NCBI GenBank assembly: GCA_016845225.1
Contig: JAERTB010000016.1
Location: 13,923-77,922, forward strand
DNA: 64,000 bases
Direction of reading: 5' to 3'
Origin: Candidatus Woesearchaeota archaeon
GTDB taxonomy: Archaea > Nanobdellota > Nanobdellia > SCGC-AAA011-G17 > UBA489
The position numbers and the translations under genes were made by a program. The number at the start of each line of letters is the position of its first letter. Within the stretch, counting starts at the first letter, position 1. The notes below the pieces were generated by a model. That model was not told the origin of the DNA. It was given only the letters and a program-made list of their open reading frames with translations, and did no database searches. Shown here piece by piece: positions 1 through 64,000 of the stretch.

Positions 1-372
1 ATTTTTTTCTATTTTTACAACTTCTTTTTTTACTTCTTTTTCAACTTCTTTTCCAGAAATAGTTGGTTTCTTTTTTAATCTCATAAAAGAAAATAGTTTA
101 CTTATGAGCGTAAATTTTACTTCTTTTTCAACTTCAATTGGCCTCTGTTTTTCTTTATCATAGTAGGTCCATTCTAAGTCCTCATCTTTAGATTTTTTAG
201 TTTTCTTTTCTAGTTTTTTAATACTTGAAATTTCAAAGACAGAGAATCCAACCAGCATAACACCAATAGTTGCCGCAAATATGGCATAAACACTATTAGT
301 ATTTAGAAAATAGACTGAAGAAATAGTTGATATGATTCCTACTGTCAACAGAACGTAAAATAACCCCTTCAT
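1..372 (-). CDS. Hypothetical membrane protein with Lys/Glu-rich tail, partial (5' end at 372, runs off window start)
   Basis: Manual reverse-complement translation from ATG at 372 reads MKGLFYVLLTVGIISTISSVYFLNTNSVYAIFAATIGVMLVGFSVFEISSIKKLEKKTKK...KEVEKEVKKEVVKIEKN with no stop before position 1. It has one or two TM helices followed by a K/E-rich low-complexity region. It is not in the ORF track, presumably because it is incomplete. Confidence 0.35.
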   Translation of the reverse strand, partial: MKGLFYVLLTVGIISTISSVYFLNTNSVYAIFAATIGVMLVGFSVFEISSIKKLEKKTKKSKDEDLEWTYYDKEKQRPIEVEKEVKFTLISKLFSFMRLKKKPTISGKEVEKEVKKEVVKIEKN

Positions 373-432
373 CCTAATATTACACTCTCAAAATTATTTA
401 TAAACTGTTTGATAATCATAAAAATGCCAATT

Positions 433-1500
433 TTACTGTTCATAGTAAACTTTTAGATCATATGCACTTGTTTCTAAATTAGGATAAACAATATCATAAA
501 CTGGGGGACTCATAAACCCTTTTCTGTGATTAAGTGTATCTCCTCTAAGTTTAATTTTCATTTCAACTCTAGATTCTCCTAATAGGGCATTGGATTCTGA
601 ATATCCATAATAACCAGTTTCAAAAGTATTTCCCATTGTTATATCTGGAAGTATAATCGCTAACCCTTTAGTGGTTTTTTCACTTGTTGGATTACTCGCA
701 AGAACCAACCAATTAAATCCAATTGTTCTATTATTCACTCCGTAGGTTCCCCACGAACTACTACTCACATGCTGACGATACATAGTAGTCAGTGGGTTAG
801 TATAACTAATCATATCATCAAATTCAAGTTCTTTAGTTAATGTTTGAGCACTTCCTTTAGTTTCAAAATTGATAGTTACACAATTAGCAGGAGTTCCACA
901 ATTTGCACCAGGAATTCCTCCACTCAATTCTTCAACCTCAAAAGGAAACATATTGCCGTAAACATAAGTAAAATTAATTTCTTCAGTATTTGTAATATTA
1001 AATCCATTTAAGTAAATCATATTATACGGATGAGAAACATATTCTATATACATATTTGGAGAATTTTTTAAATAATATCTAGAAGATTTAACTTGGCCAG
1101 CATCACTTAATATCAAGTCACTCTCTCCAAAAAGAGGAAAATTACTAAAATTAACATAGCCTTGTTCATTTAATCGACTATTAAAAATATTCAATTGTTT
1201 TCTTATCTCGTTTTTTTCAATTAAACTTTCATCAGCAAATAAAGCATCAATAATGATGCTATCATTTGAAAAAGAAATATCGAATGAATCTTTTCCAAGA
1301 GCGTCATTCATTTTGCTAATGCTTTTAGAAATGGATTTGTCCAAATTATAAAATCTTTCACTTTCAATAAACTCTTTAATTCTATTTTCTGAAGTTTCAG
1401 AATTATTCAAAATAACTCCTGCAAAAGAAAGTACAGTCAAACTAACAAAAACTAAACCCAGCGTCAATAAAATTCCTTTTTTTGATTTCATTGAAGCCAT
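433..1500 (-). CDS. Class III signal peptide (archaeal type IV pilin-like) protein, 355 aa; large extracellular domain, possible pilus adhesin
   Basis: The N-terminus MASMKSKKG|ILLTLGLVFVSLTVL has the basic-Gly cleavage motif followed by a hydrophobic helix. It is the last gene of six tightly overlapping pilin-like genes on the same strand. Confidence 0.55.
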   Translation of the reverse strand: MASMKSKKGILLTLGLVFVSLTVLSFAGVILNNSETSENRIKEFIESERFYNLDKSISKSISKMNDALGKDSFDISFSNDSIIIDALFADESLIEKNEIRKQLNIFNSRLNEQGYVNFSNFPLFGESDLILSDAGQVKSSRYYLKNSPNMYIEYVSHPYNMIYLNGFNITNTEEINFTYVYGNMFPFEVEELSGGIPGANCGTPANCVTINFETKGSAQTLTKELEFDDMISYTNPLTTMYRQHVSSSSWGTYGVNNRTIGFNWLVLASNPTSEKTTKGLAIILPDITMGNTFETGYYGYSESNALLGESRVEMKIKLRGDTLNHRKGFMSPPVYDIVYPNLETSAYDLKVYYEQ

Positions 1501-2267
1501 ATTCTAAACCTCGCCTTATGCATTCCTTCAAAATATTCTCTAGAATCGTCATCAAAACCTGCATACCATCTTTCTCCGGATCCAATAAACTGGTCGTCAG
1601 GAATTTCTGCTTCAGTTCTTGTGGAGATAGTATATGCCGGATCGTCTAAAACCTTCAACCAATTAACTTGGAAGTTATTTGTTCCGTCAGCTATAACGTT
1701 TAATAAGCTAACTCCTGTAGTAAATGGTACTGGAACAGTTGTAGTGTAAGTACAATCTACATCATTTATGCCTTTAGAAGCACAAATTGAAGTCATAGAG
1801 TATTGAGTTCCTCCAAGACCAATTCCTAATGAGGGAGTTCTAGATGGAGCATTTGTTATTTTAGCATTAACTTGCACATGTAAATTCCCTCCACTAACTA
1901 AAGAGAGAGTATTAATTGAAGTTTTAAGGTTCGAACTACTAAGTGCACAATCTCCTCCACTACAAACATTTCTTGCACCATCATGGAAATCAATACTCAT
2001 GTTGTATCCTGAAGGTAAAAAATCATAAACATTAATATCTGCAAAATTTTCATTTCTTAAAGCATCATCTAACTGTCCACTTTCATCAAACATTGAAATC
2101 ACATCATAACCTCTTTTAATGACCTGAGTTTGTGAAAGGGACTCTCTTGACGTGCTAGTAAAATAGTATGTAGTATTTACAAGCATAATTAGAATAACTG
2201 TTGCTGCAATAGCTCCATCTAAGGCAAAGATTATTCCTTTCTTTTTTCTTAATGGTCTAAGGTTCAT
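1488..2267 (-). CDS. Class III signal peptide (archaeal type IV pilin-like) protein, 259 aa
   Basis: The N-terminus MNLRPLRKKKG|IIFALDGAIAATVILIMLV is a prepilin-type signal. It overlaps its neighbours by 13 and 4 nt, which indicates an operon. Confidence 0.6.
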   Translation of the reverse strand: MNLRPLRKKKGIIFALDGAIAATVILIMLVNTTYYFTSTSRESLSQTQVIKRGYDVISMFDESGQLDDALRNENFADINVYDFLPSGYNMSIDFHDGARNVCSGGDCALSSSNLKTSINTLSLVSGGNLHVQVNAKITNAPSRTPSLGIGLGGTQYSMTSICASKGINDVDCTYTTTVPVPFTTGVSLLNVIADGTNNFQVNWLKVLDDPAYTISTRTEAEIPDDQFIGSGERWYAGFDDDSREYFEGMHKARFRIWLQ

Positions 2268-2824
2268 TGACTAAGTAACACCTCAACAGTCCCATAAACA
2301 TAAGCTGCTCCAGGAGTAGGTTCATACATAACATCTCTTGCAAGATTAACTGAGAATTTTCCTCCTCCACTCATTTTTCCAACTGAAAAAACAACATCAC
2401 TATTCGCATCTTTAATTCTTAAACCAAAATCATATTGGCCTGCATGAAATACTTCCTTTATCTCATCTTCCCCAAAAGCCACGAGGGCAGTAATTTTATC
2501 ATAAGGGATTTTATATTCCTCATCAATTATTCCTATGAAATCAATAGCATCAGAATTAGCTCCTTGTTCTAAAACCAAATAGTCCCAATTATCCGGACTT
2601 CCTGGAGTCTTTAACAACATATCAGATACTTGAAAAGTTTTAACCACAATATCGTCATGATCCATTCGGTTAATTAATCTAATATGGTAAAGGTTCCAAA
2701 GAACAGAAGTAATTGTAATCAACACAATAAATATTCCAATAGCTACAAATAAATCTGTTATTGCGGCCTGTCCTTTTTTTCTTTTGTACATATTAATAAT
2801 CTCCAACAATATAATATTCCACAT
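2264..2824 (-). CDS. Class III signal peptide (archaeal type IV pilin-like) protein, 186 aa
   Basis: The N-terminus MYKRKKGQ|AAITDLFVAIGIFIVLITITSV is a canonical K-G-Q motif plus hydrophobic segment of archaeal prepilins. Confidence 0.65.
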   Translation of the reverse strand: MWNIILLEIINMYKRKKGQAAITDLFVAIGIFIVLITITSVLWNLYHIRLINRMDHDDIVVKTFQVSDMLLKTPGSPDNWDYLVLEQGANSDAIDFIGIIDEEYKIPYDKITALVAFGEDEIKEVFHAGQYDFGLRIKDANSDVVFSVGKMSGGGKFSVNLARDVMYEPTPGAAYVYGTVEVLLSQ

Positions 2825-3503
2825 CTAAAACTTTAACATTAGATTCTAAGTTTATACTTTCAACACTAGTTTTTGCTTGAACTGTGTGTTCTCCAAAAGA
2901 ACTAAACGCTCCAGTAAATTGTAACTCCTCTTCATTAACAAACACAGTTATAACTTCTTCAAAATCTAAATAAATTTTAGTATTTTCATCAAAATATTTT
3001 CCAATAACTACAAAATCAACCTCTTCATTTTCAATAGTTGGCATCCCACCTTGACCTATTGCAGGCACAGGGATTTTAGCAGGGTTGGGATTAACTGTTA
3101 AAATTTCTGGAGCATTGCCAAAGAAAAGTCCATCAGTTGTTTTGATTATCTGAATAATTCCTTCACCTGCACTATCGTCTTCTACAGTTGGCAGTATAGG
3201 CACAGTAATTTCATCTCCCCCAGGAGTTTCAACAGATATTTCATTTTCCACTATTTGATAATCATAATCAGAAGTCACCTTCAATGAGTTTCCAATCCCT
3301 AAATTAGAAACAGTAAATAAAGCATTGGATAATTCAACAGCAGTTTGTACTCTACTTTCAACACCCATTCTTTCATTAAGGTTGTTCATCATAGTCCCAA
3401 TTAGGGGAATAGTTACAATTAACACAAGTCCAACTATTATCAAAACTTCTATTGATCCTCCTTGTCCTTTTTTATTAAATAACACTTTATGAAATTGCCG
3501 CAA
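2793..3503 (-). CDS. Class III signal peptide (archaeal type IV pilin-like) protein, 236 aa
   Basis: The N-terminus ...LFNKKGQGGSIEVLIIVGLVLIVTIPLIG is prepilin-like, and the gene overlaps its neighbours. Confidence 0.6.
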   Translation of the reverse strand: MRQFHKVLFNKKGQGGSIEVLIIVGLVLIVTIPLIGTMMNNLNERMGVESRVQTAVELSNALFTVSNLGIGNSLKVTSDYDYQIVENEISVETPGGDEITVPILPTVEDDSAGEGIIQIIKTTDGLFFGNAPEILTVNPNPAKIPVPAIGQGGMPTIENEEVDFVVIGKYFDENTKIYLDFEEVITVFVNEEELQFTGAFSSFGEHTVQAKTSVESINLESNVKVLDVEYYIVGDY

Positions 3504-3903
3504 TACTCAAGACTCCTTCATTATTACTCACTGTAAACTCCTCACCCATTAAAACATAATTTGCCTTATCAAGGACACCATTAAAAGAACAAATAATTTC
3601 AATTTCACTAGGTCCTCCATCCATCCTGTCTCCCAAAATAATTAATCCAGAGTTTAAAATATTTAATTTATGGCGTGTCTTAAACCAAGATTCATAACCA
3701 TCTCCTAATGTAGCAACTCTTTCCAATGCATTGGACACCATAACACAATCATTTTTCTTTTGTACAGTTTCCCTAGTTCTTTCAACATCTAATTTTTTTG
3801 TGAAAGTTACAGAACTAAGCATAATAAATATCAATAATAAAACACCGACAGAATACATAATCTCGATACTTATCTGGCCTTTTTTTCTCAAATTCATTAC
3901 CAT
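3487..3903 (-). CDS. Class III signal peptide (archaeal type IV pilin-like) protein, 138 aa
   Basis: The N-terminus MVMNLRKKGQ|ISIEIMYSVGVLLLIFIML is prepilin-like. Confidence 0.6.
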   Translation of the reverse strand: MVMNLRKKGQISIEIMYSVGVLLLIFIMLSSVTFTKKLDVERTRETVQKKNDCVMVSNALERVATLGDGYESWFKTRHKLNILNSGLIILGDRMDGGPSEIEIICSFNGVLDKANYVLMGEEFTVSNNEGVLSIAAIS

Positions 3904-4319
3904 GATATGTCCACCGCACTTTCATTTACACTCTTAACCTTAAGATGGTAAGTTCCAGAGTCAGAAGGAATTGTTCCATAAATTAGAGGTTTAACTCCTG
4001 CATGAATATCTGAAATTCCTCCTGCAAATTCAATCTGTAATAAAATCTCACTTGCACCTGTCGCCACATCATTAACCAACGCAGCAGTCTTAATTCCCTT
4101 AGGAGCAGTAATCACCACAATTTCCATAGAATCTGGGCCCATGGAATGAACAGCATCTACGGCTTTAGACAACCTACTAACATAACTTTCCAATTGGCTA
4201 TCTCTAATTGCATTATTAGTTTCAACAGTGGAATAATGCACTAAAGGAATAAGAAAAAATAATAGAAGTCCAGTTAGGATAACATATTCTATTCCTGCCT
4301 GTCCTCTTTTTTTCACCAT
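3897..4319 (-). CDS. Class III signal peptide (archaeal type IV pilin-like) protein, 140 aa; first gene of pilin operon
   Basis: The N-terminus MVKKRGQ|AGIEYVILTGLLLFFLIPLV is a textbook archaeal prepilin signal. An AT-rich promoter region lies upstream at 4320-4430. Confidence 0.65.
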   Translation of the reverse strand: MVKKRGQAGIEYVILTGLLLFFLIPLVHYSTVETNNAIRDSQLESYVSRLSKAVDAVHSMGPDSMEIVVITAPKGIKTAALVNDVATGASEILLQIEFAGGISDIHAGVKPLIYGTIPSDSGTYHLKVKSVNESAVDISW

Positions 4320-4472
4320 CTCTTCTAATTTGTAATTAAATCTATAAAAGTTTTTTCTTAATAAATAACCTTTAAATTTTAACAGTTTAAGCGTTTTTCT
4401 CTTAAATTAAATTAATAGAAAATAATATAAGTGTCCTACATTTCTTATTTCAAAACTATGGAGGTGTTTTTA

Positions 4473-4628
4473 ATGAAATGCGATTGTCCAAAATGGTGTA
4501 ATTGGTTACTTCTAATTGCAGGTATACTATATGTTGCTGGAGATTTAGGCTATGGTCCTGGTCTTTGGGGAATTAACGTATGGCATTTCCTTGTATTATT
4601 ATGGGGAATAGTTAAAGTAGCTAAATAA
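4473..4628 (+). CDS. Small membrane protein (51 aa) with CDCPKWC motif
   Basis: The start is ATG at 4473, preceded by GGAGGTG six nt upstream (Shine-Dalgarno-like). The sequence MKCDCPKWCNWLLLIAGILYVAGDLGYGPGLWGINVWHFLVLLWGIVKVAK has one or two TM helices. It is followed by a hairpin plus T-run terminator. The ORF track gives a longer version from 4431. Confidence 0.4.
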   Translation: MKCDCPKWCNWLLLIAGILYVAGDLGYGPGLWGINVWHFLVLLWGIVKVAK

Positions 4629-4641
4629 AACTAATAGTTTT

Positions 4642-4674
4642 AAGGAAATGGGCTCTGGTCCATTTTCCTTTTTT
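4642..4674. terminator. Bidirectional intrinsic-terminator-like hairpin between convergent genes
   Basis: AAGGAAATGG-gctctggt-CCATTTTCCTT forms a 10-bp stem with one bulge, followed by TTTT. It sits between the stops of 4473..4628 (+) and 4673..5371 (-). Confidence 0.4.
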
Positions 4675-5371
4675 ATATTTCTAAATTTTTAAATTTTCCA
4701 AAATTATATACTTTATCTTCTATGATAAAAATTTCAAAATCTTTTATTCCGTTTTCTAAGTAAGGGCTAAGAAATTTCTCCTGCCTTATATCTGAACCAA
4801 CAGCAAGAGAACTAAAAGAAGGTATCACAATTAAATTTTTTCTTTTCCATTTTCCTTTTAAGAAACATTTAAATTTTTCTCCAGGTTTTTCAACAAAACT
4901 AATTGAAGGATGTTCATGTCCAATGATAATTGTTTTTTCTTTACAATTAAATAATTTATCTCCATGAACAATGAATAAATCATCTAAAATAAACTTTTCA
5001 ACAAAACTAACTTTTTTGCCATAATTTTTAATGATTGGTTCAAGTAACACATCATGATTTCCCTTAACAATAACAACCACATAAGATTTAATTAACTCAT
5101 CAAGCATTCTTGTTATTGAAGACCACTCTTGTTTTGAAATTCTACCGAATTCATGCTTTATATCGCCATTAAACACAATTCTCTTTAAATCACCACATTT
5201 AGAAATAGTATTATTTATTCTTTCTAAAGCATCTTCTGTTTGAAATCTTGGAATCATTACTCCTTTTTTATTCAAATATTCTTCGTAACCAAATTGAAGA
5301 TCTCCAATTATAAGAGTATCTTTGTATTTCAAACCCAAATCAATTATCTCTAAATTCTTTTGAATTTTCAT
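4673..5371 (-). CDS. Calcineurin-like metallophosphoesterase
   Basis: The motifs GDLQFG (GDxxxG-like), NGDIKHEFG, GNHD and GHEHP match the metallophosphoesterase motif set. Confidence 0.7.
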   Translation of the reverse strand: MKIQKNLEIIDLGLKYKDTLIIGDLQFGYEEYLNKKGVMIPRFQTEDALERINNTISKCGDLKRIVFNGDIKHEFGRISKQEWSSITRMLDELIKSYVVVIVKGNHDVLLEPIIKNYGKKVSFVEKFILDDLFIVHGDKLFNCKEKTIIIGHEHPSISFVEKPGEKFKCFLKGKWKRKNLIVIPSFSSLAVGSDIRQEKFLSPYLENGIKDFEIFIIEDKVYNFGKFKNLEI

Positions 5372-5378
5372 TCTAAAA

Positions 5379-7052
5379 TTACATTTCTTCAGGAGCTTTA
5401 ATTCCCAATAAATTCAAACCAGAATCAATAACAATCCTAACATTATCTACCAATAAAATTCTTAGTTTCAACAATTCTTCTTCACTACCAATTATTTTAT
5501 GTTTTGCATAGAAACTATTAAACAATCCACATAAATCTAACAAATATCTTGCAATAACCGAAGGTTTATACTGTTTTGCAGCCTGATCAATCACATTTTC
5601 AAAATTTCCAAGATGTTTAATTAACTTTAATTCTTCTTCACTAGTGATCTTATTCCATTTCAATCCTGTTTTTTTAATTTTAATTTCTGATTTTTTAAGA
5701 ACAGAACAACATCTTGCATGGGTATATTGTACGTAAGGTCCACTCTCTCCCTCAAAATTTAAAATTCTATCCCAGTCAAACTCAACATCCTTAACTCTAT
5801 CACTACTAAGATCTCCAAAGATTATTGCTCCAATTCCTACCATCTTTGCAACTTCGTCTTTATTTTTTAGTTTTGGATTCTTTTCAGAGATTATTTTTTT
5901 TGCAAGTTCAATTCCTTTATCTAAAACATCTTCTAAAAATATAATATTTCCTTTTCTTGTAGACATTCCTAAGAAGTGTCCGAAGTCCACGTGTTCAAAC
6001 TTAGACTCGTCATGACCCATTTTACCTAAAACACTAAAAAGTTGCTTAAAATGCAGTTTTTGTGGCGCTCCAACTATGTATAGTAACTTATCTGCTTTGT
6101 ATTTCTTTAATCTGTAAAGTGCAGCTGCCAAATCCCTCGTATGGTAAGTAGATGATCCATTACTTTTCTTTAACATAAAAGGAGGCATCTTTTCTAATTC
6201 AACAACTAATGCCTCGTCACTTATTTCAGTTTTAACTTTTTTCTCAAGTGCTTTAATTGCAGCATCCATCTTATCATTATAGAAAGATTCTCCGTCATTA
6301 GAATCAAACTTAATATTTAATTCAGCATAATACTCTTCAAATTCTTTCAATGAAAGTTCTTTGAACATTTCCCAAATGCCTAGGCTTTTTTTATTTCCAT
6401 TTTCTAATTTTTTGAATTCTTCTCTTGCTTCTTCATCCAAATCTGGATTTATTTTTGCTTCATCATGAAATTTAACATAAATGTCTAATAAATGTTTAAT
6501 TGGGTCTTTTTTTAATTTCTTTTCTTCTCCCCAGTTTTCATAAGCGACAATTAGTTTTCCAAACTGAGTTCCCCAATCCCCTAGATGATTAACCCCTATA
6601 CAATTATATCCTCTAAATTTTAATATTCTATAAATTGAATTTCCAATAACTGTACTTCTCAAGTGTCCAATCCCAAAAGGTTTTGCAATATTTGGAGAAG
6701 AATAATCCATCACAACAGTTTTTCCTTTACCTTCATTTGCAGATCCATAACACTCTTTACTTTTACTTATTTCACTAAGTACATTTTGTACAACATTTTC
6801 AGACTTAATAAAAAAGTTAAGATAGGCTCCTTTAGTTTCAATTTTTTCAATAAAATCTAATTTAATTTCTTTAGAAAGTTCTTTAGCAAGTTCATTTGGT
6901 TTCTTTCCACTTTTTGAAGCAAATTTAAAGCAAGGAAATGCATAATCTCCTAAAGAATACTCTGGTGGAACTTCTAAAGCTTCAACTACTTCTTTTTTAG
7001 TTACCTTAAGACTCTTTGAAACAGTCTTTGCAATCTCATCTCCAAAATTCAT
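5379..7052 (-). CDS. argS: Arginine--tRNA ligase
   Basis: A class I aaRS with SSPNIAKPFGIGHLRS (the HIGH-equivalent region of ArgS) and GMSTRKG (KMSKS-like). The 557-aa length is typical of ArgS. Confidence 0.9.
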   Translation of the reverse strand: MNFGDEIAKTVSKSLKVTKKEVVEALEVPPEYSLGDYAFPCFKFASKSGKKPNELAKELSKEIKLDFIEKIETKGAYLNFFIKSENVVQNVLSEISKSKECYGSANEGKGKTVVMDYSSPNIAKPFGIGHLRSTVIGNSIYRILKFRGYNCIGVNHLGDWGTQFGKLIVAYENWGEEKKLKKDPIKHLLDIYVKFHDEAKINPDLDEEAREEFKKLENGNKKSLGIWEMFKELSLKEFEEYYAELNIKFDSNDGESFYNDKMDAAIKALEKKVKTEISDEALVVELEKMPPFMLKKSNGSSTYHTRDLAAALYRLKKYKADKLLYIVGAPQKLHFKQLFSVLGKMGHDESKFEHVDFGHFLGMSTRKGNIIFLEDVLDKGIELAKKIISEKNPKLKNKDEVAKMVGIGAIIFGDLSSDRVKDVEFDWDRILNFEGESGPYVQYTHARCCSVLKKSEIKIKKTGLKWNKITSEEELKLIKHLGNFENVIDQAAKQYKPSVIARYLLDLCGLFNSFYAKHKIIGSEEELLKLRILLVDNVRIVIDSGLNLLGIKAPEEM

Positions 7053-7092
7053 AAAAAAAGGTTCACAGAATTAGGTTATATAGTTTTCTGAA

Positions 7093-7911
7093 TTAGTTCA
7101 AAACTGAGATAGCTGGTTTCATACTATTCCAATTTTTATCAAACATTCCTTGCATTGCAGAAGCAAAATAAGGGGTTTGCACCCATACTCCTACATCATA
7201 AGTAGGATGAACTTCTTCATCATTCATAACCATAAACATTAAATCTTTATTGTCTACTATACAAAATCTTGATTTAACATCTGCAGTATGCCTGACTTCT
7301 GCAACCTTTGAAACACTACTAATTGATTTTTCAGCATCTTTTGTTACGGGGGCAGCAATTCTAATTTCAACACCTTTCTTTTTTAATCTATTAAATTCAG
7401 GTTTTAATGCTTCTATTTTTCTCATAACTCCTTTAGATGAAGTCATAATCACTACAGATTTTTCTGCTTCCTTAACCATTGCTTCAAGATGTGTGTAAAT
7501 ATTATGTCTTCCCCTTAGTGCACCAGCAAGATCGCTAGGTTCTACAAAATCAACTCCTTGGTTGTGCAATGCATCTAATTCTTCAAGAACTTCTCCACCC
7601 TTAAGGTTATCAAGTCTTTTTATTCTGTCAACAGTTTCATTGCTAACATATTTTTTAACTTTTTCAATAACTCCTTTTGGTTCAATTGCTAAATACTTGA
7701 TAGGTTTACCAAGTTTCATAATAATAAATCCTTTTTTTTCTAGTGATTCTAGAACATCATACGCTCTTGATCTTGGAACATCTCCAATATCACTAAGTTC
7801 ACCAGCAGTAGAAACTCCACGAGAAAGAAGTGCAGTCCATATTTTTGCTTCATATAAGTTAAGTCCAAATAGGCTTCTTATTTTACTTAAAAATTCTTCT
7901 TTGACAATCAT
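7093..7911 (-). CDS. TrmB-family transcriptional regulator
   Basis: The N-terminal winged HTH YEAKIWTALLSRGVSTAGELSDIGDVPRSRAYDVLESLEKKGFI matches the TrmB N-terminal domain, and there is a C-terminal sensor-like domain. Confidence 0.7.
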   Translation of the reverse strand: MIVKEEFLSKIRSLFGLNLYEAKIWTALLSRGVSTAGELSDIGDVPRSRAYDVLESLEKKGFIIMKLGKPIKYLAIEPKGVIEKVKKYVSNETVDRIKRLDNLKGGEVLEELDALHNQGVDFVEPSDLAGALRGRHNIYTHLEAMVKEAEKSVVIMTSSKGVMRKIEALKPEFNRLKKKGVEIRIAAPVTKDAEKSISSVSKVAEVRHTADVKSRFCIVDNKDLMFMVMNDEEVHPTYDVGVWVQTPYFASAMQGMFDKNWNSMKPAISVLN

Positions 7912-8042
7912 TTTAAATTATCTCCATAGTTTAAACAATGAAAAATGATTACTCACCCTTCCCTCTTTTTTGTTAAACACTGGTTTAGTTATAAATGAAT
8001 ATTACTCCATGCTAGTATATAAGTATTGTTATTTTTAAGTTG

Positions 8043-9719
8043 TTATTTGTTTTGACTATTGTAAAGTGTCTTCACATTATCAATAAAAGAAATTTCACTT
8101 AAGGGTTTGTCATATCTTATTTGAATTATTCTAGGAAATCTTAATGCATAACCAGAAGTATATGTTGGACTTTCTTGTATTTCTTCATAAGAAACTTCCA
8201 CAACAATTTTAGGTTTTACTCTTACTTCTTTTCCATTTTCAGAAATTATTAATTTTGTTAATTCATTAGTTATGTTTTCAAAACTATTTAAGTTTCCTTC
8301 TTCTGGTTTTTCCTTTAACCCTGTTGAAACTTTTCCAACTTCTAAATATTCATCTCCTTGCTTACATGCAACAGTAAATGAAGTTAGCCACTTAGCACGT
8401 TTACCTTCTCCCCATTCAGATTTAACAACAACTAAGTCTAATGAATCCATTACTTCTTTTAGTTTAGCCATGTAACCTACATATCTTCCTGGCCTGTAGG
8501 GCGAATCTAAAGCTTTAAACATGATTCCTTCATGTCCATCTTTCAACGATTTCTTAAAGAATTTTTCAACTTTTTTCTCATCATCAGTTATTATTAATTC
8601 AGATAAAACAATTTTCTTTTTACTTTGTTTTACAATCTTTTCTAATTGTTTTCTTCTATCTTCAAAATCAGTCTCAGTTAAGTCTTTACCATCACAAGAG
8701 ATTAAATCAAATGCATTTATTTCAACAGGAAATTCTTTTGCAGTTTTTTCAGTATCATATTTTCTTTTAATTCTCTGAGATATTTTTTGAAATGGTAAAT
8801 ACTTTTCACTTTTAACATCATAACCAACAACTTCACAATCAACAATGTATTTTTTAGCATTAATAAAATTCTTTGAGTTTTCTACAACATCTGGAAATTG
8901 TTCAGTAACTTCTTCCATGTTTCTTGTAAATAATCTTATTTCTTTACCATCATTGTGAATTTGCATTCTAAATCCATCGTATTTAAATTCCAAAGCGGCA
9001 GGAGAACCAACAGCAGAAAATCCTTCAGGTATACTTTTAGAAAGTACTGCAAGCATTAGTTTCAAAGGCCTTCCTGCCTTTATTTTAACGCTTTTTAGTT
9101 TATTTTTTTTAGCAAGAATTGCCACCTCTCCATAATCTGCAAGCACATTAGATGCATGATCTACGTCATCACTTTCAACATCAAATGCTTGTGTAATAGA
9201 ATCTCTAATTATTCCATCAGCAATTCCAATTCTTAAAACTTCTAATACAGTTCTTGAGACGTATTTAGCCTCATCAGGACTAGCACTACTAAGTAACTCT
9301 GCAACATAACCTATTTTTCTATCAACACTTCCAGAGCCTTCCATTTCTGCAAGTTTTCTTAAATTTTCAACAACTTTCTTAATAGTTAATACTTCACTAA
9401 AAAGTGTTTTTTGAGTTTTCTTTTTTGAAAAATTAGCAGTTACGTCTCCTAAATCTCCAACTTTATTCATTTCAATTTCAATTTCTTGAGAACTACTTCC
9501 AGTAGATGAACCGATTGCCTTAATCAATAATTTAGAAGAAAATCCTATTTTTCTTGGATCCCAACTAGGAAATACTCTCCCATTTAACAAATAAACAATA
9601 TTTTCTAAATCATTTTCATCTGCTTTTTTTAAAAATTCAGAAATAATCTTGGTCTTTTCCAATCTTTTACTAGTATTGCCTATTTCTTCATAGACTTTAA
9701 CTAACTCTTTATACTCCAT
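8043..9719 (-). CDS. lig: ATP-dependent DNA ligase
   Basis: The KxDGxR adenylation motif is present as EFKYDGFRMQIH. The 558-aa length is typical of archaeal Lig, and OB-fold-region motifs are present. Confidence 0.9.
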   Translation of the reverse strand: MEYKELVKVYEEIGNTSKRLEKTKIISEFLKKADENDLENIVYLLNGRVFPSWDPRKIGFSSKLLIKAIGSSTGSSSQEIEIEMNKVGDLGDVTANFSKKKTQKTLFSEVLTIKKVVENLRKLAEMEGSGSVDRKIGYVAELLSSASPDEAKYVSRTVLEVLRIGIADGIIRDSITQAFDVESDDVDHASNVLADYGEVAILAKKNKLKSVKIKAGRPLKLMLAVLSKSIPEGFSAVGSPAALEFKYDGFRMQIHNDGKEIRLFTRNMEEVTEQFPDVVENSKNFINAKKYIVDCEVVGYDVKSEKYLPFQKISQRIKRKYDTEKTAKEFPVEINAFDLISCDGKDLTETDFEDRRKQLEKIVKQSKKKIVLSELIITDDEKKVEKFFKKSLKDGHEGIMFKALDSPYRPGRYVGYMAKLKEVMDSLDLVVVKSEWGEGKRAKWLTSFTVACKQGDEYLEVGKVSTGLKEKPEEGNLNSFENITNELTKLIISENGKEVRVKPKIVVEVSYEEIQESPTYTSGYALRFPRIIQIRYDKPLSEISFIDNVKTLYNSQNK

Positions 9720-9759
9720 GGGAAAACTTAAATAAATCAGAGATATAAAGGTTTCTTAG

Positions 9760-10419
9760 ATGGAATTTGATAAAGCAGTACTTTCAAGAAGAACTTGTAG
9801 AGATTACAGTTCAGAGACACTTTCTATGGGTAAAATCGCAGATATTTTAGATATTGCTAGGTTTTCTCCTTCTTCAGGAAATTTACAAAATTGGCAATTT
9901 ATTATTGTTAGAGATCAAGAGAAAAAAGAAAAAATAGCAGATATTTGTAAAGGGCAAACTTGGATGTCCGATGCTCAAGCACACATTGTTGTTTGTAATA
10001 AATCAAAAGAAGTAGAAAAAAATTATCCCGATAGGGGAAAATTATATGCTACTCAAAATTGTGCAATACTTTCAGCAAATATCATCTTAAAGGCTGCAGA
10101 TCAAGGTGTCGGTTCTGCATTAGTTGGAGCATTTGATGAATATGAATTACAAAAATTATTAGATATACCAGAAGATGCAATTCCAGAAATGGTAATCACT
10201 TTAGGTTATCCTGAATCATTAGATGAAGATCAACCAAGAATTGATTTGAAATATTTATGTTACTTTGAATCTTGGGGTAAAAAAGAAGACAAAAAAGATT
10301 TCTGGCCAGTTACTAAACACTCAAAAAAACTGGTAAAAAAAGCTTCTCAGGCAAAAACCAGAGCTTCAACAAAATCTAAAGGCCTAATAAGAAAAGCTAA
10401 AAATAAATTAAAAAAATAA
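9760..10419 (+). CDS. Nitroreductase-family protein with Lys-rich C-terminal tail
   Basis: A nitroreductase fold is suggested by RRTCRDYS...IARFSPSSGNLQNWQFIIV. The C-terminal roughly 40 aa are highly basic (KKLVKKASQAKTRASTKSKGLIRKAKNKLKK). Confidence 0.65.
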   Translation: MEFDKAVLSRRTCRDYSSETLSMGKIADILDIARFSPSSGNLQNWQFIIVRDQEKKEKIADICKGQTWMSDAQAHIVVCNKSKEVEKNYPDRGKLYATQNCAILSANIILKAADQGVGSALVGAFDEYELQKLLDIPEDAIPEMVITLGYPESLDEDQPRIDLKYLCYFESWGKKEDKKDFWPVTKHSKKLVKKASQAKTRASTKSKGLIRKAKNKLKK

Positions 10420-10433
10420 AAGAGTTGTAAGTT

Positions 10434-10832
10434 TTACTTACAACAGAATGCGGCGACATGGAAGCGGTTCATAGAATTAAATCCACATCCCCAAGAATCA
10501 GTTGAATGATTTCCTGGGCCACCGCCACCATATCTGAATTCAGGATAACTCCATTGTAATTCTCCTCCACTAGGAGATTTACATCCTCCGCCATAAACTG
10601 TGGGTTTATTGTTTGGACAACTGGTTGAAACAACCATACCCATAGCGCCAGGGGCTTCAATTTTTTCTACCCACTCACAATTTTGTCCAATTCTATTCTT
10701 ACTAAACGTTTGCGCACCAGTGATATCATTTCCATCAAAACTTCCTAAACTAGTTGCTAAAAAAGCAGCAGCTAAAACAAGTAAAACTGGAATTAATAAA
10801 GCACGATGACTTTCGCCTTTTCTTACTCTCAT
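10434..10832 (-). CDS. Small secreted Cys/Gly-rich protein (132 aa)
   Basis: The signal peptide is MRVRKGESHRALLIPVLLVLAAAFLATSLG. The mature part has 8 Cys and Gly runs (GGGCKSPSGG, YGGGGPGNHS, GCGFN, AAFCCK). The region looks GC-richer than its flanks by eye. Confidence 0.45.
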   Translation of the reverse strand: MRVRKGESHRALLIPVLLVLAAAFLATSLGSFDGNDITGAQTFSKNRIGQNCEWVEKIEAPGAMGMVVSTSCPNNKPTVYGGGCKSPSGGELQWSYPEFRYGGGGPGNHSTDSWGCGFNSMNRFHVAAFCCK

Positions 10833-10964
10833 AAATTAACACCTCCGTTATTATTTATTTATGATTATTACTTAACAAAAAGAGACAATTCCATATATAT
10901 ATCTTTTTATTTTGAAAGAAATTTTAAAAAAAATTAAATGTCTTGTGAAAAAGAAAAAAGCGCC

Positions 10965-11038
10965 GATGCCATAATAAGAAGTGGCATCAGCAAAACACAA
11001 GACACGAAAAAGGGCAATTCTTTTGGGGGTTGCCCTTT
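10965..11038 (-). terminator. Tandem hairpins plus U-run downstream of ftsZ
   Basis: Hairpin B at 11009-11038 is AAAGGGCAA-ttcttttggggg-TTGCCCTTT. Hairpin A at 10965-10988 is GATGCCA-taataagaag-TGGCATC. On the minus-strand transcript they are followed by UUUUUUCUUUUUC. Confidence 0.4.
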
Positions 11039-12135
11039 TAGTATGATCTGCGAGCAGGTTGGCTTTCAAAACCAACCATATCGATGCCCAAGTCATCTGC
11101 AACTTGGACTGCTTCTTTAGCTGCCACTTGAGTTTGGCTTGACCTTCCCAAAATGTAAGGGGAAGTTACACCAGTAACAATTGTCATAACTCTTAATCTT
11201 CCAGCCATGTTTCCATCAATTCTTGCACCCCAGATTACATTTGCGTCTGTATCTAAAGCTTCAGTAATGATTTCTCCAATTCTGTTAACTTCTTCAAGAG
11301 TTAAGTCTTCACCTCCACTTACATGGATTAAAGCACCAGAAGCTCCATCATAACTTACATCCAGTAATGGATTAGTTAATGCTCTTCTTGTTGCTTCTTC
11401 AACTCTTGATTCAGTATCTGATTCACCAATTCCAATAACTGATACGTCACCATTTGACATGATTGCTCTTACATCAGCATAATCTAAGTTTACTAATGAA
11501 GGAATAGCAATTGTTTCAACAATTCCTTTAATCATTGTACTAATCAGTTCATTTGCAACTGCAAATGCTTGTTGAATAGGTAAGTTACCTGCAATGTTTA
11601 CCAGTCTATTGTTATCAATAACAATTACTGTGTCACAAGCTTCTCTTAATTGTTGTAGGCCAAATTCAGCCTTATCAACTCTAGCTCTTTCAATCTCGAA
11701 TGGCATTGTAACCGTTCCAATAACAATTGATCCAGTTTCTTTAGCTAATTGTGCAACAACAGGAGCACTTCCTGTACCTGTTCCACCACCAAGACCAGCA
11801 CATACAAATACCATGTCTGATTCTTTCATAAAATTCTTAAGATCATGAATAGATTCTTTTGCAGCTTCTCTTCCTCTTTCAGGGAATCCACCACATCCAA
11901 GTCCTCTTGTTAATTCTGTACCAATCAATAAATTACCATCACAGTTAGTAATGTCTAAGTGTTGCTTATCTGTATTGATTGCGTAAATCTTAGCACCTTT
12001 TAGGCCTTTTTTGTGTAACCAAGAAACCATATTGTTTCCTCCACCACCACATCCGATTACTCTGATGTTAGCCTCTCCTACCTTATTGTCTATAGCTGGT
12101 GCATTTTTTAATGCGTCTTGTATTAAATTTTCCAT
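11038..12135 (-). CDS. ftsZ: Cell division GTPase FtsZ
   Basis: The tubulin/FtsZ signature GGGTGTGSAPVVA and the N-terminal GTP-binding GCGGGGNN are present. The length is 365 aa. Confidence 0.9.
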   Translation of the reverse strand: MENLIQDALKNAPAIDNKVGEANIRVIGCGGGGNNMVSWLHKKGLKGAKIYAINTDKQHLDITNCDGNLLIGTELTRGLGCGGFPERGREAAKESIHDLKNFMKESDMVFVCAGLGGGTGTGSAPVVAQLAKETGSIVIGTVTMPFEIERARVDKAEFGLQQLREACDTVIVIDNNRLVNIAGNLPIQQAFAVANELISTMIKGIVETIAIPSLVNLDYADVRAIMSNGDVSVIGIGESDTESRVEEATRRALTNPLLDVSYDGASGALIHVSGGEDLTLEEVNRIGEIITEALDTDANVIWGARIDGNMAGRLRVMTIVTGVTSPYILGRSSQTQVAAKEAVQVADDLGIDMVGFESQPARRSY

Positions 12136-12308
12136 TTTTCTTTTTCCCCCGTTTTTTGGTTTGTTTTTTTTGCGAGTATTTTTTGTGTGTACTTCATCAC
12201 CACAATATTTATATTATAGTTCCAACTACTACACTTTGTTAAAGATCTAATGATTCGTGATTTAAATCTTGGAGAACATATAAGTCAATCTAATATAAGT
12301 CATTCAGA

Positions 12309-12377
12309 TTTAGCCGATCTGTGTGTTGATTAAGTTTTAGCCGAACTCAATCGTTGGAATTAAATAAATTTTAGCCG
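12309..12377. promoter_or_regulatory. Three copies of TTTAGCCGA spaced about 27-33 bp in the ftsZ/gatD divergent intergenic region, followed by repeated (A)TATATAAAT TATA-like boxes
   Basis: Direct repeats of TTTAGCCGA lie at 12309-12317, 12336-12344 and 12369-12377. Three ATATATAAAT-like elements lie at about 12420-12470, ahead of the gatD start at 12514. Confidence 0.3.
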
Positions 12378-12513
12378 ATGAATTTAATTCGCTTGTCTAA
12401 TTCTATATAAAAACTAAAAGTAATATATAAATACTATTTAAATACAATATATAAATCAAAGTATATAAATGGTTATTTAACAAATAATTAATTTTTAATA
12501 AAACTAAGAGAGA

Positions 12514-13821
12514 GTGTTAATATTGAAAGCTAATCTAACAGTAAACAATAAAGTAAAGCTAACTACTAAAGATTCAAAAGTTTTTGAAGGAATAGTTTTA
12601 CCAGATACAAATTCTAAGAAAGTTGTACTAAAATTAGATTCAGGATACAATATAGGAATACTAATTTCTAACATCAAAGAAGTAAAAATCCTTTCAAAAC
12701 CAAAGAAAAACATAACAAAAAAGAAAACAACAGCTAAAATTAACAAAAAACTTCCAACAATCTCCATTCTTCACACTGGAGGAACAATTGCAAGTGAAGT
12801 TGATTATGAAACTGGCGCAGTTATTGCGAAATTTACTCCTGAAGAACTTTTATCAAAATTTCCAGAACTAAAAACCGTATGTAACATTAATTCATCATTA
12901 ATTGGCAACATGTTTTCAGAAGACATGAGATTCTCACACTACAATAAATTACTAACTGCAATCCAAAAAGAGATCAAAAAAGGGGCAGATGGAATAATTA
13001 TTACTCATGGAACAGATACATTAGCATACACTTCAGCAGCATTAGCATTCGCTTTAGAAGGCTTAAACACTCCAATTCTACTAGTAGGGGCTCAAAGAAG
13101 CTCAGACAGGGGTAGTAGCGATGCATTCCTAAATCTTCTTGGAGCTTGTCAATATCTATCAAATAGCAATTTTTCAGAAGTAGGTATTTGTATGCATGAA
13201 AGTTCAGACGATAAATCCTGTTTAATACTTTCTCCAACAAAAACAAAGAAGTTTCATTCATCTAGAAGAGATGCTTTCCAATCAGTTAATGCAGAACCAA
13301 TAGCAAGAGTATTTTCAGATGGAAAATATGAGAATATTTCAAAATTACATTCAACAGAATCCAAACTAACAGTAAAACCTTTCAAAGAGAATATCAAAGT
13401 AGGTATTCTAAAAGCACATCCTAACATGTTTGCTAAAGAAATAACCAATTATTCTACTGGATTTAATGGGTTAATCATAGAAGGGACAGGTTTAGGACAC
13501 TTGCCAGTAAATGAAACAGATAAAGAAACAAAAGAAAATTCAAAAATTCTAAGAGCAATAAAATCCTTATCAAAATCAATTCCAGTATTCATGACAACAC
13601 AAACAACCTTCGGTAGAGTAAACATGAATGTTTATTCTTCTGGTAGAAAATTAAAAGAAATTGAAATCTCTGGAGATTATAATGATATGTTAACAGAAAC
13701 TGCATTCATCAAAATGTCGTGGGTACTTAGTAATTATCCTAAATCAAAAGTAAATGAACTAATGAATCAAAATCTTCGTGGCGAAATTTCAAAACGTTCA
13801 AGCAAAAAGGAATTCTTATAA
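12514..13821 (+). CDS. gatD: Glutamyl-tRNA(Gln) amidotransferase subunit D (GatD)
   Basis: An asparaginase-family core (ISILHTGGTIAS; GIIITHGTDTLAYTSAALAF) sits behind an N-terminal roughly 90-aa GatD-specific domain. It lies immediately upstream of a GatB/E-family gene. The start is GTG at 12514. Confidence 0.85.
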   Translation: MLILKANLTVNNKVKLTTKDSKVFEGIVLPDTNSKKVVLKLDSGYNIGILISNIKEVKILSKPKKNITKKKTTAKINKKLPTISILHTGGTIASEVDYETGAVIAKFTPEELLSKFPELKTVCNINSSLIGNMFSEDMRFSHYNKLLTAIQKEIKKGADGIIITHGTDTLAYTSAALAFALEGLNTPILLVGAQRSSDRGSSDAFLNLLGACQYLSNSNFSEVGICMHESSDDKSCLILSPTKTKKFHSSRRDAFQSVNAEPIARVFSDGKYENISKLHSTESKLTVKPFKENIKVGILKAHPNMFAKEITNYSTGFNGLIIEGTGLGHLPVNETDKETKENSKILRAIKSLSKSIPVFMTTQTTFGRVNMNVYSSGRKLKEIEISGDYNDMLTETAFIKMSWVLSNYPKSKVNELMNQNLRGEISKRSSKKEFL

Positions 13822-13845
13822 AAACTTAAACACTAATTTTAAACC

Positions 13846-15267
13846 ATGCAATTAGACTATAAAAAATTAGGATTCAAATCTGGTTTAGAAATACATCAAC
13901 AATTAGAAACACATAAACTATTTTGTAATTGTCCTTCAATAGTTCACGATAAAAATCCAGATATCAAATTCGAAAGAAAACTTAGAACTTCTGCAGGAGA
14001 ATCAGGCAAAATAGATCAAGCAGCAAAATATGAATCAAAAAAACAAAAAACCTTTCTTTACGAAGCATGTTCAACTTCTTCTTGTTTAGTAGAATACGAT
14101 GAAGAACCACCTACACAAGTAAATCAAGAAGCTCTAGAAATAGTACTGCAAGCAGCATTATTGCTAAATGCGACACCCGTAGATGAAGTAAGGGTTATGA
14201 GAAAAACAGTAATTGATGGTTCAAATGTTTCTGGTTTTCAAAGAACAATGTTAATAGCAACTGACGGTTACATAGAAACTTCAAAAGGAAAAGTAACTGT
14301 AGATAGTATCTGCTTAGAAGAAGAATCGGCAAGAAAGATAGAAACAAAACCCAACTACACCAAATTCAGATTAGACCGATTAGGAGTTCCATTAATTGAA
14401 GTTGCAACAGATGCATCAATTAAAGATCCAGAACACTGTCAAGAAGTAGCATCAATTCTCGGAATGATATTAAGGTCAACAAATAAAGTAAAGAGAGGAA
14501 TTGGAACCATAAGACAAGATGTAAATGTTTCAATTAAAGGCCATCCAAGAGTCGAAATCAAAGGGTTTCAAGATCTAAAAAGTATTCCCAAAATAATCGA
14601 ATTTGAAGTAAAAAGAGAAATTAAAGAATCAAAAAATAAAGTAGACTCTCATGTAAGAAAAGCAAATTCTAATTTAACCACTTCTTACTTAAGACCTATG
14701 CCGGGGGCAGCAAGAATGTATCCAGAAACAGATGTTCAACCAATACTATTAACAAAACAATTCATTAAACAAATAAAAATCCCAGAACTAATCACAGAAA
14801 AAGCAATCAAATTAGAAAAGAAATACAAACTTTCACCAACTTTGGCACAAGAGTTAGTAAATAATGAATTATTCATAATCTTAACAAAACAATTCAAAAA
14901 ACTTCAACCAACATTTATTGCAAAAACAATTTTAGAAATGCCAAAAGAAATAAGTAAAAGATTCAACCTTCCAAAAGAAAATTTAAAACCTTACCATTTT
15001 GAATCTGTTTTAGAAGCATTAAATGAAAACAAAATCAACGAATCAGCAGTATTACAAATTCTAGCAGATGCTGCAAATAATAAAAAAATAGACTTCAAAA
15101 AATACAAAAAAGTAGATTCTTCTCAAATAGAATTAGAAATAAAAAAACTAGTAGAATCTAACAAAAACGTCTCTCCTAATGGTTTAATGGGTTTAATCAT
15201 GAAGAATTACCGAGGAAAGGTAGACGGAAAAAAAGCAATGGAATTAATCAATAAGTATCACAAATAA
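13846..15267 (+). CDS. gatE: Glutamyl-tRNA(Gln) amidotransferase subunit E-like (GatB/GatE family), compact 473 aa
   Basis: The N-terminus MQLDYKKLGFKSGLEIHQQLETHKLFCNCPS is GatE-like. A C-terminal YqeY/GatB tail domain is present. The gene is adjacent to gatD. It appears to lack the roughly 100-aa AspRS-like insertion of canonical GatE. Confidence 0.7.
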   Translation: MQLDYKKLGFKSGLEIHQQLETHKLFCNCPSIVHDKNPDIKFERKLRTSAGESGKIDQAAKYESKKQKTFLYEACSTSSCLVEYDEEPPTQVNQEALEIVLQAALLLNATPVDEVRVMRKTVIDGSNVSGFQRTMLIATDGYIETSKGKVTVDSICLEEESARKIETKPNYTKFRLDRLGVPLIEVATDASIKDPEHCQEVASILGMILRSTNKVKRGIGTIRQDVNVSIKGHPRVEIKGFQDLKSIPKIIEFEVKREIKESKNKVDSHVRKANSNLTTSYLRPMPGAARMYPETDVQPILLTKQFIKQIKIPELITEKAIKLEKKYKLSPTLAQELVNNELFIILTKQFKKLQPTFIAKTILEMPKEISKRFNLPKENLKPYHFESVLEALNENKINESAVLQILADAANNKKIDFKKYKKVDSSQIELEIKKLVESNKNVSPNGLMGLIMKNYRGKVDGKKAMELINKYHK

Positions 15268-15301
15268 ACTTAAATACCAAATAACTACTATTTTTAACAA
15301 G

Positions 15302-16612
15302 ATGACAAGAACATATATCTCTGAATTATCAAACTTAAAAGATGGAGACAAAGTAACCATAAATGGGTGGGTTGCAGCAGTAAAAGATCTTTCTAAAGTT
15401 AAATTCGTTATTTTAAGAGATAAAACTGGAGAAATTCAAACTGTAGCAGTTAATGGAAAAACTCCAGAAGAAACATTCAGTAATATTACCAAAATCCCTC
15501 ATGAAAGTGCAATTTCAATAACAGGTTCATTAAAAGAAAGTAAAATTGCAAAAGCAGGTTATGAAGTAGTTATAGATAATTTCGAAATTCTAAACAAAGC
15601 AGAAACTCCTTTACCAATAGATACAACTCCAAAATCAAATACTAACATAGACAAAAGGATTGATTATAGATATTTAGATACTAGAAGACCAAAAGTTAGG
15701 GCAATCTTCAACATAAGAAGTGCAATTGTAAGGGCAGTTACTGAATTCTTTGACAATGAAGGATTTACAAATATCACAACTCCAAAACTTACAGCTGCAG
15801 GTGTAGAATCAGGAGCAGAAATGTTTGAAGTAAAATATTTTAACAAAAATGCATTCCTCTCACAATCACCACAAATTTACAAACAAATGATGGTCGGAGC
15901 AGGTTTTGAAAAAGTATACGAAATTGGTCCAGTTTTTAGAGCAGAAAAAAGTCATACTACCAGACATCTAACAGAGTTTACAGGATTAGATATGGAGATG
16001 GGATTCATCAAAGATGTTGGAGACGTAATGGACGTTATTGAAAACTTATTCAAACACACATTAAAACATGTTAAAGAAAATTGCAAATCAGATTTAGAAC
16101 TTTTAGAAATTGAAGTTAATATTCCCAAAGAAATTCCAAGAATTTCAATGAAGGAAGCAAAAGAAATTTTAGAAAAAGAAGGAAAAAAACTAAAAGAATC
16201 GGACGACCTAGACTCAGAAGCAGAAGAACTTTTAGGAAAATTAATGTTAAAAGAACATAATTCAGAATTCGTATTCGTAACAGACTATCCTTGGGAAGTA
16301 AGACCTTTCTACCACATGAAACCAGAAGACAATCCAAAAGGAACTTGTTCTTTTGATTTAATTTGGAATGGTGTAGAAATTGCAACTGGTGCTCAAAGAG
16401 AACACAGATATGATATTCTAAAACAACAAGCAGATGAAAAAGGAATTAAATTAGATGAAATGAAAGAATACTCTGATTTATTCAAGTTCGGATGTCCTCC
16501 TCACGGCGGAATTGGTTTAGGATTAGATAGAATGGTTCAAAGACTTCTAAAATTAAACAACGTAAGGGAAGCAATTCTTTTACCTAGAGACCCTGAAAGA
16601 CTTACGCCGTAA
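15302..16612 (+). CDS. aspS: Aspartate--tRNA ligase (archaeal type)
   Basis: A class II aaRS with motif 2 FRAEKSHTTRHLTEFTGLDMEM and motif 3 GGIGLGLDRMVQRLL. An N-terminal OB anticodon-binding domain is present. The length is 436 aa. Confidence 0.9.
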   Translation: MTRTYISELSNLKDGDKVTINGWVAAVKDLSKVKFVILRDKTGEIQTVAVNGKTPEETFSNITKIPHESAISITGSLKESKIAKAGYEVVIDNFEILNKAETPLPIDTTPKSNTNIDKRIDYRYLDTRRPKVRAIFNIRSAIVRAVTEFFDNEGFTNITTPKLTAAGVESGAEMFEVKYFNKNAFLSQSPQIYKQMMVGAGFEKVYEIGPVFRAEKSHTTRHLTEFTGLDMEMGFIKDVGDVMDVIENLFKHTLKHVKENCKSDLELLEIEVNIPKEIPRISMKEAKEILEKEGKKLKESDDLDSEAEELLGKLMLKEHNSEFVFVTDYPWEVRPFYHMKPEDNPKGTCSFDLIWNGVEIATGAQREHRYDILKQQADEKGIKLDEMKEYSDLFKFGCPPHGGIGLGLDRMVQRLLKLNNVREAILLPRDPERLTP

Positions 16613-16652
16613 GCCCAAAATCTATTTAAATCTCATATTTCTTAGTTTAACT

Positions 16653-17951
16653 ATGAAAACTAAATTTATTTCAATTCAAGAAGCATTAGATAAGGGAAAA
16701 GGGGAAGTTTCCATCAGAGGTTGGGCTCACAGACAAAGAGGTTCAAACAAATTAAAATTCGTAGTTCTTAGAGACGTATCAAATATTATTCAATGTGTTT
16801 TAAAGAAAGAAGATTTAGAAAAACAGTGGGAAGAAATAGACAAAATACAAGTTGAAACTTCATTACAATTCACAGGAACTTTATCAAAAGATGAAAGAGC
16901 ACCAACAGGTTATGAACTAAAAGTAAAAAAAGTAGACATAATCGGAACTTCAGATAAGTTTCCAATTACTAAAGATCAAAGTTATGAATATACATTAGAT
17001 ATGCGTCATCTTTCAATAAGAAGCAGGAAGATGATTGCAACACTAAAAATAAGAAGCACTGTTTTTGGAGCAATTCACGAATACTTTAGATCAAAAGGTT
17101 TCTATGAATATCACAGTCCTTCATTCACACCAAACGCTGCAGAAGGAGGGTCAACATTATTCAAAGTAGATTATTTTGGAAAAGAAATGTTCCTAACGCA
17201 AACTTGGCAATTATATGCTGAAGCAGGAATTCAAGCTTTAGAAAAAATTTACACAATAGCTCCAAGTTTTAGAGCAGAAAAAAGCAAAACTTCCAGACAC
17301 TTAACAGAATACTGGCATGCAGAAATGGAAGAAGCATGGACTACTTTTGATAACATCCAAGATCATGCAGAAGCATTACTAAAATTAATTATTTCTAAAG
17401 TTCTAAAAGAAAACAAAAAAGAATTAGAAGTTCTTGGAAGGGATTTAAAGAAGTTAGAACCGACTACAAAAAAAGCATTCCCTAGAATGACTTACGATGA
17501 AGTTTTAAAAATATTAGAAAAGAAAGCCAACATGAAAATTCCGTGGGGAAAAGATCTAAGAACAATTGAAGAAGACGAATTATCTAAAATGTATGATACC
17601 CCTGTTATTGTTACTGGCTATCCTAAACAAGTAAAAGCATTTTACATGAAAGAAGACCCAAAAAACCCTAAAGTTGTTCAAGGATTTGATGTTATTGGAC
17701 CAGAAGGATATGGAGAATTAGTTGGAGCAAGTCAAAGAGAAGAAGATATTGATAAATTAATAGAAGAACTTAAAGCAGAAGGAGAGGATCCAAAAGAGTA
17801 CGAGTGGTATTTAGATACCCGAAGATACGGTTCAATGCCAAGAGGTGGTTTTGGAATGGGAGTAGAAAGAATTATTTCTTGGATTTGCGGATTAGATAAT
17901 ATAAAGGACGCTATCGCTTTCCCAAGAACAATGACTCGACTTAAACCATGA
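16653..17951 (+). CDS. asnS: Asparagine--tRNA ligase
   Basis: A class IIb aaRS with FRAEKSKTSRHLTEYWHAEMEEAW and GGFGMGVERIISWICGLDNIKDAIAFPR. The length is 432 aa. Confidence 0.85.
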   Translation: MKTKFISIQEALDKGKGEVSIRGWAHRQRGSNKLKFVVLRDVSNIIQCVLKKEDLEKQWEEIDKIQVETSLQFTGTLSKDERAPTGYELKVKKVDIIGTSDKFPITKDQSYEYTLDMRHLSIRSRKMIATLKIRSTVFGAIHEYFRSKGFYEYHSPSFTPNAAEGGSTLFKVDYFGKEMFLTQTWQLYAEAGIQALEKIYTIAPSFRAEKSKTSRHLTEYWHAEMEEAWTTFDNIQDHAEALLKLIISKVLKENKKELEVLGRDLKKLEPTTKKAFPRMTYDEVLKILEKKANMKIPWGKDLRTIEEDELSKMYDTPVIVTGYPKQVKAFYMKEDPKNPKVVQGFDVIGPEGYGELVGASQREEDIDKLIEELKAEGEDPKEYEWYLDTRRYGSMPRGGFGMGVERIISWICGLDNIKDAIAFPRTMTRLKP

Positions 17952-18253
17952 AACCTGATCCTAGAGATTATATTGGTAAGAGATATTTAGAGAAATTAAA
18001 CTATCTCTCAGAGATCTTATCGGATAAGTTAATCTTTGGAAAAGATCCCTCAAATTTTGATTTATATATTGAAGATTATGAAGGTACGTTATTTCCCAAA
18101 TGTTATTATCATTCTTGTAAAGACCATAATTTAGATGAAATTGAAAATAAGCTGGTTTTATTAGAAACAGACGACAAAATCGAGAGATTTTTCTTTCATG
18201 AATCTTGTTTAGATTCTTTAGTTCTTGAAGGAATTCCCTTAAACCACCAGTAA
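17948..18253 (+). CDS. Hypothetical small protein with Cys/His cluster, translationally coupled to asnS
   Basis: It shares an ATGA overlap with the asnS stop. The 101-aa sequence contains CYYHSC...HESC, a possible metal site. Confidence 0.4.
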   Translation: MKPDPRDYIGKRYLEKLNYLSEILSDKLIFGKDPSNFDLYIEDYEGTLFPKCYYHSCKDHNLDEIENKLVLLETDDKIERFFFHESCLDSLVLEGIPLNHQ

Positions 18254-18330
18254 TTCACAGAAAAGTTTATATATCAATTTCTAGCTTAAACTATCTATTA
18301 ACTAAAATTATTAATTGACACTACTATAAA

Positions 18331-19284
18331 ATGGATATAGATGAATATCTCAAGAAAAAGAAAGAATTAGAAGGTAAGAAAGAACTTCTAGAGAAAAAGA
18401 AAACTGTTGAAAAAAAGAAAACAGCACCTAAAAAAGAAGTAGTTATTAAAAGAAACACAGAAATTAGTAAAGTCGAGCCAAATTCTCCAAATTATTCACC
18501 AAATCCTCACCACTATCCTAATTATAATCACCCAAAAGACAATATGCAGTGGGTATTTCTCGGATTAGCATTTTTTGTAGCATTATTAATTGTAGGAGTT
18601 TATTTCTTATCTAACTTTATGAAAGATTCTTCAGTAGATGACAGATCTCCAGAAGTTATTGAGTTAGAAAAAAAATTAGAAGAACTTCAAAAGAGTCTAG
18701 AACAAGAAAAACTATTAGAAGAAAATAAAACAGAAGAACAAACTAACGAAACTACAAATGAAACCTCTAACGAATCAGGAGAAGAATCAATTGGACCAGA
18801 AGTTGAAATAAAACTAATCGATGAACACACTGATGATATTAGTATGGGCACATTTGATTCAAGCGGAAAAATTAACGGACAATTAATTATCTTACAAAGC
18901 AACACAGGAGATGCATTAAGATATGAATATAGATTATCTATAGTAAATAAAGAACTTACAGTTATTCAATGTAAAGTAGATAAGGCAACTGAGATTGATA
19001 CAGATGAAGATGGAACTTACGATGATACAGATTACCATCTAGACAGATATGTTTTAGAAATGGATGTTGGCGATGAAGAAATTATTGCAGACAGTGTAAC
19101 TGCTTTAGGTTCAGCAAAAGTAACTTACGAAGCAAGATGTTACTTCTGTTCAAATTCTCAATGTGAAGCAAATTCGGTGACTGGTGATCCTGGAGTTTTC
19201 ACAGATGGAGAATCAGTTGAATCAGCAAAACTAAAAGTAATTATTAGGCCAAACACACTAGATAACAACACAAATAGCAGTTAA
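18331..19284 (+). CDS. Membrane protein: N-terminal K/E coiled-coil, single TM, acidic extracellular domain
   Basis: The KKKELEGKKELLEKKKTVEKKK N-terminus is followed by a TM helix WVFLGLAFFVALLIVGVYFL and then an acidic Thr/Glu/Asp-rich domain containing cysteines. Confidence 0.5.
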   Translation: MDIDEYLKKKKELEGKKELLEKKKTVEKKKTAPKKEVVIKRNTEISKVEPNSPNYSPNPHHYPNYNHPKDNMQWVFLGLAFFVALLIVGVYFLSNFMKDSSVDDRSPEVIELEKKLEELQKSLEQEKLLEENKTEEQTNETTNETSNESGEESIGPEVEIKLIDEHTDDISMGTFDSSGKINGQLIILQSNTGDALRYEYRLSIVNKELTVIQCKVDKATEIDTDEDGTYDDTDYHLDRYVLEMDVGDEEIIADSVTALGSAKVTYEARCYFCSNSQCEANSVTGDPGVFTDGESVESAKLKVIIRPNTLDNNTNSS

Positions 19285-19421
19285 TTTACTAAATTAATTG
19301 CATCGTTTGATTTTTCTTTCAAAAAATCTCCAGTAATCATAATTAGGTCTTTAGTAATGTCTGTGTAGAAATATAATCCTAGGATAATTAACACCAATAA
19401 GATTATCACTAAATTTCTCAT
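19281..19421 (-). CDS. Possible small membrane peptide (46 aa)
   Basis: The ORF reads MRNLVIILLVLIILGLYFYTDITKDLIMITGDFLKEKSNDAINLVN. A TTATAAAT box lies about 22-29 nt upstream of the ATG, consistent with an archaeal leaderless transcript. It is below the ORF-track size cutoff. Confidence 0.2.
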   Translation of the reverse strand: MRNLVIILLVLIILGLYFYTDITKDLIMITGDFLKEKSNDAINLVN

Positions 19422-19499
19422 AATCTAAAAAACCTTCTAGAATTTATAATGTTTTTGATTGAATAAACTTAAATAATAAACAATTCTTAGATTCCATAT

Positions 19500-19573
19500 G
19501 GGCCCGTAGCATAATTTGGATAGTGCGTCCGGCTTCGGACCGGTTGATCAAGGTTCAAATCCTTGCGGGCTCA
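19500..19573 (+). tRNA. tRNA-Arg (anticodon UCG)
   Basis: A manual cloverleaf gives acceptor GGGCCCG/CGGGCTC, D-stem GCAT/GTGC, anticodon stem TCCGG/CCGGT with loop CTTCGGA, T-arm CAAGG-TTCAAAT-CCTTG, and discriminator A. The length is 74 nt. Confidence 0.75.
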
Positions 19574-19612
19574 TTCAAAACTTATTTAAAGAAATAATTA
19601 AGTTTCAAACAC

Positions 19613-20677
19613 ATGGTGATAAGTAATATTCTATATGGTTCATTTTTAGAAAATCCTTTTCTAAAATTTTTATTTATAGTATTTGTATTTTACATACTTT
19701 CTAGAATTGTTCAATTAGTAATTTTAGGAAACATAAGAAGACTTACTAAAAAAACTAAAACAAAATTAGACGATTTAGTAGTTGATGCAATCAAAAAACC
19801 CTTGTTAAGATTTTTAGCATTAATCGGAGTAAAGATTGCAGTAAACGTTTTACCTTTATCTGAAAAAGTTCTTTCAGTTTTCCACCATATAATTAACTCA
19901 TTATTGATGTTTGTAGTAGTTTTACTTATGATTAAACTAATGGATATATTAATTAATGTCTGGGGAAAAAACTGGGCTAAAAAAACAGAGAGCAGTTTAG
20001 ATGATGATATCCTTCCATTACTTCACAAAACATCTCATGTAGTTCTTATGACTGTCGGAGCATTCTTTATTTTAGGAGAGTGGAATGTAGATGTAACAGG
20101 ACTTTTAGCAGGAGTAGGTATAGCAGGTTTAGCAATAGGTTTTGCTGTAAAAGATTCTTTGGCAAATATTTTCGGAGGAATAAGTATTATTTTAGATAAG
20201 GCACTAAAAGTCAATGATGTTATTAAGTTAGACAATGGAAGTACTGGGACAATTGCAGACATTGGATTAAGAAGTACAAAAATTAGAACTTGGAACAATG
20301 AATTATTAATTATCCCTAATGGAACATTAGCAAATAGCACAATTCAAAATTATAAAAAGCCAGATCTAAGTGTAAGAACTGAAGTTTCCTTCGGAGTAGA
20401 ATATGGTTCAGATATTGACAAAGTAAAAGATTTAGTTGAAAAAACTTTAAAAAAAGTTCCAAAAGTTATGAAAACAAACAAGGATAAGCCTATCCAAGTA
20501 TTATTCTTAAACATGGGAGATTCAGCATTAGAATTTAAAGCAAGATTTTGGGTAAAGAATTATGGAGATAAATTTTCAACAAAAATAAGGGCAACAGAAG
20601 ACATCTACAAAGCGTTAACAAAGAGTAAGATTGGAATCCCGTTCCCTACAAGAACTGTTTTCTTAAAGAAGGAATAA
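19613..20677 (+). CDS. mscS: Small-conductance mechanosensitive channel (MscS family)
   Basis: N-terminal TM helices are followed by the MscS core GLLAGVGIAGLAIGFAVKDSLANIFGGISIILDKALKVNDVIKL and a beta-domain. Confidence 0.85.
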   Translation: MVISNILYGSFLENPFLKFLFIVFVFYILSRIVQLVILGNIRRLTKKTKTKLDDLVVDAIKKPLLRFLALIGVKIAVNVLPLSEKVLSVFHHIINSLLMFVVVLLMIKLMDILINVWGKNWAKKTESSLDDDILPLLHKTSHVVLMTVGAFFILGEWNVDVTGLLAGVGIAGLAIGFAVKDSLANIFGGISIILDKALKVNDVIKLDNGSTGTIADIGLRSTKIRTWNNELLIIPNGTLANSTIQNYKKPDLSVRTEVSFGVEYGSDIDKVKDLVEKTLKKVPKVMKTNKDKPIQVLFLNMGDSALEFKARFWVKNYGDKFSTKIRATEDIYKALTKSKIGIPFPTRTVFLKKE

Positions 20678-20708
20678 CCTTTAAATAACCTAATCAATTC
20701 TCAATCCT

Positions 20709-22139
20709 ATGGCAAAAGAATCCAAAGAAGGAATTACAGTAAAGAAGAGCGAAAACCTTTCTGAGTGGTATAATCAAGTTGTTCAAAAAGCAGAGCTAGC
20801 AGATTATAGTGCAGTAAAGGGATGCATGGTAATTCGTCCTCATGGATATGCAATATGGCAAAAAATTCAAGAATATTTTAATCAAGTATTAAAAGAAAAT
20901 AAAGTAAAGAATTCTTACTTTCCATTATTTATTCCAGAATCATTTTTTAAAAAAGAAGCAGAACATGCTGAAGGCTTTTCACCAGAAGTTGCATGGATTG
21001 AAAACAAAGACAAAGATACTAAAGAAAGATTAGCAGTAAGGCCTACATCAGAAACAGTAATGTATGATTCTTATTCAAGATGGGTTCGTTCGTGGAGAGA
21101 TCTTCCATTAAAAATTAACCAGTGGGCAAATGTAGTAAGATGGGAAACTAAAGCAACCAAATTATTTCTAAGAACAAGAGAATTTTTATGGCAAGAAGGG
21201 CATTGTGTTTATGCGACAGAAGAAGAATGCGATAAAGAAACACAGTTATGGATTGAAGAATACAGAAAATTATCAGAAGACTTACTAGCAACCCCTGTTT
21301 TAGTTGGTAAAAAAACAGATGTAGAAAAATTCTCAGGAGCAGATTACACATTAACGATTGAATCAATTATGCCTGATGGAAAAGCATTACAAGCAGGAAC
21401 TTCACATAACCTGGGTCAAAGTTTTGCAAAATCCTTTGGAATTTCTTTTTTAGATGAAAATTCAAAAAAACAACTTCCTTGGCAAAATTCATGGGGAGTA
21501 TCTACGAGGTTAATTGGAGGATTAGTTATGCTTCATGGAGATGATAAAGGTTTAGTCTTACCTCCAAGAATTGCACCAATACAAGGAGCAATAGTGCCCA
21601 TTTTCTTTGAAAAAACAAAGAAAGAGACATTAAAAGAAGCAAAGAAGATTTATAATTCACTTAACAAGCATTTTGATGTAGAATTAGATGATAGAGAATA
21701 CCAATCGGCAGGTTGGAGATTTAGTGATTGGGAATTAAAGGGAGTTCCCATTAGAATTGAATTAGGACCAAAAGATATTGAAAAACAACAAGCAGTATTA
21801 GTTAGAAGGGATACTGGTAAAAAAGAATTTGTGAAACTAAAGGATGTTTCTAAAAGATTTGAAGAATTACTAGAAGAAATTCAAGATAATCTTTTATCAA
21901 ATGCAAAGAAACAAATGAAATCACAAATCATTGATGTTAAAAACAAAAAAGAACTAACAAAAGCAATTAAAGAAAATAAAGTTGTTAGAATGAATTTCTG
22001 TGGAACAAAGGAATGTGAAGAGAAAATTAAAGAAGATACTAGTGCTACAAGCAGATGCATAATTAAAAAAGCAAAAGGAAATTGTGCAAATTGTGATGGA
22101 GAAGCAAAAGAACAAATATACTTCTCTAAATCTTATTAA
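20709..22139 (+). CDS. proS: Proline--tRNA ligase (archaeal/eukaryotic type)
   Basis: Class II motifs are present (RPTSETVMYDSYSRWVRSWRDLPLKINQWANVVRWE; FLRTREFLWQEGH). A C-terminal Zn-binding domain ends in Y. The length is 476 aa. Confidence 0.9.
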   Translation: MAKESKEGITVKKSENLSEWYNQVVQKAELADYSAVKGCMVIRPHGYAIWQKIQEYFNQVLKENKVKNSYFPLFIPESFFKKEAEHAEGFSPEVAWIENKDKDTKERLAVRPTSETVMYDSYSRWVRSWRDLPLKINQWANVVRWETKATKLFLRTREFLWQEGHCVYATEEECDKETQLWIEEYRKLSEDLLATPVLVGKKTDVEKFSGADYTLTIESIMPDGKALQAGTSHNLGQSFAKSFGISFLDENSKKQLPWQNSWGVSTRLIGGLVMLHGDDKGLVLPPRIAPIQGAIVPIFFEKTKKETLKEAKKIYNSLNKHFDVELDDREYQSAGWRFSDWELKGVPIRIELGPKDIEKQQAVLVRRDTGKKEFVKLKDVSKRFEELLEEIQDNLLSNAKKQMKSQIIDVKNKKELTKAIKENKVVRMNFCGTKECEEKIKEDTSATSRCIIKKAKGNCANCDGEAKEQIYFSKSY

Positions 22140-24187
22140 AATAAGTTTCCAATCCAATTAAAGATTCTACCGTACCAAGGAACATTTTTAACAATAATGT
22201 GTAATGCTTTCTGCTCAACATATTTCATTCCAAGTTCATCTCTGTAACTTACTTCAAATTTAATATCGCTCAATAATTGTTTTCCCTGAGTATTTATTGT
22301 AATAGTTCTAACTTCTCTTTCTTTAAAAGTTTCATAACTCATTTCACCAAATTCAAACTCAATCAACAAATCATTCACATTTGTATTTGAACTTACATCG
22401 AAACTTATCTCTACATCTTCTTTATAGTTAACCTCGGCAGGTTCTGGGTTACTTATTCTTATTTCGGGAATAGGGATAGCAGAAACATCAATATAATGAT
22501 ATTTAGCCTTATTATTGCCCTCAACAATCAAGGGAATTCTCATACCTGTAGTAATATCATAGTCTTTAATTAATACTTCTTCTTCTCCAGATCCCAAAGA
22601 AATAGTCTGACAATCATCCAAGAAACAAGCCTCAAAAGTTATTTTATTGCTTGCTAAATTTTCTAAATTACATTCAATTCTAGCAACATCGCCAGCATAA
22701 TAAGTTTTTTTATTAGTGCTACAATCTACAGCAATCTCCTCAAAACTTTCTTTTTCAGCTCTATCTCTATGGGCTTCAACAATTGCTTCTGCAAATTCTT
22801 TAGAATAAACATCCATCTCATCCCCATATTTAATGGTTCCAGAATCGGTTTCTCCATACATGCTGTTAATTTCAAAAGTAGTAGTATAAACATAGTCTGG
22901 ATCCGCCTCAGGAATTTCAACAATCCAATAAACAGATTTTTCTTCTTTAGGTTCTAATAAAACTCTTCTAACATTACTTTCAGTTAAATCTGGAGCTTTA
23001 GTTACAATTAATTTAGTAGACATATAACTATTCTGTAAATTTTTTATTTTAACTTCTACTGGAACATAACTTCCAAATCCAACTTCACTCTTAACAGGTA
23101 AAACTTCCAACACAACTGCGCCTGCTTTTTCTCCTCCAACACTAACCTCTTTAGTTTTAATATCTAAACTTCCAACATCTAAATCAATTCCGTTAGCTTT
23201 CCAAGAATATTTTGCAGTTGGACTTCCAGAATCAGGATCATCCTTTAATTTGATGTGAGAAGGGTCTAACCACCCATATTCTCCAAAAGTAACATCAAAA
23301 GGAACCCATCCATATTCAGGGAAATAAACCTCTGCCCACCCGTGTGGCCCCCAATCATATCCTATGTTACTATAAACCATTCCAGAAACAAATCTCGCAG
23401 GAATTCCAACAGAACGTAAAAATGAAATAAATAAGTTAGTCATTTCATCACAAACTCCTTTTTTATTTTCTAAAACCCAAGAACTTGGTTGAACAGCTTC
23501 TGCAGTTAAGGTAGTAAGATTATAATTGATGTTTAGATTAGTCCATTCAGCAACCTTGAAAACAGCAGAGTATAAATCATCATCAGTACCAATAATTTCT
23601 TCAGCCTTTCTTTCTATTTTTGTATTAATATCAATAAACTCCGTTGGTCTAGTAAACGTAAGAACTGTCGCATCAGTTTTTATTAATGGAAATTTAATTT
23701 TTTCTTCAACTCTAAATAAATCATTAGTAACTTTTATTTTTGCAGTATATCCATAATTTAATTTATTTCCATTTGTCTCTTGCCACAAATATAATATTTC
23801 TTGACTTCCCTGTTGAACACTTGCATCAGGTGTAGAAAAAATATCTAAATTTTGTACATTCTGCCTTTCATCATTTCTAGGAAAAAAAGAAACATCACTT
23901 TTAATAAAATCAATCACATAATCAGAATCCAAATAATTAACAGTAATGTCCGAAGCAACTTCCAACTCCATTTCTACATACTGGACTTCATTGTAGTTTT
24001 CAACTTGTTCTCCTAAAACACTACTAGAAAATAATATTAATAAAACAACCAAAATCCCTCTAAATCTCATAGATTCTCCCATTAAACTAGATTTAAATAG
24101 TTTTAGATTAATAATAAAATATATAAGTGAGCTAATCAAAAAAATTAATAGAAAGAGGTAATAAAAATGGAATTTTTCATGAATCAC
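22136..24187 (-). CDS. Secreted transglutaminase-like (Cys-His-Asp) domain protein
   Basis: A transglutaminase-like core is seen as KGVCDEMTNLFISFLRSVGIPARFVSG...GPHGWAEVYFPEYGWVPFDVT. A signal-like segment MRFRGILVVLLILFSSSVLG begins at internal Met codons (24082 or 24070), which may be the true start. Confidence 0.6.
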   Translation of the reverse strand: MIHEKFHFYYLFLLIFLISSLIYFIINLKLFKSSLMGESMRFRGILVVLLILFSSSVLGEQVENYNEVQYVEMELEVASDITVNYLDSDYVIDFIKSDVSFFPRNDERQNVQNLDIFSTPDASVQQGSQEILYLWQETNGNKLNYGYTAKIKVTNDLFRVEEKIKFPLIKTDATVLTFTRPTEFIDINTKIERKAEEIIGTDDDLYSAVFKVAEWTNLNINYNLTTLTAEAVQPSSWVLENKKGVCDEMTNLFISFLRSVGIPARFVSGMVYSNIGYDWGPHGWAEVYFPEYGWVPFDVTFGEYGWLDPSHIKLKDDPDSGSPTAKYSWKANGIDLDVGSLDIKTKEVSVGGEKAGAVVLEVLPVKSEVGFGSYVPVEVKIKNLQNSYMSTKLIVTKAPDLTESNVRRVLLEPKEEKSVYWIVEIPEADPDYVYTTTFEINSMYGETDSGTIKYGDEMDVYSKEFAEAIVEAHRDRAEKESFEEIAVDCSTNKKTYYAGDVARIECNLENLASNKITFEACFLDDCQTISLGSGEEEVLIKDYDITTGMRIPLIVEGNNKAKYHYIDVSAIPIPEIRISNPEPAEVNYKEDVEISFDVSSNTNVNDLLIEFEFGEMSYETFKEREVRTITINTQGKQLLSDIKFEVSYRDELGMKYVEQKALHIIVKNVPWYGRIFNWIGNLF

Positions 24188-24499
24188 GATACACTAAGAA
24201 TTTTTACGTTATTAGCTATGATTATGGCCTTGATGGCAACTTCATTTTATATCAACATTGCGTTCATAGCTAAAAAGAAAAAATGCAATGTAACCATGGC
24301 AATTGCCTTTACCTTTCTTTCAATCTCATTAATTTTAGAAGTAATGAATGTCTTTCATGTAATATACACTGGATCATTAGCAAGACTATTTTTAATAGCT
24401 TCACTTATGTGTATCATTTTTTGTTCAAAATGTCTCAAAGATGCATGTACTGACAATAAGTGTAAGACAAACAAACATTCAAAGAAAAGAAAAAAATAA
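24167..24499 (+). CDS. Hypothetical small membrane protein
   Basis: It has three predicted TM helices and a basic C-terminus. Confidence is reduced because it overlaps the annotated 5' end of the upstream minus-strand gene. Confidence 0.3.
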   Translation: MEFFMNHDTLRIFTLLAMIMALMATSFYINIAFIAKKKKCNVTMAIAFTFLSISLILEVMNVFHVIYTGSLARLFLIASLMCIIFCSKCLKDACTDNKCKTNKHSKKRKK

Positions 24500-25063
24500 T
24501 CATTTTTTACTATTTTCAATTAGCTTTTTAGTTAACTTATAATTAGAGTATCCTAAGAATAAAGTCAAAAACAATAAAATAAAAACAATTGTTCCAACAA
24601 GTATTTTTTCAAAATCTTTTACTTTTTTAACATAAATTCTTTGACTAGCTTCAGATGAATGAGAGTTATATTCTGCAACTACTTTAAGAGTATAATCTCC
24701 TTCTTCTAAAGATAAAGGGATTTTTATTTTTTTAACTTTAGTTAAACTAGTATGTACTGCAACAGTTTCAGAAAATTCCACTGGAGTTTTCTTTCCTGCA
24801 ACATCCACTAAAGAATATTTTAAGATAATATCTTTTGGCCCATTCATTTGAAATTTAGTCATTTTAAGTGTTACAGCCAATTCTTCTCCAAGAGCAATCT
24901 CTCCATATTCGGGCAATACTTCCATAGATAAATCAAATGAATATGCAGCATTTACAAAAGAGGTACAAACTAAGAATAAACCAAATAATAAGATAAATTG
25001 CCCTCTTTTCATAATCATTTTAATATTTAAACACTTAAATAGATTTCTTAAACTTATTTCCAC
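24500..25063 (-). CDS. Secreted protein with C-terminal TM anchor
   Basis: It has a signal peptide (MKRGQFILLFGLFLVCTSFVNA) and a C-terminal TM (TIVFILLFLTLFLGY) with basic tail KLTKKLIENSKK. Confidence 0.45.
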   Translation of the reverse strand: MEISLRNLFKCLNIKMIMKRGQFILLFGLFLVCTSFVNAAYSFDLSMEVLPEYGEIALGEELAVTLKMTKFQMNGPKDIILKYSLVDVAGKKTPVEFSETVAVHTSLTKVKKIKIPLSLEEGDYTLKVVAEYNSHSSEASQRIYVKKVKDFEKILVGTIVFILLFLTLFLGYSNYKLTKKLIENSKK

Positions 25064-25965
25064 AAATCTCCTCTAAATACTTTTTTTAGGAAATCTTTTT
25101 CTTCATTCCACTTAAGCTTAATTTTCTTGTAAATGCATCCAATAAATAAAACAATCAATTCAATAGAGTCTAGTAGTTTCAAAATTAATAATTTCAAAAA
25201 AGGGTTAATTTTATCTTTAACTAATGGTCTTATCCAAGAAACAGATTTTTGTTCTACAGCATTAAAAGAATCAACATAATACTCTTTCTTTTCTAATTTT
25301 TTTCTTTGTTTTAGATATTTTTTCAGAACAACAACCATTCCCAAAATTAAGAAAACACTCAATAATAAATAATAAAATAAATAGGATTTCTCTTTCAATA
25401 TTTCTTCAACAACTTCAAAACTCATTTCACTTTCAGCTGTTTTTCCATCGTAAAGCACATCTATTTTTACATTATATTCTCCTTCAATTAATTCTTCACT
25501 CAAAGTAAGTGTTTTAATAAAATTCATTTTAGTTTCAACGCCTATATTTTCAGTTTCAGTATGGATCAAATTTCCACTATTATCAAAAATACTATAAATT
25601 ACTTGGGCATTTGTTGTTTCATCAATTAAACCAAATTTAAGTAAATCAACTTCAAAAGAGACTTCTTTAGCCCCTTTTTCTAATGTTTCATCCTTTTCTA
25701 TTATTTTTCCTATAACATCAAATAATGCACTTTCTTTTGGTGCAGGGCTTCTTCTACTAGGTCTGGAGGGCGCCCTTCTCTCACTACTTGGTGCAGAAGG
25801 AACTATGTTTGAAAGTTGATGGCCAGAATTTCCAGCACTACTTGAGTCGGAAGAAGCAATACTTCCCATTGTAAAAGAGTCATCCCCATCATCAAAAAAT
25901 GTAGAATCTCCTAAAACAGGATGAGAAAATAAAATTAAAAAGATTAAAAATATTTTAATTTTCAT
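25054..25965 (-). CDS. Secreted Ser/Pro-rich protein with TM anchor
   Basis: It has signal peptide MKIKIFLIFLILFSHPVLG, a Ser/Pro/Arg-rich linker, a beta-rich domain, then TM LFYYLLLSVFLILGMVVVL and a cytoplasmic tail. Confidence 0.45.
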   Translation of the reverse strand: MKIKIFLIFLILFSHPVLGDSTFFDDGDDSFTMGSIASSDSSSAGNSGHQLSNIVPSAPSSERRAPSRPSRRSPAPKESALFDVIGKIIEKDETLEKGAKEVSFEVDLLKFGLIDETTNAQVIYSIFDNSGNLIHTETENIGVETKMNFIKTLTLSEELIEGEYNVKIDVLYDGKTAESEMSFEVVEEILKEKSYLFYYLLLSVFLILGMVVVLKKYLKQRKKLEKKEYYVDSFNAVEQKSVSWIRPLVKDKINPFLKLLILKLLDSIELIVLFIGCIYKKIKLKWNEEKDFLKKVFRGDLWK

Positions 25966-25966
25966 T

Positions 25967-27037
25967 TTAACCTATACAAGGACCGCTGCTTCTATATAAT
26001 TTTCCATTAGAATCAAGACAAGCATAATCATTACCCGTTCCGCTCAATCCTTCAATAGTAATATTTCCAGAATCATCAATTACCATCCGAGTATTTAATC
26101 CACTAGCCCCAGTTCTAAAAGTAATCTCTCCTCCACTAACACTTCCAGCATCAATAAATACGTCTCCTGGAAAATAAGCTTCAGTAATTCCGTACAATTG
26201 AATTCCGGCACCACTTATTGGGTCTGTAATATTTGGAGCAGAAACAATTCTAATTGCATCTGCAGTATTATTCAATAAGATTGCAGGTCCAAATGTATCA
26301 TATCTTTTGATTTGTAAGGCTTCGATTTCAGCAGTTTCCGTAATGGTTAGATTCGTAGAAAATATTTTAGTAATTCTATTTGTTAAATCTCCTAAGAAGT
26401 CAAACAAACCGCTTGAACCAGTAACGTTGCCATCTGCCTTTATATTGCTAGTAGTATTTATCTCTCCAGAAATATTTATATTTCCAGAACCATTTATTAC
26501 TCCGCTAAATGCTATATCTTGAACAGATAACTTAGTAACTCTATTACTCAAACTTCCCAAATAAGTAAAGAAGCCAAATGAGCCACTAACATTTCCTCCA
26601 GCAGTAATGTCTTCTTCAACAACTAAATTACTTCCAGTGCCATTAACAACAAGAGTTCCATTAATTTCATCATCAACATCTTTTCTTAAATACATAAAAG
26701 AACTTCTCAACAATCTTCTATCTCCTTGATCTGCACCAGCAATATTTATATTCAACCAATAATCATTTTCACTAGTTGTTACATTACAAACTTCCCCAAC
26801 ATTGTATTGTGTGGTTTTCCATTCACCAAATGAACCAGTAGTCAAACTAGAGGTATTTGAATAACAAATATTTCCCCCAGTACTAGCATCATAAACAGTA
26901 AAATTAAAAGAATAAGTTCCTTCATAAAAAGTACTTCCACTATAATATTGCCCTTGCCAAACAGAAATATCTTCGGCAACAACAAAATTACTAATTAAAA
27001 AAAAGAACAAAATTAGGAACAACACACCGTTTTTCAT
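25967..27037 (-). CDS. Secreted repeat protein, many N-glycosylation sequons
   Basis: It has a signal peptide. Internal repeats include GNVSGSFGFFTYLGSLSNRVTKLSVQD and GNVTGSSGLFDFLGDLTNRITKIFSTN. It carries 15 or more N-x-S/T sequons. Confidence 0.5.
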   Translation of the reverse strand: MKNGVLFLILFFFLISNFVVAEDISVWQGQYYSGSTFYEGTYSFNFTVYDASTGGNICYSNTSSLTTGSFGEWKTTQYNVGEVCNVTTSENDYWLNINIAGADQGDRRLLRSSFMYLRKDVDDEINGTLVVNGTGSNLVVEEDITAGGNVSGSFGFFTYLGSLSNRVTKLSVQDIAFSGVINGSGNINISGEINTTSNIKADGNVTGSSGLFDFLGDLTNRITKIFSTNLTITETAEIEALQIKRYDTFGPAILLNNTADAIRIVSAPNITDPISGAGIQLYGITEAYFPGDVFIDAGSVSGGEITFRTGASGLNTRMVIDDSGNITIEGLSGTGNDYACLDSNGKLYRSSGPCIG

Positions 27038-27068
27038 ACAATTAAATTACTAGTCTATATATATATAT

Positions 27069-28103
27069 TTAACTATCAAACTCTTTTCTAAGTAATTTAA
27101 CAAATTCCGGAAAATCTTCCATTTTTACAGAAGCACCACAAGCATTAGCATGTCCGCCACCATGTCCATCAATAACTTCTAATACCTTATTCAGAGCAGG
27201 TAAAACTGGTTTTTCCTTACTTCTCAAACTCATTCTAACATCGCCATTTACTTCTCTTCCGACAATTATCAAATCTTTATCAACCCTATACAATAGTTCA
27301 TTTGATAATCCTCCAGTGTAACTATTCTTTCCACCAGGATAAGTAAAAACAAAAACCTCTCCTTCTTCATTTTGACTCAAAGCATCTTTCAACAATTCTT
27401 TATATTCTTTATTTATTCTTTCATATTTTTCATAAATCATTTTTCCATATACAGTTGTCTGTTCAAACACTTCAACTGGATCTTTAACATGTTCCCATGC
27501 TTCAATACAATCATTCATACTTTCAGTAGTTCCTTTCAAAGAATAAGCCAACATTCCAACAATTTTACCATATTCACTATCAAACATTAAACTAGGAGGA
27601 GTATCAAAATCTCCTAACATTTTTTTATATTTAAAATTCTTTAAAACATCTTCACTAGGAACATTCCAATCTGCAATAATCCCTGCAACTGCCACCCATT
27701 CATTATCTTCAACAACTTTATATGCCCAATAACAAGTAGGAAGATTATTTGGTTCTTCTCCATTCATAGGATTATAATAATTAACACCCTTTCTTTCTAA
27801 TGGTTGATGGTGGTCTAACCAAACAATTGGAACATGAATAGAATCAATAGTCTCTTGATCTAAATATGGCTTATCTAAAACAACAACTAAATCAGGTTTA
27901 TGTTTTAAAACAGCAGCATGATAAACTGCCGTAGCATTTGGAGAAGATTTTACACATACTCCTCTACCTTTTCCATAGTGTTTTTTTAACAATAAATATG
28001 ATGTTAGTCCGTCAGGATCATCATCAAAGAAAAACAGAGGATTTTCTGATTTTTCTAAAAAAGTTCTAATTTCCTTTATTTCTGATTCACTTATCATAGT
28101 CAA
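27069..28103 (-). CDS. DHH/DHHA1-family phosphoesterase (NrnA/RecJ-like)
   Basis: The motifs FFFDDDPDG, LDHHQP (DHH) and GGGHANACG (the DHHA1 GGGH motif) are present. Confidence 0.75.
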   Translation of the reverse strand: MTMISESEIKEIRTFLEKSENPLFFFDDDPDGLTSYLLLKKHYGKGRGVCVKSSPNATAVYHAAVLKHKPDLVVVLDKPYLDQETIDSIHVPIVWLDHHQPLERKGVNYYNPMNGEEPNNLPTCYWAYKVVEDNEWVAVAGIIADWNVPSEDVLKNFKYKKMLGDFDTPPSLMFDSEYGKIVGMLAYSLKGTTESMNDCIEAWEHVKDPVEVFEQTTVYGKMIYEKYERINKEYKELLKDALSQNEEGEVFVFTYPGGKNSYTGGLSNELLYRVDKDLIIVGREVNGDVRMSLRSKEKPVLPALNKVLEVIDGHGGGHANACGASVKMEDFPEFVKLLRKEFDS

Positions 28104-28149
28104 AACCTATCATAAATGCTTATAAATGCTCCCATAATCCATATTTATC

Positions 28150-28473
28150 ATGTTAGAAGAGTTCATAGCAACAATGCCATTATGGCAAAAATTAACAGCA
28201 TATGCCTTTTTACTAATTGGATTATTCATTTTTGTAAAAACAAGTAAATTAAAAATCTTAGGCAGACCAGTAATCCCTTTAAAATATAGAATATCTTTAG
28301 CATTATTCTTTCCAATCTTATTCGTTTTAGGAATTGTTTTTGGAGCAGTAATCTTTGGAGTGTTAATCACAATGTTACTAGTAGCATTTGCATTAAGTAT
28401 ATTCACAGGAAAGAAACCCAAATTACCTAAGTTTCCAAAATTTAAAATAAATATAATAAGAAAAAATTTGTAA
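28150..28473 (+). CDS. Hypothetical small membrane protein
   Basis: It has three TM helices (LTAYAFLLIGLFIFV; LALFFPILFVLGIVFGAVIFGVLITMLLVAFALSIF). It is preferred over the overlapping antisense ORF 28110..28487. Confidence 0.4.
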   Translation: MLEEFIATMPLWQKLTAYAFLLIGLFIFVKTSKLKILGRPVIPLKYRISLALFFPILFVLGIVFGAVIFGVLITMLLVAFALSIFTGKKPKLPKFPKFKINIIRKNL

Positions 28474-28486
28474 TGGGTTTTACCCA

Positions 28487-29026
28487 CTACTTACGAACTT
28501 TCTCAGCGCCGTTACCTTTTCTTCTTAGGCCACGACTCTTTTTATGGGCAGATGTTAATCCTCTATTTGTTCTGCCAGTATTCTTTCCAGCAGTAATCCA
28601 ACTAAGTTTTTTATCTTTCTTAATTGAAGGACTGTTTCTATCAACCAAGATTACATCATACCAGATGTTTTTTCCATCTTTAGCTAAAAAATAACTATTC
28701 AAAACTTCACAGTTAGGGTATTTTTTACTTGCTCTACCTTCACAAACTGCTTGATAATTAATATCTAAAATCTTAAGCATTCTTCTTGTCTTAGACCTTC
28801 TACCTTTCTTAATCAATGGTCTTCTTCTTCCACCTCTAAGAGCTCTTACTCTTACAACAAGAATTCCTTCTTTTGCTCTATAACCTAAACTTCTAGCTCT
28901 TGCCAAGTTTTCAGGTCTAGCAACTCTTTGTACAGCTAATGTACGTCTCCAATCCGCAAGTTTATTTCTTCTCGCTTCAGGAGTTATGTTTTTTACGCTT
29001 TCTCTAATTGATTTGTATAATCCCAT
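28487..29026 (-). CDS. rpl15e: Ribosomal protein L15e
   Basis: Its features resemble archaeal L15e, including RRNKLADWRR, RPENLARARSLGYRAKEGILVVRVRALRGGRRRP, FPNCEVLNSY, WYDVILVD and LSWI. Confidence 0.9.
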   Translation of the reverse strand: MGLYKSIRESVKNITPEARRNKLADWRRTLAVQRVARPENLARARSLGYRAKEGILVVRVRALRGGRRRPLIKKGRRSKTRRMLKILDINYQAVCEGRASKKYPNCEVLNSYFLAKDGKNIWYDVILVDRNSPSIKKDKKLSWITAGKNTGRTNRGLTSAHKKSRGLRRKGNGAEKVRK

Positions 29027-29124
29027 TTTTGCACTTCCATTGTTTTAGTTTTATTTGCAGTTCAGACGAGTGAAGCCCACATTCCGCAAAATAACGTCAG
29101 AAATCCCTCTTTTAAACGTTTTGG

Positions 29125-30258
29125 TTAAATTAAATAGGTCAAATACATCAATCCAGATATAACAAATGACGCTTTAACGTTCAAGAATACAGTTACAGCA
29201 CCTAAGACGATTAAACGTCCAATTCCAGTCATAAAACCTCTAAAAACAACATATTCGCTCAAATATTTTTTCTTCACAACATTATCAAAAGCAAGTGTAT
29301 TGAAAGGGACAGTAACCATTTCATGTAAAAATGAACTAATAATGGTCAATAGAGCCAATAATAATACTCCTTCAATCCACATTCTTGAAAACCAAGTCAA
29401 TGCACAAAGCACTCCCCCTATTCTTAAAATCATTCTTAATCTTCCTCTATTTTCGACAGATCCAAATAAAAATGAACCAACAATAGCAGCAAATTCAGCT
29501 ATTAAAAAAATTAATCCCATTTCTGCATACACGCCTAAAGCTGCAAACAAGAATATTGGCCAGAAAACAAATTCAACAATATTGACCCCTCCAATAGACA
29601 TCATTTTAACTGCACCTTTTTTAGAAAGTTTAGATAAATCTTTTAAGCTACATTTGAAAGGTTCATGATAATTTTTAGTAAATAAAATTGGGAAAACGCT
29701 CAACAACAACAAAATACTAGCGACAATAAACAACATTGTAAAATCAAATAAAGTAATTAAAAGTCCTCCAATAAAGGGTCCAAGCATTGCAGAAAGCAAA
29801 GTAGTTCCGCTTAAGAATCCTACTTCTTCACTTCGATGTTTCTTATCTGAAGATCTAATAAAATGTGTAACAAAAGGTATCCAATAAAATGATTCAGCTA
29901 AACCTAACAAAATTGCAAAATAATTAATACTTATTCCTAATGTAACAAAATTATACAACCCATAGTAAAATATTGCAAACATTGGAGCAGTAATTATTGC
30001 CAATCTTTTCAATCCAAATTTACTTGCGAGTTTACCTGCAAAGGGTGCAGCAAGAATATATGTTACAGTATTAACAACATAGAAAGTCAAAACATGTTGT
30101 AAATCTAATCCTTGTTCAAGCATCAAAAATAAAGGAATAAATATTCCCACCATGCTTAGTGCCAAAGTTTTAAGACTAGTTGCAGCATACATCTCCCTAA
30201 GTTCTTTATTTTTTAAAATTAGATGAGCATAATGGATGTGGTGTCTGTGATGTTGCAT
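29125..30258 (-). CDS. MFS-type transporter
   Basis: It has about 12 predicted TM helices with an MFS-like layout. The length is 377 aa. Confidence 0.55.
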   Translation of the reverse strand: MQHHRHHIHYAHLILKNKELREMYAATSLKTLALSMVGIFIPLFLMLEQGLDLQHVLTFYVVNTVTYILAAPFAGKLASKFGLKRLAIITAPMFAIFYYGLYNFVTLGISINYFAILLGLAESFYWIPFVTHFIRSSDKKHRSEEVGFLSGTTLLSAMLGPFIGGLLITLFDFTMLFIVASILLLLSVFPILFTKNYHEPFKCSLKDLSKLSKKGAVKMMSIGGVNIVEFVFWPIFLFAALGVYAEMGLIFLIAEFAAIVGSFLFGSVENRGRLRMILRIGGVLCALTWFSRMWIEGVLLLALLTIISSFLHEMVTVPFNTLAFDNVVKKKYLSEYVVFRGFMTGIGRLIVLGAVTVFLNVKASFVISGLMYLTYLI

Positions 30259-30314
30259 AGTATAATCAAAATCCTTTTCTTTTTAAACATTTTTAAATAG
30301 TTTATAAAAATCAT

Positions 30315-30575
30315 ATGCTTCAAGATATAGTCTTTTTTCTAAATATCTTTAAAAGAATACTAAGCCCTTCAAATCTAGATTATACAATGATTTCAAACAT
30401 TTTCAAATCAATTATCGGATTGTTAGTAATAGTCTTGAGTTTAATGTTATTATCTCATCAAGCATGGTATTCTGCAACACTCAGTTTAATCAAAGGTTCA
30501 GTAGTAATATTAATGATTCTTGCAGGTCTTTTATTAACATTTTTGGGTTTAAGTGAATTAAAAAACGAAATTTAG
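30315..30575 (+). CDS. Hypothetical small membrane protein
   Basis: It has two TM helices, in the intergenic slot between divergent genes. Confidence 0.3.
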   Translation: MLQDIVFFLNIFKRILSPSNLDYTMISNIFKSIIGLLVIVLSLMLLSHQAWYSATLSLIKGSVVILMILAGLLLTFLGLSELKNEI

Positions 30576-31819
30576 AAAAAATTTGTAAGTTTAGTCTGTG
30601 TTTTTAATTTTTCAAGCATAACACTTTTACTAAGTATACAATTAATATCAAATCCTAATTCTTGTTGAATAATTTCTCTACCTCTTTCAAACATTTGTTT
30701 TTTATTTTCAAAAGTAACTGGAAATGTATTCATAGTTTTTCTCATAGCTTCTCTAACAACAAAAACTCCTAATGAAGCCCAATACTCTGGAGTTTCAAAT
30801 CTCAAAACCAAAGCAGAAGATTGTTTCCTATTTTTTTTCATATTTTCAACCAAAGGCAATCTTGCAGCATAATATCCTCCAACACAGTTACTTGCATATT
30901 TTTTTCTACCATAAAAATCTTCATAATCTGTAGCCACAGATATCTCTTCGCCAGGGTTCCAAGAACTTCCAGGCAGATACAATTCAAATAATTCATAAGA
31001 AAAAACATCTGGGAATAAAAATACTAAATAATAATTTCCTAAAAAATTTCCAAAATATAATGTATGTTCTTCATTAACATTAAGGTGTTTAACATCTGAA
31101 ATAATCTTTTTACCAATTGTATCATCAACAGCAGTAATACTCCACCTAGTCGGCACTAATTTCCTATTTTTCCCAACACCCAATGCGCCTAAAGAAAGTA
31201 CCTGTGAAAGTTTTTGATCATCTACATTTTTTTTGTATAAATAATCTAATGCCTCTGCAGCACCTAAGTCAGTATCATAAAATGCTTTTTCAATAGGTTT
31301 ATTCAATTTGGGGTTTTCTGCAAGTTTTACATCTTTAAGTTCTCCACGAGATCCAAGTGGACTATTTACTTTGTCAAAACTTAAACCTAGTTTTACTTTT
31401 TTCTTAAGCTGAAATTCCATATCTACTTGTTTTTTTGCCATTCCCACTTCCTGAGCAACATCAAAGAACTTTCCTCCAGAGTTTCCTCTAGCACAATGAA
31501 CATTTCCCTTAAATCTAGAATTTATTAAATTTCCACGATATTTCAAAATATTATTTATCTCAACATTATTTTCGACCCATCTTTTATGTGAATCATAAAT
31601 TTCCACATCATCAACTCTTACAGGAGGTGCAAGAATTCCCACATTAACATTAGGATATTTCAATTTAGATCCAATAAATATTGAAGGGGGCGAATTAGAA
31701 AAGAATTCATCACTAAACACTTCCTTTGCTTTCGGTTGAGGAATGCTCTTATAAGAAGCAGTAAGGTCTTTCTTCTGATATTTAATTTTAGAGCTGTCCA
31801 GATTAAATATTCCCGCCAT
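30572..31819 (-). CDS. Conserved hypothetical protein (415 aa)
   Basis: It is a soluble protein with HCARGNSGG and a C-terminal alpha/beta region. No confident family assignment can be made from sequence alone. Confidence 0.45.
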   Translation of the reverse strand: MAGIFNLDSSKIKYQKKDLTASYKSIPQPKAKEVFSDEFFSNSPPSIFIGSKLKYPNVNVGILAPPVRVDDVEIYDSHKRWVENNVEINNILKYRGNLINSRFKGNVHCARGNSGGKFFDVAQEVGMAKKQVDMEFQLKKKVKLGLSFDKVNSPLGSRGELKDVKLAENPKLNKPIEKAFYDTDLGAAEALDYLYKKNVDDQKLSQVLSLGALGVGKNRKLVPTRWSITAVDDTIGKKIISDVKHLNVNEEHTLYFGNFLGNYYLVFLFPDVFSYELFELYLPGSSWNPGEEISVATDYEDFYGRKKYASNCVGGYYAARLPLVENMKKNRKQSSALVLRFETPEYWASLGVFVVREAMRKTMNTFPVTFENKKQMFERGREIIQQELGFDINCILSKSVMLEKLKTQTKLTNFF

Positions 31820-31918
31820 AGAAATAATTCATCGTCTTCTATTAAATATGTTATTGCCCTGGAAGGTAAGTATGGTAAGTACAGAAAACCTTTTAATTAA
31901 CCTCAAGAATCTCCTAAT

Positions 31919-32488
31919 ATGGCAATATTTTCACTAATAGAACTGGTAAGATTAATCCTAATGAGTGCAGCAATAGGTTACATTCTTATGGATTTTATTA
32001 AAAGTCCAACTACAGTTAACAACCCTTTATATCCTAAGAAAATGTTTAGTTGGGAAGATTTTAGATTTGCAACAATAGTTACTGCTCCAGGAATTGTTCT
32101 CCATGAATTAGGCCATAAATTTGTAGGACTAGCAATGGGAATTCAAACTGAATTTTTTGCATCTAAATTTGGATTATTTTTAGGAATATTTCTAAAGTGG
32201 ATTGGAAGTCCATTTATCATTTTCGCACCAGGTTATGTTTCTTTAGCTGGAACAATAACACATTTTCAAAGATTTTTAACTGCCTTTGCAGGCCCTGCAA
32301 TGAATCTTCTAATGTTTTTTGGAGCATATTTAATTTTAGATAGAAAGAGAAATCTTACAAGGAATCAAGCAATAGCATTACACCTAACAAAAAAGATAAA
32401 CTTGTTCTTATTTGCATTTAATTTAATACCTCTTCCACCATTTGATGGATATCATGTATTCTCAAGTTTATTCAAAATGATTTTTTAA
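31919..32488 (+). CDS. Membrane-embedded HExxH zinc metalloprotease (M50/S2P-like)
   Basis: A HELGH motif (VLHELGHKFVGLAMG) lies in a TM context. A second conserved region is LIPLPPFDGYHVF. The length is 189 aa. Confidence 0.55.
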   Translation: MAIFSLIELVRLILMSAAIGYILMDFIKSPTTVNNPLYPKKMFSWEDFRFATIVTAPGIVLHELGHKFVGLAMGIQTEFFASKFGLFLGIFLKWIGSPFIIFAPGYVSLAGTITHFQRFLTAFAGPAMNLLMFFGAYLILDRKRNLTRNQAIALHLTKKINLFLFAFNLIPLPPFDGYHVFSSLFKMIF

Positions 32489-32489
32489 A

Positions 32490-33350
32490 TTATTTTTTTG
32501 ATTTTAATAATTTACCAAGAAAACCTTTTTTCTTCTTAGGTTCTTTAATTGTTTTTTCTTTTTCTACTTTTTTTTTACTTGTTGCTTTCTTAGTAGTCTT
32601 CTTCGCAGTTTTCTTAGTAGTCTTCTTCGCAGCTTTCTTAGTAGTCTTCTTCGCAGCTTTCTTAGTAGTCTTCTTCGCAGCTTTCTTCACAACTTTCCCT
32701 TCCTTAAGAGCTTCTTTTTCTTTTTCTGCTTTCTTTAATGCTTTAGCTTCTGCTCTAGCTGCATCCTTTTCTTCCTTTTCCTTAGCAAGTGCCTTTTCTA
32801 GTTTTTTAGATTCTGCAGCTTTGTGTTTAGTTAGTAATTCGCTTGAAATTTTGTAATGTTCTCTATCTTTTTTTAATATTCTATTAAGTTCTCTTCTTCT
32901 CTTAGCAGCATCCTGTTCTTCTAGAATTTCTCCACAAGATTCACAAAAAAACTGGGATTCTAATGCCTCTTCTTCACTTACTTTAGTTCTACAAGGTTTA
33001 CAAACATAAAGCCTAGTATCTTCAATATGTTCTAGTTCATATTCATTTTTTTCTATACTTTTCTTCTTCATATCTTCGATAAGGCCAACTGCTTTTGGAA
33101 CATTAAATGCCCAAAAATAAATGTACCATCCTTTAACCGCATCCTTTTTTCTTGTAAATGAGACCAAATTATATTCTTGAAGCCTATAAATCATATTTCT
33201 AACTGCATTTACAGAAATTCCTAATTTTTCAGCTATTTTGAACTCAGAAACATTCTTTCTAGCTTTAAGCAATACATGTAACAATTTAACAGTATCAGAA
33301 CCAGCTATATTTTTAACAAGATCAATAATTATTTCTTCAGGAACTTTCAT
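32490..33350 (-). CDS. tfe: Transcription factor E alpha (TFE) with extended Lys-rich C-terminal tail
   Basis: An N-terminal winged helix is followed by a zinc ribbon CKPCRTKVSEEEALESQFFCESCG. The tail carries a K/E/A-rich region and (AAKKTTKK)x4. Confidence 0.7.
   Translation of the reverse strand: MKVPEEIIIDLVKNIAGSDTVKLLHVLLKARKNVSEFKIAEKLGISVNAVRNMIYRLQEYNLVSFTRKKDAVKGWYIYFWAFNVPKAVGLIEDMKKKSIEKNEYELEHIEDTRLYVCKPCRTKVSEEEALESQFFCESCGEILEEQDAAKRRRELNRILKKDREHYKISSELLTKHKAAESKKLEKALAKEKEEKDAARAEAKALKKAEKEKEALKEGKVVKKAAKKTTKKAAKKTTKKAAKKTTKKTAKKTTKKATSKKKVEKEKTIKEPKKKKGFLGKLLKSKK
32585..32680. repeat. 4 x 24-nt perfect or near-perfect tandem repeat inside the tfe tail
   Basis: The unit cttTCTTAGTAGTCTTCTTCGCAG repeats at 32585-32608, 32609-32632, 32633-32656 and 32657-32680. 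It encodes AAKKTTKK repeats on the minus strand. Confidence 0.7.
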
Positions 33351-33397
33351 CGTAGGAATTATAAAAATATGAGCCTTATTTAAATAACTTGCGCATT

Positions 33398-35053
33398 TTA
33401 ACGTCCATCAAATAAATAATTGCCCAAATCCCGTAATTTTTTCAGGTTTTCACCTTCATATATATCTTCAAGTTCCTCAAAATGAGATTTACAACATTCC
33501 ATATGGTGTTTTTTTGCTAATTCTAACTCTTTTCCTGCAAATTTTTCACTCAAACTACACAATCTCAGATTTTCTAAAATTCCCAAAATATGCCCATATT
33601 TCATAGATTTTTCAAAACTATCTACAACTCCAGAATCGAAAGCATTTTCACAATAGCTTGTTAACTGATTCTTCCTTTCTTCAAATCCTTCAAAAACATT
33701 CAAGCAAGAATAATTATCTATCAATGTAATTGGGTCCATATAGGGTAATCCAATTTTGCTTTTTTCAAAATCAATTATACAAGGAGCCCCCTTCCTATTC
33801 AAAACTATGTTTCCTGGATGCAAATCTCCATGGACAATTCCCTTCCAACAATCTCTTGAATCAATAAATAAAAAATTTAATCTTTCAACTAATGCGTCGG
33901 AATATCTTTTATCTAAATCTCTCTTAAAATTTTGCTTATCAAACAAATTCATAGCGCCACTGATGTTCTTATTAGATTTTAATTGCAATAATAATAAATT
34001 TTCAAGACTAGTCGTTATAATTTCTTTTCCTTCTTCATAATGTTTCAAATCTAAATAATCTTTCAAATTAAAATTACCTGCATTTTTAGTAATACTAAAT
34101 ATTTCTCCCTCAACATTTAGAAGTTTAAGGGGCCTAACAAATTTATTTTTTGAATCTTCAAAAAAAGAATAAATAAACTCTGTTTTTTCATAGTCTTCAA
34201 TAATTTCTTTAGGATTTTTTCCAGTTTTAAATATAAATAATCTGTTTGCCAGATCAGAGTTAGATAAATAAATTTCATTTGAGCTATTCTTTAAGGTATT
34301 CTTTTTTGTTGTTTTAACTTTTTCAATAGCCGTTCTAAATACCTCTTCAGAACCTTCTTTATTTTCATTTTCTAATATTTGTCCAAGAATACATGCACTA
34401 TTCAAAATATCTTCATCAGTATTTCCTCTTTCAATGTTTAGTCTTAACAAATTTTCAGATTCGTCTATTAGTCCCCCTACATATGCTTCTAAAGCATAGT
34501 TTAAATTTTGTGAGGGGTTTATGTTTTCAGAACCCTTTCCTCTTTTTAACCGCAATTTAGAAAATATGCTTAAAATTAATTTTTCAGCAAAATTGGGTTT
34601 TTGATTATAACTTTGTGCATAATCTAAAACTTCTACTAATTCTTCAAGACTTTCATTCTCAAAATTATTAAGTTTTAGTTTATTGATTTTTTCATCAACA
34701 GTTCCGTCTGCCAAATGATTGTTTTGCAAAAATTTAGCTTCAAGTTGGCTAAATTCTGAAAAATTTTTCATTGATGCCTGTGCCTTCCCAATTTTATATA
34801 TATCATAAATCATTTTTGGGTGGAACATTCTCAAAGTTTGTTTAAGGGGTATGCTAGAGGCAAATAATCCATAACTAGCCAACCCTCCAATAATTCCTAT
34901 CTCAAAAGATTCTGCATTTTCACCTAAAAATTTGCCCATAAATACTGCTGGAACCAATGCTCCTAGTTTTCTTAAGTTTCTTAATTTATTTTCTTTTAGA
35001 ATTGATTCTAAATTTTGTTCATATTCGTTTCTCTCTTTTTCAATAAGATCCAT
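33398..35053 (-). CDS. Phosphotransferase/kinase-like (APH/ChoK fold) protein
   Basis: A catalytic-loop-like HGDLHPGNIVL plus IIDFEKS (the DFG equivalent) sits in the C-terminal half. An N-terminal 300-aa helical domain is also present. Confidence 0.5.
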   Translation of the reverse strand: MDLIEKERNEYEQNLESILKENKLRNLRKLGALVPAVFMGKFLGENAESFEIGIIGGLASYGLFASSIPLKQTLRMFHPKMIYDIYKIGKAQASMKNFSEFSQLEAKFLQNNHLADGTVDEKINKLKLNNFENESLEELVEVLDYAQSYNQKPNFAEKLILSIFSKLRLKRGKGSENINPSQNLNYALEAYVGGLIDESENLLRLNIERGNTDEDILNSACILGQILENENKEGSEEVFRTAIEKVKTTKKNTLKNSSNEIYLSNSDLANRLFIFKTGKNPKEIIEDYEKTEFIYSFFEDSKNKFVRPLKLLNVEGEIFSITKNAGNFNLKDYLDLKHYEEGKEIITTSLENLLLLQLKSNKNISGAMNLFDKQNFKRDLDKRYSDALVERLNFLFIDSRDCWKGIVHGDLHPGNIVLNRKGAPCIIDFEKSKIGLPYMDPITLIDNYSCLNVFEGFEERKNQLTSYCENAFDSGVVDSFEKSMKYGHILGILENLRLCSLSEKFAGKELELAKKHHMECCKSHFEELEDIYEGENLKKLRDLGNYLFDGR

Positions 35054-35061
35054 GAGTATGA

Positions 35062-36300
35062 TTAAAACTTAGTTAAAACAAAAAATAATGCAGCACCAAC
35101 AACACCAACAATTAAACCAAATACAAATGGCCAAGGAGTTTCTTTGGGTTCTTCATCTTTAATTTCTTTTTCAGTTTCTTCTTCTTGTTCTTCATCAGAA
35201 TTAGCAGTTTCTAATACTTCTTCCTTCTTTTCTTCCTCTTTCTCTGTTCCATTAGGTGTTTTGTCCCACCCATCACACATTCCATCTCCATCAGAATCTA
35301 AATCACAACCATCAACTTCAACAACACATCCAGGAACATGGTCAGAAGGACAAGCATCTACATCATCATTAACTCCATCTCCATCAGAATCTAAGGGAGT
35401 ATCTACGGGTTCTTCCTTAACATCTAGTTTAAACTCAAAAATTTCTCCATGCAATCCTCCATCAATTTCTCCACTAAGTTCTAATTTAATATCATATTCG
35501 TCGACATCATAGTCGCTTAAATCCAATACGACTTTTCTGGCAACGCCAACTTCGCCACCTTTAACATCGTCGTCCCCAACAGAATAGTCTTTTTCAGCAT
35601 CATCAACATAAATTACAACTTTAACATCCTTATCATTAAATTCAAAACTATCATTGGAGAAAGTATTTTTATAACTTACAACAATATCTACATCATCTCC
35701 AACATAGGCAGTAACAGTATTTCCCTCACTTATATTATCTGCATCTTCACCATCAATTTCAACGCCAACTTCGCCACTATAAAATTCTAAATTATTCTCA
35801 ACCTGAACAGTTACAGGAATTATTTCAGAAACTCCGAACTCATCCATCAAAGTATCATTTAGTGTCAAATTCTGTGCAATCCCGCTAATATTAACTTTCC
35901 CTACATTCCATGAAACTTCGTTAAAATTTTCATCTATTGCATCCATTCCTGCAGGAATTGTTAAGGTAATTGAACTAACATTAACAGATTTATTTAATAG
36001 GTCATCGGGAATGTTTTCAACAAAGTTAGATGAAGTTATGGGATTTCCACTCAAAGAACTATTTGGATTAAATATAAAGTTAATAGTGCCAATACTATAA
36101 TTCTCATAATCATTAGTTAAAGTAAGGCTAACACTGTCACTATCTCCGTGTTCAAAAGTACTTCCTCCAAAAGTAAGGTTAGTAACATCAACACTAAAAC
36201 TAGCAACACCAAAAGAAACTAGCAACACTAAAAATAAACCAGAAAGAATCATTAATCTATTTTTCAATAAAGTCTTTCTAAGTATCATATCTTTTAACAC
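35062..36300 (-). CDS. Acidic cell-surface protein with Asp-rich Ca-binding-like repeats and C-terminal TM anchor
   Basis: It has a signal/anchor at the N-terminus, N-x-S/T sequons, DSDGDGVNDDVDACPSD and CDLDSDGDGMCDGWD (thrombospondin-type-3-like), and a C-terminal PWPFVFGLIVGVVGAALFFVLTKF. Confidence 0.5.
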   Translation of the reverse strand: MLKDMILRKTLLKNRLMILSGLFLVLLVSFGVASFSVDVTNLTFGGSTFEHGDSDSVSLTLTNDYENYSIGTINFIFNPNSSLSGNPITSSNFVENIPDDLLNKSVNVSSITLTIPAGMDAIDENFNEVSWNVGKVNISGIAQNLTLNDTLMDEFGVSEIIPVTVQVENNLEFYSGEVGVEIDGEDADNISEGNTVTAYVGDDVDIVVSYKNTFSNDSFEFNDKDVKVVIYVDDAEKDYSVGDDDVKGGEVGVARKVVLDLSDYDVDEYDIKLELSGEIDGGLHGEIFEFKLDVKEEPVDTPLDSDGDGVNDDVDACPSDHVPGCVVEVDGCDLDSDGDGMCDGWDKTPNGTEKEEEKKEEVLETANSDEEQEEETEKEIKDEEPKETPWPFVFGLIVGVVGAALFFVLTKF

Positions 36301-36373
36301 CCAAAAACCTACTTTTTAAAGTTTCCCAGTATCTACCCTAAGGTTTATAAACAATATTCAGAAACTTATAAAC

Positions 36374-38218
36374 ATGCCAATTGCAGAAAATTCTCAAACT
36401 CCAGAAATGGACAAAAAGACTAAAGAAGAGATTTTAAAGAAAGTAGAAAAGATGAAGGCAAAGGTAGAATCCTTCAAAAAGAAACTTCTAACTAAAAATA
36501 AAAAAGATGTTCTAGGAATGGCAGTATTACCTCCTGAAAGATTTGAGGATGCAGTAAACAGGTTAAAAACAGAGAATTTAGATGAGAAACAGTTAAGAAA
36601 AAGAATCGAAGAAGAAAAACAAAAAATAAACGTTCTAATCTTACTAGATGATCAAGAATTAAAATCTCCAAAAGAGAAATATAACCTAATAAAAAAAGTA
36701 GAAGAAACATCAATAAAAGTTGCAGAAACAGTTGACAAATTAATAAAACCTCAAGCAATGCTTATGTCTGAAGTAAGAGAAGCATGTTATGATGGGAAAT
36801 CGGAAGTTCTAAGATTATTAACAACTAGTGTTCATATCCATGATCCAAAAGATGTTTTAGGCGCAATTAAAGTTAGTGAAATTCACAAATCAATGGTTCT
36901 AAGAAAATTCGAAAAATATATTGTTTCCTATATTGCAGTTGGAAGCTTATTCAGAGGAGACGCATCAAGTCATGACATTGATGTAGCTGTAATTATTGAT
37001 GACACAGATGTAAAAAGAATGAGTCGTGGAGAATTAAAAGAAAAACTTTCAAGCATTATTCGTTCAATGGGATTCGAAGCAAGTGACATTGCACAAGTAA
37101 AAAAAGTATTTCACATACAAGTATATATTTTAACAGATTTCTGGGATGGAATAAGAGACGCAACTCCTGTATTCTTCACTTTCTTAAGAGATGGAATTCC
37201 TTTATACGACAGAGGGGTATTCATGCCTCAAAAATTATTATTAAACATGGGTAAAATCAAACCGAGTCCAGAAGCAATTGAAATGCACATGGATGTAGGT
37301 GGAAGATTAATTGAAAGATCAAAAGGAAAACTCTTAAGCATAGTCGCAGAAGATTTATACTATGCGGCCCTAAATCCTTCACAATCAGCACTTATGCTTC
37401 AAGGTTATCCTCCTTCAACACCAAGAGAAACAATGAGGTTAATGGATGAAATCTTTGTAAAAAAGGAAAAATTAATGACTTCTAAAGATGTTGAGGCATT
37501 AAAGAATGCATTTAAAATCTATAAAGAAATTGAACATGGAAAACTAAAAGAAATTTCTGGAAAAGAAATAGACAAATTAACAAAAGAAGTTTCAGATTAT
37601 TTTACAAAAATCAAAGTTATTGTAAAGAAATTAGAGAAGAAAGCAGTAAAAGAAACTGCAAGCAGTTTATTAGATTCAATAACAGAAGCACTAATTAATT
37701 TAATGAAATTAGAAAATCTTTCAACAAGCAAGGCAGACTTAACAAAAAACTTTGCAAAATTAGTTAGCAAGGGACATTTCAATAAAAAAGAAAAAGAATT
37801 ACTAACAAATACTTTAGAATTAACAAAGAAAGCTTCATCAAAAGAAGAACTTGAAAAATTAAGAAGAGAATCTTCACAATTACTAAGAAAGATTCAAAGA
37901 CATGCTCAAACAGAAAGAGGAAAAGAGATAGACAGAGCAAAAATCAGAGTAAAATTCGGAGATCAATTTGGAGATATTTATTTACTAGATAAAGAAATTT
38001 ACATGGTTGGAGATATTGATTCTCAAACAAAAGCAGTTTCTAAAGCAAGAATGCTTCCTTCAGGAAAATTAGGCACAGTAAAACCTTCAACTATGGAGGA
38101 GCTAGACAAGATATTAACAACAGCTAAAATCCCTCCGAGAGTATTCATCAAAGAGGCTCTCTTCGAGGATTTAAAGAAGATTTTTGGTAAAGATGTAGAA
38201 GTTTTAATCACATCTTAA
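36374..38218 (+). CDS. Pol-beta-superfamily nucleotidyltransferase-domain protein with long coiled-coil regions (614 aa)
   Basis: The minimal NTase motif is present as GSLFRGDASSHDIDVAVIIDD (hG[GS]x9-13DhD). N- and C-terminal K/E-rich coiled coils flank it. Confidence 0.5.
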   Translation: MPIAENSQTPEMDKKTKEEILKKVEKMKAKVESFKKKLLTKNKKDVLGMAVLPPERFEDAVNRLKTENLDEKQLRKRIEEEKQKINVLILLDDQELKSPKEKYNLIKKVEETSIKVAETVDKLIKPQAMLMSEVREACYDGKSEVLRLLTTSVHIHDPKDVLGAIKVSEIHKSMVLRKFEKYIVSYIAVGSLFRGDASSHDIDVAVIIDDTDVKRMSRGELKEKLSSIIRSMGFEASDIAQVKKVFHIQVYILTDFWDGIRDATPVFFTFLRDGIPLYDRGVFMPQKLLLNMGKIKPSPEAIEMHMDVGGRLIERSKGKLLSIVAEDLYYAALNPSQSALMLQGYPPSTPRETMRLMDEIFVKKEKLMTSKDVEALKNAFKIYKEIEHGKLKEISGKEIDKLTKEVSDYFTKIKVIVKKLEKKAVKETASSLLDSITEALINLMKLENLSTSKADLTKNFAKLVSKGHFNKKEKELLTNTLELTKKASSKEELEKLRRESSQLLRKIQRHAQTERGKEIDRAKIRVKFGDQFGDIYLLDKEIYMVGDIDSQTKAVSKARMLPSGKLGTVKPSTMEELDKILTTAKIPPRVFIKEALFEDLKKIFGKDVEVLITS

Positions 38219-38259
38219 GTCAAAAAGCTTAAAAACCGAAATTCTATAAAAAAGACACT

Positions 38260-38517
38260 ATGGAAGCACAAATATCCAATTTTAGGCTAGGAAGGCACAC
38301 AAAGTCCAATAATCACATGATTTTGATAGTTCCTGGCGTAGATAGCAAAGAAAAGGCAGATGCAATGAAAGACAAAGTAGTAGTCTGGAAATCAACTGCT
38401 GGTAAAGAAATTAAGGGTGTAGTGGCTTCAGCACATGGAAATAAAGGTGCAATCAGAGTTATATTTGAAACAGGAATGCCGGGTCAAGCTATTGGCACAA
38501 AAGTGGAGATTCAATAA
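38260..38517 (+). CDS. rpl35ae: Ribosomal protein L35Ae
   Basis: The 85-aa sequence with VVWKS..GK.IKG.V...HGNKGAIRV.FE.G.PGQA.G..VEI matches the L35Ae pattern. Confidence 0.85.
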   Translation: MEAQISNFRLGRHTKSNNHMILIVPGVDSKEKADAMKDKVVVWKSTAGKEIKGVVASAHGNKGAIRVIFETGMPGQAIGTKVEIQ

Positions 38518-38523
38518 TTAAAA

Positions 38524-39048
38524 ATGGCAACATTAAGAAGAGGACATTGTAGTTCCCCAGTAAAAAGGGCATACACTAGAAAAAGTAAGTATAGAAGAAA
38601 GAATTACATTAGAGCAGTTCCAACTAACAAAGTAATTAGATATGATATGGGTGAAAAATCAAAAGAATTTCCGTGTAAAGTAGAAATTAAGGTTAAAGCT
38701 CCAATTCAAATTAGACACAACGCATTAGAAAGTTGTAGACAAATTATTAACAGACACTTAGCAAAACTAATTGGAACAGATTATTATTTTAAATTAAATG
38801 TTTATCCTCATCAAGTAATTAGAGAAAACAAAATGCTTACAGGTGCAGGATCAGACCGTATGCAGACAGGAATGCAGCGTTCCTTTGGTACAGCTACAGG
38901 TGTAGCTGCTAGACTAAAAAAGAATCAAACTATTTTTTCAGTAAAAGTAAATAAAGAAAATGTTAATCATGCAAAAGCTGCATTAAAGAAAGCAACACCA
39001 AGAATGCCTGGCCAATTTTCAATTACTTCTGTCGAAATTAAAAAATAA
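38524..39048 (+). CDS. rpl10e: Ribosomal protein L10e (uL16)
   Basis: YTRKSKYRRKNYIRAVPTNKVIRYDMG and SDRMQTGMQRSFGTATGVAARL match L10e/uL16 conserved blocks. Confidence 0.85.
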   Translation: MATLRRGHCSSPVKRAYTRKSKYRRKNYIRAVPTNKVIRYDMGEKSKEFPCKVEIKVKAPIQIRHNALESCRQIINRHLAKLIGTDYYFKLNVYPHQVIRENKMLTGAGSDRMQTGMQRSFGTATGVAARLKKNQTIFSVKVNKENVNHAKAALKKATPRMPGQFSITSVEIKK

Positions 39049-39480
39049 TTTTTTATAATTTTATTTATGTCATAGATATCTCTCTATAATCAATCAAATC
39101 TTAGAAAATAAATAACTAACAAAACTCACAAACGTTATCAGATTTTGTAATTTTTGGTTTACCTTTCTTTTTCTTTTTCTTTTTAAAAATATCAAAGATC
39201 CCCATATCTAAAAAAATCAGTTTTTGTATATTTAAATCTTTCTTGAAAATGTTTCACCAACTAGTAATCATATACTCTTAAATAAATAAACCTATTCAGT
39301 ATATCAATGAACATAATCAGTAGTATGCCAAGTTATAGAACAACACTTACTACTGTGAAGAATATTTCTATTAAATTCAACTAAACCGGCTCAAGTCTTT
39401 GGTTGTTTTCAACATCAATTGGTTTGGGCCTTACTTCTAAGACATAATTAGAGTTATCTAAATTAAATGAACTATCATAA

Positions 39481-39747
39481 ATGGAGGAAATTAAAAAAAT
39501 GGTTCAACAAATGGATGCAGGATTAGTTCCTGATAGAGTACAAAGGCCATGTAGGTTATGTATGGCAGATCAAGCACATTACAGAATGGGAGAAGTAGAA
39601 GCGGATGAATTGGGATTATTAAGCGCAGAATTCCAATGTATGGGATGTATGGAAATAGTTCCAGTAGCCGTAGGAAGAGAGGAGTTTAAACATGAAGAAA
39701 TATATATTAGGTCCATCAATAATCCCAAACCTACAACATCTTTTTGA
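39481..39747 (+). CDS. Possible small zinc-ribbon protein (88 aa)
   Basis: It has CRLC...(27 aa)...CMGC. Its composition is somewhat GC-richer than the flanks. It overlaps the 3' end of the convergent minus-strand ORF by 17 nt. Confidence 0.3.
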   Translation: MEEIKKMVQQMDAGLVPDRVQRPCRLCMADQAHYRMGEVEADELGLLSAEFQCMGCMEIVPVAVGREEFKHEEIYIRSINNPKPTTSF

Positions 39748-40000
39748 TTTTGTCAGGGTATTCAGGGAAGTATTTAGTAATTACCATAATGTCAAATTCA
39801 CTTAGTATAGACTCTTTTGGTTCTCTTTCTAATAAAAATTCAAAAGATTTCTCAATTAACAATTCTTTACTACACATTTTATCACATAACATTTGCCAAT
39901 CCTGTTCATGAACAAAAATAGTATGTTCCGTAGTTTCACCGTTCTCCTGTATTCTAACTAAAAATTCATCTTCGTTTATTTTCTCAACAATGATTTCCAT
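39731..40000 (-). CDS. Hypothetical small protein downstream of M42 peptidase
   Basis: The 89-aa ORF is acidic and lies immediately downstream (2-nt gap) of the peptidase gene on the same strand. Confidence 0.4.
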   Translation of the reverse strand: MEIIVEKINEDEFLVRIQENGETTEHTIFVHEQDWQMLCDKMCSKELLIEKSFEFLLEREPKESILSEFDIMVITKYFPEYPDKIKKML

Positions 40001-40001
40001 T

Positions 40002-41024
40002 TTACAAACAAATCCTTGGCGGATTTTTTAAAAGAAGTTCGATTAACTTTATTGCATCTTTAATATCTTGTTTATGTGCAACACTTGTAGTTGTATGGAT
40101 GTTTCTAACTGCAACCCCAACGACGCCACAAGGAAGTCCACCCTTAGAAACTGCAACATTCAATGCATCAGTTGTTCCAAAATCACTAACGTCTGGTTGG
40201 AATGGAATTTTATTTTTTCTTGCAATATCAAACAACCACTTATTGATACATCTAGTAGTCATCATTTCTCCATCTTTAACCACAACAACAGGGCCATGAC
40301 CCAAACATTTAACTGCGCCACCCATCTTTCCATCTCCGGCTTCTGTAACATCTACAACGATTGCATAATCTGGATCAATTGAATAAACAGAAGTTTTAGC
40401 ACCAAATAATCCAATCTCTTCTTGAACAGTAAACACATAATACATATCAGCTTTAGATTTTTTTAATTTTTTAGCCAATTCAATTAACATATAACAACCA
40501 ACTCTATCGTCTAGAGCCTTACCAGAAACAAAGTCTCCGCCTTCACCAAGTTCTAAATAGTCTTTTACAATATAAACATAATCTCCGGGAATAACTCCTG
40601 CCTTATCTACTTCTTCTCTAGTCATACCTACATCAACATATAAATTGCCCATGCCTGGCAGTTCTTCTAATTCATTACTGTCCTGGATATCTCTGGTAGT
40701 AATTAATCCTTCAAGCTTCTTACCTTTACTAGTAACTACTTGGACATTTTCTCCAAGCAAGGTGATGGGTTCCAAACCACCAATTGCAGAAATAAAAATT
40801 TTACCTTCTCTATCAACTTCTCCAACCATTAAACCTACTTCGTCCATGTGAGCTGCAAGCATTACAGAAACACCTTTGCCTTTTTGTCTAGCAATAAGAT
40901 TCCCATACTTATCTGTATACATCTCATCAACATACGGTTTAAGCTCTTTTTTGATAAGTGTTCTAACTACTGATTCATTTCCACTAGGACCTTGTGCTTC
41001 GCTAAGTTTTTTTAGAAGATTCAT
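40002..41024 (-). CDS. M42-family (TET/FrvX-like) aminopeptidase
   Basis: A metal-binding block MLAAHMDEVGLMV is present, with additional DVTEAGDG and VAVRNIHT blocks. The length is 340 aa. Confidence 0.8.
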   Translation of the reverse strand: MNLLKKLSEAQGPSGNESVVRTLIKKELKPYVDEMYTDKYGNLIARQKGKGVSVMLAAHMDEVGLMVGEVDREGKIFISAIGGLEPITLLGENVQVVTSKGKKLEGLITTRDIQDSNELEELPGMGNLYVDVGMTREEVDKAGVIPGDYVYIVKDYLELGEGGDFVSGKALDDRVGCYMLIELAKKLKKSKADMYYVFTVQEEIGLFGAKTSVYSIDPDYAIVVDVTEAGDGKMGGAVKCLGHGPVVVVKDGEMMTTRCINKWLFDIARKNKIPFQPDVSDFGTTDALNVAVSKGGLPCGVVGVAVRNIHTTTSVAHKQDIKDAIKLIELLLKNPPRICL

Positions 41025-41127
41025 ACTTCACCTCTATACAATTCAAATCTCTCAATTTATTTAAAACTTTCTTTATAAATCTCTTAAACAAAAGCATATA
41101 AATCCATTATTTCTATCAAATTGTGAA

Positions 41128-42933
41128 ATGGCAAGAAGAATAGCAATCATAGAGCAGGACAAGTGTCACCCAGATAAATGTGGTAACTTACTTTGTGCTA
41201 GACTGTGTCCTGTCAATAGAAAGGGAGAAGATTGTATTTCTAAAGGAGAATTAACAAAAAAAGCAATTATTGATGAAAAACAATGTACTGGGTGCGGAAT
41301 TTGTCCAAAAAGATGTCCTTTTGAAGCAATTCACATTATAAATTTACCAGAAAAATTAGAAGGAAACCCTATTCACAGATTTGGAAAAAACTCTTTTGAA
41401 TTATTCAATCTTCCGACAATTAAACCAGGTTCAGTAGTTGGATTAATTGGAAGAAATGGAATTGGAAAATCAACAGCTTTTGAAGTTTTAGCAGGAAACA
41501 TAACGCCTAACAATGGAAATTATGAGACTGAAATTACAGAAGAGAATATTAAATTACTAAAAGAAAGTATTTTACAAAAATATTCAAATTCTCAAACTGG
41601 AGAATATTTAACAAAAGTTTTTGATAAAAAAATAACAATTTCCTACAAACCACAAAGAATAGAATTACTTCCAAAACTATTTACTGGAAAAGTTATCGAA
41701 TTATTAGAAAAAGTTGATGAAAAAGGAAAATTGAATGAGATGATGGAGTTATTAGACATAACTCAAGTAAAAGATAATACTATCTCTGATTTATCTGGAG
41801 GAGAACTACAAAAAGTAGCAATCATTGCAACAGCATTAAAGAAAGCAGATGTATATTATTTTGATGAACCTTCTTCATTCTTAGATATTACTTCGAGAGT
41901 TAAGATGGCAAAATTAATCCAGTCATTAAAAGAAGATAATTCAGCAGTTATGGTTATTGAACATGATATTGCAACTCTAGATTATATTTCAGATGAAATC
42001 CAAATAGTATACGGTGAAAGGGCATGTTATGGTGTTACATCTATCTCTAAAGGAGTAAGAAATGGGATTAATGATTATTTAGAAGGATACCTGCCAGAGG
42101 ATAATGTGCGTTTCAGAGATTATCAAATTAAATTCTCAAGATCAATTGCAGAATTAAAAGAAGATGCAGATACTTTAGTTTCTTATAAAAATTTAAAAAA
42201 ATCTTTTGAAAATTTCAAAATGAATGTAGAAGAAGGAGAAATAAAACGTGGAGAGGTTTTAGCAATCATGGGTTCAAATGGATTAGGTAAATCTACATTT
42301 TTAAAAATGATTTCAAATAAAATAAAAGCAGACGAGGGGGAAATAGAAGGAGAATCAGAAATGAAAATTTCTTACAAACCTCAATACCCTGAACCAGAAG
42401 ATATTGTAGTAGAAGACTATCTTAAACATCATGCAGGTAAGGAAATGCAATCTGGATGGTATGAACAAAATATTTTAGAAAAGTTAAATATTAAATCAAT
42501 TCTAAAAAATAATTTAAAAAATCTATCTGGAGGAGAACTACAAAAAGTATTTGTTGCGGGGTGTCTTTCTGGCGAATCAGATTTAATTGTTTTAGATGAA
42601 CCTTCAGCATTCATAGATATAGAAGATAGAATTAATATTGCAGAAGTAATTAAAGAATTTACCAGAAAAAAAGAGATTGCATGCGTAGTAGTTGATCACG
42701 ATGTTCAATTTATAGAATATCTCGGAGATAAGATGCTAGTATTCGAAGGAATTCCGGGAAAAGAAGGGTCTGTTTATGGTCCATGTCCAAAAGAAGAAGG
42801 GATGAACAGAGTTCTAAAGATGTTAGAAATAACTTACAGAAAAGATAAAGATACAAATAGGGCAAGAATCAACAAACCAAATTCACAATTAGACAAAGAA
42901 CAGAGAACAAGCGGAAATTATTACTACATTTAA
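41128..42933 (+). CDS. abcE1: ABCE1/RLI ribosome-recycling ATPase
   Basis: An N-terminal 2x[4Fe-4S] domain (CHPDKCGNLLCARLCP; CTGCGICPKRCPFEAI) is followed by twin ABC cassettes (GRNGIGKST, LSGGELQKV, GSNGLGKST). Confidence 0.9.
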   Translation: MARRIAIIEQDKCHPDKCGNLLCARLCPVNRKGEDCISKGELTKKAIIDEKQCTGCGICPKRCPFEAIHIINLPEKLEGNPIHRFGKNSFELFNLPTIKPGSVVGLIGRNGIGKSTAFEVLAGNITPNNGNYETEITEENIKLLKESILQKYSNSQTGEYLTKVFDKKITISYKPQRIELLPKLFTGKVIELLEKVDEKGKLNEMMELLDITQVKDNTISDLSGGELQKVAIIATALKKADVYYFDEPSSFLDITSRVKMAKLIQSLKEDNSAVMVIEHDIATLDYISDEIQIVYGERACYGVTSISKGVRNGINDYLEGYLPEDNVRFRDYQIKFSRSIAELKEDADTLVSYKNLKKSFENFKMNVEEGEIKRGEVLAIMGSNGLGKSTFLKMISNKIKADEGEIEGESEMKISYKPQYPEPEDIVVEDYLKHHAGKEMQSGWYEQNILEKLNIKSILKNNLKNLSGGELQKVFVAGCLSGESDLIVLDEPSAFIDIEDRINIAEVIKEFTRKKEIACVVVDHDVQFIEYLGDKMLVFEGIPGKEGSVYGPCPKEEGMNRVLKMLEITYRKDKDTNRARINKPNSQLDKEQRTSGNYYYI

Positions 42934-43006
42934 TCAAATAGTTTAAAACATATATACCAATTCTATCAAATCTTTATAAATAATTAAATACTTACTAATT
43001 CTCAAC

Positions 43007-43059
43007 ACACAAGATATAGTGGTCCATATAATAAAAATACACTATCTCTAGTAGAGTGT
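43007..43059. promoter_or_regulatory. Two candidate NrdR boxes upstream of nrdR
   Basis: Box 1 at 43007-43022 is ACACAAGATATAGTGG, matching the NrdR-box consensus acacWAtATaTWgtgt at 14 of 16 positions. Box 2 at 43039-43059 is ACACTATCTCTAGTAGAGTGT, an imperfect palindrome with ACACT/AGTGT arms. Their centres are about 34 bp apart, 20-70 bp upstream of the nrdR ATG at 43079. Confidence 0.4.
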
Positions 43060-43078
43060 TACCTTGGAGTGATTAATC

Positions 43079-43522
43079 ATGTTATGTCCCTACTGTCAAA
43101 ATCAAGATACAAAAGTAATAGACAGTAGAGAAACAGAAAACGAAGAAGCAACAAGAAGACGTAGAGAATGTCTCAAATGTCAAAAAAGATTCACAACTTA
43201 TGAACGAGTTGAAACAGATTTGAGAGTAATAAAAAAAGACGGAACAGTAACTAATTATCAAAGAGACAAATTAAAATTAGGAATTTTAAAATCTTGTGAA
43301 AAAAGACCAGTTGAAACAGAAACGATTCATAATACCGTTAACAAAATAGAAGCAGAGTTAAGAGAAAAACAAAAAACAGACATCCCTTCAAAATTAATTG
43401 GAGAATTAGTTATGAAGGAATTAAAGAAATTAGACAAAATAGCATATATCAGATTCGCATCAGTCTACAAAGACTTTGAAGATATTGGTTCATTTGAAGA
43501 TGAACTAAAAAAACTAAAATAG
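43079..43522 (+). CDS. nrdR: Transcriptional repressor NrdR
   Basis: An N-terminal zinc ribbon MLCPYCQNQDTKVIDSRE...CLKCQKRFTTYERVE is followed by an ATP-cone. It is 147 aa and lies immediately upstream of the RNR gene. Confidence 0.85.
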   Translation: MLCPYCQNQDTKVIDSRETENEEATRRRRECLKCQKRFTTYERVETDLRVIKKDGTVTNYQRDKLKLGILKSCEKRPVETETIHNTVNKIEAELREKQKTDIPSKLIGELVMKELKKLDKIAYIRFASVYKDFEDIGSFEDELKKLK

Positions 43523-43535
43523 GGGAGAAAATAAA

Positions 43536-45641
43536 ATGAGTTTAGAATCAAAAATTAATTACACAAATGGAGACTTAAAGAATCCAATACAAACAAGAAT
43601 AGTAGAGCGTCTTAACGATGAAAGTTATGTTCCTTTTGAATTAGATCATGGATTTGTAAACAAATACCAAAAAGAAAAAGCCCCCTTTGGTTTTAATGGA
43701 TTAGGAGAAATTACATTTTATAGAACTTATTCTAGACTTAAAGAAGACGGCTCAAATGAAAATTGGGCAGATACTGTAGAACGTGTAGTTAATGGAACAT
43801 ATAACATGCAAAAAAGATGGATTGAAGAAAGGGGTATTGATTGGAGTGAAGCAAAAGCACAAGACAGTGCGCAAGAAATGTATGATAGAATGTTTAATAT
43901 GAAGTTTCTTCCACCTGGAAGAGGACTCTGGGGAATGGGAAGTGCTATTACAGAAGAGAGAGGAACATATGCAGCATTAAACAATTGCGCATTTGTTTCT
44001 ACAGAAAATTTACAAGAAGATTATTCAAAACCATTTACTTTCTTAATGGATGCTTCAATGTTAGGAGTGGGAGTAGGTTTTGATACAAAGGGTGCAGGAA
44101 AAGTAATCATCAGGGGCCCAGATCAACACAGGCAAAAAGAAATGTATGATGTACCTGACTCAAGGGAGGGATGGGTAAAAAGTGTAGGAATTTTATTGGA
44201 TAGTTATTTTTTAGGAACTCCTGAAGTTGAATTTGGTTATGACAGATTAAGACCAGAAGGAGAATTGATCAAAGGATTTGGAGGAAAAGCTTCAGGTCCG
44301 GACCCATTAAGAGAACTTCATAAGAATGTCCGAGGAGTATTAAACAAAGAAAGAGGCAGGCCTATGTCAACAAGAGCAATTGTAGACATACAAAACCTAA
44401 TTGGTAAATGTGTAGTTGCAGGGAATGTGAGAAGAACTGCAGAAATTTCTTTCGGTGATCCTTTCTCAGACGAATATTTAGATTTAAAGAATTACAAAGT
44501 TAATCCAGAAAGAGAAGCACATGGATGGGCAAGTAATAATTCTGTTTTTGCAGAATTGGGAATGGATTATTCAGATATTGCAGAAAGAATTAGAATTAAT
44601 GGTGAACCTGGAATTGCGTGGTTAGACAATATGAAAGAGTTTGGCCGTATGAATGGTCAAAAAGATCACAAAGATCATAGAGCTGGTGGAGGAAATCCAT
44701 GTTTAGAACAAACATTAGAAAGTTATGAGTTATGTTGTTTAGTTGAAAACTTTCCAAATAGGCACGAATCCATGGAAGATTTCTTACGAACACTAAAATT
44801 TTCATATTTATATGCTAAAACTGTAACTCTTGGAGAAACACATTGGCCAGAAACCAACAGAGTTCTATTAAGAAATAGAAGGATAGGTTGTTCAGTTAGC
44901 GGAGTTGCTCAATTTGTTTCAGACAAAGGAATTGGGGAATTAGAAACTTGGTTGAACGAAGGTTATGATACAATAGATAAATACGATGAAGTTTACAGTG
45001 ATTGGTTATGTATTCCAAGATCAATTAAAACAACTTCAGTAAAGCCTTCTGGAACTGTTAGTCTTTTAGCTGGTTCAACTCCTGGAGTTCATTTTCCAGC
45101 ATCAGAGTATTACATAAGAAGAGTAAGACTTGCAAAAAACAGTGACATTGTTGATCATTTAGCAGAAGCAGGATATCCTTTAGAACCTGCAGTAGGTTCA
45201 GAAGACTCCACACTGGTAACAGAAATTCCCGTTCATGCAGGAGAAGGAATAAGAACAGAAGACGATGTTTCCATGTGGGAACAATTAGGAATTGCTGCAT
45301 TCCTGCAAAAACATTGGGCAGATAATCAAATAAGTTGTACAGTTAAGTTTGATCCAGAAACAGAAGGAAAAGACATTCAACATGCATTAGATATTTATCA
45401 ATCCCAACTTAAGGGGATCAGTTTTTTACCTAAATTAGAAGAAGGAGCATATCCTCAAATGCCTTATGAACCAATAAACAAAGAAGAATATGAAGAAAAA
45501 CTTTCACACCTTAAACCTTTAAACCTAGGGCAAATAAAAAATGAAAAAGCTATTCCAGAAAAATTCTGCGACGGAGATACATGTGCTTTAGAAATGGCAA
45601 CTGAAGAAGTTAAACAAACTGAAGAGGTCAAGGTACAATGA
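43536..45641 (+). CDS. nrdJ: Class II (adenosylcobalamin-dependent) ribonucleotide reductase
   Basis: A 701-aa monomeric-type RNR with active-site region GGGNPCLEQTLESYELCCLVE and a C-terminal redox Cys pair CDGDTC. Confidence 0.8.
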   Translation: MSLESKINYTNGDLKNPIQTRIVERLNDESYVPFELDHGFVNKYQKEKAPFGFNGLGEITFYRTYSRLKEDGSNENWADTVERVVNGTYNMQKRWIEERGIDWSEAKAQDSAQEMYDRMFNMKFLPPGRGLWGMGSAITEERGTYAALNNCAFVSTENLQEDYSKPFTFLMDASMLGVGVGFDTKGAGKVIIRGPDQHRQKEMYDVPDSREGWVKSVGILLDSYFLGTPEVEFGYDRLRPEGELIKGFGGKASGPDPLRELHKNVRGVLNKERGRPMSTRAIVDIQNLIGKCVVAGNVRRTAEISFGDPFSDEYLDLKNYKVNPEREAHGWASNNSVFAELGMDYSDIAERIRINGEPGIAWLDNMKEFGRMNGQKDHKDHRAGGGNPCLEQTLESYELCCLVENFPNRHESMEDFLRTLKFSYLYAKTVTLGETHWPETNRVLLRNRRIGCSVSGVAQFVSDKGIGELETWLNEGYDTIDKYDEVYSDWLCIPRSIKTTSVKPSGTVSLLAGSTPGVHFPASEYYIRRVRLAKNSDIVDHLAEAGYPLEPAVGSEDSTLVTEIPVHAGEGIRTEDDVSMWEQLGIAAFLQKHWADNQISCTVKFDPETEGKDIQHALDIYQSQLKGISFLPKLEEGAYPQMPYEPINKEEYEEKLSHLKPLNLGQIKNEKAIPEKFCDGDTCALEMATEEVKQTEEVKVQ

Positions 45642-46069
45642 TTAACATAAAGTTCAAAAAATTACATGAAGACGCATTAATTCCTGCATATGCAAAACAA
45701 GGAGATGCAGGAATGGATGTTTGTTCAATTGATAATTATGAACTTTCTCCAAATAATTCTATTTTAGTTAAGACAGGGTTGGCAATGGAACTTCCATTTG
45801 GATATGAAGCACAAGTTAGACCTCGTTCAGGTTTAGCATACAAAAATCAAATAACTGTGTTAAATTCTCCTGGAACTATCGATTCAGGCTACAGAAATGA
45901 AATTGGTGTAATATTAATTAATCATGGAAAAGAAATTTTTAACATTAAAAAAGGGGAAAGGATCGCACAGTTAGTTATTGCAAAACACGAAACACCTACA
46001 ATTGAAGAAGTTATTAAACTTACTGAATCTGAAAGAGGCTTAGGCGGTTTTGGAAGTACTGGAAAATAA
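45638..46069 (+). CDS. dut: dUTP diphosphatase
   Basis: The motifs AGMDV, RSGLA and GTIDSGYRNE are present, with C-terminal ERGLGGFGSTG. It shares a 4-nt overlap with nrdJ. Confidence 0.85.
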   Translation: MINIKFKKLHEDALIPAYAKQGDAGMDVCSIDNYELSPNNSILVKTGLAMELPFGYEAQVRPRSGLAYKNQITVLNSPGTIDSGYRNEIGVILINHGKEIFNIKKGERIAQLVIAKHETPTIEEVIKLTESERGLGGFGSTGK

Positions 46070-46441
46070 TTACAAATCAAAACCAACTAGAAGTGTAGCT
46101 TCCTCTGGTTTCAAAGAAAGTTTTAAACTATCAATCAATTCTTGATGCATTTTAAATCCAGGAGATGAAGATACCACATTATCTGCAGTTATTTCTGGAA
46201 AACTAATCCCTGGAAAAGTAATATTGTTGCCTTCAGTCTTAACAATTGCATCTGTAGGATCTCTAAAACTAGAATCATGAGATAATAGTAGGGTGTGTCT
46301 TCTTTTCAAAGACTCAAAAACTCCATGGTTATTTGTTTCTTCAACATTCATTATTCTCTCTTTAAATCCATCGTCCAGAACTTTAAGTACAGTCAGTCCT
46401 TGAATTTTATTAAGATCTTCTTTAATTTTTAATAATTCCAT
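46070..46441 (-). CDS. Hypothetical protein
   Basis: A 123-aa ORF with typical local composition. No recognisable motif was found. Confidence 0.35.
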   Translation of the reverse strand: MELLKIKEDLNKIQGLTVLKVLDDGFKERIMNVEETNNHGVFESLKRRHTLLLSHDSSFRDPTDAIVKTEGNNITFPGISFPEITADNVVSSSPGFKMHQELIDSLKLSLKPEEATLLVGFDL

Positions 46442-46492
46442 GACTCAAACTTAATACATATATTTTTAAAAGTTTCCAATATTAATCACTTA

Positions 46493-46780
46493 ATGGAAGA
46501 TAAAAATGATTATTTAGAAGATATAGTCGTTTCCTCGCCAGCATATAGGCTAGATAAGCGAGAAATTGATTTAATTTACTTAAAATTTGATAATTTAGAG
46601 AATCAAGAAAAAGCAGAAGTTAAAGAAGTTTTTACATCTTTATGTTACGACAGAGGATATTGTTGTAGCAGAGGGGTGGATTATGAGAGTTTAAGTTCAT
46701 TGGATAATCCAGATAAATTTAAAGAAGTAGTTGTAGATGCTTACAGATTATATTCTTCTAGAAAAGAGAAACTCACATAG
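46493..46780 (+). CDS. Hypothetical protein
   Basis: A 95-aa acidic ORF containing YCCSRG. No recognisable family was found. Confidence 0.35.
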   Translation: MEDKNDYLEDIVVSSPAYRLDKREIDLIYLKFDNLENQEKAEVKEVFTSLCYDRGYCCSRGVDYESLSSLDNPDKFKEVVVDAYRLYSSRKEKLT

Positions 46781-47609
46781 CACTTTTCAGAGCCTTAATT
46801 GCTACTTCCAATTGTTTGTCATCTGGTTCATTAGTAGTTATTTTTTGCAACCATAATCCTGGCGTAACTAATAGTCCTAAAATTTTGCTAGGATTTCTAG
46901 CATTCAATCTTAATAATTCATAACTAATCATAGCAATAATTGGAATTAATACAAGTCTATGTAACAACTTAATCCACCAACTTTCGCTCCAAACCAGAGA
47001 GAACATTATAATACTAATAACCAATACAATAAAGATAAATGAAGTTCCACATCTAGGATGGATTGTTGAAAATTTCTTAGCATTTTTTACAGTTAGTGCT
47101 TTTCCAGATTCATAACAACTAACAGCCTTATGTTCTGCTCCATGATACTGAAAAATTCTTTTAACATCTTCAAATCTAGAAATAAACCACAAATAGCCTA
47201 CAAAAAATATAACTCTCCAAATTCCATCAACTATGTTGAAAATAATCCTATCTTCTGAAGCAAACTTGCTCAACCATAAGGGAAGTACAATAAACAATCC
47301 AATAGCAATTGAAAAAGAAAATATCAACATAAAGAAAATTCCCCAACTTCCAATTTCTTCTTCCTCTTCCAAACTTTCATTACTGCTCCAAGTTAATGCC
47401 TTAGTTCCAATTATCAACATCTCAAATAATGAAATTAATCCTCTCAAAAATATCATATCTTTAAATTTTTCAGAAATATTGCTTCTTTTTTCAATTTTAG
47501 TTTTAATTTTACCGTTTTCTTTACGCACAGCAATTGCTATTTTCTTCCTACTAGCCATCATTACGCCTTCCATAACGGCCTGTCCGCCAATATATTCTTT
47601 CATAATCAT
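46773..47609 (-). CDS. Polytopic membrane protein, DUF1385-like (HGAEHK motif)
   Basis: HGAEHKAVSCYESG lies between TM helices, with HPRCGTSF downstream. This resembles the YqhQ/DUF1385 family (from memory). Confidence 0.45.
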   Translation of the reverse strand: MIMKEYIGGQAVMEGVMMASRKKIAIAVRKENGKIKTKIEKRSNISEKFKDMIFLRGLISLFEMLIIGTKALTWSSNESLEEEEEIGSWGIFFMLIFSFSIAIGLFIVLPLWLSKFASEDRIIFNIVDGIWRVIFFVGYLWFISRFEDVKRIFQYHGAEHKAVSCYESGKALTVKNAKKFSTIHPRCGTSFIFIVLVISIIMFSLVWSESWWIKLLHRLVLIPIIAMISYELLRLNARNPSKILGLLVTPGLWLQKITTNEPDDKQLEVAIKALKSAM

Positions 47610-47653
47610 TCAATCTAAACAAGATTTAAAAAGCTTTAGAGCATTAAAAAACT

Positions 47654-47806
47654 CATGAAATGCGACGTTTGCAAGGAAAAAATAGAAGAAAATTTCCTAC
47701 AAAAAATCCAAGGAACATACATAGGCTCAGGTAAAAGTAAAAAAGCAATTTGTCAAAACTGTCAAAAAACTCATTCTATTGAAGAATTAAAAGAGAAATT
47801 AAAATA
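47654..47806 (+). CDS. Small zinc-ribbon protein (50 aa)
   Basis: MKCDVCKEKIEENFLQKIQGTYIGSGKSKKAICQNCQKTHSIEELKEKLK has CxxC...CxxC. It fills a gap upstream of the tRNA. It is below the ORF-track size cutoff. Confidence 0.3.
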
Positions 47807-47811
47807 ACTCT

Positions 47812-47883
47812 CGCCACCGTGGCTCAATGGTAGAGCATCGCTCTCGTAAAGCGAAGGTTGAGGGTTCAAGTCCCTTCGGTGGC
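47812..47883 (+). tRNA. tRNA-Thr (anticodon CGU)
   Basis: The cloverleaf has acceptor GCCACCG/CGGTGGC, D-arm GCTC-AATGGTA-GAGC, anticodon stem TCGCT/AGCGA with loop CTCGTAA, and T-arm GAGGG-TTCAAGT-CCCTT. The length is 72 nt. Confidence 0.8.
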
Positions 47884-47957
47884 TTTTAGATCAAAATTTT
47901 AGTATTAGATAGGTTTATATATTATTAGTTACTAATTAGTAGTGAATATATATTAAA

Positions 47958-48722
47958 ATGAATCTATTAAATAAAATATTGGCGGCTTCAGCCATAACTT
48001 TGGGCTCCTGTACATCAATGGAGAGTAATTCAAAATTCGACCCTTTAGCAGATAATTCTCCAAATTATATTTTACAAACTAATGAATATCTTACTAAAAC
48101 AGAAAATGAAATTTTAGATAATGCTGATAAAAATAGAGTTATGATGTTCGGAGAAGACCATAATAATCAAAAAGATGATGCATTTTTCAAATATATGCTA
48201 CCTAAATTAAAAGAAAAAGGATATGCTCGTTTAGGAATAGAATTAGATAGAGAAAGAGATAATGGAAGTTTAGAAGATTATATTTCAGAAAGTTCCACCC
48301 AATCAGAATTTTTAGGAAATCTTCAAGCATCTCTAAACTATTTTGGAGACAATCATATTGATATCATAAATAAAGCAAAGGAGAACAACATAGATGTTTT
48401 TTTTTATGACTCAACACCTCAAAAACAAAAAGAAATATTTTCAAATGAAAGAGAAGTTAATTCTTTAAAAAATATTATTGATGAAGGTCTTTTAGATGAT
48501 CCAAATTCTAAGTTTTTAATTTATTGTGGAGGCATACATATAATTGAAAAATCTTTCAAAGAAGATGGAGAAATAAAAGCCAAGTTAGGAAAATTATTAA
48601 ACCATTACACTGAAGGCAAAACCTATTCAATTGCAATCGGAGATTTTTTTAATTCAACTGAATATTCTGATATTGTTGTAGATTTAGAAAAGATTAATTT
48701 CCTGAACCCAGTCCAACCATAA
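47958..48722 (+). CDS. Lipoprotein-like secreted protein of the ChaN/TraB/Tiki (GumN) superfamily
   Basis: Signal plus LGSC lipobox-like N-terminus; VMMFGEDHNNQKDD (GExH motif) and YCGGIHI (GxxH) resemble ChaN/Tiki-family motifs. Confidence 0.45.
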   Translation: MNLLNKILAASAITLGSCTSMESNSKFDPLADNSPNYILQTNEYLTKTENEILDNADKNRVMMFGEDHNNQKDDAFFKYMLPKLKEKGYARLGIELDRERDNGSLEDYISESSTQSEFLGNLQASLNYFGDNHIDIINKAKENNIDVFFYDSTPQKQKEIFSNEREVNSLKNIIDEGLLDDPNSKFLIYCGGIHIIEKSFKEDGEIKAKLGKLLNHYTEGKTYSIAIGDFFNSTEYSDIVVDLEKINFLNPVQP

Positions 48723-50376
48723 GGAATGCCCCATCAGGCAAATAGGCTGATTCTTCTGGAGTAGTTCCCTCTCCAGTATATGTGTTAGCAATTCCTACTG
48801 TTGCTGTGATTTTCATGTTTCCAAGTTCATACAAACAAGCCTGAATACTAGCGTCATAAGTAACTGCTGGATCTCCCGTAGTAGTTACTAATCCTTGGGC
48901 AGCTAATTGAAATCTCGGATCAAATGGTAAATCGGTTTCCATCGTTTGCAACATAAATCCTGCACCGTAGGTGTGATACTCATCATTTTCATTCGAAGCA
49001 CTTAACCCAAATAAATTATTACCTGCCCCTGCAAGAGAGGTACTAACATGAGTAGATATTGGTAAACTTAAATCCGTCCAAGGAATATTAATGTTTTCCC
49101 AAAGACCATAAGTCATCCCAGTAGTATAAAGTCCTTCTCCATTCCCTGGTTTAAACCCATAATTCAAACCAATTTTGCTAGGATATCTCATATTCAATGT
49201 TGTGGCTGCCCAATCTTTAGCAGCGTCAGGATAACTAGCTGCAAACTCATTTAATTGACTATAAAGTTGTGTGCATTCTGTATTTTGACTTCCTCCATTA
49301 AATCCTCCAAAAGGTGAACCGATTTCTCCGCTACTACTTTCAATGCAACTATCTCCAAATTTTTTACCAAAACAATCGGGATCATATCCTGGCCCCTTTA
49401 CAATGGCACAACTTTGAGATACACATTCAAGATGTGTAATGTCTTCAAGATTTCCTACTGCAGTGGGGTTTCCTCCACTTTCTTTACAGTCCTGATTTGA
49501 ATCGCAGTCTCCGCCTGAACCACCAGGAATACAAATGTTTCCCAAGCATCCAAGTTCACAATCTTCCGGTTTATCGCACGCAACGCCACTAGTTACAGTT
49601 TTATCGCAAGCTAATTCTCCGCTGCAATATGTAATCTCAACAAGAGGGATAGGATCTTGATTGCTCCCTCCGGGGCGCCCAGTTCCAGTATGCCCTTGAA
49701 TTCCAGTAATGCTATTAGTTTGTTTTGCCAACCAAGGATTAGTGATTATTAAACTTTCACCAAAAAATTCATATTCTATGAATCGAATTTCTACTGCTAC
49801 ACTTAAATGTCCTTTTTCAGTTAATTCATTATTACCCTGAAGGGTTCCTTGTGAAACTGCCATAGGCGCCATCATTTTTTTAGGAGAAGAAGTTTCACTA
49901 TAAACATAATAAACTACTTGTTGAAGGTTGTTTTTTTCTTTTGCAATATATATCTTGCCAGCTTTATAATGGTTTAAGGCAGTAATTATAAAATTTTCAG
50001 GATTATGTTGATATAACTCAGTTTTAACATATTCTATCATGTGCCCATAACTCTCAGTGATCTGTTCAAAAGAAAATTCAACTACCTCTCCATCACTAAG
50101 TTGATAACTTCTTAAATCACCATACGGAAATAAATTATAATTATAACCCTCAAGTTCTTTTTCCTTATTCAAACATTTTTTTATTAAAGGGATTTCCATA
50201 GCTTTCTCAACTTCTCCAGTTCCATCGGGAATCATTGTAATTTTTTTACTCAAACTAAAGCATTTATTTTTTTCAAATCCAAAAGCATTTCCACTGATTA
50301 TCCCTTCAAAATTAGCAGACATAAATGATGCTAAAAGGATTATACTCACTAAAATCCACAACCCTCTTTTTTCCAT
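48694..50376 (-). CDS. Secreted Cys-rich protein (560 aa), unknown function
   Basis: It has signal peptide MEKRGLWILVSIILLASFMSA. A central module has about 20 Cys (CDKTVTSGVACDKPEDCELGCLGNICIPGG...DCDSNQDCKESGG). It is visibly GC-richer. It shows a 29-nt convergent overlap with 47958..48722. Confidence 0.5.
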   Translation of the reverse strand: MEKRGLWILVSIILLASFMSANFEGIISGNAFGFEKNKCFSLSKKITMIPDGTGEVEKAMEIPLIKKCLNKEKELEGYNYNLFPYGDLRSYQLSDGEVVEFSFEQITESYGHMIEYVKTELYQHNPENFIITALNHYKAGKIYIAKEKNNLQQVVYYVYSETSSPKKMMAPMAVSQGTLQGNNELTEKGHLSVAVEIRFIEYEFFGESLIITNPWLAKQTNSITGIQGHTGTGRPGGSNQDPIPLVEITYCSGELACDKTVTSGVACDKPEDCELGCLGNICIPGGSGGDCDSNQDCKESGGNPTAVGNLEDITHLECVSQSCAIVKGPGYDPDCFGKKFGDSCIESSSGEIGSPFGGFNGGSQNTECTQLYSQLNEFAASYPDAAKDWAATTLNMRYPSKIGLNYGFKPGNGEGLYTTGMTYGLWENINIPWTDLSLPISTHVSTSLAGAGNNLFGLSASNENDEYHTYGAGFMLQTMETDLPFDPRFQLAAQGLVTTTGDPAVTYDASIQACLYELGNMKITATVGIANTYTGEGTTPEESAYLPDGAFLMVGLGSGN

Positions 50377-50410
50377 ATTACTTTATTCTGAGAATTATAT
50401 ATATATGTTT

Positions 50411-50812
50411 CTATTTACCTAATTTTATCTTACCTGGACCAACAGTATAAAGTGCAAACAATCCACCAAGAATTGCAATATTTTTTTGCAAGCTAATTAT
50501 TTGTGCACCATCAGTAAAATCTAAATGGAATATTAAAGTCGCAGGTATCAAAAACATTGCTAACATTAAAGCGCCAACTTCAAGTTTGTAACCAGTCAAT
50601 ACAAACAATCCACCAACAATCAAAAATGTCACAGCAAAATAATAAAATACTTCCACGCCAACCATTCCTGCAGAAGACATATAATCTTTAATCAATGAAG
50701 GATTCAGGATCTTATTAATCCCTGCCATTAAAAATATTCCAGAAATAAATATTCTAGAAAGTAAAAGCACATAGTCATTATGTTTAAATTTTCTTTTAAC
50801 CATAGTATTCAT
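50411..50812 (-). CDS. DoxX-family membrane protein
   Basis: It has four TM helices and AGINKILNP. The 133-aa length fits DoxX. Confidence 0.5.
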   Translation of the reverse strand: MNTMVKRKFKHNDYVLLLSRIFISGIFLMAGINKILNPSLIKDYMSSAGMVGVEVFYYFAVTFLIVGGLFVLTGYKLEVGALMLAMFLIPATLIFHLDFTDGAQIISLQKNIAILGGLFALYTVGPGKIKLGK

Positions 50813-50841
50813 CTAATTAACCGGCTTATAATCTTTTCTAA

Positions 50842-51483
50842 TTAAATTAAGCTATAAATGCCTAATAAAGCCAATAAAATTAAAGCAGCCCCAACAACCC
50901 TAAAAATAATTCTAACAATCTTTTCTGTAATTTTTTCTCTATTTGCTTTAACAACAAAAATCATTCCTACAGAACCTGCAAAAATTCCCAAACCTGCAAA
51001 AATAGAAAAAAGTACAACACTAAATAAACTTCCCAAATTAATAAAATCAAATGAAATAAGTAATGCTGCAATTGCAGACCAACTTAACATAATACTTGGA
51101 TTTAATGCAATCATCATTGCACCAGTGATAAAAGAACCTTTAACATCTTCGTAAGTTGCTTGAACAAATGTTCTCTTCATTCTAAATGATCTAATAGATA
51201 AAAAGTAAGCGCCAACAACTAAAAATATCAAAGAACTCAGTCCCCTTATCCACAAATTAAAATTAGCTGAGCCCCGAACAAATATTCCTATAACACTTAT
51301 TCCTAAACCACAATAAAGGGCCTCCATCAAAGAAGTTCCAAAACTCATTGCAACACCTTCAGTATGTTTTCCATTCAATGCACGATGAAGGATTAATGAT
51401 GAAGCGGGACCTAACACAGGGATAATTGCCCCAAAGAAACCAACAAAAAAAGAAAGTAAAGAAATGTTAAGGCTGTTTATCAT
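50842..51483 (-). CDS. LysE/RhtB-type small exporter
   Basis: A roughly 210-aa, 6-TM layout consistent with the LysE/RhtB superfamily. Confidence 0.5.
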   Translation of the reverse strand: MINSLNISLLSFFVGFFGAIIPVLGPASSLILHRALNGKHTEGVAMSFGTSLMEALYCGLGISVIGIFVRGSANFNLWIRGLSSLIFLVVGAYFLSIRSFRMKRTFVQATYEDVKGSFITGAMMIALNPSIMLSWSAIAALLISFDFINLGSLFSVVLFSIFAGLGIFAGSVGMIFVVKANREKITEKIVRIIFRVVGAALILLALLGIYSLI

Positions 51484-52012
51484 TTATATTTCCTCTAACA
51501 CTATTAACCAATTGTTTAACATAATTGGGAGTATTAATAATTAAACTATCAAAACTAAAACCTGCATAAGATTTTTTATTATTTATTGCTCTTAAAATTC
51601 TAGTAACATTTCCTCCAACAACTAAACCTGCAAGACCATATCCAACTAATTCATTATCAAAACTATTTGCAGCAAGATAATATTGAGGCGACATTGCAAT
51701 ATTAATTAAAGAATTTTGGATTGTAAGCTTGTATCCTTCTTTTCCAGCAACTTTGGCAAACTCTTCTTGATCTTCTTGTGTCATAGTTCCTCCAACATAA
51801 GCTTGAAAAGCAGAATCAATAAATCCGTGCATATTTTTCTTTTTTTTCAAAAATCTATAGGTCTTAATTAATTGTTTATTGATGATTCCAGTATTTTTTC
51901 CATTTCTAAAATAAAAATCCCACACATCTTCAAATTCTTTTTCTTCTGCTGAAAGGTCTTTATTTACATCATAGAACTCATTTTCAGTTATATTTTCTAA
52001 GTCTTTTACCAT
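51467..52012 (-). CDS. Hypothetical protein
   Basis: A 181-aa soluble ORF sharing a 17-nt overlap with the downstream exporter gene. Confidence 0.4.
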   Translation of the reverse strand: MVKDLENITENEFYDVNKDLSAEEKEFEDVWDFYFRNGKNTGIINKQLIKTYRFLKKKKNMHGFIDSAFQAYVGGTMTQEDQEEFAKVAGKEGYKLTIQNSLINIAMSPQYYLAANSFDNELVGYGLAGLVVGGNVTRILRAINNKKSYAGFSFDSLIINTPNYVKQLVNSVRGNINDKQP

Positions 52013-52281
52013 TTTAGAGGATTCTCAAAGAAATTGGGCCATTTAAACTTTACCTATTTATAAACAGTCAAAATTATAAACTCAAAAAGCTTCATAAAAT
52101 CATGTCAAACTATTCAACAAAGAAAAAGTCAAACTATTCAGACAGCAATGCTAAATCAAATAACTATTCAATCAATCCCTCAACAAACAAAGTAACTTTG
52201 TATGTTTCTAATAACCAAGTTAAAGAGAAAAAAGGAATCTGCACATGTAAGAAAAAAGGTCCTTGTAGGGGAACTTGCAGA

Positions 52282-52755
52282 TTATAATTTTTTAAATAAT
52301 TTTTTAGCTTCTTCTTTATCTAAACTAGATTTAAATGCAAGCATTTCAACTAAATGAGGTTCAATTCTCATAATATCTTTTCCAGTAATTATTCCAACCA
52401 ATTTACCTTCATCAATAACAGGCAAATGTTTAATTTCAGAATTGCCCATTAGTACCATTGCATCATAAATATCTCTTGTGCTTTCAATAGAAATAAGATT
52501 TTCATCTGCAACACCATCAACAATAGTCTCCTTTGGATCATTTTTTTCTGCAACTACTTTTCTAACTACATCTTGTTCAGTAATTATTCCAACAGGAGAA
52601 TCTTCTTTTAAAATTACAATACTTCCAACTTTAGCAGTTTTCATTTGATTAGCAACATCACAAATACTTATGTCACATTCAGCAGTTTGAACATCTCTGT
52701 TCATAATCTCATAAACTTTATAGCCTGTTTCCATATTTTTATTTAATCTCCTCAA
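52282..52755 (-). CDS. Tandem CBS-domain protein
   Basis: It has two CBS motifs (VGIITEQDVVRKV; VGIITGKDIMRIE). The length is 157 aa. Confidence 0.8.
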   Translation of the reverse strand: MRRLNKNMETGYKVYEIMNRDVQTAECDISICDVANQMKTAKVGSIVILKEDSPVGIITEQDVVRKVVAEKNDPKETIVDGVADENLISIESTRDIYDAMVLMGNSEIKHLPVIDEGKLVGIITGKDIMRIEPHLVEMLAFKSSLDKEEAKKLFKKL

Positions 52756-52838
52756 GTATATAATCTTTCTGGCTTTTTAAATTAAAATTTTGTAACTCTC
52801 AAAAAGTAGTCTCAAAAGAAAGCTTTTTAAAATGAATT

Positions 52839-53558
52839 TTGAAGCATACATTTGAAATGATAATAGATAGTCATACGCATATCGGATTTGAAGACAAGTA
52901 CCAAAATCAAGGTCCTAAAGAGCTAATAAGGCTAATGGATAGGGCAGGAATAGATAAATCTGTGATTTTTCCATTTGGACCAGTTTTTTCAAAAAATCAA
53001 TCCTATCATTCAGAAAACATCAAAATTAGCAGATATTCCAATAATCCCCGGTTCATTACATTCGGAAGAGTAAATCAATTAGCATCGGATTCTCTTGAAG
53101 AAGTTGATAGAATAAATGATTTAAAATTTAAAGGAATAAAAATTCATACTGATGCAGTTCCTTTAAACCCATATACTGATTTAGTAAAAAAGTTAAATGA
53201 GTATCACTTACCAATATTAATACATACAGGAAACAATAAAAATGCAGATGTTGAGAATTTAAAACATCTAAAATATGAAGGAAATATTATAATTGGCCAT
53301 GGAGGAAAAGATAATGTTTCAAGCGCAATTGAATTAGTAAATTCAAGAAATAATTTTTACATTGAAACATCACTGCTTTCACTAAGCAGAACAAAAAAAC
53401 TAATCAGAGAAGTTAAAGATAAATCAAAAATACTCTTTGGTTCAGATGCACCTTATGATTTACCAGAATTAGAAGTTAAAAAAATAATGCATGCATGTGA
53501 TTATGACAGAGGATTAGTAAGGGACATTTTGGGAAAAAATTTGGAGAAAATATTATGA
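52839..53558 (+). CDS. Amidohydrolase-2-family (TIM-barrel metal-dependent hydrolase) protein
   Basis: It has N-terminal IIDSHTHIG, downstream IKIHTD, HTGN and GHGG metal-ligand-like motifs, and a 4-nt overlap with the next gene. Confidence 0.6.
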   Translation: MKHTFEMIIDSHTHIGFEDKYQNQGPKELIRLMDRAGIDKSVIFPFGPVFSKNQSYHSENIKISRYSNNPRFITFGRVNQLASDSLEEVDRINDLKFKGIKIHTDAVPLNPYTDLVKKLNEYHLPILIHTGNNKNADVENLKHLKYEGNIIIGHGGKDNVSSAIELVNSRNNFYIETSLLSLSRTKKLIREVKDKSKILFGSDAPYDLPELEVKKIMHACDYDRGLVRDILGKNLEKIL

Positions 53559-54646
53559 ACACAAAAACAAAATACAATACCTTAATATTGACAAGGGGAA
53601 GAGACATGACTCCAGATTCTACAGAATTAGCATTAGCATTTGAAGCAACAAATAGAAATCATAAAGTTTCTTTTCAAAAACCTGAAAATTTTTACGTAAA
53701 AGATGGAAAATTATTTGGAATTACTCATAGGCCAAATGCAGAGTCAATAGACTCCTACGAGGCATTTGGACATTATGTAGAAAATGAGTCTTTCATGAAA
53801 CAAGAAAACATTCCTCTAGAAGATTTTGATATCATTTTCTCAAGAGTAGCATATAGAAATCCAGATGAAAAAAGAGAATTTGAAAATATGTGCATTTACT
53901 TGTCTTCATTACAATCATTAAATCCAAGAGTTACAATGGTAAATTCTCCATTGGGAATGGTCATGGCTGGTGCAAAAATTTACGAAACACTTAACCTAAA
54001 AACATACATGCCAGAAACACACATTACTAAAGATTCCAAACGTCTAGAAAAATTAATGAAAGACGCAGCATTAGAAAAACAAGGAATTATTGGAAAACCA
54101 ATTGACGGCATGGGTGGGAGTGGCGTTATTGAAATTCCTCCAAGTGGTTACAGAGGATTAAGAACGCTAGCAGAAGTGTTAGTTGAACCTTTAGAAAGTA
54201 CTTCTTCAATTCCTGCAATCATTCAATCTAAGTTGGAAGGAGTAGATCGTAGAATTTTAATTATGGGTGAAGAAATTCTTGGCGCATACAAAAGGGTGCC
54301 AGTGGAAGAAGAAATAAGGGCAAATATTCATTTAGGTGGAACAGTTCAACCTTATGAACTACAAGACATTGATAGAGAGATAGTAAGTAACGTAGCAGAG
54401 ACAATAAAGAGAGACGGATTATATTTCTGCGGATTAGATATCATGGGGCCAGAGGAAAATGGAACAATTGAAAATACCCGGATGTTAGAATTAAATGTGA
54501 GGTGTCCAGGTTCAATTAAAAGTTTGGAATCATTAGCAGAATCTTATCATGAAAAGGCAGAAATAAGGAATGCTGCAGCAAATAAGATTGTTAGATATGC
54601 AGAAGATTTACATGAAGACAAGCTATCTTCATTAGATCAAGAATAA
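53555..54646 (+). CDS. ATP-grasp ligase of the glutathione-synthetase (GshB)/RimK type
   Basis: It shows blockwise similarity to the bacterial GshB C-terminal half (KPIDGMGGSGVIEI; RILIMGEEILGAYKRVP...NIHLGGT; GLDIMG...ELNVRCPGS). The N-terminal pre-ATP-grasp domain is GshB_N-like. Confidence 0.65.
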   Translation: MNTKTKYNTLILTRGRDMTPDSTELALAFEATNRNHKVSFQKPENFYVKDGKLFGITHRPNAESIDSYEAFGHYVENESFMKQENIPLEDFDIIFSRVAYRNPDEKREFENMCIYLSSLQSLNPRVTMVNSPLGMVMAGAKIYETLNLKTYMPETHITKDSKRLEKLMKDAALEKQGIIGKPIDGMGGSGVIEIPPSGYRGLRTLAEVLVEPLESTSSIPAIIQSKLEGVDRRILIMGEEILGAYKRVPVEEEIRANIHLGGTVQPYELQDIDREIVSNVAETIKRDGLYFCGLDIMGPEENGTIENTRMLELNVRCPGSIKSLESLAESYHEKAEIRNAAANKIVRYAEDLHEDKLSSLDQE

Positions 54647-54687
54647 TCCACTAATTTTATAAACTGTTCAAGAGCAAGAATACTTAC

Positions 54688-54773
54688 GTGGGTGTCCCAT
54701 AGTCTGGTCAATTGGGCAGGACTTAAGATCCTGTGACTTAGTGTCTACGAAGGTTCGAATCCTTCCACCCACA
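54688..54773 (+). tRNA. tRNA-Leu (anticodon UAA), long variable arm
   Basis: It has acceptor GTGGGTG/CACCCAC, anticodon stem CAGGA/TCCTG with loop CTTAAGA, a 15-nt variable arm TGACTTAGTGTCTAC, T-arm GAAGG-TTCGAAT-CCTTC and discriminator A. The length is 86 nt. Confidence 0.8.
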
Positions 54774-54777
54774 GTTT

Positions 54778-55116
54778 TTACCTATTATCTCCATTACCCT
54801 TAACCTTATTTCTTTTTACTCTGCTTTTTATTTTTTCTAAATTGATTTTAGCAACTTCGTCCATTTCAAAATTCAGTTCACTACAAAGATTAGCCAAATA
54901 CCACAAAACATCGCCCATCTCTTTTCCAATCGCATCTCTAGTATCTGGGCTAACCTTGCCCTCACAGTCTCTAAAGATTTTTTTTACCTTCTCAGCAACT
55001 TCTCCAGATTCTCCACAAAGGCCCATCGTAGGGTATGTTAAATTCTTCCCAACATTTGGATAACTAGCAGTTTTTCTAGCAAGTTTTTGATATTTGTTTA
55101 AATGCATAAATATCAC
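54778..55116 (-). CDS. MazG-like nucleotide pyrophosphohydrolase
   Basis: It has the MazG/NTP-PPase EExGE...DxLWY signature (GLCGESGEVAEKV; EMGDVLWYLANL). The length is 112 aa. Confidence 0.75.
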   Translation of the reverse strand: MIFMHLNKYQKLARKTASYPNVGKNLTYPTMGLCGESGEVAEKVKKIFRDCEGKVSPDTRDAIGKEMGDVLWYLANLCSELNFEMDEVAKINLEKIKSRVKRNKVKGNGDNR

Positions 55117-55208
55117 TTAATTATTCGATTAATAAGAATTTATCAAACTCAAAATAGATAATTTTCCCCAATACTTTTAAAAAAGAAAATCTTCATGAAT
55201 AAACCAGC

Positions 55209-55280
55209 GCCACCGTAGCTCAGTGGTAGAGCACTACATTGGTAATGTAGAGGTCGCGAGTTCAAGTCTCGTCGGTGGCT
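55209..55280 (+). tRNA. tRNA-Thr (anticodon GGU)
   Basis: It has acceptor GCCACCG/CGGTGGC, D-arm GCTC-AGTGGTA-GAGC, anticodon stem CTACA/TGTAG with loop TTGGTAA, and T-arm GCGAG-TTCAAGT-CTCGT. The length is 72 nt. Confidence 0.8.
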
Positions 55281-55364
55281 TCTTAACGCACTTACCGTAC
55301 TTACTCCTTGCCCGCCAAAACTATATCAAACAATTATAACTTCTTTCTCCAAGGAGGAAACCTC

Positions 55365-55469
55365 ATGAAGCAGCCAAAAAAGTCAAAAATCAAGATGGAC
55401 AAGTATATCAAAAAAACGCATGATAACTGGTCTGTATTAGAAGATTTTGGAATATATTTTTTGCAGTAA
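55365..55469 (+). CDS. Mini-ORF (34 aa) with perfect Shine-Dalgarno
   Basis: AAGGAGG lies 7 nt upstream of ATG. The ORF reads MKQPKKSKIKMDKYIKKTHDNWSVLEDFGIYFLQ and is located just 3' of tRNA-Thr. Confidence 0.25.
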   Translation: MKQPKKSKIKMDKYIKKTHDNWSVLEDFGIYFLQ

Positions 55470-55558
55470 TATATATCCAAAATTTTTCTTTTTTTTCTCT
55501 AACAACATTTAAAAGTAAGTACAGCCTATTAAATGATATATTAATGGAGACTTAAAAA

Positions 55559-55852
55559 ATGAGCAAAGATCTAAAAGACATAATTTCAGAAGAAAATTAC
55601 GGCGATCCAAATACGCACAAAAAGGGGAGATATTCTAGAACTAATTTACCTAGGCCTTCAAATTACACAGAAGAATTAGAATTTCAAGCCGATTTACAAG
55701 AGGGAATTACTGAATTTCTAAAAGATATTGATTATGATCCATTAACAGACGATGTACAATATCAAGACATCTTATCTCCAGCTGATGAATTAGACATTTT
55801 AGAAGGAAAAATTTATCATGTAGATATCGGCAGAAAAGATACTAATTACTAA
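55559..55852 (+). CDS. Hypothetical acidic protein
   Basis: A 97-aa ORF with no recognisable domain. Confidence 0.35.
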   Translation: MSKDLKDIISEENYGDPNTHKKGRYSRTNLPRPSNYTEELEFQADLQEGITEFLKDIDYDPLTDDVQYQDILSPADELDILEGKIYHVDIGRKDTNY

Positions 55853-55863
55853 TTTGAATTACC

Positions 55864-56451
55864 TCAAAGGTAATTCTTTCTTTCCATTCTTTCTCTTATT
55901 TGTTTAATAGTTACACAAACATAAGTGCGAGACTTATCCAAAACATCTGCAATATCTATATTTTTATAACCTAAAAGTTTCATATCTAATGTCAATAGTT
56001 TAGAAGGATTTAAACCATAAACCAAATCGTCTAAAGTTTCTTTAGCACACATAACATCAAATCCTGAGGGTGTTTTAAAATCTTCCAATACATAGGCTGA
56101 TTGTTCTGGGTTAAATTCTTCAGAATTTATGTTTGTAGAGTAAGTTTGAGGTTTATTTTCTAATCTCATGTATTTAGTCAAAACATCTCTGATTCCAAAA
56201 TCAATATGCATTCCTGCAAATTTTCTAAATGTTAGTCCTCTATCCTCTTCATATTTTCTTGCAGCTTTAAGCAATCCATCAATTGCCCCATCATAAAATT
56301 CTTCATCAGAAATTTTATAGAATCTGCGACCATATCTTTGAGAAATAGTTTCTGCCAAATTTAATAAATAATCTTTATCATTTTCAATTATTTCTTTTTC
56401 ATCACTAGTAAGGACCCTATTGCCTATTCTTTCCATATACATTTTAAACAA
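55864..56451 (-). CDS. Sigma-70-family-like protein (region 2 plus region 4 HTH), 195 aa
   Basis: DGAIDGLLKAARKYEEDRGLTFRKFAGMHIDFGIRDVL aligns by eye with sigma region 2.2-2.4 (EGNIGLMKAVEKFD..RG.KFSTYA..WI...I). The C-terminal LTLDMKLLGYKNIDIADVLDKSRTYVCVTIKQIRERM fits a region-4-like HTH pattern. Confidence 0.5.
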   Translation of the reverse strand: MFKMYMERIGNRVLTSDEKEIIENDKDYLLNLAETISQRYGRRFYKISDEEFYDGAIDGLLKAARKYEEDRGLTFRKFAGMHIDFGIRDVLTKYMRLENKPQTYSTNINSEEFNPEQSAYVLEDFKTPSGFDVMCAKETLDDLVYGLNPSKLLTLDMKLLGYKNIDIADVLDKSRTYVCVTIKQIRERMERKNYL

Positions 56452-56515
56452 TCGTCCTTAATATCCTTATTGGTTTTACAGATACTCTTAAAAATCCAAA
56501 TTTCAAAATAAAACT

Positions 56516-57004
56516 ATGGAAAATTTCAAAGAAAAATACAAAATATTGCGAGAAAAATACAATTTGCCATCATATGAAGAGTTAGATAAGAATTTTGAAA
56601 TATTAAACTCAAAACCGGTAGTAGAGGTTTCTTTTCCGTTAGCAGTGGTAAGGAGAAGAATGTGTGAAAAACTATCCTGGATATCTTCAGGAATTCAAAA
56701 TATTATTCAACCAAATCCTTCTTCCTTAGTATGTATAGAGGAGTCCTCTTTTTTTACAAAAGAAGAAAAGAAAGAAAGATTAATCAAATTATTAAAAGAA
56801 TTAATGTATTTGATAAGGAAATCAATAGATTTAGATATAGATAATTCAGAAGAAAAAGATGCAGAATACATAAGTGAAACATTCAACAAATGGAATGAAT
56901 TAAAACATAAAATAAAAGAATTTAGTAAAAAGATGAAAGATGGTTGGAAAAAGGAAGTAAAAGTTTCTAAAAAACCAAAAACTAATCACAATTACTTAGG
57001 TTAG
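56516..57004 (+). CDS. Hypothetical protein
   Basis: A 162-aa K/E-rich ORF with no recognisable domain. Confidence 0.35.
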   Translation: MENFKEKYKILREKYNLPSYEELDKNFEILNSKPVVEVSFPLAVVRRRMCEKLSWISSGIQNIIQPNPSSLVCIEESSFFTKEEKKERLIKLLKELMYLIRKSIDLDIDNSEEKDAEYISETFNKWNELKHKIKEFSKKMKDGWKKEVKVSKKPKTNHNYLG

Positions 57005-57041
57005 CCAAAACCTTAATAAATTTAGATTTGACTATATAATC

Positions 57042-57641
57042 ATGAAAAAGGGGCAGGTATATCTTTTAGCAGTAATTATTATGGGATTTCTAATCTACAC
57101 AATGTTACTTCCAGTTAATTTTCTAAAAACTTCAGAAATAGATGACGATTTTCAAGAAATTTCAAAGAATTATCAATTAGAAAGTGCAAAACTTCTAAAT
57201 GAATTATTAAACACTCAAAACTTAAATCAAGATTTTGTTGAAGGAAGGTTTCTTAATTTCACTGTAGCATTTACATCTTACTCCAAATCAAAAAATCCTA
57301 ACTTCGGATTAGTTTATGCATTTCCTTTCAACAATAAAGTATTTTTAGGAAATTACGCAGATTCTCCATTAAATTATACTCAAACAGATCAAATACAAGG
57401 ATGTTTGTCAGATGTAACTGCAGCAATATCTTTATTGGGTATAGATGTATCCTCTCCAGACATAGATGTGGGCACCTATACCGATTGCATGACTTCAATA
57501 ACCTACCCTTTAAATGACAAGTTAGATTTAATCTTGGACAACTCAGAATATTCATTCACACTTTCAGATTCAACTTCAAACTTAATAATAATTAACAAAG
57601 AAAGCATTGAAGGAGATGTTAAAATCTTCATAAGTGAATAA
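57042..57641 (+). CDS. Class III signal peptide (pilin-like) protein, 199 aa
   Basis: The N-terminus MKKGQ|VYLLAVIIMGFLIYTMLLPV is prepilin-like. Confidence 0.55.
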   Translation: MKKGQVYLLAVIIMGFLIYTMLLPVNFLKTSEIDDDFQEISKNYQLESAKLLNELLNTQNLNQDFVEGRFLNFTVAFTSYSKSKNPNFGLVYAFPFNNKVFLGNYADSPLNYTQTDQIQGCLSDVTAAISLLGIDVSSPDIDVGTYTDCMTSITYPLNDKLDLILDNSEYSFTLSDSTSNLIIINKESIEGDVKIFISE

Positions 57642-58119
57642 AAAAACTAATAAACAAAATAAAACACTAAATAACATGCAAAAAAACAAAAGAGGAGTTT
57701 CACCAGCAATAAGTTGGATATTGTTAATAGGATTTACAATGGCTTTAGCAGGTTTTTCAATGACTTGGATGAGAGAAACAGCATCATCAACTTCTGAAAA
57801 AATGGTAGATAATGTGGGTTCTGATTTAGAATGTGGAGATGTTTCAATAAATGCATACGAAGAAACTTCAACAACAACAGGTTGTTCAAAAGTAAACATC
57901 ATCAACAGAGGTTTTTTCACAGTCACTGGTGTAAAAGTTAGATCCGGAAGTGGATTAGAAGAAATTACTCAAGAAATAAAACCAACACAAGAAGCATTAA
58001 TAAATCCAACAATAAGTAGTTTTTTACCAAATAATGAAATAGGAATCATTCCACAAATATCTTATAAAGATTCAAATCTAGTTTGTATAAATAAAGAGGT
58101 TAGAATAAAATGCACATAA
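57634..58119 (+). CDS. Archaeal type IV pilin (Pilin_N-type N-terminus)
   Basis: QKNKRG|VSPAISWILLIGFTMALAGFSMTW matches the archaeal pilin/flagellin N-terminal domain. The true start is probably the internal MQKNKRG at about 57676. Confidence 0.65.
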   Translation: MNKKTNKQNKTLNNMQKNKRGVSPAISWILLIGFTMALAGFSMTWMRETASSTSEKMVDNVGSDLECGDVSINAYEETSTTTGCSKVNIINRGFFTVTGVKVRSGSGLEEITQEIKPTQEALINPTISSFLPNNEIGIIPQISYKDSNLVCINKEVRIKCT

Positions 58120-58568
58120 CTAAAAAGGGAGTTTCACCATTAATCGCAACAAGTATTCTAATTGGTTTCGCAGTAGTTATTACTACTATAGTAATCCTTT
58201 TTGGAGGAGAACTAATTGAAGAGATTCAGCAAAAACAAGGGAAAACATTAACAAAAACAATTCAGTGCGATAACATGCATTTCAAAGTTACAGATATTAT
58301 TAACGATGATATTTGGTTATTGAATGATGGAACTACAGATATTCACGCATTTATGTTAAGATACAAAGGAGATGATGCAGAATATGTAAATTCCCATCTA
58401 AAAACCACAATCCCTGCAGGAGGATCAGGAAAAATAACTGCTGCAACTCCTCCAGGAATAGGAAAATTAAACACATTAACAATTTTTGCTAAAAGTGCGG
58501 CAGGGCCAGAAGGAAGCATTATTTGGGGCACATGCGGGTCTACAGAAACATCTGTAAACTTTCCATAA
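58110..58568 (+). CDS. Archaeal type IV pilin
   Basis: The N-terminus MHITKKG|VSPLIATSILIGFAVVITTIV is pilin-type. Confidence 0.7.
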   Translation: MHITKKGVSPLIATSILIGFAVVITTIVILFGGELIEEIQQKQGKTLTKTIQCDNMHFKVTDIINDDIWLLNDGTTDIHAFMLRYKGDDAEYVNSHLKTTIPAGGSGKITAATPPGIGKLNTLTIFAKSAAGPEGSIIWGTCGSTETSVNFP

Positions 58569-58619
58569 CAGTAAACTTTAATAATAACAAATAGTAAAAA
58601 TTAAACGAGGTAATTAACA

Positions 58620-59084
58620 ATGATTAAAAACAAAAGAGGAATTTCACCATTAATCGCAACAGTTCTATTAATTGGATTCGCAGTAGCTCTAGCAGCTGTA
58701 GTAATGACATGGGGCCTAGACTTCATTAAATCAACAGCAGACACAACAGAGCAACAAACTGAAAACACTTTAATTTGTGCAACTGAACTTTCTTTTGCAA
58801 TATCTAACGTAGATCTTATCACAGGAACAGTTACAGTAGATAATCGTGGACAAGTAGATATTAACAGTTTAGCATTTAGGGTTTATAATGCATCAGGCGT
58901 AACAACTAATGTAACTACAGAAACAATTGCAAAGTTTGAAGTTAAAACTTTAACTCCTACAATTACTGGTTCAAATTTAATAGGTTCAGACGTAACAAAG
59001 GTTGAAGCAATTGCAACAGTTCCAGGAAGTTCTGGACAAGGTGACATAATCTGTTCCCAAAATTTGCAATCATATCAAATTTAA
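58620..59084 (+). CDS. Archaeal type IV pilin
   Basis: The N-terminus MIKNKRG|ISPLIATVLLIGFAVALAAVVMTWG is pilin-type. It is a paralogue of the 58110 gene. Confidence 0.7.
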   Translation: MIKNKRGISPLIATVLLIGFAVALAAVVMTWGLDFIKSTADTTEQQTENTLICATELSFAISNVDLITGTVTVDNRGQVDINSLAFRVYNASGVTTNVTTETIAKFEVKTLTPTITGSNLIGSDVTKVEAIATVPGSSGQGDIICSQNLQSYQI

Positions 59085-59126
59085 GTTTAATGGAGTAATC
59101 ACTCCATTTTTTCTTTTTATTTTAAC

Positions 59127-59663
59127 ATGACTATTAATTCCAAAGAAAAGCAAGGCCAAATATGGATTTCTGCAATTCTATTTTTATCAATTGGAGTTAT
59201 GATTATTGTATTAATACTTTCAGCAATTATGCCAGTAGTAGATAGATTAGCAGATAGAAACACTCTTTCCTCAACAAAGAATCTTTTACTAGAAATGGAT
59301 GAAACAATTAAAACAGTTGCAAGAGAAGGGCCAGGCAGTCAAAGAAACTTAGATATCACTCTAAACAAAGGAGAATTATACTTCCAAAATGATACCTATC
59401 AAATTAAATGGATCATGGAAACAGAGTCAGAAATAATGGAAAAAGGAATAGATATTCCTGAAGGAAACATAGTGCAACATCTAAATGCTACAAGAGTGGA
59501 TCAAATATCAAACCTAATGCTTTGGATAACCTCAAATAAATACAACACCTCAATCAATTCACAATTTTCCAATCCTTTTACTGGCAAACACACATTAACA
59601 GTAAAACATACAGGAATAATACACCCTAACGACAATCCATTAATTGAATTAAAAATAACTTAA
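59127..59663 (+). CDS. Pilin-like / minor pilin protein
   Basis: The N-terminus KEKQGQ|IWISAILFLSIGVMIIVLILSAIMPV is prepilin-like. Confidence 0.5.
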   Translation: MTINSKEKQGQIWISAILFLSIGVMIIVLILSAIMPVVDRLADRNTLSSTKNLLLEMDETIKTVAREGPGSQRNLDITLNKGELYFQNDTYQIKWIMETESEIMEKGIDIPEGNIVQHLNATRVDQISNLMLWITSNKYNTSINSQFSNPFTGKHTLTVKHTGIIHPNDNPLIELKIT

Positions 59664-59719
59664 TGAGAAACTATTAAAAAAGCCAAAACACAGTATATAA
59701 TTATCAAAAATAGAGGTGT

Positions 59720-61309
59720 ATGGTGGATAATTCAACTAAAAGAGGGTCTTCTGAATCAGTGCCTATTCCGGCAGCAGATTTTGGAATAGAAAAAGCAACA
59801 GAGATACCATCCTTGCCAGATTTCTCAGAAAAAAGAAAAATAGATATCAAATATCCGCTAATCAAACCATATGCTTATGCACATATTCATTGGGATGAAG
59901 ATCAAAAAGAAGTGATTTATGAATTAAAAGAGCCACCATTAAATCTAAAGGAAAAACATGTTCTCAAAGAATTAGAAAAAGGATTAGAAGAATTAATCAA
60001 TATTAGTTTCATTAATATTAAAGATAAAGAAGCAGTAATTTCTTACTTAGAAAAGAATGCAAGAGTTCTATTAGCAGAGTTAGGATTAAAACCGCCAAAA
60101 GAAGTATTCCTAAAATTAATGTATTATATTTATAGGGACTTTGTTGGTTTAAACAGAATTGAAGCATTAATGAATGACTACCATATAGAAGATATTGAAT
60201 GTAATGGTTCAAATTTAGAATTGTATATAGTTCATAGAAAGTATAGAAATCTAAAAACAAATATCACTTTCAAATCCAATGATGAATTAACTTCTTTCGT
60301 TGAAAAACTTTCTCAAAAATGTGGAAAGTATATTTCATATGCTAGTCCAATCTTAGATGGAAGATTACCAGATAAAAGCAGAGTTAATGCAACCTATACG
60401 CAAGATATTTCTTCAAGAGGTCCAACCTTCACAATTCGTAAATTTACTAGTGAGCCTTGGAGTCCAATCAAACTAATTGATGTAAAAACAGCAAGTCCAG
60501 AACTTTTAGCATATTTGTGGATGTTAATAGAGTATGAATCAAACATCGTAGTAATTGGGGGAACAGGTTCAGGTAAAACTTCATTTTTAAACAGTATAGC
60601 CTTCTTTATACCTCCTCAATCAAGAATTGTTTCAATAGAAGATACACATGAATTAAATCTACTACACACTAACTGGTTACCTTCAGTTTCTCGTGAAGCC
60701 ACAGGGGTAGGGACAGAAGGAAAATTCGGAGAAGTTTCATTATTTACCTTACTAAAAGCAAGTTTTAGACAAAGGCCAGACTACGTTATCGTGGGAGAGA
60801 TTAGAGGTCAAGAAGCATTTGTTTTATTCCAGGGAGCTGCATCGGGACATCCCACAATGTGTACTATGCACGCAGAAGATGTTGAAACAATGATCAGAAG
60901 ATTAGAAACTCCTCCAATTAGTTTACCTCCATCATTAGTAGAAACCTTAGATGCAGTTTGTGTAATGACTCAAACAAAAGTAAATGGTAAGGAAGTTAGA
61001 AGATTAAAAAGTGTAACTGAAGTATTGAAAGTTGGTCAAAAATTAGGAACTGTAGAAAAAAATGTTCCATTTATTTGGGATCCAAAAACAGATAAATTCT
61101 TTTTCAAAAAACAAAGTGCATTATTCCAAAAATTACAAAAAGAATTTGGAATGGACGAACAAACAATACAAAAAGAATTTCAAAGAAGAACTACTTTACT
61201 TTGGACACTATATAAAAAAGGAATTTCAGGATATTCAGAAGTACAAAAAATAATCAGTGCTTATTCAAAATCTCCAGAAGAAGTCCTAAGAAGATTTAAC
61301 ATTCAATAA
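59720..61309 (+). CDS. Type IV pilus/archaellum-type assembly ATPase (FlaI/TadA/VirB11 superfamily)
   Basis: Walker A VVIGGTGSGKTSFLNS, Walker B DYVIVGEIRG and His-box TMHA are present, along with an N-terminal FlaI-like domain. The length is 529 aa. Confidence 0.85.
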   Translation: MVDNSTKRGSSESVPIPAADFGIEKATEIPSLPDFSEKRKIDIKYPLIKPYAYAHIHWDEDQKEVIYELKEPPLNLKEKHVLKELEKGLEELINISFINIKDKEAVISYLEKNARVLLAELGLKPPKEVFLKLMYYIYRDFVGLNRIEALMNDYHIEDIECNGSNLELYIVHRKYRNLKTNITFKSNDELTSFVEKLSQKCGKYISYASPILDGRLPDKSRVNATYTQDISSRGPTFTIRKFTSEPWSPIKLIDVKTASPELLAYLWMLIEYESNIVVIGGTGSGKTSFLNSIAFFIPPQSRIVSIEDTHELNLLHTNWLPSVSREATGVGTEGKFGEVSLFTLLKASFRQRPDYVIVGEIRGQEAFVLFQGAASGHPTMCTMHAEDVETMIRRLETPPISLPPSLVETLDAVCVMTQTKVNGKEVRRLKSVTEVLKVGQKLGTVEKNVPFIWDPKTDKFFFKKQSALFQKLQKEFGMDEQTIQKEFQRRTTLLWTLYKKGISGYSEVQKIISAYSKSPEEVLRRFNIQ

Positions 61310-61314
61310 TCAAG

Positions 61315-61497
61315 ATGTCTTTAGAATCAATAAAACAAAATGCTCAAAGCATAATCTCTGCAAATGAAAAATACTCTCAATTAGTTTTAAAGCCAACACA
61401 TGATAAAAAAGAAGCAGAAAAATTAAAAAAATACATCTTAACACTATCTAACACAATTTCTAAACAGTTAGGGGAAGTAAAGAAAGATGTCGATTAG
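61315..61497 (+). CDS. Small coiled-coil protein between ATPase and platform genes
   Basis: A 60-aa ORF that overlaps the next start by 11 nt. It has no recognisable domain. Confidence 0.3.
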   Translation: MSLESIKQNAQSIISANEKYSQLVLKPTHDKKEAEKLKKYILTLSNTISKQLGEVKKDVD

Positions 61498-62773
61498 CGA
61501 TAATGCTCAAGAAATTATTTCTTTAGTTTCCCAATTAGAAAAAGAACTTGTTCCTAAAAAGAAGCACGAACTTATAGAAAAGATAGAAAAAGCGAATCAA
61601 CGAATTCAATCAGAAGTTTCTTCAGAATCAAGACCATTATTATATACAGGAGTAATGGATAAACTTCCAGCAAAATCAACTGCTCCAGAACCTTCTCCAC
61701 CTACACCAGAAAAGCCACATAAGCAACCTGGACCAATTCAAACTAAACAAATTAAGAAAAAGAAAACATCACCAAAAACAAAAAAGAAATTGATGGAAGA
61801 GTTAAAGATTAATCAAGAAGATTTAGAAAAAGCATATCCTAAAAGAAAAACAAAGAGTTCAAAAAAAAGTGACTTCACAGTTTATGTTACAAGTCCTTTT
61901 GGAAAACTTTCAAATCAATTCTTCGGAAACTATGTTTCAAATCTATTCGATAAAAAGAAGCCATTCATCAGAAATTTAGCAGATTCAGTAAGAATATCTG
62001 GAATGCCTATTCTATCAAGAACTTATATCAGTATGATGTATTTCTCTTCATTAGTTGGATCAATGCTTGCAATGTTAGTAGCATTGGTAGTTTCGTATCT
62101 TGCAGGGCTAAGCATTACAATTATGGCAGTATCAATGATTATCTCTCTAATTAGTGTAGGACTTTTAGTATTTCTTGGAATGTATGCATATCCTGCATCG
62201 GAGGCATCAGCAAAATCTAGGGCAATAGACAATGACTTACCTTTCGCAACAATTCACATGGCGGCAGTAGCAGGTTCAGGTGCACAACCCATAGCAATGT
62301 TTAGGTTGTTATTAAAATCTGGAGAATATAAAGGATTAGAAAGCGAAATAAAAAAAATCGTAAACTTAGTTAATCTATTTGGCTATGACCTTTCAACAGC
62401 ATTAAAGAACGTATCATTAAGAACTCCCTCAAGAAGATTTAAGGAGTTATTAACTGGAATTGCATCAACAATTGAATCCGGAGGAAGTCTAAAATCTTAT
62501 CTTAAAGGCGTTGCAGATGAATCGATGACAACCTACAGATTAGAACGAAAGAAGTACGTTGAATCTTTAGCAACATATTCAGACATCTACACAGGAGTTT
62601 TAATCGCAGCACCATTATTATTCATGGTAGCACTTACAATTATAAACATGGTCGGAGGACAAGTTGGAGGATTAGAGGTATCTACTTTAGCATGGGGCGG
62701 AACATTATTGGTTTTACCTATTGTAAATATATTATTTTACATTTTCCTAAACATTTCACAACCTGGAGAATAA
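61487..62773 (+). CDS. Pilus platform membrane protein, TadB/FlaJ-like (one T2SSF domain) with Lys/Pro-rich N-terminal extension
   Basis: After a roughly 170-aa hydrophilic N-terminus (PEPSPPTPEKPHKQPGP; K-rich) come 2 TM, a cytoplasmic T2SSF-like domain (AIDNDLPFATIHMAAVAGSGAQPIAMF), then 2 TM. Confidence 0.65.
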   Translation: MSISDNAQEIISLVSQLEKELVPKKKHELIEKIEKANQRIQSEVSSESRPLLYTGVMDKLPAKSTAPEPSPPTPEKPHKQPGPIQTKQIKKKKTSPKTKKKLMEELKINQEDLEKAYPKRKTKSSKKSDFTVYVTSPFGKLSNQFFGNYVSNLFDKKKPFIRNLADSVRISGMPILSRTYISMMYFSSLVGSMLAMLVALVVSYLAGLSITIMAVSMIISLISVGLLVFLGMYAYPASEASAKSRAIDNDLPFATIHMAAVAGSGAQPIAMFRLLLKSGEYKGLESEIKKIVNLVNLFGYDLSTALKNVSLRTPSRRFKELLTGIASTIESGGSLKSYLKGVADESMTTYRLERKKYVESLATYSDIYTGVLIAAPLLFMVALTIINMVGGQVGGLEVSTLAWGGTLLVLPIVNILFYIFLNISQPGE

Positions 62774-62774
62774 A

Positions 62775-63635
62775 ATGTCAAGATTAAAATTTAAACCAGT
62801 TTATACATTGAGCATATTAGCAGGAGTAATGGTAATTCTTCTTGCAATTAAATTCCAATTTGGAGAAAGATTTTTCTTTCCATTAATCATTTTATCCTTA
62901 GTTGTTTCATCACTTCATTTTTGGATTGATTTTTTTGCAGAACAAAATAGACAAAAATTAATCGAAGTAATGTTTTTAGAATTTATTAGAAATCTTTCAG
63001 AATCAATTAAATCAGGAATTTCTATTCCAAGATCTATTCAAAACATAGCAAAAAGAGATTATGGAGAGTTATCTCCTTACATAAAAAAATTATCTAACCA
63101 GATAGAATGGGGGATACCAACAAGAAAAGCTCTTCAAACATTTGCAGAAGATACAGAGAATAGAGTGATAATAAGGTCAATTTCATTAGTTTCTGAAGCA
63201 GAAAAATCAGGAGGAGATATTACAGACATTTTATCTTCGGTAGTTGAATCTGTAGTAAGTGTTAAACAAATAAAAGAAGAAAGAAAATCCCAAATTCATG
63301 CCCAAGTAGTTCAAGGGTACATAATCTATTACGTCTTCATTGGAATCATGTTAGTCTTAGATTTATGGCTATTTCCCCAATTAACTGGTGTTGAAACCTC
63401 TTCTTCAATTCAGGCAGGGGCAAGTGGTGTGGGTGGAATGGGATTGGCTGGAGCAGGTGGAGGCGCATTAGACATGGGCCCAATATTTCTTACATTAATA
63501 TTAATCCAAGGATTTTTTGCAGGAATAATGATTGGGAAATTTTCAGAGGGAACAATCAAAAACGGATTATTACATTCATTGATAATGATGGTTTCAGCTG
63601 CGCTGATAATTACAACATTAAAGGGAGGAATATGA
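62775..63635 (+). CDS. Pilus platform membrane protein, TadC/FlaJ-like (second T2SSF domain)
   Basis: It has 2 TM, a cytoplasmic T2SSF-like domain (SGISIPRSIQNIAKRDYGELSPYIKKLSNQIEWGIPTRKALQTF) and C-terminal TMs with a Gly-rich loop. It starts 1 nt after the previous stop. Confidence 0.65.
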   Translation: MSRLKFKPVYTLSILAGVMVILLAIKFQFGERFFFPLIILSLVVSSLHFWIDFFAEQNRQKLIEVMFLEFIRNLSESIKSGISIPRSIQNIAKRDYGELSPYIKKLSNQIEWGIPTRKALQTFAEDTENRVIIRSISLVSEAEKSGGDITDILSSVVESVVSVKQIKEERKSQIHAQVVQGYIIYYVFIGIMLVLDLWLFPQLTGVETSSSIQAGASGVGGMGLAGAGGGALDMGPIFLTLILIQGFFAGIMIGKFSEGTIKNGLLHSLIMMVSAALIITTLKGGI

Positions 63636-64000
63636 TTTTAAACAAAAAAGGAATTGGATACGTGGATTGGATTATCAGTATGGGATTATTCATCGTGGTA
63701 GTTTCAATGACATTCATATTTCTTAAACCAGGAGTTACTGCAGAGTTTGAATCTAAAGATCTTTTAGAAATAGTAGAATCTAATTTCCTCGAAGAATATA
63801 CATGGTCTTCAATAAGTATTCCAATTGCAGTACATAAGTTGAATCAAGCAGGAATAGTTTCAAAAATTGAAATAACTGAAAATACTGGAAATCAATGGGA
63901 TGTTAAATCTTATCATTCTAAACATACAACTTTCGCAGTAACCACTAACACACAAACAAACACTGCAACAATAACTTGTAGTCCAGAAGGAGGAATCTGT
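63633..64000 (+). CDS. Class III signal peptide (pilin-like) protein, partial (runs off window end)
   Basis: The N-terminus MILNKKG|IGYVDWIISMGLFIVVVSMTFIFL is prepilin-like. No stop occurs before 64000. Confidence 0.4.

Follow-up and report, generated by a model that had tools for sequence, protein, structure and literature searches.

Related pilus systems

The described systems closest to the locus reported here, and the candidates for its classification, are clade 2 of Makarova and the Aap-like subclade 4A. Clade 2 ('System 2') comprises euryarchaeal adhesion pili, including PilB3/PilC3 and PilA of H. volcanii and the GspE2 locus of A. fulgidus, and has been described with a single platform gene (bioRxiv 10.64898/2026.04.22.720090). 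Minimal pili of subsystem 4A have been reported from Thermoproteota and Bathyarchaeota and from some Nanoarchaeota/DPANN (Sivabalasarma & Albers 2026 preprint). Two adjacent platform genes, each with a single T2SSF domain, are seen in the Epd system of Methanococcus maripaludis and in bacterial Tad/Flp, but surveys report split platforms in several archaeal pilus clades (PMC4858521; bioRxiv 10.64898/2026.04.22.720090), including clades 2, 4A/H/I/J and 4B (PMC4858521), and the split is therefore not diagnostic of Epd. The locus considered here probably encodes an archaeal non-archaellum type IV pilus, with adhesion as its likeliest role and a platform gene that would have undergone fission in its own lineage.

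Organization of the pilus operon

The operon lies on the + strand at positions 57042–64000 of the window (the whole 64,000-nucleotide stretch analysed) of a small-genome DPANN archaeon of the Woesearchaeota. It is tightly packed, with intergenic distances of −11 to +56 nt and three overlaps, and contains five class III signal-peptide genes (p1–p5), a FlaI/VirB11-family ATPase gene, a 60-codon open reading frame (s60), two genes for membrane proteins with a single T2SSF domain (plat1 and plat2), and a sixth pilin-like gene (p6). All of the open reading frames listed in a preliminary description of this DNA are present on this strand. That description regarded the locus as complete, but the end of the window cuts the operon and no prepilin peptidase gene was found; an identical contig, L032 (0 mismatches in 5355 nt), carries the operon onward, with p6 followed by a further pilin-like gene, p7, and then by a gene for a Cys-rich secreted protein.

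The gene order p1–p5, ATPase, plat1, plat2, p6, p7 recurs in 13 to 15 independent contigs of Woesearchaeota and Nanoarchaeota in which the ATPases are 52–96% identical to that of the window, so the arrangement is not a chance pattern. Of 8000 candidates scored in a homologue search, 4748 had E≤1e-10; the best 120 of these are 58–100% identical, and wherever their sources name an organism it is Woesearchaeota, Nanoarchaeota/Nanoarchaeia or simply 'archaeon'. Directly to the left of p1, with a 37-nt gap, is orf162 (56516–57004, +), encoding a soluble, charged protein of 162 residues with no significant match in Pfam or NCBIfam. It occupies the same position in L001, L002, L003 and L005 and is placed elsewhere in L004, and may serve the operon in an accessory or regulatory capacity.

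Pilins and pilin-like proteins

All seven pilin-like proteins have an N-terminus of the class III type, and in p1–p6 a short, charged leader precedes a [KRQ]G motif and one N-terminal hydrophobic helix, in agreement with the earlier report of five consecutive class III signal-peptide genes ahead of the machinery. Three of those N-termini had been called canonical; this holds for p3 and p4, with exact VSPLIAT and ISPLIAT motifs, whereas p2 carries the variant VSPAISW.

These three are PilA-type pilins and paralogues of one another. The mechanical open reading frame of p2 (57676–58119, +; 147 aa, MQKNKRG/VSPAISW, the slash marking the predicted cleavage position here and below) begins at a GTG at 57634, although the ATG at 57676 is the likely true start because the orthologues begin at this short leader; p2 is related to p4 (E 2e-14) and to p3, and is the least conserved of the upstream pilins, with 70% identity to its L005 counterpart. 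Overlapping it by 10 nt is p3 (58110–58568, +; 152 aa, KKG/VSPLIAT), which is likewise paralogous to p4 (E 2e-11). The strongest candidate for the major subunit of the filament is p4 (58620–59084, +; 154 aa, KRG/ISPLIAT). It scores 35.7 bits against the archaellin/pilin N-terminal domain model TIGR02537 (cut-off 20), with p3 (19.4) and p2 (17.3) falling just under, and also matches Pilin_N of Pfam (E 0.044). Residues ~5–35 of p4 are near-identical across L001–L005 and the remainder is divergent, with C53 and C145 invariant in 77 sequences. The AF2 model of p4 (pLDDT 87.9) has a helix at residues 10–56 followed by a beta-sandwich, a pilin fold whose sole full-length matches in the PDB are the archaeal type IV pilins 8fk7 and 9myg; these are statistically weak, the best having E 2.9e-3 and TM ~0.5.

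For the remaining four proteins, p1, p5, p6 and p7, Pfam, NCBIfam and profile comparisons gave no significant family match, and they are predicted to be pilins from their N-terminal motifs and their positions. The first, p1 (57042–57641, +; 199 aa, MKKG/QVYLL, with Gln at +1), has a single N-terminal hydrophobic helix behind its KKG motif and is a predicted minor pilin. Pfam gives no match for it, and none of the other pilins of the locus is matched by its family profile; the family (KKG/Q[VI]Y) is kept in the same position in L001–L006 and L010. A second predicted minor pilin, p5 (59127–59663, +; 178 aa, KQG/QIWISA), has an N-terminal hydrophobic helix and a weak match to DUF7289 (E 0.014), and its family is kept just 5′ of the ATPase gene in 12 loci. 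Its more distant orthologues carry a Glu at +5 within the motif G/Q[VI]W[VI]ET, whereas p5 itself lacks this Glu and has Gln rather than Lys or Arg at −2.

Downstream of the platform genes is p6 (63632–64000, the window end, +; MILNKKG/IGYVDW, with Asp at +5), a candidate tip or adhesin-type minor pilin. The preliminary description had noted a pilin-like gene here, but its start is the ATG at 63632 rather than 63633; the full-length protein of 254 residues is taken from L032 (positions 4987–5751). The p6 family is kept 3′ of plat2 in 10 loci, with lengths of 233–415 aa, and no gene of the operon is less conserved than p6 (64% identity to L005). Beyond it, outside the window on L032, p7 encodes a 149-residue protein with the N-terminus KKG/FIKTLEAV.

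As had been noted before, no prepilin peptidase gene was found in the window: a motif scan and Pfam searches of all open reading frames with at least four predicted transmembrane helices, and of many others, found no Peptidase_A24 domain. Nor was a class III signal peptidase found in the neighbouring contigs examined, and processing of the prepilins is therefore assumed.

The assembly ATPase

The ATPase (59720–61309, +; 529 aa) is of the FlaI/GspE2/PilB3 type and matches T2SSE (2.5e-31) and PilB3_C (PF23989; 30.5 bits, above the cut-off of 27) in Pfam. Its Walker A (280–287), Asp box (305–308), Walker B (354–360) and His box (376–384) motifs are intact. Among PDB sequences it is closest to A. 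fulgidus GspE2 (365 bits, residues 28–524), with which it aligns end to end with 46% identity in the core, followed by FlaI (256) and CpaF (145–147); a haloarchaeal, plasmid-encoded PilB-type ATPase gives about 300 bits. The best NCBIfam model is FlaI, at 395 bits, which is below its equivalog cut-off of 550, with BasE second at 201 bits. In a small neighbour-joining tree of the core region with few references, a split with 99% bootstrap support places the ATPase on the side away from CpaF, which joins the ATPase family of a second pilus locus in the window. The earlier assignment to the FlaI superfamily is thus borne out, with the protein grouping with archaeal pilus and archaellum ATPases and not with Tad CpaF.

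Between the ATPase and plat1, s60 (61315–61497, +) encodes a soluble Lys/Glu-rich protein of 60 residues, separated from the ATPase gene by 5 nt and overlapping plat1 by 11 nt. It is also called as a gene on L032, is kept in position in L001–L005 (44–95% identity) and detected only there among the loci compared, and has a weak Pfam match to UPF0058 (E 0.0025).

The split platform

The two platform genes, plat1 (61487–62773, +; 428 aa) and plat2 (62775–63635, +; 286 aa), encode separate membrane proteins with exactly one T2SSF domain each (8.5e-16 and 7e-13 in Pfam), as previously described. They are the N- and C-terminal halves, respectively, of a FlaJ/PilC-type protein. Following an N-terminal extension of ~170 residues that is cytoplasmic and Lys/Pro-rich, plat1 covers positions 6–248 of a 555-position ArlJ/FlaJ model, and plat2 covers positions 271–541 of 555 and 190–448 of 465 in such models. 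The best matches of plat1 are to the first halves of fused Bathyarchaeia proteins (83 bits) and to a fused haloarchaeal PilC (63 bits), and those of plat2 are to the second halves of the fused Bathyarchaeia proteins (96 bits) and to haloarchaeal PilC (68 bits). The split platform proteins of the second locus score lower, at 28 and 54 bits for plat1 and plat2 respectively, and neither protein has a phmmer match to TadB or TadC.

The closest relatives of the platform proteins outside DPANN, in Bathyarchaeia and haloarchaea, are thus fused. All 13 Woesearchaeota/Nanoarchaeota loci have a split platform and all 13 Bathyarchaeia loci a fused one, and the matches are collinear. From these sequence comparisons, the split most plausibly arose by gene fission as this system evolved in Woesearchaeota/Nanoarchaeota, independently of the split that gave TadB/TadC and EpdJ/EpdK; a fusion in Bathyarchaeia could in principle account for the same pattern.

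Comparison with other type IV filament systems

The locus resembles clade 2 in the full-length architecture of its ATPase, with an N-terminal domain and a PilB3-like C-terminal domain, and in its PilA-type pilins with RG/xSPxIA N-termini; the p2 family HMM matches a haloarchaeal type IV pilin (3e-9) and the p4 family HMM also matches a haloarchaeal PilA-type pilin. Extra pilin-like genes 3′ of the platform are shared with a Halobaculum locus, although the platform there is a single fused gene encoding 679 residues rather than two genes, and p1, p5, p6 and p7 have no detectable similarity to haloarchaeal accessory proteins. As for the 4A/Aap-like systems, the closest relatives of the locus outside DPANN are Bathyarchaeia loci, but those have fused platforms and no PilY-like adhesin is detected by Pfam at the locus described here.

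A second pilus locus lies at the other end of the window, beginning at 433–4319 (−) and running off the left edge. Its Q+1/E+5 pilins, its CpaF-like ATPase, a pair of T2SSF genes and an ATPase resembling KaiC/FlaH make it the more Epd/Tad-like system of the two; its platform protein matches TadB/TadC by phmmer, and it shares Epd/Tad features that are absent from the operon at the window end. We note that the Tad/Epd features of the preliminary description fit this second locus.

That description had called the window-end operon itself Tad/Epd-like, which would make it a clade 1 ('System 1') pilus with a platform split inherited from the ancient TadB/TadC and EpdJ/EpdK fission. The paired single-T2SSF genes beside the ATPase gene, the Gln at +1 of p1 and p5, as in EppA substrates, and reports of System 1 loci in some DPANN genomes (bioRxiv 10.64898/2026.04.22.720090) are consistent with this. 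The lack of a retraction ATPase and a presumed role in adhesion are further points in common with Epd and Tad/Flp. We nonetheless consider a clade 1 pilus improbable. Apart from the split, which other archaeal clades also have, the resemblance does not hold: the ATPase is of a different lineage, nearer to GspE2, FlaI and PilB than to CpaF; plat1 and plat2 lack the TadB/TadC match seen at the second locus; and the pilins are PilA-type 'lollipops' of 147–254 residues with globular domains, with no Flp-like open reading frame of ~50–80 aa at the locus and no match to PF04021. The operon (window and L032) also lacks an ATPase of the TadZ or FlaH/KaiC kind. These comparisons, with CpaF, TadB and TadC as references, suggest that the proteins of the locus lie outside the Epd and Tad clade. 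A motility function is less probable still, and we regard an archaellum as very unlikely, even though FlaI and FlaJ are the best curated models, the pilins have class III signal peptides, and JGI names the homologues of the ATPase 'archaeal flagellar protein FlaI' and those of p4 'flagellin-like protein'. The FlaI score is far under its equivalog cut-off, and the ArlJ matches are also below theirs. S. acidocaldarius FlaI is a more distant match for the ATPase than GspE2, which does not belong to an archaellum; the platform comes as two proteins; and genes for FlaH, FlaF, FlaG, FlaC/D/E and FlaX are absent from the operon and its immediate surroundings, with p2–p4 matching just the N-terminal domain common to pilins and archaellins.

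A short pseudopilus or surface assembly, either bindosome-like or for exchange of DNA or cell contents with the host (compare Bas and Ups, and bacterial T2SS and Com), is unlikely, if less so than the two foregoing readings. As DPANN archaea, the cells would be expected to trade material with their hosts, and seven distinct pilin-like proteins around one machinery are more than a simple filament needs; the Cys-rich secreted protein 3′ of the operon and the second-best ATPase match to BasE point the same way. However, neither BasE nor BasF scores anywhere near its cut-off (1000 and 1300 bits, respectively), none of the pilin-like proteins has a substrate-binding or nuclease domain in Pfam or NCBIfam, there are no adjacent DNA-processing genes in the window or on L032, and the conserved helix and variable head of p4 are the typical pattern of a filament subunit.

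Proposed assembly and role

For the preferred reading, an adhesive non-archaellum type IV pilus, a mechanism can be inferred from the known type IV filament superfamily. Prepilins would enter the membrane via their N-terminal hydrophobic helices and be cleaved behind the [KR]G motif by an unlinked class III signal peptidase of the PibD/FlaK type. Together, plat1 and plat2 would form a heterodimeric platform equal to the two T2SSF domains of one FlaJ/PilC, at which a hexameric ATPase would dock, with ATP hydrolysis raising mature pilins from the membrane into a helical fibre. The shaft would be built from the three paralogous PilA-type pilins p2, p3 and p4, with p4 the likeliest major subunit. 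An initiation or tip complex may be formed by the other pilin-like proteins, four in number and unrelated, of which p1 and p5 are encoded upstream and p6 and p7 downstream. Woesearchaeota and Nanoarchaeota have many members of the family, and DPANN pili with a split platform have already been described; the likeliest role of the pilus described here would be adhesion, to surfaces or to the host cell.

Gene organization and genomic setting of the pilus operon

The pilus operon begins at 57042 and contains, from left to right, five pilin-like genes (p1-p5), an assembly ATPase gene, a small open reading frame of 60 codons (s60, 61315-61497), two platform protein genes (plat1, 61487-62773; plat2, 62775-63635), and two further pilin-like genes (p6 and p7). 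All of the genes named in the preliminary description exist, on the + strand, and the start of the last, p6, is corrected from 63633 to an ATG at 63632. Intergenic spacing ranges from -11 to +56 nt with three overlaps, and the genes therefore form a compact operon. The locus had been described as complete within the window, but contig L032, which is identical to the right end of the window over 5355 nt, shows the whole of p6 (254 aa) and then p7 (149 aa, with the N-terminus KKG|FIKTLEAV) beyond the window end, so the operon is truncated there. To the right of p7 is a gene for a cysteine-rich secreted protein of 331 aa (L032 6234-7229, just past the right end of the window; 15121-16113 in L005, the closest relative), which may or may not be a member of the operon; its sole family hint is a faint match of the L005 copy to Cell Wall Hydrolase (E 0.035). 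Further rightwards on L032 are convergent unrelated genes encoding an RsmB-like methyltransferase and MATCAP. About 4.5 kb past the operon on its downstream side, in the same genome, is a free-standing ORF (L032 9482-10219, - strand) that weakly matches LAGLIDADG_3.

To the left of the operon is a gene for a 162-aa soluble protein (56516-57004), which is usually found directly upstream of p1. The window contains four tRNA genes; tRNA-Leu(UAA) (54688-54773) and tRNA-Thr(GGU) (55209-55280) are 2-3 kb upstream of the operon, on either side of a MazG-like gene. G+C content is 29-35% throughout, with no genomic-island signature for the operon in the base composition of the window, and archaeal housekeeping genes, including those for TFIIE-alpha, L10e, FtsZ, ATP-dependent DNA ligase and ArgRS, are present in the same stretch. 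A 195-aa ORF (55864-56451, - strand) resembles bacterial ECF-type sigma-70 factors across the sigma-2 and sigma-4 regions, which is odd in an archaeon; its match to TIGR02937 is sub-threshold (23 bits, E 4.7e-5; cut-off 42.9) and it has no Pfam match. We considered it as a candidate regulator and rejected it as a part of the system: a homologue is kept beside the operon only in L005, and in the other loci it is unlinked.

In agreement with the earlier remark, a GxGD motif scan and Pfam searches of the membrane proteins found no prepilin peptidase gene in the window. The 64-kb window and flanking contigs L032-L035 yielded neither a Peptidase_A24 enzyme (PibD/FlaK/EppA) nor a 9-TM EppA-type peptidase, and the only unannotated ORF with six membrane-spanning segments (50842-51483) was rejected as a candidate, being without catalytic Asp motifs. 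The gene for the class III signal peptidase is often unlinked in archaea.

The assembly ATPase

The ATPase (59720-61309, + strand) belongs to the VirB11/FlaI superfamily as proposed, with a T2SSE domain (2.5e-31), a PilB3-like C-terminal domain (30.5 bits; cut-off 27), a match to GspE2 (4.8e-108), and intact Walker A, Asp box, Walker B and His box motifs. Among proteins with solved structures it scores 365 bits against Archaeoglobus fulgidus GspE2 (over residues 28-524), 256 bits against Sulfolobus acidocaldarius FlaI, and 145 bits, over the core only, against Caulobacter CpaF; the corresponding core identities are 46%, 41% and 35.5%. In plasmid records it gives about 300 bits against pilus ATPases of haloarchaea and 157-172 bits against CpaF proteins of bacteria.

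A homologue with 96% identity is present on a MAG contig of Candidatus Woesearchaeota (isolate SI072_bin118), and homologues with 52-80% identity are found on 14 other contigs from Woesearchaeota, Nanoarchaeota and an unclassified archaeon (GW2011_AR19). Together with the base composition and gene content, these matches assign the window to a DPANN archaeon of the Woesearchaeota. Two Nanoarchaeia contigs, L014 (430-3702) and L015 (3513-6869), have the orthologous ATPase in one reading frame of 1090 to 1118 aa. In L014 this reflects an intein with a LAGLIDADG homing endonuclease after about residue 240 (Pfam Intein_splicing 1e-14, LAGLIDADG_3 1e-14), and from the same in-frame insertion we infer that the L015 ATPase is probably intein-interrupted also.

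The platform proteins

The description of two separate membrane proteins with one T2SSF domain each is borne out by Pfam matches of plat1 and plat2, which together provide the two such domains normally present per complex in an archaeal type IV pilus. On the 555-position ArlJ/FlaJ model plat1 covers positions 6-248 and plat2 positions 271-541; judged by this coverage, plat1 is the N-terminal and plat2 the C-terminal half of an ordinary archaeal platform protein, and the halves keep their usual order. The halves are separate ORFs in all 13 of the Woesearchaeota and Nanoarchaeota loci, whereas in the Bathyarchaeia, the nearest non-DPANN relatives recovered (ATPase identity 35-38%), the collinear matches fall in one ORF of 480-593 codons in 13 of 13 loci (one of these ORFs is ended by a contig edge). 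Against the matching halves of the fused proteins of Bathyarchaeia, plat1 and plat2 score 83 and 96 bits, and they score 63 and 68 bits by phmmer against a fused haloarchaeal PilC of 679 aa. By the same method, neither matches TadB or TadC of the Paraburkholderia tad locus, and PDB sequence searches with both returned nothing relevant. The split platform of this operon is most simply explained as a lineage-specific fission.

The N-terminus of plat1 is extended by about 170 aa on the cytoplasmic side (61487-62011). This segment contains 35 Lys/Arg, 16 Pro and 20 Glu/Asp residues, has no counterpart in the fused platforms of Bathyarchaeia and haloarchaea, and varies in length among the Woesearchaeota, such that plat1 ranges from 349 to 476 aa in total. 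The s60 product, detected only in L001-L005, is charged much like this extension; the idea that it is a copy of the plat1 N-terminus was dropped, the BLASTP match being 11 residues long and not significant (E 0.034).

The pilin-like proteins

All five of the ORFs upstream of the ATPase gene have the class III-type leaders ascribed to them, each with a short basic leader, a [KRQ]-G site and a single N-terminal hydrophobic helix. Three were said to have the canonical archaeal pilin N-terminus; this is exact for p3 (KKG|VSPLIAT) and p4 (KRG|ISPLIAT), but p2 has a variant (KRG|VSPAISW). Against TIGR02537, the curated archaellin/pilin N-terminal model with a cut-off of 20, p4 scores 35.7, p3 19.4 and p2 17.3 bits. 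These three are mutually paralogous (E 2e-14, 2e-11 and 9e-5), and p1 (KKG|QVYLL) and p5 (KQG|QIWISA) belong to other families. The GTG start of p2 at 57634 is probably wrong because its orthologues begin at a short leader, corresponding to the ATG at 57676.

The N-terminus of p4 is almost invariant across loci (KKG|ISPLIATVLLIGFAVALAAVVMTWG), with the first 30 residues near-frozen and the head divergent, and p4 is by this pattern our best candidate for the major subunit. In an alignment of 77 homologues residues P10, I12, I18, G19, C53 and C145 are invariant, and the two cysteines suggest a conserved disulfide that would staple the globular head, as is found in many bacterial type IV pilins. 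The AlphaFold model of p4 (pLDDT 87.9) has a helix at residues 10-56 followed by an eight-strand beta-sandwich. Foldseek finds no PDB match at E<=0.001; the whole-length matches, all with weak E-values, are to archaeal type IV pilins only, namely that of Pyrobaculum calidifontis (8fk7; E 2.9e-3, TM 0.46-0.50) and Natrinema PilA1 (9myg; E 0.024), and the remaining matches are to the Ig-like head only. With class III-type leaders on every pilin-like ORF and, for p4, a modelled pilin fold, the subunits correspond to those of an archaeal type IV pilus. In a database of 12 sequences, the HMM of the p2 family (3e-9) and that of the p4 family (9e-11) match a haloarchaeal protein described as 'type IV pilin N-terminal domain'.

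The other families have their own N-terminal signatures, G|[QDN][IV]W[IV][SE] for p5, G|xxY[VI]DW with Asp at +5 for p6, and G|[FWY][IL][KR]xxEA for p7. Weak Pfam hints were obtained for p5 (DUF7289, E 0.014) and p6 (DUF7287, E 0.073), and the p1, p5, p6 and p7 family HMMs have no match to the accessory proteins downstream of the haloarchaeal platform gene, or among the pilins of the second locus described below.

A second pilus locus

Six further pilin-like genes, at 433-4319 (- strand), came to light when class III-like N-termini were sought across the entire window, which contains one pilus machinery operon and, about 53 kb away, the pilin-gene start of a second. In four of the six, Gln at +1 is combined with Glu or Asp at +5 or +6 (KKRG|QAGIEY, RKKG|QISIEI, NKKG|QGGSIEV and RKKG|QAAITD), the other two have the N-termini KKKG|IIFALDG and SKKG|ILLTLG, and two of the six have a faint match to the PF04021 'Class III signal peptide' family. 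The locus occupies 1-4319 (- strand) and extends past the left edge of the window; its continuation was read from contigs L033 (locus at 2922-8841), L034 (4994-14052) and L035, which overlap or are syntenic with this end. A 340-aa membrane protein gene starts at about 372 (- strand), and off the window are genes for a 481-aa ATPase (36% identical to that of the operon), two single-T2SSF platform proteins of 294 and 324 aa, and a KaiC/FlaH-like ATPase (TIGR03880 1e-40, ArlH 1e-10). Members of this ATPase family are named 'TadA' or 'CpaF family protein' by NCBI sources, and one of the platform proteins matches TadB (37 bits) and TadC (20 bits).

Transglutaminase-family surface peptidases have been linked to clade 1 pilus systems (Makarova et al., PMC4858521). 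We note that a 683-aa membrane or secreted protein with a transglutaminase-like core domain (6e-26) is encoded at 22136-24187 (- strand), about 18-30 kb from either pilus locus.

Relationship to known type IV filament systems

The operon was initially regarded as Tad/Epd-like, and the adjacent single-T2SSF genes plat1 and plat2 do have the arrangement of that family, although it is not exclusive to it. Denise et al. (PMC6668835) list as traits of the Epd-like/Tad clade a platform encoded by two single-domain genes, a common ATPase lineage, and a secondary ATPase of FlaH/TadZ type; the second locus has all of these traits, and the operon has the split platform only. With CpaF standing as a proxy for the Epd and Tad ATPase lineage in place of EpdL, the operon ATPase scores 145-147 bits against CpaF but 256-365 bits against the archaeal references. 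CpaF, TadB and TadC of a Paraburkholderia plasmid and a Halobaculum plasmid locus served as proxies for the M. maripaludis Epd, Sulfolobus Aap/Ups and H. volcanii PilB3 references; CpaF and archaeal scores are close for the second-locus ATPase (181 and 224 bits), compared with 147 and 300 for that of the operon. A neighbour-joining tree of 297 core columns with a custom bootstrap (300) separates the second-locus ATPases and CpaF from the operon ATPase family, Bathyarchaeia, GspE2 and FlaI with 99% support. No secondary ATPase, either TadZ/MinD-like or FlaH/KaiC-like, is present in 56516-64000 or in the L032 continuation. There is no ORF in or near the operon for a short Flp-like major pilin (about 50-80 aa, with no globular domain), and the operon proteins have no match to PF04021 (DUF361) even at E<=1; in contrast to the short Epd/Tad pilins, those of the operon are 147-254 aa in length and p4 has its beta-sandwich head. 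From these comparisons the second locus is the more Epd/Tad-like system of the genome, and the operon, which is not Tad/Epd-like, provides a clean example that a split platform alone cannot mark a system as Epd- or Tad-like.

The similarity of the ATPase and platform proteins to archaellum components does not extend to membership, as the ATPase scores 395 bits against the NCBIfam FlaI equivalog with a cut-off of 550 (and 201 against BasE and 140 against TadA), and the platform proteins score 107 and 60 bits against ArlJ models with cut-offs of 400-570. The operon and the genes beside it include none of the accessory genes FlaH, FlaF, FlaG, FlaC/D/E or FlaX, and a non-archaellum type IV pilus is the best-supported reading.

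Its placement among such pili can be argued in two ways. The GspE2 relationship, which is the best similarity, and the PilB3-like C-terminal domain speak for clade 2 ('System 2'); the relatives in Bathyarchaeia and the two-platform DPANN loci described in the literature speak for an Aap-like subclade 4A system. Two-gene TadC-like components are reported by Makarova et al. (2016, PMC4858521) in clade 1, many clade 2 loci, and subclades 4A/H/I/J and 4B. Sivabalasarma and Albers (2026, bioRxiv 10.64898/2026.04.22.720090) describe System 1 in some DPANN archaea and also, for some DPANN archaea, subsystem 4A with two platform proteins and accessory genes downstream of the platform, a description that this operon fits. 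The pilus is of a kind already known, whether it belongs to clade 2 or to 4A.

Distribution and implications

The gene order p1-p5, ATPase, plat1, plat2, p6, p7 is kept in Woesearchaeota and Nanoarchaeota loci down to 52% ATPase identity. The ATPase family is very large, with 4748 of 8000 scored candidates at E<=1e-10; the best 120 of these 4748 are 58-100% identical, and all source names among the 120 that bear an organism are Woesearchaeota, Nanoarchaeota/Nanoarchaeia or 'archaeon'. Both pilus families are very common in Woesearchaeota and Nanoarchaeota metagenomic data.

DPANN archaea, Woesearchaeota among them, are believed to need physical contact with other cells, and we know of no cultivated member of the Woesearchaeota lineage. 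The likely role of the pilus is adhesion, possibly to a host cell, as suggested by its family and by DPANN biology. In the mechanism that we propose, an unlinked class III peptidase would process the prepilins, and the ATPase would polymerise them on a heterodimer of plat1 and plat2 that takes the place of a two-domain FlaJ/PilC, giving a shaft of p2-p4 and a putative priming or tip complex of p1, p5, p6 and p7; the system has no retraction ATPase.

Type IV filament surveys already include such systems in archaea, among them the two-gene platforms of DPANN, and a literature search for pili in Woesearchaeota specifically found nothing specific. A groundwater study reported type IV pilus components to be "missing in DPANN genomes" (bioRxiv 10.1101/2020.05.14.094862), a statement that this window contradicts for a Woesearchaeon. 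The locus is of practical more than of conceptual value: p2-p4, as predicted shaft pilins, and p6, which is variable, are defined candidate genes for attachment studies, antibodies and identification by cryo-ET. Useful by-products are the simple account of the split platform as a fission within the lineage, and the recognition of the more Epd/Tad-like locus in the same window. We regard as evenly balanced the fuller proposal that FlaJ/PilC underwent fission within the Woesearchaeota/Nanoarchaeota independently of the ancient fission giving TadB/TadC and EpdJ/EpdK, and that the same small genome keeps, as a second system, an Epd/Tad-like pilus whose platform is likewise split. If true, these DPANN archaea would provide a naturally paired example of platforms split by convergence, and their two mechanistically distinct pili could share out the tasks of host recognition and attachment.
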